Positions 1 through 64,000 of a stretch of DNA of 64,000 nucleotides are shown piece after piece. Each line of letters begins with the position of its first letter. Positions within the stretch are counted from its first letter, which is position 1. The notes under the pieces were generated by a model, which saw only the letters and a list, made by a program, of their open reading frames with translations, was not told the origin of the DNA and did no database searches. The position numbers and the translations under genes were made by a program. Origin of the DNA: Chloroflexota bacterium (GTDB taxonomy: Bacteria; Chloroflexota; Anaerolineae; Anaerolineales; Anaerolineaceae); NCBI GenBank assembly GCA_012798455.1, contig JAAZNC010000081.1, forward strand, positions 4,752-68,751. Reading direction: 5' to 3'.

Positions 1-524
1 CACTGGCAATCAACCTTTCAACCCGTTTGTTGTTGGATCACAGTTGGATCCAAAAATATGAAGAGTTGCTAAAAATATACCATATTGATCCGAAACGTAT
101 TGTTTTTGAGATCACTGAAACGGTCATCATGAAAGATGTCGAAAGATCGAGTGAGGCATTACGACGCTTGAAAGATATAGGTTCACTGATCGCCCTGGAC
201 GATTTTGGCACCGGCTATTCTTCGCTGGAATACATCCAGATGCTGCCGATCGATTATATGAAGATCGACCAGCGTTTTGTGAAAGATGTGCACAGCCAGC
301 CCAAGAACCAAAAGATCGTGCGAACTGCCATTTCATTGGCAAAGTCAATCGAGGTAGAAACAGTAGCAGAAGGGATCGAGTCACAGGAAGATTATGATTG
401 GCTGGTGCGGGCAGGCTGTAAATACGGGCAGGGGTATTTCATGGGCAAACCCATGTCTGCGGAAGATTTTCTAGAGTGGATCAAATGCCAGGATAGCTAT
501 ATTTCGGCTGCACAGGCTGATTGA
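1..524 (+). CDS. EAL-domain cyclic-di-GMP phosphodiesterase, C-terminal part (5' end lies upstream of the window)
   Basis: The frame is open from the window edge (LAINLSTRLLLDH precedes the track start at 27). EAL-family motifs are present: FEITE, DDFGTGYSSL, KIDQRFV, AEGIES, QGYFMGKP. Confidence 0.85.
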   Translation, partial: LAINLSTRLLLDHSWIQKYEELLKIYHIDPKRIVFEITETVIMKDVERSSEALRRLKDIGSLIALDDFGTGYSSLEYIQMLPIDYMKIDQRFVKDVHSQPKNQKIVRTAISLAKSIEVETVAEGIESQEDYDWLVRAGCKYGQGYFMGKPMSAEDFLEWIKCQDSYISAAQAD

Positions 525-528
525 TTTC

Positions 529-798
529 TTAATTGCGCTTCAATTTCCATTGATGCCCACAGTGCTGGCAGACTGCCAGCTTCTGCATGGTCGTCTCCAA
601 TGGGCGGTGGTGGAAAATACGAATGAGCAGCATGGGCAGTGTGACGAACAACCACATCAGCACCTCGATCACCCAACCGATCAATAGAAAATAGATCCAC
701 CATAGGGCAGAACGTTTTTTTGTATGGGTATCTGCAATAACCTGAACGGAGATATCTGTGGATTTACATTTGGGGCAGATCAGAGTATAGGAAGTCAT
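529..798 (-). CDS. small membrane protein with split zinc-ribbon (CPKC ... CQHC) flanking a hydrophobic hairpin
   Basis: 89-aa ORF with an ATG start, two CxxC pairs and a central hydrophobic stretch. No family recognised. Confidence 0.45.
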   Translation of the reverse strand: MTSYTLICPKCKSTDISVQVIADTHTKKRSALWWIYFLLIGWVIEVLMWLFVTLPMLLIRIFHHRPLETTMQKLAVCQHCGHQWKLKRN

Positions 799-843
799 GC
801 TGTTTTTCTCGCTATTGATATTAGGATACTGGTTGATTATATC

Positions 844-1890
844 TTAAGGAATGAAGACCGCTTTGATGATCTTGCCAGATATGGCGGCCTGTACACCCTG
901 CCGGAATTCGATCAATGGGTATGTTGAGATGATGCGCTCGACATGGACGTGACCTTCGCCGATCAAGCGCAGCGCTTCTTGATGGTGGTGGGGAGCATAG
1001 ATGCTGGATCCGATCAGGCGAATGCAATCGTAATGCACTTTGTTGAGGTCGAAAGGGATCACAGATTGCCCCTTGGGCAGACCGGCGAACACCACGATCT
1101 GTCCGCCTTTGCTGATGCTTTCCAGAGCTTGCTGTTGTACCACGGGCGCTGCGGTGGCGGTGAAGATGAGATCGACTCCCACATCGTTGGTAATAGATTG
1201 GATCCTCTCTACGGCATTCTCGTTGGAAGCATTAATGCTGTGACTGGGTTGGAAATGCTGGGCAATGTGAAGGCGTGTCTCATTGGGGTCGATGATGATG
1301 ATAGAGTGCAAACCCTGGTTGCGCAGCAGTTGCAGTAGCAAACATCCAATGGCGCCGGAACCGAAGATGGCGGCGCTGTGCACGTTGCGTAAGTCGACCA
1401 GATCTATGGCGTGCAGGCAGGCTGCCAGCGGTTCAGCCAGAGCGGCAGGTACGGCATCCAACCCTGGCGGGATGGGATTGATAATCCCGTGCTGCAGGGC
1501 ATCTTGCGGGAGGACAATGTAATCGGCAAAACCTCCCGGCCAGGTCTGCCCGATCTCGCGGTAGTGCTGGCATAACTCAAATTGACCACGCCGGCAAAAA
1601 TGACAGGTGCCGCAATAAACCACCGGTGCCAGCGCCAGGCGCATGCCGGGTGACCAGCGGGGGTCAACCAGCGCTCCGGAAACCTGGATCGTGCCGCTGA
1701 TCTCGTGCCCCAGGACATAAGGAGGGGTGACCTTGCGATGCCCGAATTTGAGTGTGCGCAGATCCGAACCGCACAAGCCCACCGCATCCACCTTCATCAA
1801 CACTGCATTATCAGAGATGGATGGAATGGGCATTTTTTCCAATGTATAGTCTCCGGGTCCCTTGTAGATCACTGCGTGCATCTCTTCCAT
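844..1890 (-). CDS. zinc-dependent alcohol/polyol dehydrogenase (MDR superfamily, sorbitol/threonine dehydrogenase-like)
   Basis: Carries GLCGSDL, GHEISG, CGTCHFCRRG (structural Zn Cys cluster) and the GSGAIG Rossmann motif. The start was moved to the ATG at 1890, which is preceded by AAGAGG. Confidence 0.85.
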   Translation of the reverse strand: MEEMHAVIYKGPGDYTLEKMPIPSISDNAVLMKVDAVGLCGSDLRTLKFGHRKVTPPYVLGHEISGTIQVSGALVDPRWSPGMRLALAPVVYCGTCHFCRRGQFELCQHYREIGQTWPGGFADYIVLPQDALQHGIINPIPPGLDAVPAALAEPLAACLHAIDLVDLRNVHSAAIFGSGAIGCLLLQLLRNQGLHSIIIIDPNETRLHIAQHFQPSHSINASNENAVERIQSITNDVGVDLIFTATAAPVVQQQALESISKGGQIVVFAGLPKGQSVIPFDLNKVHYDCIRLIGSSIYAPHHHQEALRLIGEGHVHVERIISTYPLIEFRQGVQAAISGKIIKAVFIP

Positions 1891-1932
1891 GTTGCCTCTT
1901 TTTTTTGTTTTTTCTATCATCATTTTAATGGC

Positions 1933-1944
1933 ATTCTATAGAAT
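1933..1944. promoter_or_regulatory. perfect 12-bp palindrome ATTCTATAGAAT in the divergent control region
   Basis: Seen directly. It lies just upstream of the dehydrogenase start and about 140 nt upstream of the sorC-gut promoter. Confidence 0.3.
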
Positions 1945-2082
1945 TGCTGCCAATCGTGCAGAGTAACCCTGATTATAAATTGTTGGGAATCAATTCATCA
2001 TTGAAGATTCAACCTATCATTATTCATGTAGTCATTTATGGGTGATATTTTCATTGGTGATTCACACTGCTCATTTAAATGC

Positions 2083-2111
2083 TTGATTTTCAGTATGAAA
2101 CATGCTATAAT
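2083..2111 (+). promoter_or_regulatory. sigma70-type promoter of the sorC-gut operon
   Basis: TTGATT (2083-2088), a 17 nt spacer, then TATAAT (2106-2111), about 40 nt before the ATG at 2153. Confidence 0.5.
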
Positions 2112-2152
2112 AGCAGGTGAACAAAAGAACAGTATTGAGCATATGAACACTT

Positions 2153-3097
2153 ATGGCGACTGATCCGATCACGCAAAAACTGATGTACAAGATAGCCCGC
2201 GCTTATTATGATGATGGATTGACTCAACAGGAGATAGGGGCGAGATTTGGGTTGTCGCGTATTAAAGTAGGGCGGTTGCTGGAAAAAGCGCGCCGGGAAA
2301 AACTGGTGCAGATCTCTATTCAAGAACCGAAGATCGATGCGGATATTGAGTTAGAGAACAAAATAGAAAAGAAATACAATGTCGATGAGGTCATTCTAGT
2401 ACCTGTCAAGAATGATCATCAACGCACCCTGCAAGCCATCGGGATGGCGACCGCCGATTTCTTGGACCGAGTCATCTCTGGTGATGAGATCATCGGCATC
2501 ACTTGGGGCGGCACCATGCTGGCGATGGTAGATGCCCTGCACAGCAATAATTGGCCGGGTATGCGCATCGTCCAGTTGCTGGGAGGGTTGGGTTCATCGC
2601 AGGCAGATATGTATGCTGCCGATCTGACCATCCGCATGGCGCAGACCTTTGGCGCAAAAGCTCGCCTTTTATCGGCGCCGGGCATTGTGCCTACCAAAGA
2701 AATCTGCGATGCGTTGCGGCAAGACCAGCAGATTGAAGAAACCCTGGAACTGGGCAAAAAAGCCGATATCGCCATCGTCGGTCTGGGAAGACCTACTTCC
2801 AGCTCACCGGTCATTAAATATGGCATCCTTTCACCGGATGAATTGGTGCAATTGGAGAAACAAGGCGCCGTGGGGGATGTGGGACTTCGTTTCATGGATG
2901 CCAATGGAGAGGCGATCAAAAATGAAATCAACAACCGCATCATTGGGTTGGATTTTGCGCAGTACAAAAGTATTAAAAAAGTTGTTGGGATCGCAGCCGG
3001 TCCCGAAAAATATGAAGTAGTAAAAGCATCTCTTATTGGTAATTTACTTAGTGTTTTGATAACCGATTCGGAAATAGGAAAACGATTGGTGGAATAA
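2153..3097 (+). CDS. SorC/DeoR-type sugar-binding transcriptional regulator
   Basis: N-terminal HTH (YYDDGLTQQEIGARFGLSRIKVGRLL) plus a SorC sugar-binding domain (ITWGGTM, VQLLGG, IAIVGLG). Confidence 0.85.
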   Translation: MATDPITQKLMYKIARAYYDDGLTQQEIGARFGLSRIKVGRLLEKARREKLVQISIQEPKIDADIELENKIEKKYNVDEVILVPVKNDHQRTLQAIGMATADFLDRVISGDEIIGITWGGTMLAMVDALHSNNWPGMRIVQLLGGLGSSQADMYAADLTIRMAQTFGAKARLLSAPGIVPTKEICDALRQDQQIEETLELGKKADIAIVGLGRPTSSSPVIKYGILSPDELVQLEKQGAVGDVGLRFMDANGEAIKNEINNRIIGLDFAQYKSIKKVVGIAAGPEKYEVVKASLIGNLLSVLITDSEIGKRLVE

Positions 3098-3122
3098 GAA
3101 AAACCGAAAAAACGGAGTTGAG

Positions 3123-3578
3123 ATGCAGCTTGGATCAACCATCATTGTTGCTTTTGTAGTTGCTTGGGTCATTCAATACGCGATGACTTTTCTGCAAATG
3201 CGTCGCTATAATCAACGTCTAAAGAAAATGAAGAAAATGGGACCTACGGCAGTAGGTATGTCAGGTTCCATGTATAAGAGACGCGCTTATGGGGTATTAG
3301 TATTCGATGATCAAGAAAAGATCATCCATGCCGAACAATTTTCTGGATGGACCGTTTTTGCCGGTTTAAAACCCGTAAATGAATTAGTGGGGCTTACGCT
3401 CACTCAAGTGAAAGATGAGAGTGTGGAGTTGCCTATATCGAAAAAGATCCGCAGTGCCTTTATCAATGCTGTCGATCAGGTGGAACACGCCAGAAAAAAA
3501 GCTGCCGAGGCAGCCGCCCAGGCACAAATTGACACACAACCGGATGAGAATTCTTCGGGGGTTAATGTAGAAAATTAA
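3123..3578 (+). CDS. gutM: GutM-like glucitol operon activator
   Basis: N-terminal TM segment, and its position directly before srlA. The architecture resembles E. coli GutM, with a longer Ala/Gln-rich tail. Confidence 0.65.
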   Translation: MQLGSTIIVAFVVAWVIQYAMTFLQMRRYNQRLKKMKKMGPTAVGMSGSMYKRRAYGVLVFDDQEKIIHAEQFSGWTVFAGLKPVNELVGLTLTQVKDESVELPISKKIRSAFINAVDQVEHARKKAAEAAAQAQIDTQPDENSSGVNVEN

Positions 3579-3666
3579 AAAAAAGGAGGTGTTTCATAAG
3601 AAGATCAAATAAGAGGTAATTGAAAGTCGGCAATTTAAAAACAAAAAATTTTGGAGGTTATTCACA

Positions 3667-4209
3667 ATGGAAGGATTAGCAAAATTTGCTGAGGGCTTCA
3701 TTGGAGTATTCCAGCAAGGTGGTCAGACATTCGTTGGACTGGTCACTGGGATCATTCCTCTGTTGATAGTCCTAATGACCGCGGTCAATGCATTGATTGC
3801 AATGATCGGACCTGAAAAGGTTGAAAATCTTGGTAAGGTAGCCGCGCGCCCCGGTATTCTCTATTATCCTTTGCGCTATATGATCTTGCCTTTTGTAGCA
3901 GTGTTCTTTTTCACCAACCCAATGGCATACACCATGGGACGTTTCTTACCCGAACGCTACAAACCAGCTTTCTACGATGCCGCTGTCAGTTTCGTGCACC
4001 CACCGTTGGGACTCTTCCCGCACGTCAACCCCGGTGAGTATTTCGTTTGGGCTGGTATCGCAGCCGGCATCACCACCCTTGGTTTACCTTTAGGCGATCT
4101 GGCTATCCGCTACCTGCTGGTCGGTCTGGTTGTAATTTTGATCCGCGGTATCTTAACCGAAGCGATCACTGCCGTTATGATGGGTCGCAAAGCGGCGGAA
4201 AAGAAATAG
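3667..4209 (+). CDS. srlA: PTS glucitol/sorbitol-specific EIIC component (SrlA)
   Basis: Collinear with E. coli SrlA (FIGVFQQGGQTFVGLVTGIIPLL, GRFLPERYKP, HVNPGE). A GGAGG RBS is present. Confidence 0.9.
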   Translation: MEGLAKFAEGFIGVFQQGGQTFVGLVTGIIPLLIVLMTAVNALIAMIGPEKVENLGKVAARPGILYYPLRYMILPFVAVFFFTNPMAYTMGRFLPERYKPAFYDAAVSFVHPPLGLFPHVNPGEYFVWAGIAAGITTLGLPLGDLAIRYLLVGLVVILIRGILTEAITAVMMGRKAAEKK

Positions 4210-4218
4210 GAGAGAATC

Positions 4219-4752
4219 ATGGCTAAATTTCTTGAAAAAATCGGACGTGGTGTAGGGAAAGTTGTTGGTCTGCTGTATCAGGCAGGTCGTGAATCAATTG
4301 ACCAGGTTATCAAGAACGTATTACCGTTCATGGCATTCATCTCCATGATCATCGGTATCATCCTGGCAACTGGTGTTGGTGATTTTCTGGCAAACACCCT
4401 GGCTCCCCTGGCATCCAGCCTGATCGGTCTGCTGGTCATGACCCTGATCATTGGATTCCCTGTTCTTTCCCCACTGCTGGGACCTGGCGCGGTCATCGCC
4501 CAGATCATCGGTACACTGTTGGGAACTTTGATCGGTGAAGGCGCAATTCCTCCACAAATGGCACTCCCGGCTTTGTTCGCGATCAACCCGCAGGTTGGTT
4601 GTGATTTCATCCCGGTAGGTCTGTCATTGGGTGAGGCTGAACCCGAAACCGTTGAAATCGGCGTTCCGGCAGTATTGTTCTCCCGATTCGTCACCGGACC
4701 CATCTCTGTTGTGTTGGCCTGGTTGGCAAGCTTTGGATTATATTCTGCTTAA
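4219..4752 (+). CDS. srlE: PTS glucitol/sorbitol membrane domain equivalent to the C-terminal (EIIC2) half of SrlE, encoded as a separate protein
   Basis: Aligns with E. coli SrlE residues about 150-319 ([55 protein letters not shown]). Confidence 0.85.
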
Positions 4753-4769
4753 ATAATTGGGAAAAAGGC

Positions 4770-4806
4770 GTGAAGGGTGGCAGATCGTGAGACCTGCCCC
4801 CTTCAC
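4770..4806 (+). other. GC-rich 13-bp stem-loop between the two srlE-derived genes, followed by a (CA)n run and no U tract
   Basis: GTGAAGGGTGGCAG pairs with CTGCCCCCTTCAC (one bulge, 10-nt loop). It lies in a 112 nt intra-operon spacer. Confidence 0.5.
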
Positions 4807-4864
4807 CACACACACACTTATTATAATTGAAATGTAAGAATAAGAAAAAAGAGGTTCCGAAAAC

Positions 4865-5245
4865 ATGGCTGATAAGAAATATAAGAAGATAAAGATCAAA
4901 GCTGGACCGAAAGGTTGGGGTGGTCCACTGGTTATCGAGCCAACCGATGAAAAGAATCTGATCTACTCCGTTACCGGCGGTGGCATTCATCCATTAGCTG
5001 CGAAAATCGCTGAACTGACGGGCGGAACAACTTTTGACGGTTTTAAATCTCGTGCTCCATTTGAACAAATTGCAGTATGTGTGATCGACTGCGGTGGCAC
5101 CGCCCGAGTGGGTGTTTACCCAATGAAGAAAGTGCCCACGGTCGACATTTATCCTACTTCACCATCTGGTCCACTTTTCCGTTTCATCACTGAAGACATT
5201 TTTGTTTCAGGAGTACGGATGGAAGATATTGAAGTACTAGACTGA
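4865..5245 (+). CDS. srlE: PTS glucitol/sorbitol EIIB domain equivalent to the N-terminal half of SrlE, encoded as a separate protein
   Basis: Carries GWGGPL, VIDCGGTARVGVYP (phospho-Cys region) and GPLFRFITEDIFVSGV, matching the E. coli SrlE N-terminus. Confidence 0.85.
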   Translation: MADKKYKKIKIKAGPKGWGGPLVIEPTDEKNLIYSVTGGGIHPLAAKIAELTGGTTFDGFKSRAPFEQIAVCVIDCGGTARVGVYPMKKVPTVDIYPTSPSGPLFRFITEDIFVSGVRMEDIEVLD

Positions 5246-5337
5246 CCTGCTAAAAGTTCATTAACATCTGGCGAAAATAACTTCTATTGTGAAAAATGAT
5301 GGAGGTTCGTTTTCGGATTTAAAAAAAGGAGTGGACC

Positions 5338-5700
5338 ATGATCAAATATCAGGGAAAAGTCATCTCGATCGGTCCATTGGTCGATGAATTTAAACAGGCT
5401 GGCATTCTGGTTTTTTTTGGAGAGAAAGCGCCTGAAGAATTAGTGGAGTTTTCTATCATCCACGATGCAAAAGACCTGATAAAACCTGTCGAATCTGGGG
5501 ATACGGTGTATATCGGCTCCGAAGGATTCAAGGTACTGTCAGTTGGAGAAGTTGCCAATACAAATCTGGCGAATCTGGGACATTTAATCCTCAAATTCAG
5601 CGGTGAGGATACAGCCCGTCTGCCTGGAGATGTGAATGTGGAAGAAAAACACATCCCGGCTATTGCAATTGGCACAGAAATCAAAATTGAAGGAAGTTGA
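5338..5700 (+). CDS. srlB: PTS glucitol/sorbitol EIIA component (SrlB)
   Basis: 120 aa, collinear with E. coli SrlB (FSIIHDA, GHLILKF.G). AAGGAG RBS. Confidence 0.85.
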   Translation: MIKYQGKVISIGPLVDEFKQAGILVFFGEKAPEELVEFSIIHDAKDLIKPVESGDTVYIGSEGFKVLSVGEVANTNLANLGHLILKFSGEDTARLPGDVNVEEKHIPAIAIGTEIKIEGS

Positions 5701-5717
5701 ATTTTGGAGGATATGGA

Positions 5718-7025
5718 ATGTCCTTTAAAGAGTTGTTGTATAAATTCGAAAAGGAGAATAAGCGACCTGTACGGGTAGGGCTGTTGGGTGCCGGTCAAAT
5801 GGGCACCGGGTTGATCAGCCAGATCGAAAAAATGCATGGCATCAAGGTCGCCGCGGTTGCGGACGTACGAAAAGATCGTGCTTATGAAGCTTATCAGGAA
5901 GCCAGTGTCGACAAAGCACTGCTTGTGAAAAATGATGACGATCCCGAAAAAGCAGCACAGGCGGTCGAAAATGGCAAGCGCATTGCCTGTCACACTTCGG
6001 ATATGATCGTACAGATTCCCAACCTGGATATTGTGGTCGAGTCGACCGGTATCCCAGAAGTAGGTGCAAAATTCTGCTATGATGCCATCTTGGCACGCAA
6101 ATCTGTGGTCAATATGAATGTGGAGACAGATGTGGTGGTGGGCTACCAATTGGCGAAGATGGCAGCAGCAGCTGGTGTGGTCTATACCCTGGTAGCTGGT
6201 GACGAGCCGGGCTCTGTCAAAGAACTGTATGACTTCGCCGATACATTGGGTTTTGAGATCGTATGTATCGGAAAAGGGAAAAATAACCCGCTGCATCCCC
6301 AGGCTACTCCCGATTCGGTGGCGGAATCAGCCAAGGCACAGAATATGAATCCCAAGATGCTGGCGGCGTTTGAAGATGGCACCAAGACCATGGCAGAAAT
6401 GACCGCTATGGCGAACGGAACCGGTTATGCACCAGAAGTGCGCGGAGCGCACGGTCCCACCGTGGAGGTTGCAGATCTGCCAAAGGTGTTCTGCCCGAAA
6501 AAAAATGGTGGCATCCTTGAAACACGCCATGCTGTCGATTATGCCATGGGGAAGATCGCCCCGGGGGTGTTTATCATCATCACCACCGATCAGCCCAAGA
6601 TCATGGCTGACCTGAATTACCTGCATGTCAGCCACTATGGCAATTACTGGGCTTTGTATCGCCCCTATCACATGGCGAACCTGGAAACACCCATTTCGAT
6701 CCTGCGCGCTTTCTTCCACCATGAAGAAACACTGGCGACCCACACTGCTCCCACCGCCGAGACCATCACCATGGCAAAGCGAGATCTGAAAGCTGGTGAA
6801 AAAGTAGATTACCTGGGTGGTTACACGGTATATGGTAATATTGAAAAAGCTGAAGTGGCACGCCAAGAGGGCTTGGTACCACTCGGTTTGACCGTCGGTG
6901 GCATTATTACAAAGGATGTCAAACAGGGTCAGCCGTTGCATTATTCTGAAGTGGAGTTGAACGAATCGCAAACCATCTATCACTTACGCTGGCTTCAGGA
7001 TAAGGCGCTGGGGTATTTGGATTAG
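5718..7025 (+). CDS. NAD(P)-binding oxidoreductase with C-terminal SAF domain (COG4091, homoserine-dehydrogenase-like fold)
   Basis: Carries RVGLLGAGQMG (Rossmann), VESTG and a C-terminal SAF-like beta-clip (AKRDLKAGEKVD ... VPLGL). The start was moved to the ATG at 5718, seven nt after GGAGG. Confidence 0.75.
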   Translation: MSFKELLYKFEKENKRPVRVGLLGAGQMGTGLISQIEKMHGIKVAAVADVRKDRAYEAYQEASVDKALLVKNDDDPEKAAQAVENGKRIACHTSDMIVQIPNLDIVVESTGIPEVGAKFCYDAILARKSVVNMNVETDVVVGYQLAKMAAAAGVVYTLVAGDEPGSVKELYDFADTLGFEIVCIGKGKNNPLHPQATPDSVAESAKAQNMNPKMLAAFEDGTKTMAEMTAMANGTGYAPEVRGAHGPTVEVADLPKVFCPKKNGGILETRHAVDYAMGKIAPGVFIIITTDQPKIMADLNYLHVSHYGNYWALYRPYHMANLETPISILRAFFHHEETLATHTAPTAETITMAKRDLKAGEKVDYLGGYTVYGNIEKAEVARQEGLVPLGLTVGGIITKDVKQGQPLHYSEVELNESQTIYHLRWLQDKALGYLD

Positions 7026-7048
7026 AGCATTTTGAAAAACAGGTGTAT

Positions 7049-7675
7049 ATGTTGAAACAATTCCAGCGGGCAACATGGAAGATTGTTGATCTGGTAAATT
7101 CACCTCGCAAAACACAGAAGATCACACGCAGTGCAGTAGCATCGCGTGTGATCTTTGCGCAATATCTGGCTGTTGCCAAATTTCTGGATACCAGGGGCTT
7201 TTGTGCCGGTTCACTGGCGGAAATGAGCATGCGGGTGGCTGGCGGTAAGTTCCTGATCAACCCGTCTGGCGTTCCTTTGAGCTTATTGGATGAAGAAACG
7301 CTACTCTTTGCCGGGGTGGAGAAGATACCACAAGATGAGGAATTGGCACTGGTCAGGCATGCAACCTGGCATCAGCATATCTACCAGCACAGCTCTGCAG
7401 CCGCAGTACTGCTGTGCCAGCCGCGTCATGTGATGGCAATACTGAACAAGCGACAGATCCCTCCCCAGGGGATATTGAGGGATGCAGATGCTTTGATCAA
7501 GCGACTGAAATTGATCCCGCAAGACAAGGTCAATGAAGAAAATATAAAAAAAGAGGACGAGATGTGGTTGATCCCGTCCAGCGGAGTGATATTGTGGGGA
7601 AAAACGCTGGCGCAGCTCGTCGACCGGGTGGAGATGCTTGAAAGCGTTTGTGCTATTTTCCTAAGCGATATTTAG
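7049..7675 (+). CDS. class II aldolase/adducin-fold protein lacking the canonical metal-binding histidines
   Basis: FLINPSGVP and the overall alignment match FucA-type aldolases. The HxH and third His positions read LCQ and PSSG instead. Confidence 0.55.
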   Translation: MLKQFQRATWKIVDLVNSPRKTQKITRSAVASRVIFAQYLAVAKFLDTRGFCAGSLAEMSMRVAGGKFLINPSGVPLSLLDEETLLFAGVEKIPQDEELALVRHATWHQHIYQHSSAAAVLLCQPRHVMAILNKRQIPPQGILRDADALIKRLKLIPQDKVNEENIKKEDEMWLIPSSGVILWGKTLAQLVDRVEMLESVCAIFLSDI

Positions 7676-8536
7676 AAGATCTTTCGCTTTTCCCAAACTG
7701 CTGCTCAATTCAAAATAAGTGTTGAGTTTTTTGAAAACTGCCTGCCTGCGCGTCAGGTTTCTTTCGTTCACATCTTTCAGATTATTGACAGGCATGGGAA
7801 GAGATGCTTGCTGATAAGCGGTGAACAGTTCCGTAAAAACATTTAATTTGCAAATGCCTCTTTGAACAGCCTGTCTTATCTGATCGTGGTCCGTCCCGGA
7901 AGTACCATGCAGTACCAACGGTATATTGGAGATATGAGCGATCTCTTCCAGCAGATCGAGGTGCAGGCAATCTGCCACACGGTAGAATCCGTGCTGGGTT
8001 CCGATGGAAACAGCCAACGCATCCACTTCTGTGCGGTTAACGAATTCTTTTACCTGCATAGGATTGGTCAGCTCTTCAGCAGAGGGATCACTGACAAGAT
8101 AATCACTGCCATTTCCCACATGCCCTAATTCTGCTTCCACGCTGGCGTGATAAGTTCTAGCCAGGCTGACTACTTTTTGAGTGATCTTTACATTCTCGTC
8201 AAAAGATCGCATACTGGCATCGATCATTACAGATGTAAAGCCCAGATCCAGATACTTATGAACGATATTGATATCCAAAGCATGGTCGAGATGAAGTGCA
8301 ACGGGAACATTTTGCTTATCGGAGAGTTCTCTGGCAATATGAATGCATTGGTCAATATCATCCAGTTCGAAGGTATTGAATTCACTGTGACAATAACTGA
8401 GAATAAGAGGGGCGTGGTGCTCGCTGGCGCAATCCAATAGAATTTGAGCGAAATCGAGACTGAAAAAGTCAGGAGCCACGACAGCATATTGTTTTTTTTG
8501 AGCCTGTTTTAGAATTTCAGATAGGGTAAAAAGCAT
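7661..8536 (-). CDS. class II ketose-1,6-bisphosphate aldolase (tagatose/fructose-bisphosphate aldolase, GatY/KbaY-like)
   Basis: Carries ALHLDHA, EAELGHVG and VLHGTSG. Its 3' end overlaps the convergent gene by 15 nt. Confidence 0.85.
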   Translation of the reverse strand: MLFTLSEILKQAQKKQYAVVAPDFFSLDFAQILLDCASEHHAPLILSYCHSEFNTFELDDIDQCIHIARELSDKQNVPVALHLDHALDINIVHKYLDLGFTSVMIDASMRSFDENVKITQKVVSLARTYHASVEAELGHVGNGSDYLVSDPSAEELTNPMQVKEFVNRTEVDALAVSIGTQHGFYRVADCLHLDLLEEIAHISNIPLVLHGTSGTDHDQIRQAVQRGICKLNVFTELFTAYQQASLPMPVNNLKDVNERNLTRRQAVFKKLNTYFELSSSLGKAKDLLNIA

Positions 8537-8564
8537 TAATCAATATCTCCATTTCGTTCAAGTA

Positions 8565-9977
8565 TCAATAAGAGCTGGCACCGATCACATTGGTTCCCAA
8601 TAAATTTGCCAGGTCATGAGCTGCTGTTTCAAATTTTCCATATACGAGGGGATAATGGTGTTGGTATCCGGAATCCATGATGGTTTGCACAAGATCGAGA
8701 CATGCCAGCTGATCACCCTGCATATACAGATCACGCAGCCATGCGCTGCTGCCAATATAGGATGGTTTCTTGTTATCCAGGGTGCCCTCGAATACCAATA
8801 GATTTTCAAAACTGGGGCAGAACCCCAGGATGGTTGCCGGTCCGGGTTTTAGCCGCAGGTTGTTGTGCAGTCCCAGCGGTGCATGGGGGTCGTTATCGAA
8901 CAGCCACAGGGATTGCATTTCAATTCCCCTTTCATCAGCTAACGAAGGAGCAGTGGGTCCGCAATGCCATAACAAGATGCTGTCATCTTGGGGATCGATG
9001 GTGACCATATCCATAATGGTTGTGACTTTCCCTAAACTGAGCAAATTCAAGGTCAACATTCCCAATGCTCCCGGAACATCCCCTTCACATGAAGAGACCA
9101 ACCCGCTATCGTTGAGCTGACCCAGCAAAGTGCAAACGGCGAGCTGGCGGTCATTTTGAAAAGCCGGCCAGCAGCTTATCGCCACCGCATCCAGCATGTT
9201 TTTTTCGACGAAGGTCTGAAAAGCTGCCTGGAAGCGTGCGGTTGAACGAAAATGACTTTCCATATCAGAAGAATATGTGCTTGTTTGTTCTCTTAATTTC
9301 TGATAATGACGATTCAGCAGTGCTTCATCAGAAATGGAATCTGCCAGTGTGTAGATGTCCTTCAATTCAAATTCAACAAGGCTGGCGCCGATCTTCGATT
9401 TGAGGATGCTCGGATCGACGGTCAAATTATCAAACCCCGCTGCCACCCCTCCCACCAGTCCAATTCGCGAATGCTTGAGATTGATCTCTGCGTAGATCGC
9501 ACGAATCAATGCTTCGAAGCGATCCCTGAAACTCTGTTCGACCGCTCTTCCAAAGAACCATTTTACAGGTTCTTTGCTGAAAGCGGTTCTGGTCTTGATA
9601 ATGCTGTTATACATGTTCAGGGCAGTGAATGAATTCAGGGGAAGACCACCTTCTTCGGTGGGGTCGCCTTCAGGAATAGCCCATAAAGCAACATGGACGC
9701 CAATTTCCAGAAACGGATAGATGAATTTGCCTCCTGAAAAAGAGCTTGCCTGGATCAGTATCAGATCCACTTTTGCCTGGCTGAATTCACGGGCAGCTTC
9801 TTGCGCTGTTGACAGATCATAAATACCGCGGTCGAAAATGATCAGATCTGTTTCCAGTGCGGAAACCAAGTCAGAAAGTTCCCGCGCATCTTGGCTGAAA
9901 TAGGTTTCCTTCGGACCTCTGAAGGGTCTGGTCATCAAACCCACCAAACCGACTGTTACTTTTCGTGTATTGCTCAT
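8565..9977 (-). CDS. L-fucose/L-arabinose isomerase-family sugar isomerase
   Basis: 470 aa. The N-terminal flavodoxin-like layout (VGLVGL ... ILIQASSF) and its size are typical of COG2407 proteins. No exact subfamily could be recognised. Confidence 0.55.
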   Translation of the reverse strand: MSNTRKVTVGLVGLMTRPFRGPKETYFSQDARELSDLVSALETDLIIFDRGIYDLSTAQEAAREFSQAKVDLILIQASSFSGGKFIYPFLEIGVHVALWAIPEGDPTEEGGLPLNSFTALNMYNSIIKTRTAFSKEPVKWFFGRAVEQSFRDRFEALIRAIYAEINLKHSRIGLVGGVAAGFDNLTVDPSILKSKIGASLVEFELKDIYTLADSISDEALLNRHYQKLREQTSTYSSDMESHFRSTARFQAAFQTFVEKNMLDAVAISCWPAFQNDRQLAVCTLLGQLNDSGLVSSCEGDVPGALGMLTLNLLSLGKVTTIMDMVTIDPQDDSILLWHCGPTAPSLADERGIEMQSLWLFDNDPHAPLGLHNNLRLKPGPATILGFCPSFENLLVFEGTLDNKKPSYIGSSAWLRDLYMQGDQLACLDLVQTIMDSGYQHHYPLVYGKFETAAHDLANLLGTNVIGASSY

Positions 9978-9996
9978 ATTCGATGCTCCAGATACA

Positions 9997-11667
9997 TTAT
10001 TTGTACGGCCAACGGAAACACGCTCCGCTTGCAGGGTCGTTCCAAAGGGATTTCATTTCTTCCGTCAATGCACATAAAGAAAGAGAAAACCCCTTCATTT
10101 CCTGGGTTGTAAAGAATGACCCAACCACGGAGCTCGCCGGTTGGATGCCTTTTTGTACCAGGAGGTCGAAGATATTTTGAAAAAGAATGTGAAGTTCCAT
10201 CAGCGAAGTACCGCCCGACCCGTTGAGCAGGACCAGATATTTCTTCTCATCAAATTCTTCTAGGTCGTTGACCAGTTTATCAACCACCCTGTTGACAATC
10301 TCACGGGCGGGTTTCAATACTCCACTATATACACCTGCTTCTCCGTGCACCCCCGTCCCGATCTCCAAATGATCTTCCGGTATCTCGAACAATGGTTTTC
10401 CTGTGACAGGGTGGGTGGGGGCACTCAACGCGACAGCTAGTGAAGCAGTTCGTTCGTTCGTTTTCCGCATGATCTCCGCTACTTTCGCCAAGGGATAACC
10501 TCGTTCGGCAGCAGCCCCTCCGATCTTGAGGGCAAAAAGCAAACCACCCAATCCGCGCCTTTCGATGAATTGCGAACGAGGTGCGGTGGCTATGTCATCA
10601 CTGGAGAGCACCAATTCAACTGGAATAGCAGCTTGCTCGGCTCTTCTTTTTGCCAATCTGGCATTCAAGACATCTCCTGTATGGTTGGAGACCAGCAGGA
10701 TGACCCCTGCCTTCCGATTGGCATATTGAATAGCTCTGGAGATCTTTATCCCTGAAGCGCAAGTGAAAATTGGCCCATACACATCGGCATCCAGCAATCC
10801 ATAACCGATAAAACCACCCATTGAAGGGGTGTGTCCTCCGCCGTGCCCGATGGCAATGCCCACTTTGCCCGGCTCTTTCTGCTGGGCACGAATGAGCACC
10901 TCATCATCGGTCAATCTCACCAGCTCCGGATAAGCCAGTGACAAGCCGCGATTATCCTCATGAACGATCTCTGCCGGTTCATTGAGGAATTTCCCATGCG
11001 GGTGAAAATCTGTTGTTGATGTATCATCGCTTATATGCGCTTTTTCATTCAGCGCCGCTTGCCAGAGCGTATAGATGATCCATGCGAAAGACGTGGCACC
11101 TGCATCCTGATAATTTTTGGAGTTTTCTTTCAAAAAGCGTGCTCTACCCTGCCGTGCAACCATTTCTGCGGTTGCTTCGGCAGCTTTCTTCGTGATCTGC
11201 CAGGTCTGCTCCAACACATCTTGTGGCGACTGTTCTTCATTCTGTGATAAATATTTATAGGCAGGGATCATTGCGTCAAGGATGGTCTTGTCACCCGGCA
11301 CCGCACCACCCACCTGCATGATGGCTTCAGCACCATTTTCGATGAAAACAGCCAGATCACCCGTCGATAGACCACATTTTCCTTTGAACAAAACCCCGCC
11401 TTCCGCAAAAAATGCAGAAAGGATCGGACCAATAGCTCCGCCACTGCCTTCAGCGAAGGCAATGGCTGCCGTATCGAACAAGTCAGCGAAATCATGACAA
11501 TTTGCTTTGGAGATACGTTTGTAGATCTCCGTTGTGCCTCTTTGCATGGTATAACCGTGGTCGCCATCACCCACGGTCGTGTCAAGCTCGTTCAGTTCGG
11601 GGTAATGTTGGTCGAAGACCTGTTTAAGGAGCACAAAAAAAATCTTCCCTTGTTCAAACATTAGCAT
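9997..11667 (-). CDS. dihydroxyacetone/glyceraldehyde kinase with reversed domain order (DhaL/Dak2 N-terminal, DhaK/Dak1 C-terminal)
   Basis: The N-terminal region has DTTVGDGDHG, GGAIGPI, GDKTILDA and DAGATS (Dak2). The C-terminal region has GHGGGHTPSMGGFIGYG, NHTGDVLN and ERRGLGG (Dak1). Confidence 0.85.
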   Translation of the reverse strand: MLMFEQGKIFFVLLKQVFDQHYPELNELDTTVGDGDHGYTMQRGTTEIYKRISKANCHDFADLFDTAAIAFAEGSGGAIGPILSAFFAEGGVLFKGKCGLSTGDLAVFIENGAEAIMQVGGAVPGDKTILDAMIPAYKYLSQNEEQSPQDVLEQTWQITKKAAEATAEMVARQGRARFLKENSKNYQDAGATSFAWIIYTLWQAALNEKAHISDDTSTTDFHPHGKFLNEPAEIVHEDNRGLSLAYPELVRLTDDEVLIRAQQKEPGKVGIAIGHGGGHTPSMGGFIGYGLLDADVYGPIFTCASGIKISRAIQYANRKAGVILLVSNHTGDVLNARLAKRRAEQAAIPVELVLSSDDIATAPRSQFIERRGLGGLLFALKIGGAAAERGYPLAKVAEIMRKTNERTASLAVALSAPTHPVTGKPLFEIPEDHLEIGTGVHGEAGVYSGVLKPAREIVNRVVDKLVNDLEEFDEKKYLVLLNGSGGTSLMELHILFQNIFDLLVQKGIQPASSVVGSFFTTQEMKGFSLSLCALTEEMKSLWNDPASGACFRWPYK

Positions 11668-12505
11668 GGGCAAGTCCTTTTTTTAAGAAATCAGCGGTCT
11701 CTCGAGCGGTTTCCATCAAATCACTTGCTAGCGGACGCCAGATCGTCAACCCGCGCCCCACTTCCCCTGCTGGATTGACAAAAACCTCTGCCACCACATA
11801 ACCCTGATATCGGATTTCTCGCAGTGTCTGGAAGATATCTTCCCATTGAATATGCCCTCTGCCGGGCGCTTTCCGGTTATTATCCACACAGTGAATGTGT
11901 CCCAAGTTTGTACCGGCGCTACGAACAGCATCTGCAATATCATCCTCTTCGATGTTCATATGGAAAGTATCCAGATGCAATTTCACATACGGGTTGTTGA
12001 CCTCTTGGAGAAAATCTAAACCTTGCTTCGTGGAATTCAGTAGGTACCCTTCAAACCGGTTGACCACTTCAAGGCATAGGGTTATCTCATTATCCTGCGC
12101 GATATTCGATACTTCTTTAATGGATGATATCGAATGCTTTCTTCTGGATGCCAGATCATCCTCCGGAAAATACCCCCAGGGCGCATAGGTCACCCCCACC
12201 AGTACGGGACTGCCCAGTGTTTTAGCTGCTTCCAGGCATTTTCTGAGGAATTGGATTCCCTGTTTCCGCAGCGCTGCGTCAGGGGAAGTGATATCCTGAG
12301 ATTGGTTCAATCCAATGCTGCAAGAGGCGCGCATACCATTCTCATCGAGTGCTTTCTGCAACCTGTTCAAAGGCATTTTTTCAAGTTGGAGAAGAGGAAA
12401 TTCACAAATATCAAACCCCGCATCTTTTGTGAGTTTGATCAATGGTTCCAGATCATCGCTCCATTTTGTTTGCCAAAAAGAAAGATGTAAACCAACCGGC
12501 AGCAT
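11654..12505 (-). CDS. xylose-isomerase-like TIM-barrel sugar (phosphate) epimerase/isomerase, ketose 3-epimerase-like
   Basis: 283 aa with LEVVNRFE and HLDTFHMNIEE metal-site motifs typical of the tagatose/psicose 3-epimerase family. GGAG RBS. Confidence 0.75.
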   Translation of the reverse strand: MLPVGLHLSFWQTKWSDDLEPLIKLTKDAGFDICEFPLLQLEKMPLNRLQKALDENGMRASCSIGLNQSQDITSPDAALRKQGIQFLRKCLEAAKTLGSPVLVGVTYAPWGYFPEDDLASRRKHSISSIKEVSNIAQDNEITLCLEVVNRFEGYLLNSTKQGLDFLQEVNNPYVKLHLDTFHMNIEEDDIADAVRSAGTNLGHIHCVDNNRKAPGRGHIQWEDIFQTLREIRYQGYVVAEVFVNPAGEVGRGLTIWRPLASDLMETARETADFLKKGLAHANV

Positions 12506-12532
12506 AATTCTCCTTCATGTATTATTATTAAG

Positions 12533-12577
12533 ACTCTTTACTATCGAAGAAATGATCAATTTGAAATAGTAAAGAGT
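12533..12577 (-). promoter_or_regulatory. perfect 12-bp inverted repeat (ACTCTTTACTAT / ATAGTAAAGAGT) with a 21-nt spacer in front of the epimerase gene
   Basis: Seen directly. It sits between the terminator hairpin at 12587-12618 and the RBS of the epimerase gene. Confidence 0.4.
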
Positions 12578-12586
12578 ATCAATAAT

Positions 12587-12618
12587 CCATCTCTCTCTTC
12601 GTAAGAAGAGAGAGATGG
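12587..12618 (-). terminator. intrinsic terminator-like hairpin after the PTS EIIC gene
   Basis: Perfect 14-bp stem CCATCTCTCTCTTC/GAAGAGAGAGATGG with a 4-nt loop, 18 nt after the EIIC stop. The trailing sequence is T-rich on the minus strand. Confidence 0.6.
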
Positions 12619-12635
12619 GACTCGGGGTTACAATC

Positions 12636-13916
12636 TTACAAACCAAACAACTTGGCGATACCACCAACGATGACGGCGATCACACCAAAATCGTTTCCAC
12701 CATAGAGGTTTACGAATCCGGCGGCACTGTTCATCACGAATGGCAGTGCAGCAGCCTGGAATCCGATCATCAAGAAACCACCGACGATAGCTGTGATGAT
12801 AACACCACGACGACCACCGGAGGCGTTGGCAAGAATGCATGCCGGACCGACATCAAAGAAAGCAGCGACAATGGTGGGTAGCAGCATGTATGGGAAACCA
12901 GCTACACCGAAAAGTACCAATGCAACCATCGAGCTGATCACGGCAATCGGGAAACCTATGGTCAAGGCATTCTGCCCATAGGGGAAGATCATCGGACAGT
13001 CCAGCGCGGGAATGGCATTGGGGACGATCTTGTCTGCGAAGCCCTTGAAGGCAGGGGTAATTTCAGCCAACATCATGCGCACACCGGTCAACAGAACGGT
13101 CAGGCTGGCGCCAAATAGAATGGCTTTGTACAGAAGGGATAATACACTTACTACTCCGCTTCCTGCACCGTAAGTGGCTGCCGTCCAATCCCAACCGGCG
13201 ATCAACCCCAGGACGATAAATAATACGAACATTACCAAGGTGGTTGAGATGGTCATGGATTTCATGAATGACCATTTATCGGAGATCTTGCTATCTTCGG
13301 TATTGTGCTTGGGATCTCCAAACCATTTTCCTAAATAGGCGCCGACAACGGCAATCATGGTGGTTGAATGCCCGATCGTGAAATCTTTTGTGCCGGTCAA
13401 TTTGAAGACAAAAGGTGAAATCAGGGCGGGTAGAACGGTTAAGATGATGCCCAGCACGATTGAGCCGATTGCAATCAGAGGAATACCGGATAGTTTTCCA
13501 CCATCAGCCAGCGCTGCTGCAACCATGAAGGCGTTCCAGAACATGATATGCCCGGTGAGGAATACATATTTCCACTTGGTGATCCTGGCCAGGATGACAT
13601 TGACGACAAAGCCAAGCACCATGATCAAGACAACTTCCAGACCGAAGGTTGCCAGGAATGCGGTCCAATCTGCTGCTACGGCAGAACCTTCATATTGGTA
13701 GATCTGACCGAACATATCCACAATGGGTTGGATGGCAGTACTGATCAGGTCCACGGCGGAGAACAAAATCACCACGCCAGCCATGGTTTTTACGGTGCCG
13801 GTGACGATTTCACTGAAGGTTTTCTTTTGGAATAACAGACCCAAAAAAGCGACCAAACCCAGAATGAAAGTCGGCAGTAAACGCGGAACGATACTAAAAA
13901 CAAGATTGAGGTCCAT
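12636..13916 (-). CDS. PTS ascorbate-family EIIC permease (UlaA/SgaT-like)
   Basis: 426-aa polytopic protein with UlaA-like N-terminal and central motifs. It is flanked by matching EIIB and EIIA genes. Confidence 0.85.
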   Translation of the reverse strand: MDLNLVFSIVPRLLPTFILGLVAFLGLLFQKKTFSEIVTGTVKTMAGVVILFSAVDLISTAIQPIVDMFGQIYQYEGSAVAADWTAFLATFGLEVVLIMVLGFVVNVILARITKWKYVFLTGHIMFWNAFMVAAALADGGKLSGIPLIAIGSIVLGIILTVLPALISPFVFKLTGTKDFTIGHSTTMIAVVGAYLGKWFGDPKHNTEDSKISDKWSFMKSMTISTTLVMFVLFIVLGLIAGWDWTAATYGAGSGVVSVLSLLYKAILFGASLTVLLTGVRMMLAEITPAFKGFADKIVPNAIPALDCPMIFPYGQNALTIGFPIAVISSMVALVLFGVAGFPYMLLPTIVAAFFDVGPACILANASGGRRGVIITAIVGGFLMIGFQAAALPFVMNSAAGFVNLYGGNDFGVIAVIVGGIAKLFGL

Positions 13917-13956
13917 CTTTTAAAACTCCTTTTTATAAAAAAATTGAATTATTGAC

Positions 13957-16104
13957 CTAATAAAAAAATTGAATGATTTTCACCTCCTCTCCCTTGAATT
14001 CAAGGTTGATCTGGAAACCTTTATCACTTGAGGTCAGACGTATTTCTCTTTTTTCAGGAAAGATCTGCTGAAGGGTATGGATATTGACTGCCGGTAAATC
14101 AATTTGGACATCTGCATTAACCGCAACGGGACGATAGTTTGTAAAGATGATCATCCCGCCTTTCGGGTTGACCAACACATGGGCGTCTATATCCCGTCTG
14201 GTGCGTTGATCGTAATTCATTACGATATGCGGAACTGGAAGGTCAAGATCTTTGATCAATGTCGGCAGCAGGTAATTGTGTGCTGAAACATAGGCAGCGT
14301 CACTTTGTGTTGAAATGTAGATCGCTCTACCTTTGTGATAAGGGTGAAGTGTTACAGCTGGGTGTCTGTCGTCAAAAGTTGCCAGCACTTGTGTACCCTC
14401 TTGAAGTTTCAGCACATCACGGTTATGCCATCCCTCAAAAATTTGATCTCCATATATGACCTGATGATTGTTCAGCAGATCGGGTTCACTCGATCGGATC
14501 CCGAATACTTCTTTCAGAGGGGCGATGGGCACAATATGCTCATACCATCCCATTTCGTTCAGCGCGCCACAGCGGGCGAATCCGATCAATGTTCCGCCTT
14601 GCTTTACATACTCTTGCAGGATTTCTGCACTTTGCATATCGAGCAAACTCATCATTGGCAGCAAGATGATCCGGTATTTTTCAATCGTTTGATCCAGGCA
14701 AGCGACGTCAATAAAATCGAGGTTGTACCCCAGATCCCAGAACGCGCTGTAAGCGCCGCGTTGTGCGTTGAAGAGTTCCTCTTCCTGGTCGATTCCATTG
14801 AAGAAGATGGCGTTCGCTTTCGATTCCAGGATAGCAATTTCCGATTCGATCGGATGGGAAGATAAAAGAATGCTTTCATGATCTTTGATAAAGTTTCCCA
14901 CAGTAGCAGCGGCTTCAAGCCGAGGTGTTTTATTGCCGTCCAGGTCAACCAGTGCTCCCCAGCGCAGGGGTTGGTAATCCCATTCTCTCCAGGGCATATA
15001 CATCATCAATTTCACATCATGCCCGGTTGCTTCAAATCCGTTGCGGATGATATCGATTGCATTGGTATTGTGATCAGGTCCCATCACCCAGCCACCGATA
15101 GGTCCAGATTCGATCTCGTGCAGCCAGAAATCTGTTTTTGCATTCTGTGCCACACTTCTGCCGTGATCGAGGAACATCGAATTATGTTCCGGTCGGCTTG
15201 CCAATTTATTGCCGCTGCCCGGATAAAGGTCATAACCAATATGATCTGTTTGGGCAGCCAATTTCCATTGGTCCAAGCCCATCAAGGCACCAAAACGGTC
15301 ATATCCCTTGAAATTGAAGGTGTTGATGGAGGTTGGATGATCAGGATCAATTTCTTTGAGAATATGATGCTGCCACCCCGCAAATTTTGTGAATGCATCT
15401 TGCCAAAATAAGCGCCAATCGATCCATTTAGTGACGCTTGCCCATCCGCTTGGTAACCCTTGTGGAGCGAATACATCGCTCCAATCATGATGAGTGAGAT
15501 AGGTCGTCCCCCATGCCCATGCCTGGTTCAATTTATTAAGCGACCCATACTTATCGTGCACCCAGTTTCGGAATGCAGCCTGGCAGTGCTCGCAATAACA
15601 AAAGATATCCAATTCTTTGCTCCCACGGGGAGGGAGAAAGGGGAATCCGATCTCGTTGCTTATTTGCCAGCCAAAATGATTGGGTTGCTTTTGGATGAAG
15701 GAAAGCAGTGCCAAAAGGTACTTGTGCAAGGCTTCGCGGTAACCGGCATGATGGATACATACCCACCCGTAGGATGATCCTAGAGGATAACGCATATTGG
15801 TGTTGGACAGAATAGGAAGGTCTGGATATTTTTGTGCCAACCACAGTGGGGGAGAGGCACTTCCGGTGCTGATCATGATCGCTTGCCCCCAACCGGCAGC
15901 TTTGATATAAAATTTTTCAAGGAGGTCAAATTCGAAATTGCCTTCCTGCGGTTCGATGCGGTCCCAGGAACCGTGTACATCGCCAAGCCGGATGATGTTC
16001 ATGCCGGCTTTTGCCATCAATGAAAGATCATGATCCCACTCACTTTCTGGAAAGACCAGTGGGGAATAAGAAGCGCCGTACCAAAACCGATCCCGATAAC
16101 CCAT
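13957..16104 (-). CDS. glycoside hydrolase family 42-like beta-galactosidase
   Basis: 715 aa with a GH42-like N-terminal TIM barrel (YGASYSP, NIIRLGDVHGSWDRIEPQEG, WQISNE acid/base motif) and no signal peptide. Confidence 0.8.
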   Translation of the reverse strand: MGYRDRFWYGASYSPLVFPESEWDHDLSLMAKAGMNIIRLGDVHGSWDRIEPQEGNFEFDLLEKFYIKAAGWGQAIMISTGSASPPLWLAQKYPDLPILSNTNMRYPLGSSYGWVCIHHAGYREALHKYLLALLSFIQKQPNHFGWQISNEIGFPFLPPRGSKELDIFCYCEHCQAAFRNWVHDKYGSLNKLNQAWAWGTTYLTHHDWSDVFAPQGLPSGWASVTKWIDWRLFWQDAFTKFAGWQHHILKEIDPDHPTSINTFNFKGYDRFGALMGLDQWKLAAQTDHIGYDLYPGSGNKLASRPEHNSMFLDHGRSVAQNAKTDFWLHEIESGPIGGWVMGPDHNTNAIDIIRNGFEATGHDVKLMMYMPWREWDYQPLRWGALVDLDGNKTPRLEAAATVGNFIKDHESILLSSHPIESEIAILESKANAIFFNGIDQEEELFNAQRGAYSAFWDLGYNLDFIDVACLDQTIEKYRIILLPMMSLLDMQSAEILQEYVKQGGTLIGFARCGALNEMGWYEHIVPIAPLKEVFGIRSSEPDLLNNHQVIYGDQIFEGWHNRDVLKLQEGTQVLATFDDRHPAVTLHPYHKGRAIYISTQSDAAYVSAHNYLLPTLIKDLDLPVPHIVMNYDQRTRRDIDAHVLVNPKGGMIIFTNYRPVAVNADVQIDLPAVNIHTLQQIFPEKREIRLTSSDKGFQINLEFKGEEVKIIQFFY

Positions 16105-16109
16105 GTTTG

Positions 16110-16415
16110 TTATTCCTCTTTGATCAACTCCTGGATGATTGCGAGTCCTTTTTCTTCCACTTCACCAGGACTGAGGAAATTCTTGATCACGATCACGGGC
16201 TTAGTGGAATCCTGAAAGAGATGGCTCATTTCATCCGATGTAAAAACCATGTCGAAGAATTGACCTTTTGCTGTTGCTTCATCAGAACAAAAAGTTTCTG
16301 CAGTGATGCTATGGTTCTTCAAAACTCTATCGACTGTCATCTTTAAGACCAACGAACTGCCGAGCCCGAACCCACATACCATCATGATCTTGATTTTTTT
16401 CATCGTTTCAATCAT
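16110..16415 (-). CDS. PTS ascorbate-family EIIB (UlaB/SgaB-like)
   Basis: KIMMVCGFGLGSS phospho-Cys loop. The start is either 16415 (ATGA overlap with the EIIA stop) or 16403. Confidence 0.8.
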   Translation of the reverse strand: MIETMKKIKIMMVCGFGLGSSLVLKMTVDRVLKNHSITAETFCSDEATAKGQFFDMVFTSDEMSHLFQDSTKPVIVIKNFLSPGEVEEKGLAIIQELIKEE

Positions 16416-16861
16416 CCTTTCGAATTTTGCAAATAACGGGTCAATTCAGTGATGTTGGTTGCATTCAATAGGAACTGCTGGTTTTTTTCATCCATCAAGA
16501 ATGTTGCCAGTTCCTGCAGCATGGTAATATGACTGCTGTGGTCAATACCGCAAAAAGTAATTAGTAAACGAACGGGATCATTGGACTTATTTCCAAAATT
16601 TACAGGCGGATCAAGAGTGATGATGCTCAAACCCACCGCCAGTGCGCCGTCTTCAGGTCTTGAATGTGCCAGGGCGATACCGGGGCTGAGGACCATGTAT
16701 GGCCCCATATGGATGGCAGCCCGCATACATGCATCAACGTATGCCGGTGTGCAGATACCATGTTCCACCAGCAATCCACCTCCAATTTGAACAGCATTCT
16801 GCCAAGTATTGGCATTGACATGAAAAAGCACCAGATCGGGTTTTAGATAATCAAGTAGCAT
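16412..16861 (-). CDS. PTS EIIA, mannitol/fructose/ascorbate (EIIA-2) type
   Basis: GIALAHSRPEDG active-site His loop. 149 aa. Confidence 0.85.
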   Translation of the reverse strand: MLLDYLKPDLVLFHVNANTWQNAVQIGGGLLVEHGICTPAYVDACMRAAIHMGPYMVLSPGIALAHSRPEDGALAVGLSIITLDPPVNFGNKSNDPVRLLITFCGIDHSSHITMLQELATFLMDEKNQQFLLNATNITELTRYLQNSKG

Positions 16862-16864
16862 TGA

Positions 16865-17842
16865 TCAATCCTCATTAAGTAATTGTTCGGCAATGGTGTG
16901 ATTTGTGATCAGTACATTGAAGAAAGAATTCTTCAGAATGGCACGGATGGGTTTCTTTTTATCATCTCCACCAGCAACCAGCACACTCCATTCAATCTTT
17001 TTCAATTCATTCGGATCGATCCCGACCACCCTGCGATCCATAAAGGTGGGTACCAGTTCTCCGGCGTTGTTGAAGTAATGTCCTAGAATATCCCCAATGA
17101 CATTCTTCTCTTCTAGGCGCTCCAATTCGGTTTTGCTGATCAAACCTTCTGTGTAAAGGATGGCATTATCATCGACGGTTCCAATGCTTTGCAGAACGAT
17201 ATTGCACTTTTTTGCCCGTTCGATCGAATTGATGATGGTTGTCTCACGCATGAGCATGTCATGCAGATTTTCATCTGAAACATAGTTGGGCGAATAAAAT
17301 ATCTCCGGAATCCCTCCGGCGATCTCTGCTAGATTGGCGGTCACATTATATTTTGCGACCCCGTCCGAATGATCGGAAGCACTGCCTACCACCTCGGTAA
17401 AAAAACATTCAGTTTTGGTGGAGGGATGAAACTCTTGTGGAATATGTGAGATAGTTCTGCTCAATCCCAAACCGATGCGGATGCCAGGGTGTAATTTCTT
17501 TTCGATCCATTTGGCTGCTCCCCTGGCTAATTGTGTATATAAGGAAATATTTTCATAAGGATCCGGGACGACCACCACATCCCGCAAATTGAATTTGACA
17601 ATCAACTGGTTTTCCAGGTTGATGAAATTCTTTCCGGGGTCATGGATCAGAAATTTGACCAATCCCAGTTTAACAGCGCGATCCAAAAAACGATGGATGG
17701 AAACACGGGAATAGCCTAATTTTTGCCCAATTTGATCCTGGGTTAGGTTGTTTTCGTAGTACAAATTGGCGATCCTGAGCAGGAGATAAAGCTCTTCAGG
17801 ATCGATGTTGGGGTTGGGTTTTAAATTTTGATGAATGACCAT
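16865..17842 (-). CDS. SorC/DeoR-type sugar-binding transcriptional regulator
   Basis: HTH (YYENNLTQDQIGQKLGYSRVSIHRFL) plus a SorC effector domain. It is the first gene of the minus-strand operon. Confidence 0.85.
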   Translation of the reverse strand: MVIHQNLKPNPNIDPEELYLLLRIANLYYENNLTQDQIGQKLGYSRVSIHRFLDRAVKLGLVKFLIHDPGKNFINLENQLIVKFNLRDVVVVPDPYENISLYTQLARGAAKWIEKKLHPGIRIGLGLSRTISHIPQEFHPSTKTECFFTEVVGSASDHSDGVAKYNVTANLAEIAGGIPEIFYSPNYVSDENLHDMLMRETTIINSIERAKKCNIVLQSIGTVDDNAILYTEGLISKTELERLEEKNVIGDILGHYFNNAGELVPTFMDRRVVGIDPNELKKIEWSVLVAGGDDKKKPIRAILKNSFFNVLITNHTIAEQLLNED

Positions 17843-17869
17843 TTTTCAATAAGTAATTTTGTACAAGAT

Positions 17870-17885
17870 ATGTAATTAATTACAT
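17870..17885. promoter_or_regulatory. perfect 16-bp palindrome ATGTAATTAATTACAT overlapping the -10/+1 region of the sorC-PTS promoter
   Basis: Seen directly. It overlaps the last 2 nt of the predicted -10 box. Confidence 0.4.
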
Positions 17886-17912
17886 TATATAAGAAATTTA
17901 TAAACATTTCAA
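17884..17912 (-). promoter_or_regulatory. sigma70-type promoter for the sorC-EIIA-EIIB-GH42-EIIC operon
   Basis: On the minus strand: TTGAAA (17912-17907), a 17 nt spacer, then TATAAT (17889-17884). Confidence 0.5.
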
Positions 17913-17994
17913 TCCCCCAGTCCAAAATATACCGTGTTTTGAGATATTTAATATGATCGTAATTGTTTGAGCATTACTTTCAAAGAAGGATACG

Positions 17995-18774
17995 CTATTT
18001 CCCAGGTGTGGATAGGGACACACTCGCCCCATCCTCGCGGCATACACAAATGCAGTCTGGATTGATCTCAGTCGGGATGCAGTTCTCATCGTAATACAAG
18101 AAATTAGCGCAGAAGCATTCGCAACCGGGTTCGGTTTCGATGGTGGAGCAATCCTGATTGCAGGGATAATTATCCTGGATGATCTTATACAGGATGCAGC
18201 TCTTCTTGGAAGAGGAAGTCACCCGATAAGTGAGCCAATCGATCTGGTATTGCTCATGCTTGATCTCGATTAGGATTGAGCCTTCGAACTGTTCGTTTAT
18301 ATTACGGTCGTTGAGCAGTTGCGAGATGGTCAACATGCTGCCGATAAAACCCTGCATGGTCTGCACTCCCACATAGCAGATCATGGATTGGGTGAATGTG
18401 TTGTTTTGCAGGCGTAAGTTGGTGCCTTTTATTTCTGATGCCACCAACACCTCGCCTACCAATTCCCCTGATAAGAAGAAACCCGAGTTGTAATATTCCA
18501 ATCCATTGGCTTTTAACAAGGTGAGCGAGGCGTCTTTTGCCATTGTCCCCAACAGTTGCAGGTCGTCCCCGCAGTAAATATGGATATCTCCAATGCCGGC
18601 ATCATCCGGTGTTGCGGTGGTGATGGTAGGTACGGTAAAAATAGCAACACTGGGCGAAGGCAGCGGTGTTTCATCACCAATGGCTGCAGGTCCGGCCGGA
18701 ACGATCACCTTTGGTTGGCAGGCACTGATGAGGATGATAAGAATTGCGATGAAAACAGATCGTATCTTTAGCAT
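17995..18774 (-). CDS. lipoprotein of unknown function with a Cys-rich C-terminal tail
   Basis: Signal peptide plus lipobox (LISAC). The last ~70 aa contain 11 Cys, including CECFC and CICVC. Confidence 0.6.
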   Translation of the reverse strand: MLKIRSVFIAILIILISACQPKVIVPAGPAAIGDETPLPSPSVAIFTVPTITTATPDDAGIGDIHIYCGDDLQLLGTMAKDASLTLLKANGLEYYNSGFFLSGELVGEVLVASEIKGTNLRLQNNTFTQSMICYVGVQTMQGFIGSMLTISQLLNDRNINEQFEGSILIEIKHEQYQIDWLTYRVTSSSKKSCILYKIIQDNYPCNQDCSTIETEPGCECFCANFLYYDENCIPTEINPDCICVCREDGASVSLSTPGK

Positions 18775-18927
18775 TTTTCATCCATTGTGTGTTTATAATT
18801 CAATTGTAAATCGAAAAGGAAAACCCAGATAATGTGTGATACTTTTCAGACTAAAAAGAATATCCTGAAGCCAAAAAATTTCCTGTGTTTTTTCACAAAT
18901 ACAGCGTAATCAAGGTGGTTTGATCGA

Positions 18928-20955
18928 ATGACACGAGTTTTTCAGAAACATGTCTATGCCATTTTATTTTTTTTGTTATGGGTAGCGTTTGTTATCTATC
19001 CTAATGTGGGGATCTATGACTGGGATAAAGAAATACTCTATAGCGCTTATATCAAAACATCCATCCAGATTGACCGACAGCTGCCATTTTTCTTGTGGAA
19101 CAGTGCCGCTTTAGAGGGCTATCCGGCAGTAGATCAAAGTGCTTTTTTTGTCTCCAATCCGGAAACAATGCTGTTCACACCCTGCTTGCCATTGCTGTTG
19201 TTGTTCTCCCCCACATTCTTTCTCAAGTTGCTGGTGCTGTTGAACGCGCTGGCAGGTTATGCGGGAATTCTGGCTCTAGGGAAACGTTTAAAATGGAGTG
19301 AAACACAAAACCGCATTTTTTCGGCTTTATTCCTGCTCTCTCCGATTATCATCCAGCATGTAGCGATCGGGTATCTGCCATGGCTGAACCTGTACCTTTT
19401 CCCCTGGTTGTTGTATTTTCTGGTGGAAGACCATGTTCTCCGGCGCGGTATCGGGAGCGGGATGGTGCTGGCAGTGGTTTTGCTGCAGGGTGGTTTGCAT
19501 CCTTTTGTATGGCTGGTTTTCTTCAGCGTATTCTATATGGTGCTGTTGGCAATCATTCAAAAAAAGGGGAATACATTATGGTCGCTTCCCATCTCCTTGG
19601 GGAGTGCAGCATTACTGGCACTGCCGCGCCTGTATCTCAGCCTGCAATCCTTTGGTGATTTCGCACAGCGTTTTTTCTCGGGTTATTCTCTATCTGGATT
19701 CTTGAAATGGGCTTTGATTCCCCCTTTCTTCACACCGTCCAGCATGGATGATATCGAATATTTCATTGAAGGTTACATTGATGGCGTGCCGTACTGGGAT
19801 GGCGAGGTCTTTTGGGGGGCAGTGCTGCTGCTTAGCTTGCTGTTGCCTGCTTTTTTCTATTGGTCTCATCGGCAGGGGAAACCACGACCGCTCAGGTTGG
19901 CTGCTGCGGGGGCGGGATTGCTGCTGCTGTTGTTGTCTTTCAATGGTTTTTACCAGCACATCATCAGAGCTGTATCGACTTTCCTGCACTTACCCGCCTT
20001 GGAAGGCATGGAAAAATATCCCTTTCGTCTGGCAATTCCGGCATATTACGGGTTGGCTTTTGTGATCGCAGAGGGCTGGCATGATTGGCAGCACTTTTTC
20101 AACGCAGCCGGCGCGACTCTCAAGAAAGGCTGGCGTAAGACATATGCTGTCGTGCGCCAGATGGGCTTATGGCTGCAGCACCGCCCGCGCCTCAGCACTT
20201 GGCTGGCGCTCATCTCCGTTGGATTGTGCGGAGCGGTTGTTGGTTTCAGATCATGGTTGCTAACATGCACACACCAACAGATCCAGCTAGCTTATTATGG
20301 TCAGGGCTGGGGTTGGTTGAATAAAGCGATGGAGCACAGCAGCAGTATTCCTCTCGAGACCTATCTGGCGAAAGTCGATCTGCTTTATCTTTACATACTG
20401 CGTTTGTCGGCAGTCCTGGCTGTGTTGTTTTTACTCATCTGGATCTGGGGAAGAATTTGCATCCCCATCCATAAAGAGGAATACGGCAGTGCGGTTAATT
20501 TTCCCATGGCGGCACTGGAAGTTTTACTTGTGATACCTATGCTACTGGCTTTTGGCATGTGGTGGCGGGTGGCGCTGGCTACTCCCCAGAATCCTGCTCC
20601 TATCTGGCAGGCAGAGTCGCCGTACTTAACTACCAGTATCGGGGAAAAGGCAGTGGGGGCAGATGTGCTCTCCTATTCTGCCGATCATTTGACCATTGAA
20701 GTGGATGAAACGTGGGTGGGAAATACTTTGCTGCTGCCGGGCATCCCGGCGGAGGATGTCCGTTTTTTGCAGTTCAATGCTGATGAAATGACGCCAGTGG
20801 CACAGGATGGTGCCCTGGGATTGCAAATTCACCAGGAGGGTAATTTAAGTATCGATGTAAATACAAAATTGCTGACCATCCCTGCCTGGATAGCTATGTG
20901 TGCATGGCTGGTTGGTATATGGCTATTGGTGAAGAAAAAGAGTAAGAAAATTTGA
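18928..20955 (+). CDS. large polytopic membrane protein of unknown function
   Basis: 675 aa with many hydrophobic segments and an AAGGTGG RBS. No catalytic motif recognised. Confidence 0.6.
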   Translation: MTRVFQKHVYAILFFLLWVAFVIYPNVGIYDWDKEILYSAYIKTSIQIDRQLPFFLWNSAALEGYPAVDQSAFFVSNPETMLFTPCLPLLLLFSPTFFLKLLVLLNALAGYAGILALGKRLKWSETQNRIFSALFLLSPIIIQHVAIGYLPWLNLYLFPWLLYFLVEDHVLRRGIGSGMVLAVVLLQGGLHPFVWLVFFSVFYMVLLAIIQKKGNTLWSLPISLGSAALLALPRLYLSLQSFGDFAQRFFSGYSLSGFLKWALIPPFFTPSSMDDIEYFIEGYIDGVPYWDGEVFWGAVLLLSLLLPAFFYWSHRQGKPRPLRLAAAGAGLLLLLLSFNGFYQHIIRAVSTFLHLPALEGMEKYPFRLAIPAYYGLAFVIAEGWHDWQHFFNAAGATLKKGWRKTYAVVRQMGLWLQHRPRLSTWLALISVGLCGAVVGFRSWLLTCTHQQIQLAYYGQGWGWLNKAMEHSSSIPLETYLAKVDLLYLYILRLSAVLAVLFLLIWIWGRICIPIHKEEYGSAVNFPMAALEVLLVIPMLLAFGMWWRVALATPQNPAPIWQAESPYLTTSIGEKAVGADVLSYSADHLTIEVDETWVGNTLLLPGIPAEDVRFLQFNADEMTPVAQDGALGLQIHQEGNLSIDVNTKLLTIPAWIAMCAWLVGIWLLVKKKSKKI

Positions 20956-21000
20956 TGTCGCCACTCGCAATCGCGGAAAATAACCAGCAAAGAAATTTAA

Positions 21001-21030
21001 AGAAAAGGGAGAGAAAATCTCCTTTTCTTT
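21001..21030 (+). terminator. possible intrinsic terminator after the membrane-protein gene
   Basis: AGAAAAGGGAGA / TCTCCTTTTCT stem (one bulge) followed by a weak T tract. Confidence 0.35.
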
Positions 21031-21268
21031 AAAATAGCAGGAAAACGGGGATAGGAAGCAAAAACTTATATGCCAATGTGCATAACAACTTTATTATTAA
21101 CATAATGATGATAAAAATAGCACTCCTTTCTTGTAATAATAGGGTAACGAATGTGATTGATCTTGGTGAATATAAACCTGTTGCTATGATTTACGAAAAG
21201 CGTTATTTTGTTACAATGGTCATAAGGGATATCCCTTATGTGCAAAACCCGAAAAGAGGAGATCTAGT

Positions 21269-22048
21269 ATGAAGCATTATCGAAGTTTGGTGTTGATCCT
21301 GGTTCTAGGCTTGCTGCTGGTGGCATGTTCAAATCAGAGCGGCACCACAGATGAAAACCAACCTACCAATGATAAGAGTTCCCCTGTGATCAGTGGAGCG
21401 TGCGGGATAAGTTATTTCCCGATCCTACCGGATAAAACCTGGGTCTACCGCATCTATGATGAAAATAATCTGTATGTGGAAAATAGGGTGTGGTACGAAG
21501 ATATCGGTGATACATCCTTTATCTGGAAGCAGGAAATGGATGGCGACCCCCCCATCACCTCGCAAGTCAAATGGAACTGCTCGGATGAAGGACTGGTCTC
21601 AACCGATTATGTGTCCAGCAACCTGCCCATGGTCATGCAAGCCATGGGCGTCGCTAGCGATTACCAGATCGAAACCCTGGAGTTCAGCGGTATTACTTTC
21701 CCTGCCAATGATTCGTGGTATGTGGGGTCTGCGTGGACTGGATCTTGGAAGGTCAATAGTGACCTCACTGTTGAAGATCTTGGTCAGGTCAATGCCGAGA
21801 TAGCTGTAACAATGAGTAATGTCATCGGGGCAGAAGAACCTGTCAGTGTGCCAGCTGGAAGTTATGATAAAGCCCTGCGGGTAGATTCGACCATATCGAT
21901 CGAAACAAAGATTGTCATGCAGGGCATGACCCTGCCAACCATCAATGGCGAATATACCATGACCTCCTGGTTCGTCGAGGGGGTAGGGATGGTGAAACAG
22001 GTTTCGGATGATGCGAATTTCATAATGGAATTGGGAGCGCTGGAATAG
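21269..22048 (+). CDS. lipoprotein of unknown function
   Basis: Signal peptide plus lipobox (LLVAC) and a GAGGAG RBS. Confidence 0.6.
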   Translation: MKHYRSLVLILVLGLLLVACSNQSGTTDENQPTNDKSSPVISGACGISYFPILPDKTWVYRIYDENNLYVENRVWYEDIGDTSFIWKQEMDGDPPITSQVKWNCSDEGLVSTDYVSSNLPMVMQAMGVASDYQIETLEFSGITFPANDSWYVGSAWTGSWKVNSDLTVEDLGQVNAEIAVTMSNVIGAEEPVSVPAGSYDKALRVDSTISIETKIVMQGMTLPTINGEYTMTSWFVEGVGMVKQVSDDANFIMELGALE

Positions 22049-22074
22049 CCAATAACACAGGTGGATGGTATCAG

Positions 22075-22107
22075 GGCGTGGGAGAAATCTCACGCCTTCT
22101 TTTTTTT
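22075..22107 (+). terminator. rho-independent terminator
   Basis: GGCGTGGGA-GAAA-TCTCACGCC stem-loop followed by TTCTTTTTTTT. Confidence 0.75.
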
Positions 22108-22369
22108 ACAAAAACAGTTTGAATTTAAAATAGAAAACGACCTGAATGGAAAGAAAAAAAGAGATTTCATCGCTGTGGATTCTTTCTTTTCTTTTTGATG
22201 ATTTGTACCACCTGTGCAGGACATGTGCATTAAATTATTCATAATGGATGATGTTTGGTTTCTATCTGCTGCTGGAAAATGTTCATTCCCTATCTGACTT
22301 TAAATTAAAAAAGATACCTGCACCACCAATTGACACGTTTTTAAAAGGGCTGATGTTATAATCTTGCTC

Positions 22370-25174
22370 ATGTCTCGCATTGTGGCATTTGACCTTGAAA
22401 CGACCGGTTTGGACCCCCAGCATGATAAGATCATCGAAATTGGGGCGGTCAAGTTCGAGGGTGAAAAAGTGCTCGAGACATTCCAGACGCTCATCAATCC
22501 GCAGCGTCTGGTCTCACCTGAGATCACCCAGATTACCTCTATTACCAATGAAATGGTGCGTGACGCTCCGTTGATCGAAGAAGTGAAAGATGAATTTACC
22601 AACTTCCTGGAGGATGTGCCGTTGTTGGGGCACAATGTTCAGTTTGACCTTTCTTTTTTGAGAGCCAATGGGTTTTTCTTGCCCAATGATGAGATCGATT
22701 CATTCGACCTGGCGAGTGTCTTGATGCCTTCCGCCAGCCGCTACAATCTTGGTTCACTGGTGGAAATTTTAGACTTGAACGGTGATGAATTTCAATCGCA
22801 CCGCGCCCTGGATGATGCCAGGATGACGTATGGAATTTATCTGCAATTCTATAAAATGGCACATGAACTATCCCTGGAATTGGTCAGGGAGATCGTCGAT
22901 CAGGGCAAAGGCATTGCCTGGGGTGGCAAGTGGTTCTTCAATACGATCCTGAAAGAGCGCATCAAAGAACCCATCAAAGCGCGCACTGTTCGGGAAGTGA
23001 ATTATGGTGCTCTCTTTGGCAATTTGGATGAGCTAAGCCAGCCTCCGTTAAAACCGAAGACGGAAGTCGAAAAATTGGATGAAGAAGAAACAGCTGCTAA
23101 TCTGGAAGCCGGGGGTTCTTTCTCAAAATATATTTCCCAATTTGAAAGCCGTTCCCAGCAGGTGGAAATGGCGCACATGATTGCATCAGCGTTGAATAAC
23201 AGCCAGCATTTCATGGTGGAAGCTGGCACGGGTACCGGAAAATCCTTTGCCTATTTGGTCCCCGCCGCTTTATGGTCGACCCGCAACCAGACACGTGTGG
23301 TGATATCTACCAACACCATCAACTTGCAGGATCAACTGATAAACAAGGACATTCCTGATACCCGGGCTGCTCTCGATCTTGATCTGCGCGCGACAGTTTT
23401 GAAAGGAAGACGCAATTATCTGTGCCCGCGTCGTCTGGAAGGATTGCGCTACCGCGGTCCGCGTACCCGCGAAGAAGTGCGTATTTTGGCAAAAGTGCTG
23501 GTATGGTTAGAAAAAGGGGGTAGTGGAGATCGTGGCGAATTGAACCTGAACGGCGGACAGGAGTGGGATGTGTGGGCGCGCCTTTCTGCCGAAGACGAAA
23601 CTTGCGGTGCAGAAGCCTGTATGGCGCGCATGGGCGGTGTCTGCCCGTATTATCTGGCTCGCCAGCGTGCCCTACGTTCGCATATCATTGTCGTAAATCA
23701 TGCCTTGTTGCTGGCAGATGTGGTCACCGAAAATCGTGTGCTGCCTGACTATGATTATCTAATTGTGGATGAAGCCCATCATTTGGAAGATGCTTCTACC
23801 AATGCACTCAGCTATAAAGTGTCCAACAAAGATATCAAACATAATTTGGAAGAACTCGGCAGCCATACCAATGGAGCGCTGGGTAATTTGAGCTCCAGTC
23901 TGCAGAGTCGCTTGAGTGCCGAACAATTTAGCAGTTTTCATGAGATCATCGAAAATATTATCGATCTTGCTTTCCGTCTGGATCATGAGTTCATCCAGGT
24001 CTTTAATTCCATGGATATCTTCATGGAAGATATGCGCGAAGGGAAAGAGGTCAGTGAATACGGGCAGCGTGAACGGGTGGAGCTTTCCACCACGCGCCAG
24101 CCCATCTGGTCCGAGATCGAGGTGGATTGGCAGAAAGCCAGCACGACTCTGGAGGGTATGTCCAATGAATTAGCGCGTGTGCTTCGGAATGTGGCGGATC
24201 TGGAGTGTGCCGAAGAACTGGAGGTGGATGAGGCCCGCAGTGATCTGGCGAGATTGGCACGCAACTTTCAGGAAATGTATACCCATTTCTCTTCCATGAT
24301 CTACGAACCGGATCCCAATAATGTGTATTGGCTGGAGATCGAACCGCGCTATGAACGTCTGTCGGTTAATGTGGCACCCCTGAACATCGGTCCGATGATG
24401 GAAAAATATCTGTGGCATGAAAAACAGAGCGTCATCCTGACCTCTGCTACCCTGACCACCAACGGCGAGTTTGACTACCTGCGCAGCCGCTTGAACGCGG
24501 ATGAAGCCGATGAATTATTGTTGGGTTCCCCATTTGACTTTGAGACCTCTACTCTGCTTTACCTGCCTACTGATATGCCGGAGCCGCTGGACCGCAGCCA
24601 GTATCAGTTATGGGTAGAGCGCACTCTGCTGCGATTAGCGAAAGCTACCGGGGGCAGGATGCTGGCGCTCTTTACCTCTTATAAACAATTGCGCTTGACC
24701 TCGCGCAAGATCACCCCGTTATTGAACAATGAGAATATCCAGGTGTTCGAACAGGGTGAAGGTGCTTCTTCCAATGCGTTGCTGGAGACCTTCCGAACCA
24801 CCAGTCGGGCGGTCTTGCTGGGTACGCGTTCCTTTTGGGAGGGGGTGGATGTGCCGGGAGAGGCGCTTTCGGTGTTGGTGATCGTGCGCTTGCCGTTTGA
24901 TGTACCTAACGATCCCATCATCATCGCGCGTGCCGAGACCTTCGAAAACCCATTCCATGAATACCAGATTCCCGAAGCGATCCTGCGCTTCCGGCAGGGT
25001 TTCGGGCGCCTGATCCGCACCAAGTCGGATCGCGGGGTGGTAACGGTGTTGGACCGGCGCATCATCAGCAAACAGTATGGACAGTTGTTCTTGAATTCCC
25101 TGCCGGTGTGCACGCAAAAGCGCGGACCGGTAGAGGAACTACCGGCCCTGGCAGCCCGCTGGTTGGATTTATAA
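22370..25174 (+). CDS. dinG: DinG-family ATP-dependent helicase fused to an N-terminal DnaQ-like 3'-5' exonuclease domain
   Basis: Exonuclease motifs AFDLETTG and HRALDDA, Walker A AGTGTGKS, the VDEAHHLED box and C-terminal helicase motifs (TSATL, GTRSFWEGVD, QGFGRLIR). The start was moved to the ATG at 22370. Confidence 0.85.
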   Translation: MSRIVAFDLETTGLDPQHDKIIEIGAVKFEGEKVLETFQTLINPQRLVSPEITQITSITNEMVRDAPLIEEVKDEFTNFLEDVPLLGHNVQFDLSFLRANGFFLPNDEIDSFDLASVLMPSASRYNLGSLVEILDLNGDEFQSHRALDDARMTYGIYLQFYKMAHELSLELVREIVDQGKGIAWGGKWFFNTILKERIKEPIKARTVREVNYGALFGNLDELSQPPLKPKTEVEKLDEEETAANLEAGGSFSKYISQFESRSQQVEMAHMIASALNNSQHFMVEAGTGTGKSFAYLVPAALWSTRNQTRVVISTNTINLQDQLINKDIPDTRAALDLDLRATVLKGRRNYLCPRRLEGLRYRGPRTREEVRILAKVLVWLEKGGSGDRGELNLNGGQEWDVWARLSAEDETCGAEACMARMGGVCPYYLARQRALRSHIIVVNHALLLADVVTENRVLPDYDYLIVDEAHHLEDASTNALSYKVSNKDIKHNLEELGSHTNGALGNLSSSLQSRLSAEQFSSFHEIIENIIDLAFRLDHEFIQVFNSMDIFMEDMREGKEVSEYGQRERVELSTTRQPIWSEIEVDWQKASTTLEGMSNELARVLRNVADLECAEELEVDEARSDLARLARNFQEMYTHFSSMIYEPDPNNVYWLEIEPRYERLSVNVAPLNIGPMMEKYLWHEKQSVILTSATLTTNGEFDYLRSRLNADEADELLLGSPFDFETSTLLYLPTDMPEPLDRSQYQLWVERTLLRLAKATGGRMLALFTSYKQLRLTSRKITPLLNNENIQVFEQGEGASSNALLETFRTTSRAVLLGTRSFWEGVDVPGEALSVLVIVRLPFDVPNDPIIIARAETFENPFHEYQIPEAILRFRQGFGRLIRTKSDRGVVTVLDRRIISKQYGQLFLNSLPVCTQKRGPVEELPALAARWLDL

Positions 25175-25225
25175 CAGTAAATTTCTGTGAAATGTTCATT
25201 TGATTGGATCTGGGAGTGAGCAGGT

Positions 25226-25930
25226 TTATATTTCAATGCAATGCAATATATTTAACCCCTGTTTTCTTTTTACTCGCATGGCAAAGTTGAAGCGGTCGAT
25301 CTCCAGTGCCATTTCCAGATCTTGAGATGGAAAATGAGGTCCTGAACCGTCATAATAGGTTCCCGAGCGTGAAGCTCGCACCCGTTGGGTAATGGTCTTC
25401 CAACTAACTGTCTGGTTAAGCAATAGACATTCGATCGCATCAGCACACGCTACATCATCATCTCCCCAATCCTGTCCCACAAAGAAACCGGTTTGGATCA
25501 ACGTGATTTGTGAGGGATTCAATTTTTTTATATACCGCACGGTTGCTGAAATAGTGACTAAACCGGTTGCAAGAATAATATTAGCCTGGGTGGCAAACAC
25601 CACTCCTTGTGTTCCGGCAGTGGTGCGCTGGATTGCTTGTTTATTGTGAAGATCATGCCCTTCGATCTGCGAGGGGGAATTACCGAAATCGAATCCCGGT
25701 ACTTTGACCCCATCCACTTCTCCTATCAAAATGCAATCAGACATTTTTTCTCGAAGCGCAAAAGATTCTTCCACACCGGAAACAAGCAGGATCTCTTTGA
25801 CACCTTGCTGGAATAGAAATGCTGCGGTAGTAAAAGCTCGCAGCACATCAATGACAACCACCAACCCTGTTACGGTGGAGCAGGTGGCAAGAGTTACCCT
25901 TTTTATTCTCAATGTTTCATCTCTTGGCAA
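25226..25930 (-). CDS. comB: 2-phosphosulfolactate phosphatase family protein (ComB-like)
   Basis: VVIDVLRAFTTA and GFDFGNSP motifs. Confidence 0.75.
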   Translation of the reverse strand: MPRDETLRIKRVTLATCSTVTGLVVVIDVLRAFTTAAFLFQQGVKEILLVSGVEESFALREKMSDCILIGEVDGVKVPGFDFGNSPSQIEGHDLHNKQAIQRTTAGTQGVVFATQANIILATGLVTISATVRYIKKLNPSQITLIQTGFFVGQDWGDDDVACADAIECLLLNQTVSWKTITQRVRASRSGTYYDGSGPHFPSQDLEMALEIDRFNFAMRVKRKQGLNILHCIEI

Positions 25931-25940
25931 AGGAATACTT

Positions 25941-26357
25941 TTAGACTTTGTTGATGGTGATCACCAGGTCGATGGGAGTGATTTTTTTGAACATGGCTTG
26001 TGCCGGGCAGTATTTCGTCTCTGAAAGTTCCACCGCACGCTCCACCGCGGAACGGTCGATATTCTGCCCACTCACCACGTATTCGATGGTGAGGTGGGTG
26101 AAGACCTTGGGATGTTCTTCTGCACGTTCGGCGTGCACTTTCACCTCAAAATCACGCACATCCTGTTTCTTCTTGGTCAGAATGGAGATCACATCCATGG
26201 CGGTGCAGCCAGCTAATCCAATAGCCAAAAGTTCCAGAGGGCGAAAGCCATCATCGTCACCGCCCAGTGCCTGAACGGTGCCCAGAGGAACCCTGAAACC
26301 GCTGTCGGACGTCCCTTCGAAACTCATCTTTTGCTTCCAAACAACTTTAGCGTCCAT
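25941..26357 (-). CDS. OsmC/Ohr-family peroxiredoxin-like protein
   Basis: 138 aa with the GLAGCTAMDV motif. Confidence 0.8.
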   Translation of the reverse strand: MDAKVVWKQKMSFEGTSDSGFRVPLGTVQALGGDDDGFRPLELLAIGLAGCTAMDVISILTKKKQDVRDFEVKVHAERAEEHPKVFTHLTIEYVVSGQNIDRSAVERAVELSETKYCPAQAMFKKITPIDLVITINKV

Positions 26358-26570
26358 TCACAATCTCCTTCACTTCATATTACCATGCAAGCGAGATTTG
26401 ATATTTTCATTCCTGCTGTTCTTATAGAATTCTACCGTAGCGTGGGTCGGCAACAACTCACCCTATCATCCTTCTGGGTGGGATTCTATTCCCGCCATTC
26501 ACCTAGGTCAATTCCAAAGCCAACCGCCGTCCCTCTACCCGCGCAAACCCTAAAGCTCCTTTATTTTCTG

Positions 26571-29003
26571 CTATGAGATGCGGGTGTATACCAATTTATA
26601 GATATTGAGAAATTCGATGATCTGCTTTAAATAGGTTCGGGTCTCATCATAACGAACCACTTCCACGAACAAATCAGGGTCACCATTCGAAAGTACCTTC
26701 CATTCGTAAGCATTACCCGGTCCGCCATTATAAGCTGCCAGGGCTGCCAATATATCGCCACCCAAGTAGTCCAGTTGTTGGCGCAGATATCGAGCTCCCA
26801 GCGTGATACCGACCTTAGCCAGTAGCAGATCCTGGGTGGTGTAGTTGCTGGGCCAACCGTAACGATCTACAATATCTTTTCCGGTGCTCGGTATGATCTG
26901 GGCGATACCCTGTGCACCTGCGGCGGATGAAGCAAAAGGCTCGAACAGGCTCTCTTGCCTCAATAATGAGAAAAGGATCAACGGATGGATGCCTTGGTCA
27001 TTGGCAGCGCTCACTACCAGGTTGCGGAAGTAGGCTCCAAAGCGGATATGTGTGAAATAGATGGGAGCACTCAAAGAAGAGAGGTCATCCATGCCCGCCA
27101 TCGTGAGTATATCTCGGCAAGCTAAAATGGCTGGTTTGTAGAAACCCAATCCGTACAAGTAATTCATTAACAAATAGGAGTTGATGGGATTACCGGTTTG
27201 CTCCACACGTATGGCTTCAAATTCGCTGCTAGCCAGTTCGTATAGTCCCAGTTCCCAATATTGTGTTCCACGCAAGATCTTACTATCGTTGCTCATATCT
27301 CCCAAGCCTGTTAAGCTAGTTTCAGTTGAAATATTGAAGGTGGTGCGCATCCAGTTTTCAGCTTCAACCCGTTCGGCGTCCAGGTCATAACCCATTTCAT
27401 AAACAGCATCGATGTCTGTGCTGTATTTGCCATTCAACAAATCTCCTGCACGAATACCGTAATAATCCGTGGGGTCGCTTGCCTCAGCCTGCTGCCAGGC
27501 ATTGCGTGCTTCATCTTGTTTGCCCATTTGCTGGTAGGTTTTACCTAACCAGAGATAGGAACTGGCTTTTTCATCTGAGACTGCCGATAGACCCAGACAG
27601 CGTTGGAAGGTGTTCAAAGCATCTTCATAACGACCCAGGCGATAGTAGCTGATGCCTGTCAGGAACAGCGCGTGATAACTGTATTCATAGGTGGGATATT
27701 CGTTGATCATGCGTGCCCATATCTGGGCAGCCTGTTCCAGTTCATCATTGTATTCCAGCGTTCTGCCAGCCAGATATAAGAAGTAAGGCGCATAGCTTGA
27801 TTGGGGTGCTTGTTCAACAAAATCCAGACGGGTCTGAACAGAAGACTGGTAATCGCTGATATCGGCATATGCGTCCCCTGGGGTATTCCAATAGACAAAA
27901 GCGATTTCTTCCCAGGCGGCGTCCCAAAACCGATTATCCGGGTAATTATCGATCAGCGTTTGATAATCCTGAATGGCGAGCAGGTAATCACCATTGTAGT
28001 AATAGCTCAATCCACGGAAATAGTAAACCGAACCGTCATTGACCGGATCGCTATCAAGATAACGATTGAAAGCCTGGATGGCATAATAATATGACCCAGC
28101 ATAATAATCCACCAACCCGCGCATGTATTCGTCTACCGGGTAATTGGCATTCACCAGGATGGACAAACTGGTGAAACTATCATATGCCATGGGATATTTC
28201 AGAACGGCGTCCAGAAATTGGGTGTAAGCTTGATCGGTCAATCCCAGTTCCAAATAAGCTTGTCCTGCCAGCAGGTCGGCAGTAGCACGCTGGTAATCAT
28301 TGCTGGCTGTGTTATACGCAGACAGGTAGTATTGGATAGCAGTGGTGTAATCTTGCAGGGCGGCATATTCTTTACCAATCTTGAGATTGACTTCGGTGCT
28401 ACCCGCTGCGGGTTCTGCTTGCACCGATTTTTGTAATGCGTAGATCGCACCATAATGATCTCCTGCATTGGAAGATGCTGCAGCCTGTAGCAGTAGCACA
28501 TGCGTATCGATGATCCCTGGTTTGAGTGCCAGGAATTGCGCATAGGAATTAGCAGCTTGTTGGTAATCTTCTTGAATGGAGTAACATTCCCCTAATAGAT
28601 AATAAGCATTTGCTACCATTGCAGTATTCGCAAATTGACCCAGAATGTGTGTTAAAGCGTCGATGGCAGAGGGATAATCTCTCTGTTTCATATATACCCG
28701 CCCCATCCCATATAAAGCCAGTGCCTTCTCCTCATCATCGGTGCTTTGTTGAAAAGCGGAGTTATATTCTAGCAATGCGTTTTCAAGATCACCTGCAAAT
28801 AGATAGGCATCGGCTATATCTAATCTGATTTCCGGCGTACTGGTGGGTGTGTTAGTCGGAGCTGCTTCTAAAATAACGGGGGACTCATCAATCGCTGCAT
28901 TTTCGTCTGAGGTCGTTGTGCTTTTACCTAGCTTGGATACCAGAGAACAGCCTGTATTGAAAAGAATGGCTGCCATCATTAGAAATGTTATTGCTTTTTT
29001 CAT
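26571..29003 (-). CDS. TPR-repeat lipoprotein with C-terminal lytic transglycosylase (SLT) domain
   Basis: Lipobox (NTGC) after the ATG at 29003, a long run of TPR-like repeats, and a C-terminal ESLFEP ... GAQGIAQIIPSTG ... AAYNGGPGN domain. Confidence 0.8.
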   Translation of the reverse strand: MKKAITFLMMAAILFNTGCSLVSKLGKSTTTSDENAAIDESPVILEAAPTNTPTSTPEIRLDIADAYLFAGDLENALLEYNSAFQQSTDDEEKALALYGMGRVYMKQRDYPSAIDALTHILGQFANTAMVANAYYLLGECYSIQEDYQQAANSYAQFLALKPGIIDTHVLLLQAAASSNAGDHYGAIYALQKSVQAEPAAGSTEVNLKIGKEYAALQDYTTAIQYYLSAYNTASNDYQRATADLLAGQAYLELGLTDQAYTQFLDAVLKYPMAYDSFTSLSILVNANYPVDEYMRGLVDYYAGSYYYAIQAFNRYLDSDPVNDGSVYYFRGLSYYYNGDYLLAIQDYQTLIDNYPDNRFWDAAWEEIAFVYWNTPGDAYADISDYQSSVQTRLDFVEQAPQSSYAPYFLYLAGRTLEYNDELEQAAQIWARMINEYPTYEYSYHALFLTGISYYRLGRYEDALNTFQRCLGLSAVSDEKASSYLWLGKTYQQMGKQDEARNAWQQAEASDPTDYYGIRAGDLLNGKYSTDIDAVYEMGYDLDAERVEAENWMRTTFNISTETSLTGLGDMSNDSKILRGTQYWELGLYELASSEFEAIRVEQTGNPINSYLLMNYLYGLGFYKPAILACRDILTMAGMDDLSSLSAPIYFTHIRFGAYFRNLVVSAANDQGIHPLILFSLLRQESLFEPFASSAAGAQGIAQIIPSTGKDIVDRYGWPSNYTTQDLLLAKVGITLGARYLRQQLDYLGGDILAALAAYNGGPGNAYEWKVLSNGDPDLFVEVVRYDETRTYLKQIIEFLNIYKLVYTRIS

Positions 29004-29038
29004 GTACCTGTTCCTTATATCTGCGGTTGATACGTGCT

Positions 29039-29067
29039 TTGACAAACCTTTCATTACATGCTAAACT
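29039..29067 (+). promoter_or_regulatory. candidate promoter of the mtnA-kinase-ahcY operon
   Basis: TTGACA (29039-29044), a 17 nt spacer, then TAAACT (29062-29067). Confidence 0.4.
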
Positions 29068-29086
29068 TTGACAGGATAAATCTTTG

Positions 29087-29111
29087 GCGCTCTCCATGGA
29101 GGGCGCTTTTT
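29087..29111 (+). other. terminator-like hairpin plus T5 inside the short mtnA leader
   Basis: GCGCTCTC / GAGGGCGC 8-bp stem with a 4-nt loop, then TTTTT, ending 13 nt before the mtnA ATG. Confidence 0.4.
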
Positions 29112-29123
29112 AGTGAGCTCTTC

Positions 29124-30173
29124 ATGAGAACTATTGAATGGGATGAACAAAACCACAATCTCCGCATTGTCGATCAGAGACAACTTCCTGAAAAATTCGA
29201 ATACATAATTATCAATAATTATAAGGCAATTGCCGATGCCATCAGCAGTATGGCAGTGCGTGGTGCGCCTGCCATTGGGGTCACTGCTGCCTATGGCATG
29301 GTGCTGGCTGCCCTGCATTGTCAGGCAAATGACAAAGAGGATTTCATGCGGGAGATGCAGCAAGCTGCGCAAGAATTAGAAGCTGCCAGACCAACTGCGG
29401 TAAATTTACCATGGGCATTGAAGCGTATGTTATCTGTTATCAACATGGAAGCTTCCATATCTGAAAACCAGCAAGCACTGCTGGGCGCAGCCAACACCAT
29501 GGCGGAAGAAGATGTGCTGGTGAACAAGACCATTTCGAGTTTTGGGGCTGCTCTGATCAATGATGGTGATACGCTCATCCATCATTGCAATACCGGAGCG
29601 CTTGCCACCGTTGATTGGGGCACTGCGCTGGGTTGTATCCGTTTCGCTTTTGAACAGGGCAAGCGCATTCATGTGCTGGTGGATGAAACGCGCCCCCGCC
29701 TGCAGGGTGCTCGCTTGACTGCTTGGGAATTGCAGCATCTGGGCATCCCCTTTGATATCATCAGCGACAATGCTGCGGGTTACTTTTTGAGTACCGGGCA
29801 GGTCAACAAGGTCTTCTTTGGTGCTGATCGGGTGGCATCCAATGGCGACGTTGCCAATAAGATCGGTTCCTATATGCTGGCGTTGGCTGCCAAGGATAAT
29901 GATGTTCCGGTCTACAGTGTTTTTCCCACTTCCACCGTGGATCTTTCCATTGATGCCGGAAAGCAGATCCCGATCGAAGAAAGAGAGCAAGATGAGGTCC
30001 TGGCGCTCACGTTGCAAGGGCAGCGGGTTACTCCTGAAGGTGCCAGCGCGCGCAATCCTGCTTTTGACGTCACACCGGCTCGCTTGATCTCAGCTTATAT
30101 CACGGAGTTGGGGATCATTGAACAACCGTTTGAAACACACTATCGTGAATTCCTTCACCAGAAGGATTCGTAA
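29124..30173 (+). CDS. mtnA: methylthioribose-1-phosphate isomerase family protein (MtnA / eIF2B-related; a ribose-1,5-bisphosphate isomerase role is not excluded)
   Basis: Carries VDQRQLP, VRGAPAIG, NTGALAT, ETRPRLQGARLTAWEL, GADRVASNGDVANKIG and NPAFDVTP. Confidence 0.8.
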   Translation: MRTIEWDEQNHNLRIVDQRQLPEKFEYIIINNYKAIADAISSMAVRGAPAIGVTAAYGMVLAALHCQANDKEDFMREMQQAAQELEAARPTAVNLPWALKRMLSVINMEASISENQQALLGAANTMAEEDVLVNKTISSFGAALINDGDTLIHHCNTGALATVDWGTALGCIRFAFEQGKRIHVLVDETRPRLQGARLTAWELQHLGIPFDIISDNAAGYFLSTGQVNKVFFGADRVASNGDVANKIGSYMLALAAKDNDVPVYSVFPTSTVDLSIDAGKQIPIEEREQDEVLALTLQGQRVTPEGASARNPAFDVTPARLISAYITELGIIEQPFETHYREFLHQKDS

Positions 30174-30184
30174 GGAGAAAGCCC

Positions 30185-32429
<2,245 letters not shown>

Positions 32430-32436
32430 AATGATC

Positions 32437-32465
32437 AAGCCCGCTTGAAAAAGCGGGCTTTTTTA
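32437..32465. terminator. bidirectional rho-independent terminator between convergent ahcY and the GGDEF gene
   Basis: AAGCCCGCTT-GAAA-AAGCGGGCTT perfect stem with a GNRA loop, followed by TTTT. It overlaps the stop codon of the minus-strand gene. Confidence 0.8.
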
Positions 32466-33365
32466 TCCAAAAGTGATGCTGTTCCGTCCTTTGGATTTGC
32501 TCTCATATAACAATTGATCAACTCGTTCTAGCAGGATCTTGCTGGTATCATTCTCCTGTACTGTTGTCATGCCCCCTGAGATGGTGACCCCGATCTTTGT
32601 ATTGTTCAGTACTACTTTGGAGGAGGTCACCAGCAGTCGTAATTTTTCCGCAATGTTCATAAGCTGTAGTGAATTGCTATTGTAAATGACCAGCAAGAAT
32701 TCTTCTCCTCCCCAACGACCCAAAAAATCGGTTGAGCGCAGCGCATGGCGCATGGTCTGAGCCACAGAAGATAACACTTGGTCACCCACCTCATGACCAT
32801 ATGTATCATTGATCAATTTGAAATGGTCGATATCGATAAACAACACCCCGGTTTTGTGATGGCAGGTGTGTGTTTCCTTCAATATCGCTTTAATACAGGC
32901 ATTGGTCGAGCGCCGGCTGCTGACTCCGGTTAATTTATCGAATTCGAGTTCCTTGGAGAGGGATTGCATGCGTTTGCGGGTGAGAAACATATCTTTATTG
33001 TCGGTAAATGTCTCCACAGCTCCGATGATCTTGCCCTGATCATCCAATATTGGTGAGGTATGGATGATCACCGGGACGCGATATCCATGCGCATGCTGTA
33101 AATACACTTCCATTTTCCGCATCTGACCATCTTGCAATGTTGCTGTCAATGGGCAGCCCGTCTGGCACAATTGCACCCCTTCCTCATTTATGTGACACAT
33201 ACCATTATTAAAACAATAATTACCCACAACATGCGTTTGGCAATAACCAGAAATACGTTCAGCGCTCTTGTTCCAGTAGGTGATTCTTCGTTCAGTATCT
33301 ACGTAAAAAACTCCTTCGAATAGGTTATCTACTAGATTCTTATAGAAGTGATCATGATATTCCAT
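32463..33365 (-). CDS. PAS-domain diguanylate cyclase (GGDEF)
   Basis: N-terminal PAS (ITYWNKSAERISGY), the GGEEF active site and an RSTD I-site five residues upstream. Confidence 0.85.
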   Translation of the reverse strand: MEYHDHFYKNLVDNLFEGVFYVDTERRITYWNKSAERISGYCQTHVVGNYCFNNGMCHINEEGVQLCQTGCPLTATLQDGQMRKMEVYLQHAHGYRVPVIIHTSPILDDQGKIIGAVETFTDNKDMFLTRKRMQSLSKELEFDKLTGVSSRRSTNACIKAILKETHTCHHKTGVLFIDIDHFKLINDTYGHEVGDQVLSSVAQTMRHALRSTDFLGRWGGEEFLLVIYNSNSLQLMNIAEKLRLLVTSSKVVLNNTKIGVTISGGMTTVQENDTSKILLERVDQLLYESKSKGRNSITFG

Positions 33366-33368
33366 GGT

Positions 33369-34238
33369 TCAGTCCTGCATGATGATCGCCCGGTTGTTGA
33401 AGACAGCCCACCTCTCAAGAAATGTTTTGAGTTTGACGTTATATGTCCACTCACTATCTACCACTGTGACGGTTGCCAGATTATATCCGGTCACTATCCA
33501 GGTGTGTTCAAATGGAGCTACCGGAACAATGTTGCCGTTTGAAGCAGTATAACTGGATGGTTCGATCTCAAATGGCAGATTGACGATCCATACGATCACC
33601 GGTCTGTCGTTGGATATCTCCCGGCGCAGATCATCGAAGCTGAAATCCTTCACCGCCTTGGCATGCAGCCCGTATTCGCGCAATACGCTTGCCACGGGGG
33701 GAGGGTAAACCCCATAGCTGTTCGGGGGAAGCTGCCCCATGGCGCCGTTGATATCCCCTACGAAACCGCTTTCCGGGTCATCCGAAAGCGGGATTTTGTC
33801 GATGAACTCATTTTCGTCGATCAGCACGCCAAAGTACCTTGCCCAATCCACCGCAGAACGCATTTCGCAATCCAGTGTGGTTAGCTGCGGCATACCGTAG
33901 ATGCCATCGATATAATAGGATGCCGGGATTTCCACTGCGGTCGGAATAGCATTGAAAGTTGGAGCGGCGGTTGGGGCAGGTGAGACACTGTTTGTTGCGG
34001 CTGGTGCCGGGATGGTTGCGGATATTGGTTGGGTGGATTGTAGGTCGGGTTGGAAAGCAGTGGGAGAAATTGCGTGCGCTTGATAATCAGCCAGACTGAG
34101 GATGGTTTTATTCTCTGGTAATAGTGTTTTGATCTCAAACCAGCCCAGTATATTGGTACACAACAGAATACACGCTGTGCCGGCGAGGAGGATGACGATG
34201 ATTGCTAAACCACTTGGAATTCGGTTGCCTGTCTGCAT
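33369..34238 (-). CDS. membrane-anchored peptidase C39-like domain protein
   Basis: N-terminal TM segment, a Pro/Ala/Thr linker, and a C-terminal C39_2-like domain with candidate Cys (LDCEMRS) and His (FEHTWIV). Confidence 0.55.
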   Translation of the reverse strand: MQTGNRIPSGLAIIVILLAGTACILLCTNILGWFEIKTLLPENKTILSLADYQAHAISPTAFQPDLQSTQPISATIPAPAATNSVSPAPTAAPTFNAIPTAVEIPASYYIDGIYGMPQLTTLDCEMRSAVDWARYFGVLIDENEFIDKIPLSDDPESGFVGDINGAMGQLPPNSYGVYPPPVASVLREYGLHAKAVKDFSFDDLRREISNDRPVIVWIVNLPFEIEPSSYTASNGNIVPVAPFEHTWIVTGYNLATVTVVDSEWTYNVKLKTFLERWAVFNNRAIIMQD

Positions 34239-34289
34239 GATTGATTTGGATGGTTAAAATACGATGATCATGATCATTCGGGAACGGAC

Positions 34290-35363
34290 CTAGAGAGTGT
34301 CGTCTGCTCCCTGATCTTGCAGGTCTTCATCGTCATAACTGGGCAGCATGGCTCCCAGTGCCTTATCCCTCACCGACAGTTCGATTTCAGCGCACAGTTC
34401 CGGGTTTTGCTGCAAGAATTCTTTGGAATTCTCGCGCCCCTGCCCCAGGCGGGTATCGTTGTAAGAGTAGAAAGCCCCGCGCTTTGAGATGACCTCTAGC
34501 TCGGTGCCCAGATCGAGGATATCCCCGACCTTCGAAATGCCTTCATTGTACATGATGTCGAATTCGGCAGTGCGGAAGGGTGCGGCAACCTTGTTCTTGA
34601 CCACCCGCACGCGCACACGGTTGCCAATGATCTCCGCCTGGCGTTTGATGGATTGGATGCGCCGCACATCCAGCCGGACGGAGGCGTAGAACTTGAGCGC
34701 CAGCCCACCGGTGGTGGTTTCGGGATTGCCGAACATTACCCCGATCTTCTGGCGTAACTGATTGGTGAAGACCACTGCGGTGCGGGTCTGGTTGATGGCG
34801 CCGGAGAGCTTGCGCAGTGCCTGCGACATCAGGCGTGCCTGCATGCCCATGGTGGCATCTCCCATATCCCCTTCGATCTCGGAGCGGGGCACCAGAGCTG
34901 CCACCGAGTCCACGATCACCAGGTCCAGCGCGCCGGAGCGCACCAGCGTCTGCACGATCTCCAATGCCTGCTCGCCAAAATCAGGCTGCGAGATGAGCAG
35001 GTCATTCACGTTCACGCCCACCTTGGCGGCGTAAGCCGGGTCGAGGGCGTGTTCCATATCCACGAATGCCACCGTGCCGCCCATTTTTTGCGCTTCGGCT
35101 GCCAGGTGCAGACAGATGGTGGTCTTGCCGGAAGCTTCCGGTCCGTAGATCTCGCTCACCCTGCCGCGTGGGATGCCGCCCACCCCCAATGCGATATCCA
35201 GTGAAAGAGAGCCGGTTGGAATGCAAGCCACTTCCATGTGAGATGCTTCTCCCAGCCGCAGGATGGAACCATCCCCATAGCGTTTTTTGATATCATCCAG
35301 CGCTTTATCCAGCACGGCTTGTTTGGCTTGATCCACCTGGCTTCCATTGTCTTTTGTGGGCAT
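34290..35363 (-). CDS. recA: recombinase RecA
   Basis: Unmistakable RecA sequence (GPEASGKTT Walker [37 protein letters not shown]). Confidence 0.97.
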
Positions 35364-35463
35364 TTTTCATCCTCCGTGGCAATATTTTGGTCAATATATG
35401 TATTATATATCCATCTGTTCAATTATAGCAAGGATGTTCTAAATATAGAAAAAGAATCAACTG

Positions 35464-35826
35464 TTAATACAGAATAATCACCGTGATCCCAGCATTCCCC
35501 CTGCCGAAATCAGGATCGACGGCTAATTGTGTATATTGATTGATATATGGCTGGGTTTCCTCGTATTTTCCAAAGCGCTCTCCCGCGATAAAACCTTTGA
35601 TCTTTCCGCTGCGGCTACGTGCTGCCAGATCCTGGCGCAGCCCCACGCGCAGTTTTCCGCCCACACCACTGGAGCCGTAGCCATGAATGATCTTGACTAC
35701 CCTGTGCTGGGTATGTTTGGATTCGTTGATGAACTGTGCCATGCTGCGGGTGGCATCTGCCAGCGATGGCATACCGCTTTCCAGATTTTTATAAGGGAGT
35801 TCTTTGAAAAATTGCTTCTTTGTCAT
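35464..35826 (-). CDS. Smr-domain protein
   Basis: VKIIHGYGSSGVGGKLR, typical of the Smr/MutS2 C-terminal nuclease domain. Confidence 0.7.
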   Translation of the reverse strand: MTKKQFFKELPYKNLESGMPSLADATRSMAQFINESKHTQHRVVKIIHGYGSSGVGGKLRVGLRQDLAARSRSGKIKGFIAGERFGKYEETQPYINQYTQLAVDPDFGRGNAGITVIILY

Positions 35827-35954
35827 GCCTGCTCATATAAAAAATTTCCACCCATCATAACAAATTTGGTGTATCTTTTCAACTTTATGAGCATTCTTTG
35901 ATAAATATTCTCCTTTCGCAACTTTTCTTTGAGAAGGATGTTATAAAGGGTGCT

Positions 35955-36548
35955 ATGGATGCGTTATTCTTTATTGGTATGTGTGTAGGTGCTTATCTGA
36001 TCGGTTCCATCCCGGTAGGTTATTTGGTCGCGAAGGCACGCGGGACCGATATTCGTTCGGTCGGTAGTGGTAATATCGGCAGCACCAATGTCACCCGCGC
36101 ATTAGGCATCAAATGGGGTGCACTGGTGGCGTTGTTCGATTTCATGAAGAGTTATTTACCAGCATTATTGGCTCATCATTTCTATCCGGCTGAGCGGAAG
36201 TTGCTGGTTATCTCTCTGATGCCGATCGTCGGTCATATCTTCTCTATTTTCCTGGGGTTCAAAGGTGGAAAAGGGGTGGCTGCCACCTTCGGGCTGCTGG
36301 CTTTTTATTTCGGGTTTCCTTTGTATGCCCTGTTCGTGATCGTCTGGTATCTGGCGGTGAAATTCACCAAACTGATGAGCCTCGTCAATCTGATCGTTGG
36401 GTTGTTGCTGCCGCTGGCTTTCTGGATTAAATATCAAACAGCACGATATGTACTGTTTGGATTGGTGGTTTGTGCGCTTATCTGGTGGAGCCATCGTGCC
36501 AATATCAAACGCTTACTGGCAGGTCAGGAATTGCCCACCCATTATTAG
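35955..36548 (+). CDS. plsY: glycerol-3-phosphate acyltransferase PlsY
   Basis: YLIGSIP, GSGNIGSTNVTRALG and GHIFSIFLGFKGGKGVA. The start was moved to the ATG at 35955. Confidence 0.9.
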   Translation: MDALFFIGMCVGAYLIGSIPVGYLVAKARGTDIRSVGSGNIGSTNVTRALGIKWGALVALFDFMKSYLPALLAHHFYPAERKLLVISLMPIVGHIFSIFLGFKGGKGVAATFGLLAFYFGFPLYALFVIVWYLAVKFTKLMSLVNLIVGLLLPLAFWIKYQTARYVLFGLVVCALIWWSHRANIKRLLAGQELPTHY

Positions 36549-36557
36549 AAAAATTTT

Positions 36558-37886
36558 CTAAGCAGGATAGAAAGCGATCCTTTCACCTGGTAAACGTTTG
36601 CTCAAACGCCCCCAGCGGCTCTGCACTTCCTGTTGGATGCGGGCTTTATCGAGGGTTAGCAATTTGCGACCCTGCATCAACACTTTGCCGTTGCACAGCA
36701 CCGTGTCCACGTCGCTTGCTCTGGCGCAGTAGATCAGGGCTGCTAATTGATTGGTCTTGGGGGTGACGTGCAATCCATCTTGGCGCAGGAGCGTGATATC
36801 CGCCAGCATGCCCGCTTTCAACTCTCCGATCTGGTCGGGCATGTGCATCACTTTGGCACTGCCGCGGAAAGTGATATCCAGAACCTCAGCGATCTTCATG
36901 ACGGTGGCATCCAGATGCTTGAACTTTGTGAAGAGGGAGATCAAGCGCATTTGTTCCATGATGTCCATGACATTGTTGCTGACCGCTCCGTCGGTTGCCA
37001 GACCAAAAGGAATGCCGTATTCTTTGAATTTCTCGATGGGCGCCAACCCCATGCCGTGTTTCATGTAGGTGCGTGGAGCCTGGGCAATGCCGGTATCCGC
37101 TTTTTGCAGGATCTCGAAATCATTGCCACGCGGTGCGATCACATGCGCCAGAATGGTGGGCACATCCAGCACGCCACATTCGTAGACCTGCCTGACGGGG
37201 GTCACCCCGAATTCTTTCAGACTCAGATCGGTTTGTGCTTCTGTTTCAGCCAAATGGATATGGATGCCCAGGTTGTTCTTTTTGGCTTTTTCCGCGCAAA
37301 GTTTCAGAAATTCCGGGCTGGTGGTGTAGGGAGCGTGCGGTCCCAACCAGGTGGTGATGCGCCCGTCTGCTTTGCCCTGCCAGCGCTGGGTGAATTCCAC
37401 GGTCTTGTCGAGCATTTCTTCCCCTTGATGTCCGAACACCGCCCACACCAGGTTGGCGCGGGTGCCGGCTTGTTCTACGGCTTTGGCAACCTCATCCATG
37501 TAAAAATAATGATCTGCCACACACGTAATGCCGTTTTCGATCATCTCTGCCAACCCGAGTTGGGCGCCCCAATACACATCTTCTTCGGTCAGGTTCGATT
37601 CCATCGGCCAGATGTAATCATTGAACCATTCTTCCACGGTGACATCTTCTGCCAGATTACGAAACAATACCATCGGTACATGCGCATGCGTGTTGATGAA
37701 TCCCGGCACTGCCAGCAGCCCACTTACATCCATGACTTGCTTGTACTCATTTTCCTGGAGGATTCCATGTTTGCTGATGGAGGCGATGGCATTGTCCTGG
37801 ATGGCAATATCCTGGTTCCATTCCACATGTGCTTTGCTACCCTCAAAGCTTAATACATCGCAATTTTTAAGAAGAATATCGGTCAT
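36558..37886 (-). CDS. mtaD: amidohydrolase, 5'-methylthioadenosine/S-adenosylhomocysteine deaminase-like (MtaD)
   Basis: FINTHAHVPM, IHIHLAETE, LAHVI and GLATDG metal-site motifs of the MtaD/guanine-deaminase group. Confidence 0.78.
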   Translation of the reverse strand: MTDILLKNCDVLSFEGSKAHVEWNQDIAIQDNAIASISKHGILQENEYKQVMDVSGLLAVPGFINTHAHVPMVLFRNLAEDVTVEEWFNDYIWPMESNLTEEDVYWGAQLGLAEMIENGITCVADHYFYMDEVAKAVEQAGTRANLVWAVFGHQGEEMLDKTVEFTQRWQGKADGRITTWLGPHAPYTTSPEFLKLCAEKAKKNNLGIHIHLAETEAQTDLSLKEFGVTPVRQVYECGVLDVPTILAHVIAPRGNDFEILQKADTGIAQAPRTYMKHGMGLAPIEKFKEYGIPFGLATDGAVSNNVMDIMEQMRLISLFTKFKHLDATVMKIAEVLDITFRGSAKVMHMPDQIGELKAGMLADITLLRQDGLHVTPKTNQLAALIYCARASDVDTVLCNGKVLMQGRKLLTLDKARIQQEVQSRWGRLSKRLPGERIAFYPA

Positions 37887-37996
37887 GGGTTTTTACCTCT
37901 TTCTGAATGCATCAATAACAATATGGTGTATCCAGTATGATATACCCAAAAATTCGCGGAAGCAACAAATTTGGCAAGAGGTGAACTGTGATTACT

Positions 37997-39121
37997 TTAG
38001 TTCAGGTGTTTGATATAAACCCTGCGGCGCTTATGCTGGCGGGTTTCGAAATGCTTCCATTGCACCTGCACTGCCAAATTATCTTCCAGTTCTGGGTTGG
38101 ATTCCACAGAAGTAATTCCCATCTTGCTGAAGACTCTCAGTAAATGTTCCATCAGCATGGCATTCACCCCTTTGCCTTGGAAGTCATGGCGAATGGCGAC
38201 CAGGTAAAGATCTCCCTTATCATTTGTATGCAGTGCTCGCAGGAGATAAAGGAAACCCACTGGCAGAAGTCTGCCCTTTGATTTCTGCAGCGCCAGTGAA
38301 AGCGAGGGCATGGCGATCCCGAAGGCAACCATATGCTCCTGTTCATCCAGCACGATCGGCACGAATTCAGGGGAGATGAAGCCGAAATATTGCTGGATGT
38401 AAGCATCCATCTGCTCCCGGCTGAGAGGAGTGACCCCATACAGGTGTTGGTAAGCTTCATCCAGCAATTCGAACAACTGGTGAGCATAGCGCAGCAGTTC
38501 TTTTTTATTCTTGGCATTCAACAAATGCAGGTGATAGCGTTCTGCTACTACTTTTGCCAGTTTGCTGATCTTTTCCACTCCGCCTGCCGGAACCTTGATC
38601 TCGAATTCTACCCAGTCGATATCTTTGTGGTAACCGGCGTTTTCCATGTGAGTTCCGTAATAGGGATAATTGTAGATGGCTGCCAGCGTGCCCATCTCAT
38701 CGAACCCTTCCACTAGCAAGGCTTCCGGGTCCAAGTCAGTGAAACCCAACGGACCGTGCACCGCCTGCATGCCCTGCTCTTTTGCCCAGTCTTCGACGGT
38801 CTGTAACAATGCCTGAGAGACCTGAGGATCATCCACAAAATCGATCCAACCAAAGCGCGCATACGGGTTGCCCCAACGTTCATGATAACGCGGGTTGATG
38901 ATGCCTGCCACCCGACCAACCAATTTTCCATCTTTATATGCCAGCCAATATTTTGCCTGGCAGAATGCAAAGGCTGGATTCTTGTCTTTGCGCAGGGTAT
39001 TGAGTTCATCCGAGCGCAGAGTGGGTACCCAATAGGGATTGTTTTTATATAACTGGTAAGGGAAATTAACGAATTTTCGTAACGAGCGTGCATCGCTCGC
39101 TTCTTGGATGGTGATGGTCAT
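37997..39121 (-). CDS. uncharacterised ~375-aa acyltransferase-like protein (GNAT/FemAB-like family), paralog A
   Basis: The family signature FPYQLYKNNPYWVP ... NPAF ... FGWIDF ... VESNPELEDN ... WKHFETRQHKRRR is shared with the neighbouring gene. The start was moved to the ATG at 39121. Confidence 0.6.
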   Translation of the reverse strand: MTITIQEASDARSLRKFVNFPYQLYKNNPYWVPTLRSDELNTLRKDKNPAFAFCQAKYWLAYKDGKLVGRVAGIINPRYHERWGNPYARFGWIDFVDDPQVSQALLQTVEDWAKEQGMQAVHGPLGFTDLDPEALLVEGFDEMGTLAAIYNYPYYGTHMENAGYHKDIDWVEFEIKVPAGGVEKISKLAKVVAERYHLHLLNAKNKKELLRYAHQLFELLDEAYQHLYGVTPLSREQMDAYIQQYFGFISPEFVPIVLDEQEHMVAFGIAMPSLSLALQKSKGRLLPVGFLYLLRALHTNDKGDLYLVAIRHDFQGKGVNAMLMEHLLRVFSKMGITSVESNPELEDNLAVQVQWKHFETRQHKRRRVYIKHLN

Positions 39122-39262
39122 AAGTTCTGGTTTCCTTAATAAAAATAAATTTTGAAAAATACGATTTTTTATCATAACAGGGAAAATCAAAAAAAGATAC
39201 ATAAATAGTGCTCTTTCTCAAGCAGAAAGAGTGCTTTAACCTGCTCCTAACGAGTATTCATA

Positions 39263-40384
39263 CTAGGATAATTGTTTGATGAAGATACGGCGGCGTTTGT
39301 GCTGGCGGGTCTCAAAGTGTTTCCATTGCGACTGCACCTTGAAATTATCTTCCAGTTCGGGATTGGATTCCACCGTGCGGATGCCCATATCAAGGAATAC
39401 CTCCAGCATATTCGAGATGAGCATGGCATTGATGCCCATGCCCTGGTAATCGGGGTGGATGGCGATCAGGTACAGGTCTGCTTTATCGTTCTTGCGTAGC
39501 GCTTTTAGCACCGGGATGAACCCGCAGGGGTAGAGCCTGCCACGGTTTTTTTGCATGGCTTCAGAAAGCGAGGGCATGGCGATCCCAAAGGCAACCATGT
39601 GATCCTGTGCGTCCAGCACCATCGGGGCGAATTGGGTGGGGATGATGCCCAGATACTGGTCGATGTAAGCATCCACCTGTTCGCGGGTGAGGGGGGTGAC
39701 CCCATAATGCAGGTAGGCTTTTTCCATCAATTCAAAGATTTGTGGTGCATAACCCAACAGCTCTTTCCTGTTCCGGGGATTTAGAAAGTGCAGTTTATTG
39801 CGTTTGGCGACGATCTCCGCCAGCCTGCTGATTTTTTCCACCCTTTGCTCGGGCACTTTGATCTGAAATTCCACGTAATCGGTATCTTTGCTGTAACCGG
39901 CACATTGCATGTGTTCTTTATAGTACGGGAAGTGATATGAAGCTGCCAGGGTAGCGACCTCATCAAAGCCCTTGATCAGCATGGCTTCGGGATCCAGGTT
40001 GGTGAAGCCCAGTGGACCGTGAATAGCAGCCTGTTTTTCGGCATGTGCCCAATCTTCTACGGTTTTCAATAGTGCAGAAGATACTTCGAAGTCATCGATG
40101 AAATCGAACCAGCCAAAGCGGGCATAGCGCCGCTTGAAGCGTTCTTCAAAGCGTGGATTGAGAATGCCGGCGATGCGCCCGGCGAGCTTGCCATCATTAT
40201 ATGCCAGCCAGTACTTCGCCTGGCAATATGCAAAAGCCGGATTCTTGTCCCAACGCAGGGTGTTGAGCACATTGGCACGCATGGATGGTACCCAATAGGG
40301 ATTATCTTTGTACAACTGGTAGGGAAAATCCACGAATTTCTTCAACATTGGAATGGTCTTTACTTCTTGAACGGTGATAGGCAT
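39263..40384 (-). CDS. uncharacterised ~375-aa acyltransferase-like protein, paralog B (tandem duplicate)
   Basis: Collinear with paralog A along the full length. The start was moved to the ATG at 40384, seven nt after GGAGGA (the track start is a TTG at 40399). Confidence 0.6.
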   Translation of the reverse strand: MPITVQEVKTIPMLKKFVDFPYQLYKDNPYWVPSMRANVLNTLRWDKNPAFAYCQAKYWLAYNDGKLAGRIAGILNPRFEERFKRRYARFGWFDFIDDFEVSSALLKTVEDWAHAEKQAAIHGPLGFTNLDPEAMLIKGFDEVATLAASYHFPYYKEHMQCAGYSKDTDYVEFQIKVPEQRVEKISRLAEIVAKRNKLHFLNPRNRKELLGYAPQIFELMEKAYLHYGVTPLTREQVDAYIDQYLGIIPTQFAPMVLDAQDHMVAFGIAMPSLSEAMQKNRGRLYPCGFIPVLKALRKNDKADLYLIAIHPDYQGMGINAMLISNMLEVFLDMGIRTVESNPELEDNFKVQSQWKHFETRQHKRRRIFIKQLS

Positions 40385-40520
40385 ATTCTCATCCTCCAAT
40401 GGTGCAGTTTAACAAAATGAATGCATTTATGATAACAACAAGAATTATATTGTATCCAGAGGAATATGATAAAGAAGGCAGTAATTTTCTCTGTGACTAT
40501 GACAAATTACTACCAATTCC

Positions 40521-40549
40521 TTGACAAACTTCCTGTTCTCTGATAAAAA
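40521..40549 (+). promoter_or_regulatory. sigma70-type promoter of the glnA leader
   Basis: TTGACA (40521-40526), a 17 nt spacer, then TAAAAA (40544-40549). Confidence 0.55.
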
Positions 40550-40591
40550 TGCACCTAATTAAGTACCTTACAATTGCATATATGGAGAAAT

Positions 40592-40804
40592 AGCGGCTGG
40601 GTCTCACATGGTGAGATCACGAGGTGAAGGTTCCATCCTGCGAGGGATGGTTAACCCGGGTGACCGGGGAAGATCGGATTGATCAGCGGATGCCTTCGGA
40701 GTCCTGCCACGGGCTCCTTTCTCCCTTCCGAAAGAAGCGTTAGGTGAAACCCCGCCAGTGATGGTGGTGACAAGCCGATCGCGGTGGTCAGGATATTTTT
40801 CCTG
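40592..40804 (+). ncRNA. structured cis-regulatory leader RNA with glmS-ribozyme-like sequence blocks and helices
   Basis: Blocks occur in glmS order: AGCGGCUGG, ACGAGG, AUCGGAUUGAUCAGCGGAUGCCUUC, CGUUAG and GUGAAACC. Helices P1, P2, P2a, P3 and P4.1 and a P3.1-type pseudoknot can all be drawn. The comparison was made from memory, not by covariance-model search. Confidence 0.5.
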
Positions 40805-40852
40805 TTGTTATTGATGGAAGGGCAGCCAAGAGCGTTTTTATTTTGTGAAAAA

Positions 40853-40884
40853 CAGGCATGCCCGGCGTGCCTGTTTATTTATTT
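40853..40884 (+). terminator. intrinsic terminator (attenuator) 26 nt upstream of the glnA start codon
   Basis: CAGGCATGC-CCG-GCGTGCCTG 9-bp stem followed by TTTATTTATTT. No space is left for an independent glnA promoter. Confidence 0.75.
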
Positions 40885-40910
40885 AATTGTCAATGCCAAA
40901 GGAGAAAGCA

Positions 40911-42242
40911 ATGGACAAGAAAGAGTTATTTGAAAGAATTGAAGCGGATGGGGTTAAATTCGTCAGCTATCAATTTTCCGATGTGACCGGAAAAGTGAAG
41001 AGCGTGGATGCCCCGGTGGAAAGGCTTGAAGAAGCCCTGGATTATGGAGTGTGGTTCGATGGTTCTTCGGTAGAGGGATTCGCCCGCATTCAAGAGAGCG
41101 ATATGCACCTGATTGTGGATATGGATTCTTACGCTGTCTTACCATGGACTCCTGCTGACAACAAACGCGCACGTTTCTTTTGCGATATCTATACTCCCGA
41201 TGGAGAACCCTTCGATGGCGACCCGCGCGGACTGCTGCGCAAATGGGTCAATAAATTGGATGAAAAAGGTTGGACCTTTAACGTTGGTCCCGAACCCGAA
41301 TTCTTCCTCTTCCTGCAAAATGAGCATATCCACCCGGTGCCTCATGATGTAGGTGGTTATTTTGATTTTTCCTCCAATGACTCGGCTGCCCAGGTACGTG
41401 CTGAGTTGGTGAATGCCCTTAATTCTATGGGCTTGGAAGTGGAATTTGCTCACCATGAGGTGGCGCTCGGTCAGCATGAGATCGATTTCCGTTTTGCGGA
41501 TGCTCTCAAAACAGCCGACAATGTGATGACCCTCAAATATACCGTCAAAGCCATTGCTGCACAGCACGGGTTAGTGGCGTCCTTCATGCCCAAACCTATT
41601 TTCGGTATCAACGGTTCCGGTATGCACTGCCACCAATCCATTTTCGATGAGAGCGGCAGGAATTTGTTCTTTGATGCCAAAGATGAATTTCACCTTTCCA
41701 AATTAGCCTACGGTTTTATCGCCGGTCAGCTTGCACATGCCAAGGCACTGGCTGCCATTGTGGCCCCCACTGTGAACTCCTACAAACGTCTGGTGCCCGG
41801 TTATGAAGCACCGGTATATGTGGGTTGGGCGCAGATCAATCGCTCTGCTTTGATCCGCATCCCGCGCTACACCGTCGGCAAAGACAAAGCCATGCGCGCC
41901 GAACTGCGCTTCCCCGATCCTTCTAGCAATCCCTACCTGGCATTCAGTGCCATGATCGCAGCCGCTCTGGATGGTATCGACCGGGGTCTTACCCCACCCA
42001 AACCGCTCAACAATGTCAACATCTTCGAACTTTCTCCCGAAGAACGCGTAACCCGCGGCATCGAATCACTGCCCGGTTCGCTCAAAGATGCCCTGGCAAT
42101 GCTGGCAGCTGATGACCTGATCAAAGATGCCATCGGGGCGAAACTATATTCTGCTTTCTATCGTGCCAAAGAAGAAGAGTGGGAAGATTATCGCATTCAT
42201 GTCACCGATTGGGAAGAAGAGCATTATCTGGAGAGCGCCTAG
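40911..42242 (+). CDS. glnA: glutamine synthetase type I (GSI-alpha-like)
   Basis: Full-length GS sequence (FDGSSVEGF, GPEPEFFLF, HHEVALGQHEIDF, KPIFGINGSGMHCHQS, NSYKRLVPGYEAP). The start was moved to the ATG at 40911, seven nt after AAGGAG. Confidence 0.95.
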   Translation: MDKKELFERIEADGVKFVSYQFSDVTGKVKSVDAPVERLEEALDYGVWFDGSSVEGFARIQESDMHLIVDMDSYAVLPWTPADNKRARFFCDIYTPDGEPFDGDPRGLLRKWVNKLDEKGWTFNVGPEPEFFLFLQNEHIHPVPHDVGGYFDFSSNDSAAQVRAELVNALNSMGLEVEFAHHEVALGQHEIDFRFADALKTADNVMTLKYTVKAIAAQHGLVASFMPKPIFGINGSGMHCHQSIFDESGRNLFFDAKDEFHLSKLAYGFIAGQLAHAKALAAIVAPTVNSYKRLVPGYEAPVYVGWAQINRSALIRIPRYTVGKDKAMRAELRFPDPSSNPYLAFSAMIAAALDGIDRGLTPPKPLNNVNIFELSPEERVTRGIESLPGSLKDALAMLAADDLIKDAIGAKLYSAFYRAKEEEWEDYRIHVTDWEEEHYLESA

Positions 42243-42267
42243 TACCTAAGATTAATTGACCATATCG

Positions 42268-42305
42268 AAGGAGAGCCTTCCACTTGGATGGCTCTTTTCT
42301 TTTTT
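42268..42305. terminator. terminator-like hairpin between convergent glnA and ttuA
   Basis: GAAGGAGAGCC ... GGCTCTTTTC stem followed by TTTTTT. It overlaps the ttuA stop codon. Confidence 0.55.
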
Positions 42306-43227
42306 ACTTACTGCTCACCAGGCGACAAAAGGTGCATAAGCCATCACTTTGGGTAGGTTGTCCGCAATGGCCGCAGCGCTTTTTCTCCAATACTTCGGCA
42401 TCTTCCTGTTGCTGTGGGAAGATGCCCTGTTCCAGGGCGCGCAGATAACCCAGATAGAATTGAGCTTTGAATCCCGTTTGCTGATCTTCCATCTGATTCA
42501 ACAAGAGCTTGTTGCGCAATTGTTTGCTGCCTTCCGCATAAGGGCATTCACTGTAGATGTACTGGATCCCGCTCAGAATGGCGTAAGCGGCGCATTCGCG
42601 CTCGTAGAACTGGCAGAAGGGTTTGGCTTTCCTTACGAAGCCCGTGATGGCGGGCAGCAGCGGATATTGGCGTCCCAGATACTGCAGAGACCAGTGGGTG
42701 AGATTGGAAAATAGAAATGCCGCTTCGTCATCCAGGTTGTGGGCGGTCACGATGGCATCATAATCACCCTCCAGCGCTTGCTTGTTCAACAGGTAGCGTT
42801 TCACCAATCCGCATTGCGAACAGGGTTTGGTATGCCCGCGTTTGGTGCGCCTGCCCATCTCGGGGATGCTCTCACCGTATTCTGCCTGGATGTCAATTAC
42901 CCGCAGGTTCAAGCCGCGTTGTGCGGCGAACTGGTGTGCATATTCCCCGGATTGGCTGGAATATGGCTCCTCTTCATCAATGCCCAGATCAAGATATAAC
43001 CCATCCACCGCATATCCCAATTTCCACACGATGTCCCACAGTGAAAGCGAATCCTTGCCTCCTGACACCGCCACCAGCAGGCGCTCGTCGTGGCTGAACA
43101 TGCCGAATTTCCGGATGGTGCGTTCGGTTTGCAGCACCATCCAATCTACAAAATGTTGCTTGCATAGCGCCAGGTTGTGGTGGCGCATATCAATCACGGC
43201 ATCGCGCTGGCATTTCTTGCATTTCAT
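42304..43227 (-). CDS. ttuA: tRNA 2-thiolation PP-loop ATPase, TtuA-like
   Basis: N-terminal CxxC...CxxH zinc finger, the SGGKDS PP-loop, CSQCG and ECP cluster cysteines, and a C-terminal CGHCG...CTFC zinc finger. Collinear with Thermus TtuA as I recall it. Confidence 0.8.
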   Translation of the reverse strand: MKCKKCQRDAVIDMRHHNLALCKQHFVDWMVLQTERTIRKFGMFSHDERLLVAVSGGKDSLSLWDIVWKLGYAVDGLYLDLGIDEEEPYSSQSGEYAHQFAAQRGLNLRVIDIQAEYGESIPEMGRRTKRGHTKPCSQCGLVKRYLLNKQALEGDYDAIVTAHNLDDEAAFLFSNLTHWSLQYLGRQYPLLPAITGFVRKAKPFCQFYERECAAYAILSGIQYIYSECPYAEGSKQLRNKLLLNQMEDQQTGFKAQFYLGYLRALEQGIFPQQQEDAEVLEKKRCGHCGQPTQSDGLCTFCRLVSSK

Positions 43228-43229
43228 GC

Positions 43230-43424
43230 TTATCCGCCTGAAACCACCGCGATCAATTCCACCACCTCACCCTCCAGGATGCGTTCATCGGCGGTGAGCA
43301 GTTCCCCGTTGCGCACTGCCAGGAAAGCCTGCGGGGAAAGCTGCAGGTCTTGCATGATGCGGTAGAGCGGGCGGTTGCCCCTGACGCTGATCTCTTTATC
43401 ACGGATTTTGATCGTAACTGCCAT
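43230..43424 (-). CDS. ttuB: ThiS/MoaD-fold sulfur-carrier protein ending in Gly-Gly (TtuB-like)
   Basis: 64 aa, MAVTIK...VVSGG-stop, with GGAG five nt before the ATG at 43424. Its stop is 2 nt before the ttuA start. The track ORF is N-terminally over-extended. Confidence 0.7.
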   Translation of the reverse strand: MAVTIKIRDKEISVRGNRPLYRIMQDLQLSPQAFLAVRNGELLTADERILEGEVVELIAVVSGG

Positions 43425-43440
43425 GTTTCTCCATCTTGAC

Positions 43441-44451
43441 TTATTTAGAAAAATAGGCACACACCAGGTCATCCACCATGCTGCTATGCGCATGTAAGCT
43501 GGTCAAAGAAATGCTGATCACAATGCTTGCTTGGCTGGGGATGACGATGATGCGCTGCCCTCCCACACCACAGGCAGAAAAGCTGGGCAGGCAGCCCTGC
43601 ACCACATTGTGATCTACCCACCAACCATAGCCGTATTGGTCTGTGTCGTTTACTTTGATGACCGGGCGGGTGGCAGCGTCTAACCATTGCTGCGCTATGA
43701 TCTGTTTTCCCTCCCACTTGCCATGCTGGTAGCACAGTATGCCGATCTTGAGCATATCCTCGGCACGCAGGTATAGGTCCGAACCACCGAAGGGCACCCC
43801 CTGCGGGTCACATGCCCAGTACAAGTCGTGAATACCTAAGGGGTGAAAGAAATGTTCACCAGCATAGTGCAGCAAATTACTGCCCAGTACCCGTTCCAGC
43901 AGGCAATTCGCTAAATGAAAATTGGCGGAGGAATAACAGTGGTTCCTGCCGGGTTGATCTTGTAGCGGGTAGTGCAGGATGGTCTGCAGCCAGTTGGCGG
44001 TGGAAAGCAGCTTGCGCATAGATTTCAAGTCATCCACCGTCGGCAATCCGGATGTGTTGCTCAATAGGTGCTTCAGGCGGATGGTCGCCTTGGGATCATC
44101 TGCCGGGATCTCCGGGAAGTACAGGCGGATGGGATCCTCCAAATGGGCGAGGATATCTTTCCCAAATACCAAGCCTGCCAGCAGGGAAGTGATGGTCTTG
44201 GTCACCGAGCGTACGTTCTTCAATTCTCCATGGAAGTCACTCAGGGGAGAGCGCATGAAAGGCATCAGGTGGATGATGGCGTTGGCGAATTTTTTCAACA
44301 GGTTGGTCTCAGCGTCGAGCCTCGCATACGCATTGCTGCTGTCCAGCAGTAATGCGCCTTGCTGCCACACCAGCAGGCGCAACAGGGTGGGGTGGGCATC
44401 CACCAACTGCTCGTATAGATCGCTCACATCTATATGCTTATCCTGATCCAT
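43441..44451 (-). CDS. serine hydrolase, beta-lactamase/PBP4*-like family
   Basis: SVTK (SxxK) motif in a class-C-like context. The start was moved to the ATG at 44451, six nt after AGAGGA. Confidence 0.7.
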   Translation of the reverse strand: MDQDKHIDVSDLYEQLVDAHPTLLRLLVWQQGALLLDSSNAYARLDAETNLLKKFANAIIHLMPFMRSPLSDFHGELKNVRSVTKTITSLLAGLVFGKDILAHLEDPIRLYFPEIPADDPKATIRLKHLLSNTSGLPTVDDLKSMRKLLSTANWLQTILHYPLQDQPGRNHCYSSANFHLANCLLERVLGSNLLHYAGEHFFHPLGIHDLYWACDPQGVPFGGSDLYLRAEDMLKIGILCYQHGKWEGKQIIAQQWLDAATRPVIKVNDTDQYGYGWWVDHNVVQGCLPSFSACGVGGQRIIVIPSQASIVISISLTSLHAHSSMVDDLVCAYFSK

Positions 44452-44544
44452 GGAAATTCCTCTTTTCATTAACTTTATCGTATTTTCAAGCGCCTGCCAA
44501 ATTTCTGATTATAATCAGCCTACCGAAATGGAAATAACCTTGTC

Positions 44545-46239
44545 ATGATCTTTGATAGATACTTCCTGCGCCTGTTCCAGATCTTGCTGGTGCTGCTGTT
44601 TGCCATCAGTGCCTCCGGTGCCATCCTGGGTTTTGCCGGTATCTATCATCCTCTTAATGAATATATCGCAGTAATTCTTATCGTAGCGGCAGTTCTTCCT
44701 TTTGTATGGAAGCAATCTCATATTTTCAAAGAGCATACCAGCCAGCCAACTTTGCCACGTTGGAGTTCCATGCTGCTGTTGCTGTGTGGTGCTGTGATCT
44801 TGCTGGTGCTGGTGTTCTACCCGCTCGTGCGCTGGCCACTCTCGCATGCCGGTGATTGGTTTCCTTGGGATGCCGGGGTTTACCATTTCCCCAAAGCAGT
44901 GGAACTTTACCGCAGTACTTCCATCTGGGATATGAGTATTGCCTATGCCGATTATCCTTTCGGATATGAGAGCCTGCTCAGTTTCATGCTGCTGTTGAGT
45001 GGTGATCTCAACCTGTTTGGTCCATTACATGGCTTGCTACTGCTCTTCTTTGTGAGTGCCTTCTGGTTGTTGGGGCGCAAAATGACCAAATTAGATGGAG
45101 GGCTGTTACTGTTCCTGATAGCAGTACTGCTGTTGAGCGACCATTTCTTCCAATTCTTGAACCTGTGGCGTGTTTTCACACTCGATATCTACACGGTTGG
45201 CAAGAATGACCTGCTGCTGGCTACCTCGCTGTTGGCAGCACTGTTCTATTTCTATCAGATCCAATTTTCCTATAAAAAGGGCATACTGGGTTTTGCCCTG
45301 GCTTCCAGTCTGGCTGCCAGCGTCAAACCCAATGCCCTGTATGTGCTGTTCCCCCTGTGGTTGTTCCTCTTCATCCGCTTTTATAAGCAGCATCTAACTT
45401 CGCTGCTGGCGCATGCTCTGTTGCTCATCCCCGGCCTGCTGTGGCTGGTGCGCAATTTTATCGCCTTGGGTAGCTATGCCAGCGCCGATGCCAGTCGTCT
45501 GGCAAGCTGGAGCATCGCCGCTAACCTGGGTAACCCTTATTTCTACCAGCATATCCCTAAGAACCTGCTGCTGGCGGGAATTGTGGTGCTGTTCGAGATT
45601 ATCCTGGCTTTTGTGGATAAAAAAGAACACTACTGGAATGCCATTCTCAGTTTGGTGTTGCTGGTGGCGTTCATCAGTACCCCCGTGACAGCTTATTTTG
45701 GCGATACGCAGACCGCTCCCAACATCAACTGGCGCTTCGGAGAAGCACTGTTGGTCTTTCTGGCGTTGCTGTTATGGAATGATATCGCACTGCTGTTGAA
45801 AAAGATAAAGATCGGTCAACCCGTATCCCATGTTATGGCGATAAGCTTAAGCATAGCAGCCCTGCTGCTGGCGGGGTGGCTACTGATCGATCAGCGCGCT
45901 ATGCTGCACAGCGTGCCGGAAAATGCCTTCATCCTGCATGATCAGTTTAAAGAAAGTGTGGGTGTAGATGGGTATTACAGTGCTTATGATTATGTCCAGC
46001 GCCATGCGCATGCTGCGGTGGTGTGGGTCGAGAATGGATTGCCCTTTTATGCCTATGATTCAGCCTTCAGCAACACCATCAGCCGCCAGAGTCCCCCGGA
46101 TTATGTGCTGGGATTCAACACCGATTGGTTTGGGGACGGCGATGGTGGATTTCCGCATCTGGTAGAAGAATTCCTGGCAGATCCGGCTTACCAGGTGGTT
46201 TATCAGGATTCGCAGGGCATTGTGCTGCACCGCCGGTAG
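44545..46239 (+). CDS. polytopic membrane protein, possibly a GT-C-type glycosyltransferase (ArnT/PMT-like)
   Basis: 564 aa with about 12 hydrophobic segments followed by a soluble C-terminal domain. The assignment rests on architecture only. Confidence 0.5.
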   Translation: MIFDRYFLRLFQILLVLLFAISASGAILGFAGIYHPLNEYIAVILIVAAVLPFVWKQSHIFKEHTSQPTLPRWSSMLLLLCGAVILLVLVFYPLVRWPLSHAGDWFPWDAGVYHFPKAVELYRSTSIWDMSIAYADYPFGYESLLSFMLLLSGDLNLFGPLHGLLLLFFVSAFWLLGRKMTKLDGGLLLFLIAVLLLSDHFFQFLNLWRVFTLDIYTVGKNDLLLATSLLAALFYFYQIQFSYKKGILGFALASSLAASVKPNALYVLFPLWLFLFIRFYKQHLTSLLAHALLLIPGLLWLVRNFIALGSYASADASRLASWSIAANLGNPYFYQHIPKNLLLAGIVVLFEIILAFVDKKEHYWNAILSLVLLVAFISTPVTAYFGDTQTAPNINWRFGEALLVFLALLLWNDIALLLKKIKIGQPVSHVMAISLSIAALLLAGWLLIDQRAMLHSVPENAFILHDQFKESVGVDGYYSAYDYVQRHAHAAVVWVENGLPFYAYDSAFSNTISRQSPPDYVLGFNTDWFGDGDGGFPHLVEEFLADPAYQVVYQDSQGIVLHRR

Positions 46240-46335
46240 GATATGAATATCTGCCAAACGGTGGATATTTTCGTCTAAATCAATACAATAAAGGAAATGT
46301 TTTCATATCCCATTTATTCAAGATAGGAAAAACCC

Positions 46336-47535
46336 ATGCATAAATCAAAATTTCTCAATTATCTGATGTTCGGCTTGCTTTATTTCACCCAGGGCACTGT
46401 GCTGGCGTATTTCTTGAGCGTCAATGCCCTGTACTTTAATGAAAATGGTCTGAGCGGGTTGGACCTGGGTATCTTCAGCACCATTGCCATGATCCCCTTT
46501 GTGATCAAGATCCTGTATGGCATGCTCAGTGACCGCTACGCCCTGTTTGGCATGGGGCACCGCAAGCCCTATATCCTGGTCGGATTGGCAGTGCAGGTGG
46601 TGAGCCTGGTGCTGGTGCCCTTCATCGATCTGAAGAGCGGTTATTGGTTGTTTGTGGGTGTGGCTTTTGTGTTGCAGATGGGTATGGCGCTTTACGATAC
46701 CTGCACCGATGGTCTGGCGCTGGATACCGTCCCCGAAGAGGAAGAAGGTACCATCCAGGCGATCATGGTGGGAGGGCGCGCCTTGGGGTTGGTGCTGACT
46801 GCACCGCTGGTGGGGTTGCTGGCAGAATATGTGGGTTGGAACTGGGTGTTCTGGAGCATGGCGATCACCACGCTCTTTCCTTTACCACTGGTGTTGGGCA
46901 TCCATGCTGAAAAGAAAGAGACAACCACGAAGTTCAACTGGGGCGCGTTCCGCTCATTCAAAGATAAATACGTGGTGGCGATCGCCCTGGTGGGTTTTGT
47001 GTTCTTCGCTGTGTATGCGGGAGTGAACGCCATCGTCAATCTGTCACTGGAGATGCGCTTTGCAGGTGAGTTCAACAAGGCGGTGGCAGGATTGGTTTCG
47101 GCGGTGCTCGGTAGCGGCATCATCCTGGGTGGCATTTTCGGTGGACGTGTGTTGGATAGACTGGGCAAGCAGAAAGCTATTTGGGCAGCATTGCTCACCT
47201 CATTAACTGCTTGCTTGGTGTTTGCCTTCATCCCTAACCCGGGCTGGGCTTGGGGGGTGGTGTTCGTGGTGGGGCTGTCCTTTGGGGTGCAGCAAACTAT
47301 CATCTTTGCCCTCTCGATGAATGCCACCGATACGCGTATTGCAGCTTCCATGTATTCCATTCTCATGGCGGTTACCAATGTGGCGCAGGCGGTCGGCATG
47401 TTTTTGAGCGCCAGCCTCACGGACGGCATCGGTTTCGTGTGGGTGTTTGTGGTGATGGGTGCTATCAACCTGCTCTCCATCCCGTTCATCCGTACCATTC
47501 ACAGAGGAAAAAACCAGATAGAGCCTGTAGCTTGA
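46336..47535 (+). CDS. MFS transporter (AmpG/BT1-like)
   Basis: 12-TM pattern, LLYFTQG and DRYALFGMGHRKPY loop motifs. Confidence 0.82.
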   Translation: MHKSKFLNYLMFGLLYFTQGTVLAYFLSVNALYFNENGLSGLDLGIFSTIAMIPFVIKILYGMLSDRYALFGMGHRKPYILVGLAVQVVSLVLVPFIDLKSGYWLFVGVAFVLQMGMALYDTCTDGLALDTVPEEEEGTIQAIMVGGRALGLVLTAPLVGLLAEYVGWNWVFWSMAITTLFPLPLVLGIHAEKKETTTKFNWGAFRSFKDKYVVAIALVGFVFFAVYAGVNAIVNLSLEMRFAGEFNKAVAGLVSAVLGSGIILGGIFGGRVLDRLGKQKAIWAALLTSLTACLVFAFIPNPGWAWGVVFVVGLSFGVQQTIIFALSMNATDTRIAASMYSILMAVTNVAQAVGMFLSASLTDGIGFVWVFVVMGAINLLSIPFIRTIHRGKNQIEPVA

Positions 47536-47536
47536 C

Positions 47537-48307
47537 ATGCAAGTGCACGAACACAATCAAAAAGCTTGGGATAAAATGGCTGTCGATGGTATCGAATGGT
47601 CCATTCCCATCTCGACCGAGGTGGTCGAGCAAGCCCGTCACGGTAATTGGCAGGTGTTGCTGACCGAATCGAAATACGTGCCACGCACCTGGTTCCCCGC
47701 TGACCTGCAAGGCTTGGAAGTGCTGTGCCTGGCGAGCGGGGGTGGGCAACAAGCGCCCACCCTGGCAGCTGCCGGTGCGCATGTCACCAGCTACGATCTA
47801 TCCATGGAGCAGCTCAAGCGCGACGCTCTGGTTGCGGAACGCGAAGGGCTGGACCTGACCATCGTGCAAGGGGATATGCGCGATCTTGCAGTTTTTCCAG
47901 ACGAACGCTTTGACCTGATCTTCCATCCGGTTTCCAACGTGTTCATCCCGGATGTGCTGCCGGTGTGGCGGGAAGCCTTTCGGGTGCTCAAACACGGGGG
48001 TGTGCTGCTGGCGGGTTTCATGAACCCGCTGGAATATATCTTTGATCCTGAACTGCAAAAGCAGGGTATCTACCAGGCGAAATATCGCCTGCCCTATTCG
48101 GATGTGACCAGCATCACCCCTGAAGAACATGCGCGCCTGTATGGGAAGGATGAAGCCCTGGAGTTCAGCCATACCCTAGAAGAACAGATCGGCGGGCAGC
48201 TTGCGGCGGGTTTCGTGATTACTGGTTTTTACGAATCCGAGCGTGCCAATGATCCCATCGCGCAGTTCATGCCCTCTTATATCGCCACCCGGGCGTTAAA
48301 GGGTTGA
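47537..48307 (+). CDS. class I SAM-dependent methyltransferase
   Basis: VLCLASGGGQQ (motif I), DLS, and FHPVSNVF ... LKHGGVLL. Confidence 0.8.
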   Translation: MQVHEHNQKAWDKMAVDGIEWSIPISTEVVEQARHGNWQVLLTESKYVPRTWFPADLQGLEVLCLASGGGQQAPTLAAAGAHVTSYDLSMEQLKRDALVAEREGLDLTIVQGDMRDLAVFPDERFDLIFHPVSNVFIPDVLPVWREAFRVLKHGGVLLAGFMNPLEYIFDPELQKQGIYQAKYRLPYSDVTSITPEEHARLYGKDEALEFSHTLEEQIGGQLAAGFVITGFYESERANDPIAQFMPSYIATRALKG

Positions 48308-48365
48308 CTTTTCCTGGGTGCCTTTTATACAATCTACTGTATCAAACTTTTACCGGTGCAAGCAA

Positions 48366-49439
48366 ATGAATAAAAAACAAAGATCGATTGTAATAACTCT
48401 CTCTATTCCGCTGCTGATCCTGTTGGTCGCCTGTTCCTTTTCGCTTGATCTGGGCAACCCCACTGCTGACCCGAATGTGACGCCGGTGGCGTTGAACCAA
48501 CCGGTGCAATCCAATCCACAGCAGGATGTTGCCGTAGAAGATCAACTGCAGTTACCGCAGGTGGTGCATGCTATCACTCCAGGCGAACCGGGCAGTGCAG
48601 AACAATCCAAGGATGACATCGATTCCTCTATCACTGCGGATGAGCACTATGCCCTGGGAGATTCTTTCCGCCTGGGTAATTTCGAGCGACCCTTCACCGA
48701 TACCTTGATGGAATACAAACCCGAAACGGACCTGTTGCTGATCGATGTGACCTCGGATGAGGATTTCTATTATTTCACCTTTAGCTTGATTGATAAGAAC
48801 ACGGAATTGGGATATCCATCGGCGTACTACGGCATCGAGTTCGACACCGATTATGATGGGCGCGGAGATTATCTGTTATGGGCACCTGGCGACGCCAACA
48901 CCCAATGGAATACGGATGACGTGATGCTGTTGTATGATAGCAACGATGATGTGGGTGGCACGAATCCGGTGGTGCCGGACGGGCACAAAGGCAATGGCTA
49001 TGATCAGGTGCTGTTCGCGCGCGACGTACAACATGACCCGGATGCCGCTTGGAAGCGCCTTAACCCTTACAGCTCCAGCGCCATCCAACTGGCGGTGAAG
49101 GTGAGCTTGATCAATAATAACCGTTTTTATTGGAAAGCCTGGAGCGATAAGAGCATCATGGATCCCACCAAGTTCGATTATAACGATTGGTATTCGGAAA
49201 GTCAGGCAGGTTCACCCAACAAGAACAGCACGGATTATCCCGTGGCGATGCTCAATCAGGTGGATTCCACCTGCTGGGCAGCCTACAATCTGGAACCGAC
49301 CGGTACGGAGCTGGGTGGTTGCATTGTGAAGCAGGAACTTCAATGCAACTGTGTGAACGTAACCGCGTTAAGCCAGGCTTGCTGCGCCCAATGTGGTCTT
49401 GTTTGGGACAACACGGTTGGTTTCTGTAAGATCAGATAG
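48366..49439 (+). CDS. lipoprotein of unknown function with a Cys-rich C-terminal tail
   Basis: Lipobox (LLVAC) after the ATG at 48366. The C-terminal 60 aa hold 9 Cys, including CNC and CC. Confidence 0.6.
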   Translation: MNKKQRSIVITLSIPLLILLVACSFSLDLGNPTADPNVTPVALNQPVQSNPQQDVAVEDQLQLPQVVHAITPGEPGSAEQSKDDIDSSITADEHYALGDSFRLGNFERPFTDTLMEYKPETDLLLIDVTSDEDFYYFTFSLIDKNTELGYPSAYYGIEFDTDYDGRGDYLLWAPGDANTQWNTDDVMLLYDSNDDVGGTNPVVPDGHKGNGYDQVLFARDVQHDPDAAWKRLNPYSSSAIQLAVKVSLINNNRFYWKAWSDKSIMDPTKFDYNDWYSESQAGSPNKNSTDYPVAMLNQVDSTCWAAYNLEPTGTELGGCIVKQELQCNCVNVTALSQACCAQCGLVWDNTVGFCKIR

Positions 49440-49458
49440 TGAAAGTAAAAAATCTAAG

Positions 49459-49940
49459 AATGTGCGTCTTGTATCTTGAGTGCGCACATCAACCGTCGGA
49501 AGCACCCATAACCTTCCAATATATCATCTTGATAGGTAGGGCGCATTTCCATATGCGCCTGAAAGTAGCGAGAGATCTCACCAATTCCATCTCAATCAAT
49601 TTATAAGTCGCAAATCACAAACCCTTTATAATGTCACCCTATCCCAAGGGCGGTTTTCCATAACCGCCATCGAAAAATCCTATCTCAAGGGCGCATTTCC
49701 ATATACGCCGGAAAAATCTAAGCATCCTTAACCCTCTCCTAATGTCATCTCGAACGAAGTGAGAGATCTCTCCTGATCTTTCTCAATCAACACGTAAGTC
49801 GTAAAGCAATGATCTTGAAAAAACGTCACCCTGAACGGAGTGAAGGGTCTTTCATGTTGTTGTTCATCCATTGTCCAAACCACAATCTCATGCCCTTCTC
49901 ATCCATGTTATCTTGTAAGGTGGTCTTTCGTAACCGCCGA
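49459..49940. repeat. cluster of GC-rich hairpin repeats forming two degenerate tandem copies of a composite element
   Basis: Hairpins occur at 49459-49488, 49539-49558, 49648-49667, 49689-49708 and 49918-49937, three with the identical loop TTCCAT. The blocks GAGAGATCTC, TCTCAATCAA...TAAGTCG and GTCACCCT recur 191 nt apart. Confidence 0.7.
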
Positions 49941-50054
49941 CCATTGCTAACATATTGAGTGCCCATATGAATTCATACCTAGGTTACAAAGTTAAAAGGA
50001 CACTCTAATGGGAACGCTGCAGGGGTGTCAAAGGAAATGAGTGCGAATGAACCA

Positions 50055-50513
50055 TCAAATAGCTGGTTCTTTTGATAGAAATACCCCACGCAATTCCTCC
50101 TTTGTCCTTGCTGCCTTGAGCTTTTCAATACACTCTTCATCCTCTAGTATATTCGCCACCTTCATTAACCCCTGGATATGTTCTTCATGATCGATAGCTG
50201 CCAGCGCGATCACCAGGAATACCGGATCGTTATCCTCATTGCCAAAATTTACCGGCTCTTTCAGGCGCACCACCGCAATGCTGGCGCTGATCACCCCGTC
50301 TTCGGGTTGGGCATGCGGTAGGGCGATACCGGGTGCAACCACGATATAAGCACCGAATTCTTTTGCAACACGGATCATGGCATCAGGAAAGCGCTCTTCC
50401 ACCGTGCCGGCATCAACCATTAATTTCCCCGCTGCTCGGATGGCTTCTTCCCAATTCTTGGCAGCTACACTGATTTCCACGAGCTCCGGTTTGATCAGAT
50501 CTTCTATGTTCAA
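50055..50513 (-). CDS. PTS EIIA, mannitol/fructose/ascorbate (EIIA-2) type
   Basis: GIALPHAQPEDG active-site loop. TTG start at 50513, six nt after AAGGAG. Confidence 0.85.
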   Translation of the reverse strand: MNIEDLIKPELVEISVAAKNWEEAIRAAGKLMVDAGTVEERFPDAMIRVAKEFGAYIVVAPGIALPHAQPEDGVISASIAVVRLKEPVNFGNEDNDPVFLVIALAAIDHEEHIQGLMKVANILEDEECIEKLKAARTKEELRGVFLSKEPAI

Positions 50514-50547
50514 AGATTTCTCCTTGGGATCTTATTTTGGATAATTT

Positions 50548-52491
50548 TCAATTTGCTCCGGTCCATTCCAGTCCCAATTCGACGATCTTCATATTGGTGG
50601 GATTACCGGTAATTACATCCCAGCCTCGTTGCAGATAATATGCACTTTTAGCTTCTTCAAACTCCTGATGATCGAATTTGAACCCATCTGTCGGACCACC
50701 TTGCAAAGGCTCGAACATACGGCTCGGAAGTTGATCTTTCTCGCGAGTGTATCCTTCCCTGGCGTTGAAAATACGCATCAGGTTCACTCGCCGTTCCCCA
50801 ACCGCCAATAATTCATTTAATGTGGTATCCCAACCGGTGATGGAGTTAACGATTTCCGGGACTTCCAGCGGTTCGAATAACCCACCGAAAGTGCCGATCA
50901 CAAATTGGCAATAACACAGACTATCCATCAGGCTGTCGTAATTTTGGGTGATGGATGCGAAACGCATTTTTTCAGCATCCAATGAACGAGGTAAAGTGGG
51001 ATTATTCAATCCAAGCTGCTGGAGAAAAGAAGGGACTGGTGCATTGCTATCCGGATTTTGTTTTTCGTAAAACGGATCATGACCGCTGCTCATATGATCT
51101 GCACCAAACGGGTTGACTGCGTAGATAATGCCTAAACTCACTTTGGCGCGCGGCATATGTGCCGGAATTTCCTGGCGATTTGCTGCTACTACTAATTTAT
51201 CTGATCCCTTCCCCAAAATTTCAGCCGCACGCGCGGACCCAAGCGCCAATAGGTTACCCAAGCGACTACCTGCTGCAATTGCCTCAACCGCTTGTAAATA
51301 AGCTTTGGATTCTCCAAAGCGGAGTTCGATGCCATCCGTATCCTCGAGCGTCAATAGTCCTTTTTCAAAACATTCCATTGCCCAGGCGATCGTTCCGCCA
51401 CAAGAAATGGTGTCAATACCATAGCGATTACAGATCTCATTCGCCTTGGCGATCGTTGGAAAATCGCTGATGCCACATGAACTGCCCATCAATCCCAACG
51501 TCTCGTATTCGGGACCCCCGTAGCGTTTATCAATTGAAAAATTATTGTTGCTGAACTCCACAACGCGTTTACAACGAACCGGGCAGGCAAAACAAGTATC
51601 CCTGCCAAGAGTATCTTGCTTGCCTTCCTCGGCTCCACACAGGTATTGATCGTACATCAGTTCGCCGCTGATTCCATCCGCACCCGTAAATATCCCACTT
51701 TTGAAATTATGAGTGGGTAGTTGACCACTGGCACTCTGACCAAGAACGCTGATGGCAGTACCTAATCTTCCTAAGGATTGAATAGGAGAATCCTTAAACC
51801 TGGTTACACCCTTTTTTGACCAATATTTGAACTGTACCGCATCGGCAACTTTAAAGTTCTTGCGACCCTGACGTCCGCGCACAGCAATGGCTTTTAAATT
51901 CTTGGAACCCATCACTGCCCCCATGCCGGTGCGTCCCACGGTGTGATTGCACATGAACATGATCGAAGCATACCTGACGCCACGTTCACCTGCCGGACCG
52001 ATCTGAGCGACCACGATTCTGTCATCACCTAATTCGACTTTGATCTGATCTTCACACTCGCCGGTAGTTTCTCCCCAAAGATGGCTGGCATATCTGAGCT
52101 CATATTTTCCATCGTCTACCCACAGATAAACCGGTTTGGGTGATTTGCCAGTGAAGATGAAAGCATCGAACCCGGCATATTTCATCTCTGGTGGAAAATA
52201 ACCACCTGCCTGCCCATCACCGATTAGTCCGGTGAGGGGACTCTTGGCAGAAGCCACCACCCGACTTTGTCCGGCAATTGCTGCACCGGTGATCACACTG
52301 ACCGATATGATGAGGACATTCTTTTCACTTAATGGCTCTGTTCCAGTAGGGATCATATTGAATAGATAGTAGCAATTTAATGCACTCCCTCCCAGATATT
52401 TTCGATAAAAGGATTCATGGGGAGTTTCCACTTTGAAGGATTGATGGGTTAGATCGATATGTAAAATCTTGCCGTTATAACCGTAAGGCAT
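50548..52491 (-). CDS. aldehyde:ferredoxin oxidoreductase family enzyme (tungstopterin/4Fe-4S type)
   Basis: AOR N-terminal domain (GKILHIDLT ... YLGGSAL), CFACPVRC cluster motif and GPEYETLG. 647 aa with an AAGGAGG RBS. Confidence 0.9.
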   Translation of the reverse strand: MPYGYNGKILHIDLTHQSFKVETPHESFYRKYLGGSALNCYYLFNMIPTGTEPLSEKNVLIISVSVITGAAIAGQSRVVASAKSPLTGLIGDGQAGGYFPPEMKYAGFDAFIFTGKSPKPVYLWVDDGKYELRYASHLWGETTGECEDQIKVELGDDRIVVAQIGPAGERGVRYASIMFMCNHTVGRTGMGAVMGSKNLKAIAVRGRQGRKNFKVADAVQFKYWSKKGVTRFKDSPIQSLGRLGTAISVLGQSASGQLPTHNFKSGIFTGADGISGELMYDQYLCGAEEGKQDTLGRDTCFACPVRCKRVVEFSNNNFSIDKRYGGPEYETLGLMGSSCGISDFPTIAKANEICNRYGIDTISCGGTIAWAMECFEKGLLTLEDTDGIELRFGESKAYLQAVEAIAAGSRLGNLLALGSARAAEILGKGSDKLVVAANRQEIPAHMPRAKVSLGIIYAVNPFGADHMSSGHDPFYEKQNPDSNAPVPSFLQQLGLNNPTLPRSLDAEKMRFASITQNYDSLMDSLCYCQFVIGTFGGLFEPLEVPEIVNSITGWDTTLNELLAVGERRVNLMRIFNAREGYTREKDQLPSRMFEPLQGGPTDGFKFDHQEFEEAKSAYYLQRGWDVITGNPTNMKIVELGLEWTGAN

Positions 52492-52570
52492 AGGTCCTCC
52501 TTGTGATCAAGGATCAATTACAATATTAAATGAATGGACTGTTCGCTCTAATCCAAGCCAGTGTATGAGT

Positions 52571-52600
52571 CTATAGCAAAACTACTCTTTTAAAGAGTAG
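52571..52600 (-). terminator. weak AU-rich hairpin plus U4 overlapping the stop codon of the PTE-family gene
   Basis: On the minus strand, CUACUCUU-loop-AAGAGUAG followed by UUUUG. It may be a partial terminator between the lactonase and AOR genes. Confidence 0.3.
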
Positions 52601-53514
52601 AACCTGGCAGGATTATGGATCATGAAATTATCAATGGTTTCTTGACTGAATCCTTCATCCAACAAACGCGGTAAGAATTTTTGCTTTATCCACGTCCAGC
52701 CGGGTCCGCCGCCGTAAACGGTGTGATGGGATTTCTTGCCCATGTCGTTGCACAACATGATCTGTTTTTCAAAACCGGCATCGACCAGCTTGCGAAGCAA
52801 CTCCACCCGCATGCTATCAGGGTAGTATTTGGCTTTACCGGGACCATCATAAATGATATAGCAGCCCTTTTCGGCGATCTTCTTGTGGTACCAGAAGTCC
52901 GGATTGCGGTCGAGATGCGCCAGACCGAAACGGGTCAGATCCATTCCTTCCGATTCTACGATTTCGATTTGTTCGAATCCCCAGGTGCCGATTTCTGTAT
53001 GGGTATGAACTGGAACTCCGGTGATCATGGCTGCACGAGCGGCAGCCCGCAGGGCTTTTTCTTGCAGCGGTGTGATGTAGCAGTACATGCTCGCACCCTT
53101 GATCCACCCGGCTTTGATATCCGTACCATCCATTCCGACTGTGATCTCTTTGACGAATAAATCGGTCATTTCTTCAACGGACATTTTCACCATATCCTGG
53201 CAGTTAGCCTGGTTTTCGGCTTCTTTTACAAATCCGGTGCATGCCACAATATGAACACCGCTTTGTTCCGCAGCAACTTTCATACGAGCAGCATCGCGCC
53301 CATCCTGGTAGCGGGGATTGGCATCGATGATTGCATTTCCACCTACTGCTTTATACTCGCGTAAAATTTGTAATTGCTCATTCCAACGATAAAGACTCCA
53401 CTCAATATCAGGTTTCCCATGCCCGGCGATGTCCATAAAAACATGCTCATGTGCCATGGTAAAGCCAAGTTTTGAAGAATCAATATCACCCAAGACTGTT
53501 CTGATCTTTCCCAT
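52582..53514 (-). CDS. phosphotriesterase-homology protein (amidohydrolase COG1735), probable sugar(-phosphate) lactonase
   Basis: GFTMAHEHVFMD (HxH), plus further metal-ligand His and Asp positions along a 310-aa TIM barrel. Confidence 0.85.
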   Translation of the reverse strand: MGKIRTVLGDIDSSKLGFTMAHEHVFMDIAGHGKPDIEWSLYRWNEQLQILREYKAVGGNAIIDANPRYQDGRDAARMKVAAEQSGVHIVACTGFVKEAENQANCQDMVKMSVEEMTDLFVKEITVGMDGTDIKAGWIKGASMYCYITPLQEKALRAAARAAMITGVPVHTHTEIGTWGFEQIEIVESEGMDLTRFGLAHLDRNPDFWYHKKIAEKGCYIIYDGPGKAKYYPDSMRVELLRKLVDAGFEKQIMLCNDMGKKSHHTVYGGGPGWTWIKQKFLPRLLDEGFSQETIDNFMIHNPARFYSLKE

Positions 53515-53601
53515 AATGTGACCTCGCTAAAAATTTCGTAGAAAGTGATTTTTGTTATCGTAAATGTGGGTATCTAAAAAGTCAACTATTTGGCGCTCAA
53601 A

Positions 53602-53652
53602 GCACAAATACTATAAATGCACAAATGTGCATTATCTACAAATGTGATATCT
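53602..53652. promoter_or_regulatory. three tandem 17-bp direct repeats (GCACAAATA.../GCACAAATG.../CTACAAATG...) containing the inverted repeat AATGCACA-AA-TGTGCATT (53616-53633)
   Basis: Seen directly. It lies between two divergent promoters, about 30-40 nt upstream of each -35 box. Confidence 0.4.
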
Positions 53653-53664
53653 GGACCACCTTTG

Positions 53665-53693
53665 TTGACAAAAAATTTTTGCGATACTAGTAT
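53665..53693 (+). promoter_or_regulatory. sigma70-type promoter for the EIIC-EIIB unit
   Basis: TTGACA (53665-53670), a 17 nt spacer, then TAGTAT (53688-53693). Confidence 0.5.
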
Positions 53694-53828
53694 TTTTTCA
53701 TAGAAATCATATTAGAGAATTTCAATTCGGGAGGTGCACAGAAATAAATGTATTAACAAGTGTTTGAAAAATGTGAATTATTCACAACAAAAGAATATCT
53801 TATTAGATTATTAAGAAAGGTGGTAAAA

Positions 53829-55328
53829 ATGTTTCTCACCGCATGGAATTGGTTTTTAACAAATGTTTTTACAAAACCGGCGTGGTTTCTCGGATTAATG
53901 GTATTCATTGGATGCCTTCTTATTAAGAAACCCATTTATGAGGCATTTGCCAGTTTTGTAAAGGCAGTGGTGGGCTATATGATCTTCAGTGTGGCTTCAA
54001 GTGGCATGGTAACAGCCTTCCGACCGATCCTCTTTGCTCTCAACGGGCGGTTTAATCTCGAGGCTGCTGTGATTGATCCATATTTTGGAGCAGCTCCTTT
54101 ACAGAAATCCATCACGGAAATTGCCGGTAGACCCATGAGCATAGCGACCCTGGCAATGATCATCGGCTTTGCCATCAACATTTTCCTGGTTTATTTTAAA
54201 AAGCAGACCAAAGTACGCTCCCTTATGGTAGGTGGTCATGTCATGAACTTGGGATCATGGGGAATCATTGCCTATATCGTTTTAATGATCCCGAACATCA
54301 GCGATCTGGGTGCCATCATTGCCGGTGGTCTTCTCTGTGGTTTGACCTGGGGCGTCTTTTCTAACCTGACGGTTGAACCAACCCAGGAATTGACCGATGG
54401 GGCAAGCATTGCTGTAGGGCATGCCCAGATGACAGGGGTATACATCTTTGACAAACTTTCCACATGGATCGGCAATAGGGATAAAAAGAAAGGCAAAGAA
54501 ATCAAAAGAATCGGCGAGATCAAACTTCCTGGTTTCTTTTCCATTATGAATGACACCACTGTAGCAGCCTCGATTGTCATGCTGCTTTTCTTTGGTGGCA
54601 TGATGCTGATCATCGGGAAAGAATATATGCTGACCGTGGATGAATCGCTGGCGACCCAGACCTGGGGTTTTTATCTGACTGAAAAATGTCTCACCTTTGT
54701 GGTCTACTTAAACATTATCATCCTGGGTATCAAGATGTTCGTGGGTGAATTAACTGAAGCTTTCACCGGCATCTCCCAAAAGATCTTGCGTGGAGCAATT
54801 CCGGCAGTGGATATCGCAGCCACTTTTGGTTTTACCGAGGGCAGTGTGGTTACTTTGGGCTTTTTGTTCGGTGGATTGGGATCCATCATCGCGATCATAT
54901 TATCAGTCTTGCTAAAGAGCCCAATCCTGGCGATCGTCGGATTCATCCCGATGTTCTTCGATAACGGTGGTATTGCCACTTTTGCTAATAATAAGGGTGG
55001 TTTAAAAGCAGTGATCATCTCCACCCTGATTGTTGGTATGGTGCACGTCTTTGGTGGAGGGCTCTACGCTTACTTCTATGGATTCTCCAAATTCGGTGGT
55101 GCAGCAGCCAACTTCGATATTGCAGCATGGCATACCCTGATGGGTGTCATCATGAAGAACTTGGGTATTGTTGGGATAGGGTTGATCTGTCTGGTGTTGA
55201 TCATCATCCCGCAAATCCAGTATCTACGGCACAAAGACACCTATTTCTTAGTGGTAGATAATTACGAGAAGTACAAAGAAGTCATGGCAAAGAAAGCCAG
55301 TGCCAAGTTAGCAGCGAAGAAGAATTAA
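53829..55328 (+). CDS. PTS ascorbate-family EIIC permease (UlaA/SgaT-like) with a C-terminal Lys/Ala-rich tail
   Basis: Polytopic and UlaA-like throughout. The start was moved to the ATG at 53829, after AAGGTGG. Confidence 0.85.
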   Translation: MFLTAWNWFLTNVFTKPAWFLGLMVFIGCLLIKKPIYEAFASFVKAVVGYMIFSVASSGMVTAFRPILFALNGRFNLEAAVIDPYFGAAPLQKSITEIAGRPMSIATLAMIIGFAINIFLVYFKKQTKVRSLMVGGHVMNLGSWGIIAYIVLMIPNISDLGAIIAGGLLCGLTWGVFSNLTVEPTQELTDGASIAVGHAQMTGVYIFDKLSTWIGNRDKKKGKEIKRIGEIKLPGFFSIMNDTTVAASIVMLLFFGGMMLIIGKEYMLTVDESLATQTWGFYLTEKCLTFVVYLNIIILGIKMFVGELTEAFTGISQKILRGAIPAVDIAATFGFTEGSVVTLGFLFGGLGSIIAIILSVLLKSPILAIVGFIPMFFDNGGIATFANNKGGLKAVIISTLIVGMVHVFGGGLYAYFYGFSKFGGAAANFDIAAWHTLMGVIMKNLGIVGIGLICLVLIIIPQIQYLRHKDTYFLVVDNYEKYKEVMAKKASAKLAAKKN

Positions 55329-55369
55329 AAGTAGGATAAGATTTCTCAGCAGAAAAAGGAGTTAGAAAA

Positions 55370-55678
55370 ATGACGCTTAAGGTTTTAGCTGCATGCGGAC
55401 AAGGGTTGGGAAGTTGCCAGATCATTACCATGAAATTGAATACGGTTTTCAAGAAAATAGGCATTGATGCCAAAGTGACCTCAAGTAATGTTTCAATGGC
55501 AAAATCAACTGCTGCCAGTTACGATGTTTTATTTTGTGGACAAACACTGGTGCCCAATTTTAAAACCGCTGAATCAAAAGGCGTCGTTGTCATTGGACTA
55601 AAGAACATAGTTTCTGAGAAAGAAATGGAAGAAAAGATCCGGGAAGCTATCGCCAGTGGCAAAATCAAGGCCGAGTAA
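55370..55678 (+). CDS. PTS ascorbate-family EIIB (UlaB/SgaB-like)
   Basis: KVLAACGQGLGSC phospho-Cys loop and an AAGGAG RBS. Confidence 0.8.
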   Translation: MTLKVLAACGQGLGSCQIITMKLNTVFKKIGIDAKVTSSNVSMAKSTAASYDVLFCGQTLVPNFKTAESKGVVVIGLKNIVSEKEMEEKIREAIASGKIKAE

Positions 55679-55688
55679 TTGACCGAAC

Positions 55689-55730
55689 AGCGGAGGGTGC
55701 CCAAGCCGTACCCTCCGCTTGTTTATTTTC
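55689..55730 (+). terminator. rho-independent terminator after EIIB
   Basis: AGCGGAGGGT ... ACCCTCCGCT stem followed by TGTTTATTTT. Confidence 0.7.
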
Positions 55731-55831
55731 ATTTCAAATATCCAAAGCTTTCAATCTCCTGAACGCTGGTGTGGATTGAATAATTCTGTAAAGAAAACAA
55801 ATAATCTTAAATTATTTAAAGAGGATCCCCC

Positions 55832-56926
55832 ATGAAATTGCTATGTATCATTGAAAAGAGAATTCCCGCCCTGGAAGAACCCATCATGCGATTCGCAAAG
55901 CAATTCAAGGGTGTTGAAGTGGTTGAATCCTTATGGGATGACCCGAGCGAAGCGGATATCACGACGGTATTCCGCCGCATAGAGCAACACGGACCGGCGG
56001 GCGAACCCATTCCCCAGGGATTTAAAGACCATCGTGATGCAGAATTGCTGGCTGGCAGTTTTTGCCCCTTCTCCGCGCAGGGGATGGATGTGTTTGAGAA
56101 CCTGCGGATGATCGGTGTCATCCGTGCTGGGCTGGAAAACATTGATGTGAAAGCCGCCAGCGAGCGCGGCATCGCGGTCGTGAATGCCACGGGGCGAAAT
56201 GCCGACGCAGTATCGGATTTCGCGATCGGTATGATGCTTGCGGAAGCCCGCAACATCGCCCGTGCCCATCACTCCATCATCAGCGGCGGATGGCAGGTGG
56301 ATTTTGCGAGCAGCACTACCACTCCGGACATGCGTGGGAAGACGATCGGTTTGTTCGGATTCGGGGTGATTGGGAAAGCGCTGGCTGAAAAATTGAGCGG
56401 ATTCCATATTAACTTGCTGGTATTTGACCCATTCATCCAGGAAGATGTAGTTGCTCCTTATGGGGGAAAGCTGGTCGATAAAACGACTTTATTCCGAGAA
56501 TCGGATTTCATCAGTGTCCATGCCAGACTGACCAGTGAAAACCAGCACATCATTGGCAAAGCGGAATTCGAGCTGGTGAAACCCAGCGCTTACTTCATCA
56601 ACACCGCCAGGGCGGGGTTGGTGGATTATGGCGCACTCTATGAAGCTCTTGCAACACATCGTATCGCTGGCGCCGCGCTGGATGTCTTTGACAATGAACC
56701 ACTCCCCGCAGATGACCGCTTCCGGAAACTGGATAATGTCACCCTGACCACGCACCGGGCAGGTGCTACCCTGGATGCCGCCAACAATTCCCCGCGCCTG
56801 ATCTTTGAGCGAATGCGCAGCATCATCACAGGAAAAGCGACGGATGGATTTGTAAATCCGCAGGTTTTGGAAGATTCGAGATTCCGGAACTGGCGAGAAA
56901 CAGCAAAAATCAAACTGAATTTATAA
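55832..56926 (+). CDS. D-isomer-specific 2-hydroxyacid dehydrogenase (phosphoglycerate dehydrogenase-like)
   Basis: GLFGFGVIGKAL Rossmann motif, the SVHARLT ... NTARAG ... ALDVF motifs and a catalytic THRAG region. Confidence 0.85.
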   Translation: MKLLCIIEKRIPALEEPIMRFAKQFKGVEVVESLWDDPSEADITTVFRRIEQHGPAGEPIPQGFKDHRDAELLAGSFCPFSAQGMDVFENLRMIGVIRAGLENIDVKAASERGIAVVNATGRNADAVSDFAIGMMLAEARNIARAHHSIISGGWQVDFASSTTTPDMRGKTIGLFGFGVIGKALAEKLSGFHINLLVFDPFIQEDVVAPYGGKLVDKTTLFRESDFISVHARLTSENQHIIGKAEFELVKPSAYFINTARAGLVDYGALYEALATHRIAGAALDVFDNEPLPADDRFRKLDNVTLTTHRAGATLDAANNSPRLIFERMRSIITGKATDGFVNPQVLEDSRFRNWRETAKIKLNL

Positions 56927-56944
56927 AAAAGGAGAGAACCTTCT

Positions 56945-57700
56945 ATGGATCTTGAATTAACAGGGAAAATTGCAATTGTCACTGGAGGAGCGAGGGGGAT
57001 CGGCGCTGGCATGTGTGAAGTTTTTGCCGAAGAGGGTGCCAATGTTGTTATTGCCGATATGGTACCTCTGGAAGAATCGAGCAAATTTGCGGCGGAGTTA
57101 AGTAAAAAGAACAGTGTACGCACACTTGCTGTCAGAGCTGATATCTCCAACCCCCCAAGTGTGGATGCCATCTACAGCCAAACGCTGGAAAAATTTGGCA
57201 CGGTCGACATTCTGATGAACAACGCAGGCAAAATGGGAGTGACCAAGATCGAGGATGTGACCGTCGAGGAACTTTATAAATACGAGAAGGTGAACATTGA
57301 GGGCATGTTCTTGATGAGCAAAGCCTTCATCAAGATTTGTAATGAGCAAAAAAAAGGTGGGCATATCGTCAACACCATATCCAAATCTGCCTTTACAACT
57401 AACAGTGGCGGAAACACACCTTACATTGCAACCAAAGGTGCCGTATTTTCTTTCACACGCGGATTGGCGAAAGAAGTCGGTTCGCGGGGCATCTTCGTGA
57501 ACGGAATTGTGCCGGGATACGTGATCACTGATACGACCAAGAACCTTAAGGATAGATCCAAAGAGATGAAAAAGATCATCCCGCTGGGGCGTGAAGCTAC
57601 GCCGCGTGAGATCGCCAATGTAGCGGTTTTTTTATGTTCTCCCAAAGCGGTTCAAATGATGGGCGCCATCGTAGATGTGAGTGGTGGAACCATGCTGTAA
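56945..57700 (+). CDS. short-chain dehydrogenase/reductase (SDR)
   Basis: TGGARGIG, NNAG and YIATKGA (YxxxK). Confidence 0.9.
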   Translation: MDLELTGKIAIVTGGARGIGAGMCEVFAEEGANVVIADMVPLEESSKFAAELSKKNSVRTLAVRADISNPPSVDAIYSQTLEKFGTVDILMNNAGKMGVTKIEDVTVEELYKYEKVNIEGMFLMSKAFIKICNEQKKGGHIVNTISKSAFTTNSGGNTPYIATKGAVFSFTRGLAKEVGSRGIFVNGIVPGYVITDTTKNLKDRSKEMKKIIPLGREATPREIANVAVFLCSPKAVQMMGAIVDVSGGTML

Positions 57701-57757
57701 TATCTTTTTCCGATCTTCCATAGATCGAGAGATTTTCACAGCTCAAGGAGCAAAAAA

Positions 57758-57791
57758 GCACCCGATTGCTGCTAGTAATCGGGTGCTTTTT
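57758..57791. terminator. bidirectional terminator between the SDR gene and the convergent aldolase gene
   Basis: GCACCCGATT ... AATCGGGTGC stem flanked by an A tract and a T tract. Confidence 0.7.
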
Positions 57792-57830
57792 CATTTGTAG
57801 TTACTAACTGAAATAATAAAGAAAGATCCT

Positions 57831-58616
57831 TTATTTGATCTCTTTGAGGGCTTCTTCAACGGATGCGTTTTCATGCACAATGCCATGTAACGCCGCTGCC
57901 ATACCAGCGATGCTGCGGTGTCCCCACACGTTGCGCCCGATCACCAGCCCTTTGCATCCGGCGTCAATTGCCTGCTTTGCGTTTTCCAGCACCTGGCGGT
58001 CGTCATCGACCTTTGCACCTCCCAGTGCCAGTACATCCGCATAACAATTGGCGACGATTTTCTTGAAATCCTCCACGGGTTTGATGAACGCAGTTTTGAC
58101 GATGTCCACACCGATCTCTGCACCTGCACGGCATGCGATATTCATGGCCTTCAGACTTCGGTCTTCTTCTTTGGATGAAAATCCATTGGGCAACATTTCA
58201 GCAGCGGTAATAAGACCGTATTGATTGCAGGCAGCTACAATTCCGGCAATATACTTCAGGTTCGCAGTATCAAATTCCGCGCCAATGATGCCCATGGTCA
58301 TGATGCCATCCACTCCCAGGCGCAAGCAATCTTCAACGGTATAGGGACTTTGCATGGGTCTCTCAAGGATGGGATTGTATTTCACAAGCCCAGAACCAAT
58401 CACCTCCATGCGCAACAGGGTTCCCATTCTGCCGATCTCTTTTCGAAAATGGGTGAGCACACCGTAATTGGTGAGAATGCCATCCATGCCGCCTTCCGCA
58501 GCACCCTTGATCACTTTAGCGGGATCTACCCAGATATCGCCGCTGCCCCCGTGATCGAAAGCCAGGATGAGTGCCCTTCCGTCTTCTTTGAATAACCGGT
58601 AATATCTACTTTTCAT
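57831..58616 (-). CDS. class I aldolase of the DhnA/FbaB/LsrF (DeoC-fold) family
   Basis: ALILAFDHG, and a TIM-barrel length and pattern typical of DhnA-type aldolases. The start was moved to the ATG at 58616, five nt after AAGGTG. Confidence 0.78.
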   Translation of the reverse strand: MKSRYYRLFKEDGRALILAFDHGGSGDIWVDPAKVIKGAAEGGMDGILTNYGVLTHFRKEIGRMGTLLRMEVIGSGLVKYNPILERPMQSPYTVEDCLRLGVDGIMTMGIIGAEFDTANLKYIAGIVAACNQYGLITAAEMLPNGFSSKEEDRSLKAMNIACRAGAEIGVDIVKTAFIKPVEDFKKIVANCYADVLALGGAKVDDDRQVLENAKQAIDAGCKGLVIGRNVWGHRSIAGMAAALHGIVHENASVEEALKEIK

Positions 58617-58661
58617 TTCTGCACCTTTCATGTTTTGTATTTAAATAAATCAAGTTGACAG

Positions 58662-59315
58662 TTAATTCCACAAGGAATCGATCTTTGCTTTAACACGGCG
58701 TGCTTCTGCCGCCGGGTCAGGCGCATTGCGAACGGAACGTCCGCAAATGATGGCGAAAACAGGCAACCCCTTCAAGATATCCAGGTCCTCAAAAGTCACC
58801 CCACCGGTTACCGTAACGGAGACTCCCAATTCACATAGTTCATGGATCTCTTTGGTATCTTCCGTATTCCAATTTCCTTTGCGTGAACGAGGGCGCGAAT
58901 AGATAATGTGGGAAATCCCCATTTGTTGCCAGGCATGCACATCTTGCGGGCTTGGGAACTGATTGTAAAGTTCGATTTGAACTTGTTGCCCTTTTCCTCT
59001 ATTCAAAGCTTCTTCGCTGATCAACTTTGGCACCTGAGCTTCAGCACCGGAGAGCACGGTGACAAAATCAGGATCATGTTTGAGGATCTCGGTACCGAAA
59101 TGGGGAGCAATACATTTGAAATCAGCCACCAGCAATTTCTGCGGATAGATTGTGCGCAGAATGTCAACAGCGCGCAATCCTTCACCAAGCAGCAACAAGG
59201 TACCCACCTCGATGATATCCACGCTTTCATCCAGTCCACCCCCCAGGACGCGTAGAGCATCTTCAATGGAAAGATTATCGAGAGCAATTTGCAATAGCGG
59301 TTTAGGTTTATTCAT
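58662..59315 (-). CDS. 3-keto-L-gulonate-6-phosphate decarboxylase / 3-hexulose-6-phosphate synthase family protein (UlaD-like)
   Basis: LLQIALDN, DIIEVGT, VADFK, VQIEL and VTVTGG, collinear with E. coli UlaD as I recall it. The start was moved to the ATG at 59315. Confidence 0.8.
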   Translation of the reverse strand: MNKPKPLLQIALDNLSIEDALRVLGGGLDESVDIIEVGTLLLLGEGLRAVDILRTIYPQKLLVADFKCIAPHFGTEILKHDPDFVTVLSGAEAQVPKLISEEALNRGKGQQVQIELYNQFPSPQDVHAWQQMGISHIIYSRPRSRKGNWNTEDTKEIHELCELGVSVTVTGGVTFEDLDILKGLPVFAIICGRSVRNAPDPAAEARRVKAKIDSLWN

Positions 59316-59488
59316 AGCATCCACCATGTGAATAGATTGAATGATGTAACATGACTATCCTAATGACATTCTAATTCCAATGGGATATGGGTCAATTACC
59401 TGGTGTTGTTTTTCACAAATGGTTAGTTTGGTCAATTGTGCAATTCTGGTAATTATCCATTCTCGATACTATATAATGAATTGGAATA

Positions 59489-59504
59489 TGTGCAATATTG
59501 CACA
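59489..59504. promoter_or_regulatory. perfect 16-bp palindrome TGTGCAATATTGCACA just downstream of a TATAAT box, in front of the third sorC gene
   Basis: Seen directly. A related copy AATTGTGCAATT lies at 59434-59445, and a TATAAT box at 59472-59477. Confidence 0.45.
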
Positions 59505-59543
59505 ATCCTTCTCATTGGTCTGGCTGGACGAAAGGAAGTCTTG

Positions 59544-60485
59544 ATGAATGCTGATCAGAATGTCTATGAAGTGGCACGTCTTTATTATGAACAGAATATG
59601 ACTCAAGAAGAAATTGCCAAACGCTTGTTCATCTCACGTTCGGGCATTTCAAGGATAATCAAACAGGCTCGCGATGAAGGAGTGGTGGAGATCACCGTTC
59701 ATTCTCCGTATGATCGTATGCGTACCATGGAATACGAATTCTTCAAACGTTTTCATATTGATGAGATCCGCATTGTGGATACCGACAAACAACCTAATCC
59801 CTCTGATTTTGACACGGTCGTAAAGCTGGCTGCCACCTATATCAATTCGATATTGAACGATAATTCTGTTTTGGGACTTACCTGGGGAAAATCGATCATG
59901 GGAGCCATCTGGGAATTGCGCCCGACTCGTTATCTTCCCAAAATGCACGTCACCCAAATGACCGGTTCGATCGAGAGCAACAACCCGATTATCGATGGGC
60001 CGGATCTGGTGCGCCATGTGGCGGAGTTGTATGGCTGTAACTATCACTATCTGATGGTACCTTTCTCTGTGGAAAACAGAGTGGTGCGCGATAGCCTGGC
60101 GAAACGCCCCAGTGTGATCGAAACTCTCTCCATTGCCGAAAATGCCAATGTACTGGTAACCGGCATCGGATCCAAAACCCATTGGGGAAATTACATGAAG
60201 GAAAAAGAGCTGAAAGCACTTGAAGATGCCGGTGCCATTGGTTATGTGGCTGGATACTATTTTGATATTCACGGCAATATCATCGATCTGCCTGATTTTT
60301 ACGACCGTATCATCTGTGTCAGCCAAAACGTTTTTTCGAAGATAGAATTCCGGATCGCAGTGATCGCAGACGTAGTGAAAGCAACTGCCGTATTGGGAGC
60401 TTTAAGAGGAAGGCTGATCAATTCACTGATCACCAGTTCTAACGTAGCCAGCCAGATCATAGAACTTGATGACAAAAATAAATAA
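59544..60485 (+). CDS. SorC/DeoR-type sugar-binding transcriptional regulator
   Basis: HTH (YYEQNMTQEEIAKRLFISRSGISRII) plus a SorC effector domain. The start was moved to the ATG at 59544, after AAGGAAG. Confidence 0.85.
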   Translation: MNADQNVYEVARLYYEQNMTQEEIAKRLFISRSGISRIIKQARDEGVVEITVHSPYDRMRTMEYEFFKRFHIDEIRIVDTDKQPNPSDFDTVVKLAATYINSILNDNSVLGLTWGKSIMGAIWELRPTRYLPKMHVTQMTGSIESNNPIIDGPDLVRHVAELYGCNYHYLMVPFSVENRVVRDSLAKRPSVIETLSIAENANVLVTGIGSKTHWGNYMKEKELKALEDAGAIGYVAGYYFDIHGNIIDLPDFYDRIICVSQNVFSKIEFRIAVIADVVKATAVLGALRGRLINSLITSSNVASQIIELDDKNK

Positions 60486-60761
60486 AGGCGGAAGTTTTTA
60501 AATGTAATTGAAAGAATTATATGTTCGTACCTTTATTAATGCATTCCCTGTTTTACTCAAAAAAAATGTTATCGTGAAAATGGAAATGTCATGTATAAAA
60601 ATGGGTTAGTATTGCTTCTTTCACTCGGGATAATGCCTCTTTCTACCTCCATTTATGGGAGAGGAGGAGTAGTTCACTGTGTATGAAATGACAGTAGTTA
60701 AAATAGATCCTCCTTGAATTTGTAAAAAGAGGATCTATGTATAACTAATTAAAATCAATGT

Positions 60762-62270
60762 TCAGCGCATCTGAATAACCGCACCGCTGCGCGCCGGTAG
60801 ATCGATTTCGAGCATATTCCCTTTGTAGTTGAGCTGCGCTGTTCCAAAAATGGTGTGCGGGATATTGTTGTTTCTTGCCAACGCGGAAATTTCGATCTGC
60901 AAGCTTCCTGTGTTGTGAGTGATGTTGAAGACTGCAACCAGATATTCCTCATCTGTTTGGCGGGCAATGGCGATCACCCCACCCCCGTTGTAGAGTGGGA
61001 AATATTCGCCATGCCGCAGCGCGTTGTGCTGCTTGCGTAGTGCGATGCAAGCTTTCACAAAATCTAAACGTTCCATGTTCCAACGGCTTTCATCCCACAC
61101 CATTGTCTTGCGGCATTCCGGGTCATTGCGCCCGCTCATGCCGATCTCATCGCCATAAAAGATGCAAGGAGCTCCTGGATAGCAGAACATGAACAATAAC
61201 GCCATCTTGAATGCGTCTTCATCCCCTTTGGCAGAGGTGATGAAGCGCGGGGTGTCGTGGCTGTTGAGCAGGTTCAACATCACCGCATTGATGGCAGGAT
61301 CGTACAACCCCTGTAAATAGGCGATGCGCTCCATGAACTGCTCATTGCTGAGTTGCTGCAGGTATTTGTGATAGTCGCCTACCGAGTAGATCTGTTCTTC
61401 CAGATCATCGATGAAGAAACCCAGCATGGCACCTGAAAGCGGGTAGTTCATGACCGCGTCGAACTGGTCACCCTGCAGCCAGGGCTGGCTTTCATACCAG
61501 ATCTCTCCCACAATATAGGCATCCGGATTGACATTTTTCACCCGCCGGCGGAATTCCTGCCAGAAGGCAGCATCCGTGATCTCGAAAGCCACATCGATGC
61601 GCCAGCCATCGATGCCGAATTTGACCCAGTATTCGGCGACATTCCACAAGAATTCCCGCACCGCCGGATTTTGGATATTGAATTTGGGTAGAGCGGGCAT
61701 GCCATACCAACCGCGGTAACCGCAGATTTCCATGTCAGATTTTACCTTACGCAGTTCTTCCAACTGCTGGTCGGTGGGATAAGCCAGGAAGGGCTCTTTC
61801 CTCTGTAATTGTTCTTCCCGAAAATTGAACCAGTCCACGTATGGGGAATCGCTGCCGCTTTCAAGAGTGTGGTTGAATTGCAGGAACCCGCGGCTGGCGT
61901 GATTGAATACCCCATCCAGCAACACCCGCAACCCGCGCGCATGAGCCTGGTCAAGCAGTTCCCTGAAGGCTTTATTGCTGCCCAAGAGCGGATCGACGTT
62001 GAAATAATCATAAGTGTGGTAGCGGTGATTGGAAGCGGAGGTGAAGATGGGATTCAGGAAAATGGCGGTGACACCCAGGTCAACCAGGTGATCGAGGTGT
62101 TCGATGATTCCCAACAGGTCCCCACCCTTAAACCCATAAACAGAAGGAGGAGAATCCCAACTCTCCAGATTGAGGTCGTCTTTTTTTAAATGACTGCTTC
62201 TTGCAAAGCGGTCAGGAAAGATTTGATAGAAAACGGCATCTTTTACCCATGCCGGAGTTGAAATATTCAT
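60762..62270 (-). CDS. GH13 alpha-amylase-family enzyme (neopullulanase/cyclomaltodextrinase/alpha-glucosidase-like), cytoplasmic
   Basis: GH13 regions I-IV are present: DGVFNH, GWRIDVAFE, GEIW and NSHDTPR. The N-terminus reads VFYQIFPDRF. The start was moved to the ATG at 62270. Confidence 0.9.
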   Translation of the reverse strand: MNISTPAWVKDAVFYQIFPDRFARSSHLKKDDLNLESWDSPPSVYGFKGGDLLGIIEHLDHLVDLGVTAIFLNPIFTSASNHRYHTYDYFNVDPLLGSNKAFRELLDQAHARGLRVLLDGVFNHASRGFLQFNHTLESGSDSPYVDWFNFREEQLQRKEPFLAYPTDQQLEELRKVKSDMEICGYRGWYGMPALPKFNIQNPAVREFLWNVAEYWVKFGIDGWRIDVAFEITDAAFWQEFRRRVKNVNPDAYIVGEIWYESQPWLQGDQFDAVMNYPLSGAMLGFFIDDLEEQIYSVGDYHKYLQQLSNEQFMERIAYLQGLYDPAINAVMLNLLNSHDTPRFITSAKGDEDAFKMALLFMFCYPGAPCIFYGDEIGMSGRNDPECRKTMVWDESRWNMERLDFVKACIALRKQHNALRHGEYFPLYNGGGVIAIARQTDEEYLVAVFNITHNTGSLQIEISALARNNNIPHTIFGTAQLNYKGNMLEIDLPARSGAVIQMR

Positions 62271-62355
62271 AGTAGAAGCTCTTTTCAAAGTCAGAATTAG
62301 CAAAACTTTTTAATAGACAGCTGGTTGCTTGACAAATTTCCTTACGATCGCCTGG

Positions 62356-63249
62356 CTAGCCCTTAACGGCACCTTGAGTCAAACCGCCCACGATATGGTC
62401 CTGCATGAGCATATACAGTAGCATGATGGGCAGTGCCCCCATCAACGCCCCGGCGGCGAACAAACCCCATTTCTCGGTATATTGCCCCGAGATGAAGAGC
62501 CACAAACCCACCCCCAGCGTGAACTGCTCGTTGGATTGCAGCAGCACGCGTGCCAGCACCACATCGCTGTAGCTGCTGATGAAGGTCAGCACCGTGACCA
62601 CTGCCAAAATCGGGCGTACCAGCGGGAAGATGATCTTCCAGAAGATCTGCCACTGCGAGGCGCCATCGATCTTGGCAGATTCATCCAGATCACGCGGGAT
62701 GGAATCGAAGAACCCCTTCATCAGCCAGGTATTCACTCCCAATGCTCCGCCCAGATACACCAGAATCAAGCCGCCCTGGCTGTTCAGCCCCAACCAGGGC
62801 ATGTAATTGCCGATCTGCTGCAATAAAAGAAACAGTGCTACCATAGAGAGCATGTTGGGGAAGACCTGTACTAACAAAATGATCACCAGCAAACTATGCC
62901 GTCCTTTAAAGCGGAAACGTGAAAAAGCAAAAGCATTAAAAGAAGTGATGCTGACCGCCAGAATGGCGGAGATGGATGATACTTTGATGGAGTTCCACAT
63001 CCATCGCAGGAAAGGGTGGATAGGGTCGTTCAGCAGGTCCGTGAAATTTTGAAAGGACATGTTCCTGGGGATCAGCTGCTGGTTGGCAAGTGTGTTGGCA
63101 GGGTTCAGCGCAGCGGAGATGATCCACACTACCGGAAAGATCGCGAAAGATATAGCAATCAGTGCGACTACCAGGCGCAAGAGCCACAGCAAGGTGCGCT
63201 GCCATTTCACACTCCTGGTGAACTTGAAAGTCGAAGTGCGTTTAGACAT
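62356..63249 (-). CDS. ABC sugar transporter permease (MalG-like)
   Basis: EAA loop (DESAKIDGASQWQIFWKIIFP). The start was moved to the ATG at 63249, which overlaps the upstream gene's stop by 8 nt. Confidence 0.85.
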   Translation of the reverse strand: MSKRTSTFKFTRSVKWQRTLLWLLRLVVALIAISFAIFPVVWIISAALNPANTLANQQLIPRNMSFQNFTDLLNDPIHPFLRWMWNSIKVSSISAILAVSITSFNAFAFSRFRFKGRHSLLVIILLVQVFPNMLSMVALFLLLQQIGNYMPWLGLNSQGGLILVYLGGALGVNTWLMKGFFDSIPRDLDESAKIDGASQWQIFWKIIFPLVRPILAVVTVLTFISSYSDVVLARVLLQSNEQFTLGVGLWLFISGQYTEKWGLFAAGALMGALPIMLLYMLMQDHIVGGLTQGAVKG

Positions 63250-64000
63250 TCTCGGAAACCTCCTCCCATACCCGCGTAAAACGGAAGTTGAACAGGGTGA
63301 TGGTTGCCACCACAATGAAGATGATGATGGTGATGGCAGATGCATAGCCGTAATCGGAGCCGCGCCCGCTGGCGAATGCCAGACGGTAGGTGTAGCTGAT
63401 CAAGATATCGGTATAACCGGCTGGGGTAGAGGTGCCCAGCATGGGCGGACCACCACTGTTATACAGGTAGATTACTGTGAAATTGTTGAAGTTCATGGCA
63501 AAGGATGAAATCAGCAAGGGTCCTACCGTCATCAACAGTAGTGGCATGGTGATCTTCCAGAAACACTGCCAGGCGTTTGCCCCATCCACTCTGGCGGCTT
63601 CCAGGATCTCATGCGGGATGGATTGCAAAGCGCCGCTGCTGACCAGCATCATATACGGGTAGCCCAGCCACAGATTGACGATCAGGATGCCCACCTTAGC
63701 CCAAAAAGGATCGGAGAACCAGGCAGGTGACCAACCCAACCAATTTTTCAATGTGAGCGAGATGATACCCAGATGCGGATTGAACAAGCCGACCCACATC
63801 AAAATACTGATAAAACCGGGTATGGTATAAGGGATGATCAGGAGCGAACGCAGCATCTTCTTTTTATACAGACCCAATCCATCGAACAATACTGCCAGAA
63901 ATAGACCCAGCCCAAAGGTCAGCAGCACGCTGAGCACGGCAAACACCAGCGTCCAGATGAAGATGGTCACCAGAGGACCGCTGAGAGCCGGGCTGGTTAC
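63242..64000 (-). CDS. ABC sugar transporter permease (MalF-like), 5' end beyond the window
   Basis: EAA loop (EAARVDGANAWQCFWKITMP). The frame stays open to the window edge. Confidence 0.85.
   Translation of the reverse strand, partial: VTSPALSGPLVTIFIWTLVFAVLSVLLTFGLGLFLAVLFDGLGLYKKKMLRSLLIIPYTIPGFISILMWVGLFNPHLGIISLTLKNWLGWSPAWFSDPFWAKVGILIVNLWLGYPYMMLVSSGALQSIPHEILEAARVDGANAWQCFWKITMPLLLMTVGPLLISSFAMNFNNFTVIYLYNSGGPPMLGTSTPAGYTDILISYTYRLAFASGRGSDYGYASAITIIIFIVVATITLFNFRFTRVWEEVSENV

Follow-up and report, generated by a model that had tools for sequence, protein, structure and literature searches.

The glmS ribozyme has so far been seen as serving one purpose, the regulation of glmS through mRNA decay, and is, to our knowledge, the sole widespread natural ribozyme with a metabolite cofactor. 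A 2011 survey by McCown, Roth and Breaker reportedly placed all but two of 463 representatives in glmS mRNAs, and is said to have described Deinococcus-Thermus variants with extra core stems and altered supporting substructures; we know of no terminator platform in those variants, nor of any systematic association with glnA or GOGAT. Glutamine riboswitches (glnA RNA, RF01739, and Downstream-peptide) are cis-acting RNAs that precede nitrogen-assimilation genes, including glnA, mainly in cyanobacteria and marine metagenomes; their small fold is unrelated and is not a ribozyme. In Clostridioides difficile, a c-di-GMP-II riboswitch reportedly stands in tandem with a group I ribozyme whose reaction rearranges the leader and alters downstream expression (an observation attributed to Lee et al. 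in 2010).

The window analysed here, a 64,000-nucleotide stretch of an Anaerolineaceae contig (JAAZNC010000081.1), contains no glmS gene, and carries upstream of glnA an element with much in common with the glmS ribozymes of Bacillus and Thermoanaerobacter (RF00234). Shared are the A/GCG cleavage context, P1, ACGAGG, P2, P2.1 (CGA:UCG), a single-bulge P2.2, GCGGAUGCC, P3 with its P3.1 pseudoknot, and P4/P4.1 with A-rich internal loops and a GNRA loop (Table 1). The element differs from the canonical ribozyme in preceding glnA rather than glmS, in having two hairpins between P2 and the 3′ strand of P2.1, a helix (P0) across the cleavage site and a 12-nt pyrimidine linker in J3/4, and in its terminator/antiterminator platform, a device that canonical glmS lacks, working instead through mRNA decay after cleavage. 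The additional stems within the catalytic core recall the Deinococcus-Thermus variants, and the place ahead of a nitrogen-assimilation gene recalls the glutamine riboswitches. Classical transcriptional riboswitch platforms likewise consist of mutually exclusive helices in a chain that closes with an intrinsic terminator near the start codon; unlike in those, the first relay helix here is P0, which spans the putative cleavage site, so that the trigger would be strand scission rather than ligand-induced folding. The C. difficile tandem differs in using another ribozyme class and a separate aptamer, and in creating a ribosome-binding site by splicing, with no termination control.

Table 1. Features of the glnA leader, in window coordinates.
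Feature	Position	Strand	Basis and remarks
Sigma-70-type promoter	40521..40549	+	TTGACA, 17 nt, TG-n-TAAAAA; sequence and consensus scan
Leader motif ACAAUUGCAUA	40573..40583	+	Directly 5′ of P0; family consensus (U)UAACAAYUGAAUA
P0 5′ strand GGAGAAA	40584..40590	+	Pairs with 40718–40724; upstream of putative cleavage site; found by RNAalifold
Putative self-cleavage site A(−1)/G(+1)	40592..40593	+	cmscan alignment to glmS cleavage site
P2.2 5′ strand CG[G]CUG	40594..40599	+	Mapped onto canonical P2.2 of PMC7125110
P1 hairpin	40600..40618	+	Covarying pairs 5/7 (A2), 6/6 (A4)
Core hexamer ACGAGG	40619..40624	+	Invariant in A1; agrees with Rfam consensus
P2 5′ strand GAAGG	40626..40630	+	Pairs with 40693–40697; 100% paired, 2 pairs covary
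P2b inserted hairpin	40633..40650	+	GNRA loop (GCGA); 6/7 pairs covary
P2c inserted hairpin	40655..40668	+	5/5 pairs covary
P2.1 3′ strand UCG	40674..40676	+	Inside invariant AAUCG; mapped via PMC7125110
CAGCGGAUGCCUUC	40684..40697	+	P2.2 3′ strand (40684–88), GGAUG, P2 3′ strand (40693–97); cmscan alignment
P3 hairpin	40698..40717	+	4/7 pairs covary
Pyrimidine linker UUUCUCCCUUCC	40718..40729	+	40718–24 pairs with P0; conserved block
P4/P4.1 peripheral domain	40737..40782	+	A-rich internal loops GAAAC / ACAAG; GUGA tetraloop 40758–61
P3.1 3′ strand GUGGUC	40784..40789	+	Covariation
P5, variable hairpin after ribozyme domain	40789..40804	+	Scan; hairpin of differing sequence in relatives (by inspection)
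GGAAGGGCAGCC	40816..40827	+	GGAAGGG pairs with linker; GGGCAGCC pairs with terminator 5′ arm; near-invariant block
Intrinsic terminator	40850..40888	+	12-bp stem 40850–76, conserved stem sequence GGCAUGCC, U-rich tract
Shine-Dalgarno region GGAGAAAG	40901..40908	+	Sequence; complementary also to linker CUUUCUCC 40717–24
glnA, type I glutamine synthetase	40911..42242	+	TIGR00653 533 bits, cut-off 429

RF00234 aligns over its whole length (model positions 1–167) to 40584–40797 of the forward strand, at 23.4 bits (E = 0.0017). This is the sole notable match in the region, although it falls under the gathering score of 37, and the alignment retains AGCG, ACGAGG, GCGGAUGCC, AAA, GUGA and ACA-AG. 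Searches with RF01739 and Downstream-peptide gave no match in 40450–40950 at E values up to 10. Three glnA-associated relatives do exceed the gathering score (L125 39.6, L090 39.2 and L101 37.9 bits), and glmS-associated relatives of the same sub-family score 29 to 75 bits, some of them 59–75. Annotation at the Rfam threshold therefore misses the window copy or labels its siblings plain 'glmS'. A family covariance model built from the glnA leaders of relatives (R1) scores the window at 214.9 bits, matches 80/80 metagenome loci searched and, among 80 Anaerolineae genome loci, detects the element ahead of glnA in 44; one homologue is that of Bellilinea caldifistulae GOMI-1 (L019, NZ_LGHJ01000018.1). 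The blocks that the initial annotation expected in orthologous glnA leaders are thus found there, and the coupling of a glmS-type fold with glnA is conserved across Anaerolineae.

With the proposed structure, 93.1% (A2) and 96.1% (A4) of cells are paired, against 39–47% for slid-partner controls, and 0/500 shuffles reach the observed pairing. Of the pairs, 42 of 62 in A2 and 41 of 53 in A4 change on both sides, with covariation seen for P1, P2, P3, P3.1, P4, P4.1 and both inserted hairpins. The suspected homology to glmS ribozymes is thereby borne out by full-model alignment and covariation together. Judged from sequence comparison, window 40584–40797 belongs to a sub-family of glmS-type ribozymes from Chloroflexota (Anaerolineae); this predicted sub-family keeps the double-pseudoknot core and the P3/P3.1/P4/P4.1 periphery, and adds two P2-loop hairpins and P0.

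The double-pseudoknot core (P1, P2, P2.1 and P2.2) is present around the A/G site. A(−1), GCG, ACGAGG, AAUCG and UCAGCGGAUGCCU are invariant in an alignment of 36 leaders (A1), and the core nucleotides A−1, G1, C2, ACGAGG and GCGGAUGCC match the Rfam consensus, with the sole exception of C4, which is G here. Most elements recognized by eye lie where they had been drawn, namely the site-like A40592/G40593 CGGCUG, the P1 hairpin, ACGAGG, the fully paired P2 (GAAGG with CCUUC) and AUCGGAUUGAUCAGCGGAUGCC. The 5′ strand of P2.1, as this helix is defined in PMC7125110, corresponds to C40620, G40621 and A40622. P2.1 and P2.2 strands are invariant and complementary, and such invariant pairs carry no covariation evidence.

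In P2.2, C40594-G40688, G40595-C40687, C40597-G40686, U40598-A40685 and G40599-C40684 pair, and G40596 is bulged; the GCU:AGC pairing noted earlier is correct and belongs to this five-pair helix. The canonical counterpart comprises C2-G56, G3-C55, C4-G54, C5-G53 and G7-C52 with A6 bulged (PMC7125110). The bulge is therefore G(+4) here, A(+6) in canonical glmS and A(+5) in the lineage's own glmS copies. What had been described as an extra nucleotide by the cleavage site is a real difference, yet it consists in the P2.2 bulge sitting at +4 instead of +5. Every gene class keeps P2.2, with the bulge position shifting. In canonical ribozymes, changes to the three P2.2 pairs beside the cleavage site are strongly detrimental, and an analogous bulge rearrangement rescued activity only partly in a mutational study (PMC7125110), so the G(+4) bulge might slow or abolish catalysis. 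That study assigns C2, G56 and the P2.1 strands to the active site and cofactor pocket (PMC7125110). All of these are unchanged in the glnA copies; a new ligand for the glnA-type RNA is possible but not indicated.

Some pairings were discarded. The helix first drawn as 'P2a' (AUC 40673–75 with GAU 40681–83) never covaries, and PMC7125110 assigns its 5′ half to P2.1, as the 3′ strand. RNAalifold also offered C11-G52/G12-C51 and GGUUCC:GGAUGCC, whose columns are invariant and which clash with the known pseudoknots.

In the periphery, the P3 loop at 40705–10 pairs with 40784–89 to form P3.1 (4/6 pairs covary in A2); the complementarity of GCCAC (40706–10) to GUGGU (40784–88), recognized at first reading along with P3 at 40698–40717, is part of this covarying pseudoknot. 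All pairs of P4 (5/5) and P4.1 (6/6) covary in A2, and AAA, GUGA and ACAaAG agree with the Rfam consensus. The GAAA(A)C and ACAAG loops and a GYRA loop are conserved among the leaders, in keeping with the GUGAAAC block and GUGA-capped P4.1 (40752–67) first noted in the window. The two-hairpin insertion is likewise genuine, both hairpins covarying, although it is not specific to glnA leaders: the lineage's glmS-associated copies share it. The proposed hairpin at 40789–40804 exists (P5 in Table 1). An 'extra hairpin' at 40725–37 does not hold up, as its CUUC/GAAG pairing is lost in relatives and the stretch is a linker strand.

The same lineage-specific architecture, with P2 insertions and P0, precedes true glmS, glutamate-synthase-like genes and glnA. 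In 120 metagenome loci the gene nearest downstream of the element encodes GlnA (49 loci), GlmS (20), a GOGAT-like protein (18) or an Ada-like one with glnA behind it (14); R1 also recovers 13 elements immediately ahead of glmS. In many Anaerolineae a single fold thus precedes the genes for producing and consuming glutamine. This suggests that a ribozyme familiar from an amino-sugar gene has been re-used for the control of nitrogen assimilation, and hints at how that process may be controlled in a phylum that has received little study. A literature search found no report tying glmS ribozymes to glnA, GOGAT, Chloroflexi or Anaerolineae. Within the conserved columns, just two things tell glnA copies from glmS copies: +4/+5 (GCGGCUG in the former, GCGCAUG in the latter), where the change relocates the P2.2 bulge, and one covarying P3 pair. 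None of about 80 glnA-associated copies has C at position +4, and glmS-associated copies have it wherever the site is readable. This minimal difference bears on a possible change in cofactor preference or sensitivity. GOGAT-associated copies mix site types, and C(+4)-type copies occur ahead of large glutamate-synthase-like genes in 5/9 cases.

P0 is, as predicted from covariation, a new helix that joins the stretch immediately 5′ of the putative cleavage site to the pyrimidine linker after P3. Of its pairs, 5/7 (A2) and 5/5 (A4) change on both sides, and two divergent members (L064 and L071) form it as AUGGAAU:AUUCCAU instead, in leaders where the terminator relay is not recognizable. The 3′ part of the linker (40723–29) pairs alternatively with GGAAGGG (40816–22) as an anti-antiterminator that overlaps P0 by 2 nt only. 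Here, too, the partners change together in divergent members (CCCUCC:GGAGGG, CCCAUCC:GGAUGGG and CCCCUCC:GGAGGGG), and this pairing was also put through the own-versus-swapped test described below. In members ahead of glmS, this linker shows complementarity over 9–11 bp to both the leader and the Shine-Dalgarno region, and only in these is linker:Shine-Dalgarno pairing convincing. The linker as a pure anti-Shine-Dalgarno strand for glnA was rejected, since the glnA Shine-Dalgarno is generic and without obvious covariation, and the GGAAGGG partner is better supported. The ribozyme is joined to covarying platforms of two kinds, a terminator relay or Shine-Dalgarno sequestration.

Downstream, GGGCAGCC (40820–27) pairs with GGC(A)UGCCC (40855–63) of the terminator 5′ arm as an antiterminator. 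The pairing covaries (GGGAAGCAU:AUGCUCCC in L029, GGUAC:GUACC in L038 and UGUC:GACA in L020), and own partners give −13.24 kcal/mol versus −12.26 kcal/mol for swapped ones (0/5,000 permutations). The antiterminator proposed originally, CCUGUU (40801–06) with AACAGG (40851–56), is, by inspection, complementary in the closest relatives only and gives way to this covarying pair. The predicted terminator ahead of glnA was correctly recognized: a scan returns a 12-pair hairpin at 40850–76, six of its pairs G-C, followed by UUUAUUUAUUU, a tract broken by A residues. It is present in nearly all glnA-class leaders, with the U-tract interrupted in many relatives, and together with the competing upstream pairings it forms a conserved, covarying part of the leader, as had been surmised. 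The mutually exclusive antiterminator and terminator helices constitute a riboswitch-like expression platform, which would be coupled to ligand binding or cleavage.

Folding was compared for transcripts that end before the terminator 3′ arm, either uncleaved or as the 3′ cleavage product. The uncleaved window transcript forms P0 (7/7 pairs) and the antiterminator (8/8) at −105.3 kcal/mol; the cleaved transcript forms the anti-antiterminator (7/7) and no antiterminator, and forcing the latter costs 3.5 kcal/mol. Across 38 loci, the antiterminator appears in 17 uncleaved versus 5 cleaved transcripts, and the anti-antiterminator in 22 versus 35. At 21/38 loci the antiterminator is missing from the minimum-energy fold of the uncleaved shortened transcript, and the window's energy gap is just 1.1 kcal/mol; the model therefore leans on an unmodelled tertiary stabilization of P0. 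Equilibrium folding of the whole leader brings full-length and cleaved RNAs alike to the terminator state, with no discrimination. glmS ribozymes undergo no structural change upon ligand binding (PMC11602151), and because of this the platform needs a cleavage event as its trigger.

We consider it somewhat better than an even bet that the window holds a glmS-type sub-family member with a cleavage-actuated terminator relay that shuts off glnA. In the intact RNA, P0 would hold the linker, leaving GGAAGGGCAGCC free to engage the terminator 5′ arm, so that glnA is transcribed. Build-up of a cofactor, for which GlcN6P or a closely related amine reporting glutamine sufficiency is the likeliest candidate, would prompt the ribozyme to cut between A40592 and G40593. 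The short 5′ fragment bearing the P0 strand would then depart and the freed linker take up GGAAGGG; the antiterminator would be lost, the terminator (40850–76) would form and glnA would be turned off. What the sequences establish is homology, conservation, covariation of the helices and of the relay, and thermodynamic consistency of the latter; cleavage activity, ligand identity and the direction and kinetics of the switch are inferred. P0 across the cleavage site offers a concrete way in which strand scission itself could flip a genetic switch.

The same fold and platform could instead answer to a cofactor other than GlcN6P, with the glnA-type core and its G bulge at +4 recognizing an amine that signals nitrogen status, such as glutamine. 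The classes split cleanly at +4, the site (with +5) is the sole discriminating one in the conserved columns besides the P3 pair, it sits in the helix that positions cleavage site and cofactor (PMC7125110), and GS, GOGAT and GlmS each make or use glutamine. Against this, the remaining core nucleotides are identical in glmS and glnA copies, including the P2.1 strand of the cofactor pocket and C2/G56, and the mixed site types of GOGAT-associated copies blur the division; C(+4)-type copies before glutamate-synthase-like genes mean that nitrogen genes can be served by a glmS-type core. We regard another cofactor as rather unlikely. Bolder, and unlikely in our estimate, is a combined form in which the glnA-type RNAs make up a functional subclass of their own: the bulge shift retunes them to another cofactor indicative of nitrogen status, such as glutamine, and the cleavage-actuated relay executes the response. 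Were it true, the glmS ribozyme fold would have a second natural cofactor and an expression platform of a type not described before, in which strand scission frees an anti-anti-antiterminator strand.

Whether the RNA cleaves at all bears on a further reading, in which the glmS fold serves as an ordinary ligand-binding riboswitch or folding sensor and a ligand-stabilized P2.2 and P0 choose between antiterminator and terminator. The bulge lies beside the second P2.2 pair, a position poorly tolerant of change in canonical ribozymes, P0 directly adjoins the P2.2 strand, and transcriptional riboswitches are usually built as such a relay of mutually exclusive helices. However, A(−1), G(+1) and ACGAGG are invariant, which a non-catalytic RNA would not need, and characterized glmS ribozymes are pre-folded, with no rearrangement on ligand binding. 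A ligand-stabilized P0 would moreover turn glnA on, which is hard to square with a product or sufficiency signal, and the P0/linker design is shared by glmS-associated copies, some of them above the RF00234 gathering score; we hold a non-cleaving sensor to be improbable. Very unlikely is that the terminator hairpin GGCAUGCC, the leader motif or both bind a nitrogen-regulatory protein that controls attenuation, with the ribozyme setting mRNA stability as in Bacillus glmS. The terminator stem is conserved in sequence beyond pairing alone, and the motif (U)UAACAAYUGAAUA is conserved with no RNA partner found, yet pairing with GGGCAGCC accounts for most of the stem's sequence conservation (stem changes are followed by partner changes), and the loci examined show no candidate gene for such a regulator linked to the element. 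The sub-threshold RF00234 score of the window might suggest that a glmS ribozyme was duplicated and that this copy is decaying and functionless; its conservation with compensatory changes in dozens of genera-level lineages, together with the invariant core, effectively refutes this and leaves it a negligible chance.

The gene behind the leader, read from the ATG at 40911, is glnA by its TIGR00653 match. The leader motif is kept upstream in most of the 147 distinct family members; its pairing with the post-terminator UAUUUAAUUG was tried and rejected (own −3.91 versus swapped −4.27 kcal/mol). The promoter boxes read from the sequence, TTGACA (40521–26) and TAAAAA (40544–49, with TG ahead), are present with the 17-nt spacer; the consensus scan reported an 18-nt spacer variant with 10/12 matches. 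Transcription would start near 40556, and a TTGACA-17-TAnnnT promoter occurs at a similar place in most relatives.

Within the leader of glnA, about 40584–40797 (forward strand) has the architecture of a glmS ribozyme. A reading of 40300–41100 bears out nearly all coordinates of the initial annotation, including its promoter (TTGACA 40521–40526, 17 nt, TAAAAA 40544–40549, with a TG before TAAAAA; a consensus scan reports an 18-nt spacer variant, 10/12 matches) and the block AUCGGAUUGAUCAGCGGAUGCC. At gathering thresholds, Rfam gives zero matches in the whole 64-kb window, and a sensitive Rfam scan of 40450–40950 returns RF00234 (glmS) as the single notable match, at 40581–40792 (+), model positions 1–167. 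The proposed glmS resemblance is statistically real yet sub-threshold, because this match has E = 0.0017 and scores 23.4 bits, short of the curated 37-bit gathering threshold. Its alignment keeps AGCG, ACGAGG, GCGGAUGCC, the A-rich internal loop, GUGA and ACA-AG. We regard the observation as confirmed and its interpretation as supported once the antiterminator and the set of glnA-specific features are corrected.

Features of the glnA leader, with covarying pairs in the 45-sequence alignment A2
Feature	Position	Strand	Covarying pairs	Remarks
Putative scissile bond	A40592 / G40593	+		context AUA/GCGGCUG
P1	40600–40618	+	5/7	
ACGAGG	40619–40624	+		
P2	GAAGG 40626–40630 : CCUUC 40693–40697	+	2/5	
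Inserted hairpin P2b			6/7	
Inserted hairpin P2c			5/5	
P3	40698–40717	+	4/7	loop GCCAC complementary to GUGGU 40784–40788
P3.1 pseudoknot			4/6	
P4			5/5	
P4.1	40752–40767	+	6/6	GUGA loop
Small hairpin	40789–40804	+		
Terminator-like hairpin	40850–40876	+		12 bp, then U-rich tract (scan)
glnA, type I glutamine synthetase	ATG 40911	+		TIGR00653, 533 bits vs cut-off 429

A GlnA protein search of species-representative genomes yielded 80 loci, all from Chloroflexota and mostly Anaerolineae or Anaerolineaceae, including the cultured Bellilinea caldifistulae GOMI-1 (L019; L-numbers denote loci of relatives); the nearest shares 96% GlnA identity. The strict motif ACGAGG..GCGGAUGCC lies ~300 nt upstream of glnA in ~40 of the 80. 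The conserved blocks anticipated in orthologous glnA leaders are present: A/GCGGCUG, ACGAGG, AGGUUC, UAA, AAUCG and UCAGCGGAUGCCU are invariant in an alignment of 36 leaders (A1), and the covariance model made from it (R1) places the element upstream of glnA, on the coding strand, in 44/80 loci (110–223 bits; 214.9 bits for the window element). R1 detects no second copy in the window.

We imposed the glmS architecture, pseudoknots included, on a model-based alignment of 45 sequences (A2) and counted pairs. Standard pairs fill 93.1% of cells versus 43–46% with partners slid, 42/62 pairs show double-sided changes, and 0/500 shuffles attained the observed value by any measure. Eighty metagenome sequences, taken as an independent set, are 96.1% paired (39–47% slid), with double changes in 41/53 pairs. 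Fitting both alignments to the model biases them toward the structure; the structural conclusion is safe even so, given the slid controls and how many pair types occur. Helices P1, P2, P3, P3.1 and P4.1, proposed earlier as glmS-type, all show double-sided changes. RNAalifold adds a helix, P0, formed by GGAGAAA (40584–40590), just 5′ of the cleavage site, and UUUCUCC (40718–40724) in the conserved pyrimidine linker (40718–40729) that follows P3. It covaries at 5/7 pairs in A2 and 5/5 in the metagenome set, becoming AUGGAAU:AUUCCAU in the divergent L064 and L071. Canonical glmS ribozymes lack P0, which is a feature of this element's family.

In the Thermoanaerobacter core, P2.1 joins residues 28–30 to 43–45 (CGA of ACGAGG with UCG), and P2.2 comprises C2-G56, G3-C55, C4-G54, C5-G53, a bulged A6 and G7-C52 (mutational study, PMC7125110). 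By mapping, P2.1 of the window is C40620-G40676, G40621-C40675 and A40622-U40674. The P2.2 strand GCGGCUG pairs with C40684, A40685, G40686, C40687 and G40688 (C40594-G40688, G40595-C40687, C40597-G40686, U40598-A40685, G40599-C40684), leaving G40596 bulged. The GCU:AGC pairing of the initial annotation thus stands as part of a five-pair P2.2, and its 'one extra nucleotide' at the cleavage site is the P2.2 bulge, shifted to +4 (+1 being G40593). A6C rescues C4A ~24-fold, C4A becoming the bulged base (PMC7125110), and bulge relocation can therefore keep some activity; otherwise, changes in the three P2.2 pairs that adjoin the cleavage site severely impair the ribozyme. The stressed peripheral traits, an A-rich P4 internal loop on P2.1, a GNRA loop docked on P1 and the P3/P3.1 pseudoknot (PMC11602151), are all three kept.

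Scanning metagenomes with a pattern that singles out the inserted-hairpin architecture gave at least 120 loci, and R1 matches 80/80 of those searched. Among the 120 listed, the first downstream gene is GlnA in 49, GlmS in 20, an Ada-like regulator/methyltransferase in 14 (then EamA and glnA where checked), a glutamate-synthase (GOGAT)-like gene of ~470 aa in 9 (weak PF01645, 23–34 bits) or of ~850 aa in another 9 (PF01645, 352 bits), and none or other in 19. Genuine glmS ribozymes of the same lineage also carry the two inserted hairpins, P0 and the linker, which are thus traits of the lineage and not of the glnA copies alone. RF00234 scores overlap (glmS-associated 29–75 bits, glnA-associated 23–39.6, GOGAT-associated 31–34), with three glnA-associated copies above the gathering score. 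The only conserved columns that consistently separate glnA- from glmS-associated copies are +4 (G vs C), +5 (C vs A) and one covarying P3 pair. Across positions +1 to +7 of 45 genome-derived and 80 metagenome copies, the glnA class (ada-glnA included) reads GCGGCUG (73), GCGACUG (3), GCGUAUG (3) or GCGUCUG (1), never with C at +4; the glmS class reads GCGCAUG, GCGCAAG or GCGCACG, with C at +4 wherever the site is readable; the GOGAT-like class is mixed, the C(+4) type included. The 120-locus tally shows the same pattern. Most variants keep five P2.2 pairs and one bulge, GCGUAUG via a U·G wobble; in GCGCAAG and GCGCACG, +6 cannot pair with A53 and four pairs remain.

In one clade (L043, 617–3001), the complete leader (ribozyme, GGAAGGG, terminator) is separated from glnA, ~2.2 kb downstream, by a short ORF (MSKKRVV...) and then by genes for an Ada-like AraC-HTH/O6-methylguanine methyltransferase and an EamA transporter; the arrangement recurs in L020, L050 and L051 and in metagenome loci L081, L084, L091, L104, L111, L113 and L137. 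The ~470-aa proteins (L094, L095, L103, L105, L127, L139, L145) match the C-terminal part of PF01645 only and share an N-terminal Cys-rich region; they may be an unusual GOGAT-related enzyme. The ~850-aa form occurs in L116 and L143. Not glmS but a GTPase (MMR_HSR1)-SIS sugar-phosphate-binding fusion gene follows the C(+4), glmS-type element of L126 (6324–6540, minus strand of the locus).

By sequence, the element is homologous to glmS ribozymes and is predicted to work like them. It shares the structural features of glmS ribozymes assessed here and differs in gene context, with glnA rather than glmS downstream; the window copy is sub-threshold for RF00234, whereas sibling copies pass. Of 463 glmS ribozyme representatives in McCown et al. 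2011, 'all but two' reportedly lie in glmS mRNAs, and Deinococcus-Thermus variants there are said to have extra core stems. According to reviews, ribozymes of this class control glmS or the production of GlcN6P by way of mRNA decay. A search of full-text literature, whose incomplete coverage makes a prior description possible, found no report of a glmS ribozyme associated with glnA or GOGAT, of P0 or of the terminator platform.

After the ribozyme domain, the parts common to glnA leaders are a variable hairpin, a near-invariant GGAAGGGCAGC (window 40816–40827), a hairpin with the conserved stem sequence GGCAUGCC, a U-rich tract, SD and ATG. GGAAGGG is complementary to the linker CCCUUCC (40723–40729), and GGGCAGCC to the terminator 5′ arm GGC(A)UGCCC (40855–40863). 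Competing pairing was rightly proposed, but the antiterminator is corrected to GGGCAGCC with the terminator 5′ arm, which covaries in divergent members (GGGAAGCAU:AUGCUCCC in L029, L034 and L042; GGUAC:GUACC in L038; UGUC:GACA in L020). The linker and its partner also covary in such members (CCCUCC:GGAGGG, L103; CCCAUCC:GGAUGGG, L139; CCCCUCC:GGAGGGG, L116 and L143). Own duplexes are more stable than swapped ones for the antiterminator (-13.24 vs -12.26 kcal/mol) and for linker plus downstream region (-13.31 vs -12.46 kcal/mol), with 0/5000 permutations reaching the observed value in either case; these tests are supportive only, since related sequences inflate them. The palindromic terminator stem (GGCAUGCC ... 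GGCRUGCC, window 40855–40873) is conserved beyond pairing alone, in part because it must pair with GGGCAGCC.

In glmS-associated members the linker is complementary to both the P0 leader strand and the Shine-Dalgarno region (AUCCCCUCCUG:CAGGAGGGGAU in L086 and L131; UUUUCUCCUC:GAGGAGAAAA in L151). The window linker CUUUCUCC (40717–40724) is likewise complementary to the glnA SD GGAGAAAG (40901–40908), which it could additionally mask. A divergent subclade (L064 2704–3003, L071 423–720) has neither the GGAAGGG block nor the GGCAUGCC terminator but keeps the ribozyme and P0, the latter compensated in full; there the linker, UUCCAU, complements AUGGA in the region of the glnA start codon.

Characterised glmS ribozymes are pre-folded, the ligand acting chemically without refolding (PMC11602151); a platform on such a ribozyme must therefore sense the cut, and P0 would be the means, because its 5′ strand sits on the cleavage-released fragment. 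We folded the window transcript by nearest-neighbour energies to 40864, before the terminator 3′ arm is made. In the uncleaved minimum, at -105.3 kcal/mol (-104.2 with linker:GGAAGGG forced), P0 is complete (7/7) and so is the antiterminator (8/8). The 3′ cleavage product, at -104.1 kcal/mol (-100.6 with the antiterminator forced), lacks the antiterminator and forms all of linker:GGAAGGG (7/7). Across 38 loci, an antiterminator of at least 5 bp forms in 17 uncleaved and 5 cleaved transcripts, and an anti-antiterminator (linker:GGAAGGG) of at least 6 bp in 22 and 35; thus the cleaved state is robustly terminator-permissive. The uncleaved state lies near a balance point, where the ribozyme tertiary fold would need to hold P0. 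Both forms take the terminator at equilibrium, as expected of a kinetically controlled switch. Cleavage-actuated attenuation is a well motivated model: high cofactor would trigger cleavage, P0 would be lost with its 5′ strand, and glnA transcription would terminate, amounting to feedback repression of glnA.

Glutamine synthetase makes glutamine, which GOGAT and GlmS spend; as ligand, either glutamine itself or GlcN6P standing in for it would be physiologically sensible. GlcN6P, the glmS ligand, is a candidate in that conserved core nucleotides other than +4/+5 are identical between the glnA and glmS classes, among them the active-site/cofactor-pocket C2, G56 and P2.1 strands (assigned from PMC7125110), and C(+4)-type copies serve GOGAT-like genes too. 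The strict absence of C(+4) before glnA favours instead a glnA-type core using a retuned or different cofactor, also a candidate, as does the placing of the change in P2.2, the helix that sets cleavage site and cofactor in position.

Just 5′ of P0, a strongly conserved motif (window 40573–40583; consensus (U)UAACAAYUGAAUA, with palindrome CAATTG) lies downstream of the -10 element in most of the family, some glmS-associated members included. No RNA partner was found for it in family leaders, so it could be a protein site, RNase site or DNA operator. A mini-ORF (AUG GAG AAA UAG, 40582–40593) overlaps P0 and the putative cleavage site; it is probably fortuitous, because its AUG is not kept (relatives have ACGGAGAAAUAG and similar). 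A 6S RNA gene (RF00013, 62–79 bits) ends directly upstream of the leader motif and ribozyme in L119 (1028–1204, -) and L120 (925–1101, -) and, by sequence, in L128, L130, L138, L147, L149, L161, L163 and L188. With no recognisable promoter between them in those loci, 6S RNA may share a transcript with the ribozyme leader and glnA in some Anaerolineae. Divergent from the glnA leader in the window are two tandem paralogous ORFs (37997–39202 and 39263–40399, both -) of ~380–400 aa, both carrying a GNAT acetyltransferase domain at the C terminus.

Follow-up and report, generated by a model that had tools for sequence, protein, structure and literature searches.

E. coli uses L-ascorbate anaerobically by means of the ula regulon (UlaABC, UlaG, UlaD, UlaE, UlaF and UlaR). 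In its fucose and rhamnose catabolism, as in archaeal branched Entner–Doudoroff pathways, an aldolase releases a free aldehyde along with a triose phosphate or pyruvate. The aldehyde is either reduced (by FucO) or oxidized (by AldA in E. coli and, for glyceraldehyde in the archaea, by the oxygen-sensitive aldehyde:ferredoxin oxidoreductase, AOR). Known AORs are general aldehyde scavengers, or act in amino-acid or aromatic metabolism. They oxidize a broad range of aldehydes, which for the AOR-family WOR1 of E. limosum includes lactaldehyde, a 2-hydroxy aldehyde (PMC11725836). Replacement of UlaG by a PTE-family enzyme has been proposed for mycoplasmas, based on the gene context of ula-like operons (PMC4866288).

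Here, we describe a ten-gene island in an Anaerolineae genome of an uncultured sludge bacterium (117 contigs, 95.5% complete; source metagenomes labeled sludge and sediment). The analyzed stretch of DNA, 64 kb long, is referred to as the window. Besides PTS enzyme I and HPr, the host genome encodes seven members of the AOR family and four PTE-family lactonases. Judged by sequence comparison, the chances are slightly better than even that the island represents a rare form of the Ula pathway and serves, as a single system, the catabolism of a sugar-acid lactone resembling ascorbate. The original prediction that a PTS pathway with an AOR had so far gone uncharacterized agrees with our literature search, which found no paper describing such an AOR-containing PTS sugar pathway.

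Gene content and control regions

Open reading frames, together with Pfam and NCBIfam profile searches, bear out the ten genes originally predicted, at matching positions; both terminators also lie where they had been placed, and the gaps of 90 nt (PTE to AOR) and 34 nt (AOR to EIIA) are exact. Chance does not account for the arrangement: all ten genes recur in unchanged order in three other contigs (L001, L002 and L141) and nine of the ten in a fourth (L048), with flanks that differ among these loci.

The ascorbate/galactitol-type EIIC (EIIC-GAT; 53760..55328, plus strand; PF03611, 261 bits) scores 405 bits on NF009552, under the cut-off, and probably starts at ATG 53829, giving a 499-aa product like that of L001. 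It is followed by EIIB (55370..55678, plus strand; PF02302, 50 bits) and, 3′ of it, a terminator-like hairpin (55689..55719, plus strand; 12-pair stem with 8 G-C pairs, T run). The ascorbate/mannitol-type EIIA (50055..50513, minus strand; PF00359 (PTS_EIIA_2), 123 bits) forms the end of the opposite operon, where a TTG start and an AAGGAG ribosome-binding site follow the AOR stop; EIIA is likewise found 3′ of AOR in L001, L002 and L141.

Two dehydrogenases are encoded beyond the EIIB hairpin. The first, of the D-isomer 2-hydroxyacid dehydrogenase family (55832..56926, plus strand; PF02826 and PF00389), carries an 80-aa extension at its N terminus and has phosphoglycerate dehydrogenases and glyoxylate reductases as best PDB matches; the genes of its relatives (40–54% identity) nearly always adjoin a class II aldolase gene and usually an FGGY kinase gene too. 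The second, a short-chain dehydrogenase/reductase (SDR; 56945..57700, plus strand; PF13561 and PF00106), comes nearest in NCBIfam to the glucose 1-dehydrogenase subfamily, whose cut-off of 215 bits it misses with a score of 200. A bidirectional terminator-like hairpin (57753..57791; 18-pair stem) lies between the SDR gene and the converging gene for a DhnA/DeoC-type class I aldolase (57831..58631, minus strand; PF01791). The best PDB match of this aldolase is MJ0400 (2QJG; 141 bits), and its DIVKT motif, whose Lys is presumably the Schiff-base lysine, aligns to DIVKT of 2QJG. Its subfamily is small, with about 47 clusters at ≥55% identity in 5.8 billion proteins.

The place of UlaG is taken, as predicted, by a putative phospho-sugar lactonase of the PTE family (COG1735; 52582..53514, minus strand; PF02126, 235 bits). 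Its best solved match is the phospho-sugar lactonase Lmo2620 of Listeria (3PNZ; 201 bits), followed by E. coli Php (1BF6; 174 bits) and 3OVG (148 bits). The enzyme scores 178 bits on the ‘phospho-furanose lactonase’ model NF045706, under its 630-bit equivalog cut-off, so its substrate may be another lactone than that of these relatives. The swap is not peculiar to the island: a more canonical set, PTE-EIICBA-UlaD-UlaE-UlaF, is found on another host contig (C56), and PTE-UlaD-UlaE-UlaF in Mammaliicoccus lentus and others. UlaE and UlaF are indeed missing from the island, as the C56 proteins found no match on the island contig.

The UlaD-like decarboxylase (OMPdecase family; 58662..59327, minus strand) represents a distinct subtype, scoring 176 bits on NF009832 (cut-off 250); the HxlA model gives 83 bits against these 176 bits for the KGPDC subfamily. 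Aligned to E. coli KGPDC (1KV8, in the residue numbering that we assume for it), it retains Glu33, Asp62, Lys64, Glu112, Arg139 and Thr169, with Ser replacing His136. Position 136 is Ser or Asn in 11 of 11 aldolase-linked UlaD-like homologues and His in all three that sit with UlaE and UlaF.

A SorC/DeoR-type regulator with an HTH and a sugar-binding domain (59436..60485, plus strand; PF04198, 168 bits) occupies the same position in all island loci, and probably starts at ATG 59544 (313 aa, like L002 and L048). The region separating the divergent promoters of PTE and EIIC holds the operator-like palindrome TGCACAAATGTGCA (53618..53631); only two exact palindromes of its kind, this one included, occur in the 64 kb (shuffle mean 0.025). 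A further operator-like palindrome, TGTGCAATATTGCACA (59489..59504), lies between UlaD and SorC. In L001, L002, L048, L140 (a further island locus, see below) and L141, the corresponding regions hold a counterpart of TGCACAAATGTGCA with one mismatch and palindromes related to TGTGCAATATTGCACA, respectively. A near-palindrome of the TGCACA-NN-TGTGCA type occurs in both control regions in 6/6 island loci examined, and three of its five matches (≤2 mismatches) in the window fall in these two regions. The recurrence in both control regions therefore suggests that they belong to one regulon, whose probable controller is the island's own SorC-type regulator.

Distribution of the AOR and of an Fe-ADH

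The AOR (50548..52491, minus strand; 647 aa; AFOR_N 239 bits, AFOR_C 371 bits) is closest among solved structures to 1AOR (340 bits), followed by FOR (239 bits), BamB (181 bits) and WOR5 (173 bits). The residues aligned to the CxxCxxxC motif, a later Cys, the Glu of GPEYE and a His of the P. furiosus enzyme, which we take to be its cluster ligands and catalytic residues, show no variation among 16 homologues. Calling the enzyme tungsten-type had been an assumption; sequence cannot tell tungsten from molybdenum. No AorA/AorC-type partner genes adjoin the island AOR. Matches to the gene also occur among short contigs whose source runs are filed as sludge metatranscriptomes, a weak hint of expression.

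Its predicted membership in the lactonase–EIIA operon holds up, and its surroundings are conserved: the AOR lies between lactonase and EIIA in all four other contigs, at 85% (L001), 81% (L002), 71% (L048) and 81% (L141) identity. An AGGAGG ribosome-binding site precedes it in five loci, and no conserved terminator lies between PTE and EIIA; a hairpin found at the PTE stop consists of coding sequence and has not been retained in L001. The island AORs form a single clade (100% support). In 4/4 places read, homologues of the nearest clade (60–65% identity) are found among sugar-related genes or next to them, with an MFS transporter after the AOR in all four, a ROK regulator in three, and FGGY kinases, an ABC sugar transporter and an aldolase in two. 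Among 80 homologues at 36–55% identity, none had island genes nearby, nor sugar genes as defined by the panel chosen for the analysis.

Seven sister islands (L136, L137, L142, L144, L147, L148 and L149) are free of AOR and carry an Fe-ADH-2HADH-SDR operon instead. They retain the lactonase, both dehydrogenases and the regulator, the decarboxylase in six of seven cases, and usually the aldolase. The nearest models of their Fe-ADH, an iron alcohol dehydrogenase, are YqhD (265 bits) and FucO (150 bits); a search of the host genome for an ortholog found none (best match 28% identical). In a dehydrogenase tree, the AOR form makes up one supported clade, and the forms outside it carry the YqhD/FucO-like Fe-ADH, which speaks against an island built around the AOR, as first described. 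One member nested inside the AOR clade, L140 (PTE 95% identical), has an island with no AOR, EIIA or Fe-ADH beside it; by this placement, it has lost AOR and EIIA. The AOR is thus dispensable in cis and is, by this comparative reading, an add-on to the island, not its core. The either/or pattern does not count as statistically independent evidence, because the exchange of Fe-ADH for AOR seems to have happened just once in evolution.

A second, independent pairing occurs on host contig C12: mannose-family PTS genes, a Zn-ADH and a DhnA aldolase come first, then, after a 72-nt gap, an AOR that sits on a different tree branch from the island AORs, and finally SorC. Such adjacency is rare in the class: checked by eye across 301 genomes, the 150 AOR matches listed (68 further matches lie outside this list) gave one possible extra case (G069, 6 kb apart).

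A proposed route and its alternatives

On balance, we lean toward an AOR that oxidizes, with ferredoxin, a small free aldehyde released together with DHAP by the aldolase. The EIICBA transporter would take up and phosphorylate the substrate, the PTE-family lactonase would open the ring in UlaG's stead, and decarboxylation of a 3-keto acid phosphate would fall to the UlaD-type enzyme. Standing in for the UlaE/UlaF epimerases, the two NAD(P) dehydrogenases might shift the carbonyl to the position adjoining the phosphorylated carbon, allowing the class I aldolase to yield DHAP and a small unphosphorylated aldehyde. The AOR, predicted to share a transcript with the lactonase and EIIA on either side, would convert this aldehyde to the acid and pass electrons to ferredoxin, playing in the anaerobe the part of E. 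coli AldA; in the sister islands, the Fe-ADH would correspond to FucO or YqhD. The lactaldehyde oxidation by WOR1 sets a substrate precedent for such a step. A route using all genes could run from L-xylulose-5-P via xylitol phosphate to D-xylulose-1-P, then to DHAP and glycolaldehyde, and on to glycolate, although we know of no precedent for a polyol phosphate as the substrate of a 2-hydroxyacid dehydrogenase. Of the scheme first put forward, the final step, oxidation of an aldolase-derived aldehyde, is favored by the comparative evidence; substrate, step order and the identity of the aldehyde we infer.

We consider it rather unlikely that the AOR is instead a general aldehyde detoxifier, which landed with EIIA behind the lactonase gene by chance and performs no pathway step. 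The seven AOR paralogs of the host, the 80 distant homologues away from such sugar genes and the AOR-free L140 would fit this, as would published Anaerolineaceae genome papers, which treat AORs as generic aldehyde oxidizers (PMC5481317). However, five loci, with AOR identities as low as 71%, keep the gene flanked by two others of the pathway, and the AOR shares operator-like palindromes with the decarboxylase/aldolase control region, alternates with an aldehyde-reducing Fe-ADH among islands, and has a parallel in the aldolase–AOR pair of the C12 PTS operon. An AOR working in reverse, with reduced ferredoxin driving a sugar-acid carboxylate or the acid of another step to the aldehyde, is very improbable. 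The pathway does handle acids, and AOR-family enzymes are reversible and able to reduce them, but acid reduction is thermodynamically costly and the island encodes no partner for ferredoxin regeneration; since the Fe-ADH of the sister islands is of the aldehyde reductase type, the aldehyde would be there to be disposed of, not made.

We give hardly any credence to a UlaD-like enzyme that acts as a hexulose-phosphate-synthase-type lyase, releasing formaldehyde for the AOR to oxidize as FOR does. UlaD and HPS share a suprafamily, the island enzyme lacks His136 and FOR belongs to the AOR family; yet the KGPDC model outscores HxlA, the AOR is closer to 1AOR than to FOR, and the retained Glu112, Arg139 and Thr169 reportedly mark KGPDC rather than HPS in mutant work from the Gerlt laboratory. 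Formaldehyde release would also leave the aldolase without explanation. It is just as improbable that the host's AORs are inactive for want of a pterin cofactor. MoaA, MoaC and MoeA were not found in the 95.5%-complete host assembly, nor did ORFs from the MoaC region of a same-family genome (G208) match it, but cofactor genes usually cluster and could therefore vanish together in one gap of an assembly of 117 contigs. All seven AOR genes are intact, as are the aligned Cys, Glu and His of the island copy, and the metatranscriptome matches add their weak hint of expression.

Comparison with known systems

Like the E. coli ula regulon, the island combines EIIC-GAT, EIIB and EIIA with a lactonase step and a UlaD-family decarboxylase, in divergent operons under a local repressor. 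It differs in its PTE-family lactonase (UlaG is a metallo-beta-lactamase), its SorC-type regulator (UlaR is DeoR-type), and the Ser at position 136 of its decarboxylase; UlaE and UlaF are missing, and two dehydrogenases, a class I aldolase and an AOR are added. The lactonase finds its best solved relatives in the PTE-family phospho-sugar lactonases Listeria Lmo2620, Mycoplasma MS53_0025 (3OVG) and E. coli Php. The AOR belongs to the same two-domain fold family as P. furiosus AOR (1AOR), Aromatoleum 8C0Z and E. limosum WOR1 but, unlike known AORs, is a constant component of a PTS sugar-acid operon. Together with its sisters, the island shows the same alternation between reducing and oxidizing an aldehyde as the FucO/AldA fork and the archaeal AOR route; it departs from these systems in its entry through a PTS and a lactone, its DhnA-type aldolase and a ferredoxin-using oxidizing branch in a bacterium.

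Gene content of the island and its host

The gene content given in the original prediction was borne out in full, each gene being recovered at its predicted position by the ORF list together with Pfam and NCBIfam scans. On the minus strand, these scans identify a PTS EIIA (50055-50513), a protein of the AOR family in which both AFOR domains are present (50548-52491), and a PTE-family protein, a putative COG1735 lactonase (52582-53514). The ORF list also reproduces the predicted spacing, with gaps of 90 nt between the PTE and AOR genes and 34 nt between AOR and EIIA. Divergent from these genes, on the plus strand, are genes for EIIC (ascorbate/galactitol family) and EIIB, the latter followed at its 3′ side by a strong terminator-like hairpin (55689-55719). 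Past this hairpin, and still on the plus strand, lie a D-2-hydroxyacid dehydrogenase (2HADH) and an SDR. A bidirectional hairpin (57753-57791) precedes the genes converging on the SDR from the minus strand. These encode a decarboxylase resembling UlaD and a class I aldolase of the DhnA/DeoC type, and the gene of a SorC-type regulator is oriented away from both. For EIIC and SorC, the probable starts are at 53829 and 59544, respectively, later than in the longest ORFs, which gives lengths matching those called in relatives. Downstream of EIIA, the stretch 49440-50054 contains no ORFs and is rich in repeats. Within it, contigs of four sequencing runs match only 31-33-nt pieces (49742-49772 and 49822-49854) and then diverge; because these contigs continue into unlike sequence, the pieces must also occur at other places, in this genome or in the community.

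The closest named homologs come from metagenome bins of Anaerolineaceae and Anaerolineae, and near-identical DNA was found in metagenomes labeled sludge and sediment. The host assembly (2.68 Mb, 117 contigs, 95.5% complete) encodes seven AOR-family and four PTE-family proteins. Its genes for PTS enzyme I and HPr adjoin each other, so a PTS can work in this host. No MoaA, MoaC, or MoeA gene for pterin-cofactor synthesis was found in this assembly. In a complete genome of the same family, MoaC is present, and the ORFs flanking it there lack matches in the host assembly. The missing genes may reflect an assembly gap.

The AOR and its conserved place in the island

Enzymes of the AOR family, the tungsto- or molybdopterin aldehyde:ferredoxin oxidoreductases, are common in anaerobes, and to our knowledge a physiological substrate has been established for few of the bacterial ones. 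The island protein has the architecture of the family over its full length (AFOR_N 239 bits, AFOR_C 371 bits). Against solved structures, it scores best with Pyrococcus furiosus AOR (1AOR, 340 bits), followed by FOR (239), BamB (181), and WOR5 (173), and the GAPOR model gives 30 bits; these bit scores make it a candidate member of the AOR clade proper. In an alignment with 1AOR, C300, C303, C307, C528, E328/E330, and H466 are invariant across 16 homologs. We take the four cysteines to be the [4Fe-4S] ligands and the remaining positions to correspond to the catalytic Glu313 and His448 of the P. furiosus enzyme. AOR-family enzymes oxidize 2-hydroxy aldehydes such as lactaldehyde (PMC11725836).

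The neighborhood of the AOR is kept on other contigs. Four of these show the same gene order, with AOR directly after the lactonase gene (AOR identities of 85% in L001, 81% in both L002 and L141, and 71% in L048), and their flanks are unlike one another; in L048, EIIA is absent and EIIB is present twice. The AOR ribosome-binding site, AGGAGG, is conserved. A candidate terminator between PTE and AOR (scan match 52600-52582) was dismissed, being built from the last PTE codons and absent in L001. Exact palindromes of the form TGCACA-N-TGTGCA or TGTGCA-N-TGCACA occur only twice in the 64-kb window (0.025 expected from shuffled sequence), once in the PTE/EIIC control region (53618-53631) and once in the UlaD/SorC control region (59489-59504). 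When up to two mismatches are allowed, the motif is present in both control regions at all six island loci, with only five matches in the whole window. These two regions are therefore probably part of a single regulon with SorC as its predicted regulator, and the shared palindromes, read this way, speak against independent transcription of the AOR. A weak hint of island transcription comes from two runs filed as metatranscriptomes (X19 and X20), in which contigs of 150-300 nt are identical to EIIA, AOR, PTE, EIIC, and UlaD, and from a contig of a third run (X17, which may be DNA) that spans 52407-52636 and bridges the PTE-AOR gap; such contigs show neither strand, level, nor a single transcript, and stretches that they leave uncovered carry no meaning. 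No riboswitch, whether of the Moco/Tuco type or another, was matched by Rfam in 44000-64000 at E up to 0.1.

The island AOR clade, which comprises ten clusters, has 100% support and lies within a larger well-supported group, in which the other members sampled are 60-65% identical. Four loci of these relatives (L003, L049, L050, and L051) place AOR among or beside sugar-related genes: all four have an MFS transporter after AOR, three a ROK regulator, and two a combination of FGGY kinases, an ABC sugar transporter, and an aldolase. The MFS transporters are not a shared element, as those beside the AORs, the one beside the PTE of sister island L136, and the one at 46336-47535 of the window are mutually unrelated. 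In the AOR group next out (55-56% identity), no genes of the island/sugar panel lie nearby. A sugar link of AORs in general was likewise rejected, since 80 species-representative loci (36-55% identity) have no such panel genes in their vicinity.

Contig C12 of the host assembly carries a second AOR-PTS operon (L052:1397-8794, minus strand). Its tightly spaced genes run in the order EIIB-sorbose, EIIC-Sor, EIID (mannose/sorbose family), Zn-ADH, EIIA-Man, DhnA-type aldolase, AOR, and SorC, with AOR starting 72 nt after the aldolase. A Zn-ADH is also found near one of the two FGGY-kinase AOR loci. The C12 AOR is 49% identical to that of the island and sits on a different tree branch; this operon is a second, independent case of an aldolase and an AOR in a PTS context within the host genome. 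Elsewhere in the class, aldolase-AOR pairing is rare: a by-eye comparison of contig names across 301 Anaerolineae genomes gave one possible extra case among the 150 AOR matches listed (68 more exist), with the two genes 6 kb apart on contig C9 of genome G069. A third host AOR, on contig C44 (L053:3291-9779), is 48% identical to that of the island and has a context of nucleoside or ribose genes, with GntR, a PRAI-like protein, a PfkB kinase, a nucleoside hydrolase, and an EamA transporter encoded ahead of it.

Sister islands and a proposed order of the pathway

A metagenome scan with the island 2HADH, together with two look-ups, retrieved seven further islands. PTE, 2HADH, and SDR are common to all seven; UlaD and SorC occur in six, of which three also have the aldolase. 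None of the seven carries an AOR; in each, an iron alcohol dehydrogenase (Fe-ADH) heads the 2HADH-SDR operon, with YqhD (265 bits) and FucO (150 bits) as its nearest models. The AOR, around which the original prediction had the island built, is thus a lineage-specific member rather than its core. In the tree of 2HADH sequences, the islands with AOR form one clade (support 96/98) with the Fe-ADH islands outside it, and the switch between the two enzymes looks like a single event on this tree. Nested inside the AOR clade is L140, a locus with neither AOR nor Fe-ADH in cis, which has lost AOR and EIIA. Its PTE is 95% identical to that of the island (L140:1-7703), and the genes converging on it encode a ribose-type ABC transporter, a 4Fe-4S protein, a PfkB kinase, and an esterase. 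The host assembly encodes no ortholog of the sister-island Fe-ADH.

The constant set consists of a transporter, the lactonase, a subtype of UlaD, two dehydrogenases, usually a DhnA aldolase, SorC, and one aldehyde-acting enzyme. Since 2HADH and SDR are kept with either an oxidizing or a reducing aldehyde enzyme, they would act before the aldehyde rather than on its acid product. The wider relatives of 2HADH (L150-L212, 40-54% identity) almost always have a class II aldolase following them and, in most cases, an FGGY kinase nearby; this cluster is widespread, and its context suits a role of the dehydrogenase in making the substrate for an aldolase. For the SDR, the best model is glucose 1-dehydrogenase (200 bits, cut-off 215), and in an alternative order the SDR may be a sugar 1-dehydrogenase acting ahead of the lactonase. 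The aldolase has the DeoC/DhnA fold (PF01791) and scores below the cut-offs of all equivalog models; the lysine of its DIVKT motif, presumably the Schiff-base lysine, aligns with MJ0400. Its subfamily is small, at about 47 clusters, and includes a protein (P0294) from the cultured Oscillibacter sp. MSJ-2 that is 55% identical to it.

With both dehydrogenases placed between decarboxylase and aldolase, a route using every gene would convert a lactone-6-phosphate into a 3-keto acid 6-phosphate, which would be decarboxylated to L-xylulose-5-phosphate. Reduction of the latter would give a xylitol phosphate, and its oxidation at the carbon adjacent to the phosphate group would give D-xylulose-1-phosphate, which might then be split by aldol cleavage into DHAP and glycolaldehyde. 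The AOR would oxidize glycolaldehyde to glycolate, and in the sister islands Fe-ADH would reduce it instead. We tentatively put forward, as a rather unlikely proposal, a new ascorbate-type ending in which two dehydrogenases turn the pentulose-5-phosphate made by the decarboxylase into a ketose-1-phosphate that a class I aldolase cleaves to DHAP and glycolaldehyde, without epimerization to D-xylulose-5-phosphate, and in which a dedicated ferredoxin-linked AOR oxidizes the glycolaldehyde. If true, low-potential electrons would be gained from sugar-acid carbon, and a bacterial AOR clade would acquire a defined physiological substrate and pathway. The conserved place of the AOR in a sugar-acid operon, beside an aldolase, suggests glycolaldehyde, glyceraldehyde, or a similar compound as its candidate substrate. 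Oxidizing such an aldehyde rather than reducing it would shift the fermentation redox and hydrogen balance of a host whose DNA occurs in sludge and sediment metagenomes. Papers on Anaerolineaceae genomes treat AORs as generic (PMC5481317); in our literature searches, we found none in which a PTS sugar pathway includes an AOR and nothing joining AOR, glycolaldehyde, and aldolase.

Comparison with the ascorbate (Ula) pathway

The predicted replacement of UlaG by a PTE-family protein holds, as the island has no gene for a metallo-beta-lactamase-type lactonase. The protein, a putative phospho-sugar lactonase, matches PF02126 (235 bits), its HEH motif, of the HxH metal-binding form, aligns with 3PNZ (Listeria Lmo2620), and it reaches 178 bits with NF045706 (cut-off 630); no paper was found on Lmo2620 as a lactonase. 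Its subfamily is continuous from 94% to 52% identity and includes cultured bacteria. Relatives at 53-58% identity occur in plain PTE-UlaD-UlaE-UlaF clusters, one with an ABC transporter and, in Mammaliicoccus lentus, one with a KdgT-family permease and a PfkB kinase. The epimerases UlaE and UlaF, which lead to D-xylulose-5-phosphate, are indeed missing from the island; the host copies are on contig C56 (L054:4247-13013), in a canonical-like ula set with a PTS (PTE-EIIC-EIIB-EIIA-UlaD-UlaE-EIIC-UlaF) from which SorC and a HAD hydrolase diverge. These clusters, that on C56 included, make PTE in place of UlaG a common arrangement, one already proposed for mycoplasmas (PMC4866288).

The UlaD-like decarboxylase of the island scores 176 bits with the model for UlaD, the 3-keto-L-gulonate-6-phosphate decarboxylase (cut-off 250), and keeps the aligned Mg and Lys residues, with Ser in place of His136. 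In UlaD numbering, aldolase-linked homologs have Ser or Asn at 136 together with a short deletion, and those linked to UlaE/UlaF have His; the UlaD of C56 keeps His136 and has Arg at the Lys64 position. Because position 136 and the deletion follow the aldolase linkage, the island decarboxylase represents a distinct subtype. The branch could be solved in vitro, as every enzyme but the AOR should tolerate oxygen. Compared with the Ula pathway, the EIIC-GAT, EIIB, and EIIA of the island are UlaABC-type at the family level, below the equivalog cut-offs, and together with its Fe-ADH sisters the island constitutes a rare, uncharacterized Ula-type branch in which a PTE lactonase, a DhnA aldolase, and two dehydrogenases accompany a UlaD subtype carrying Ser or Asn at position 136.
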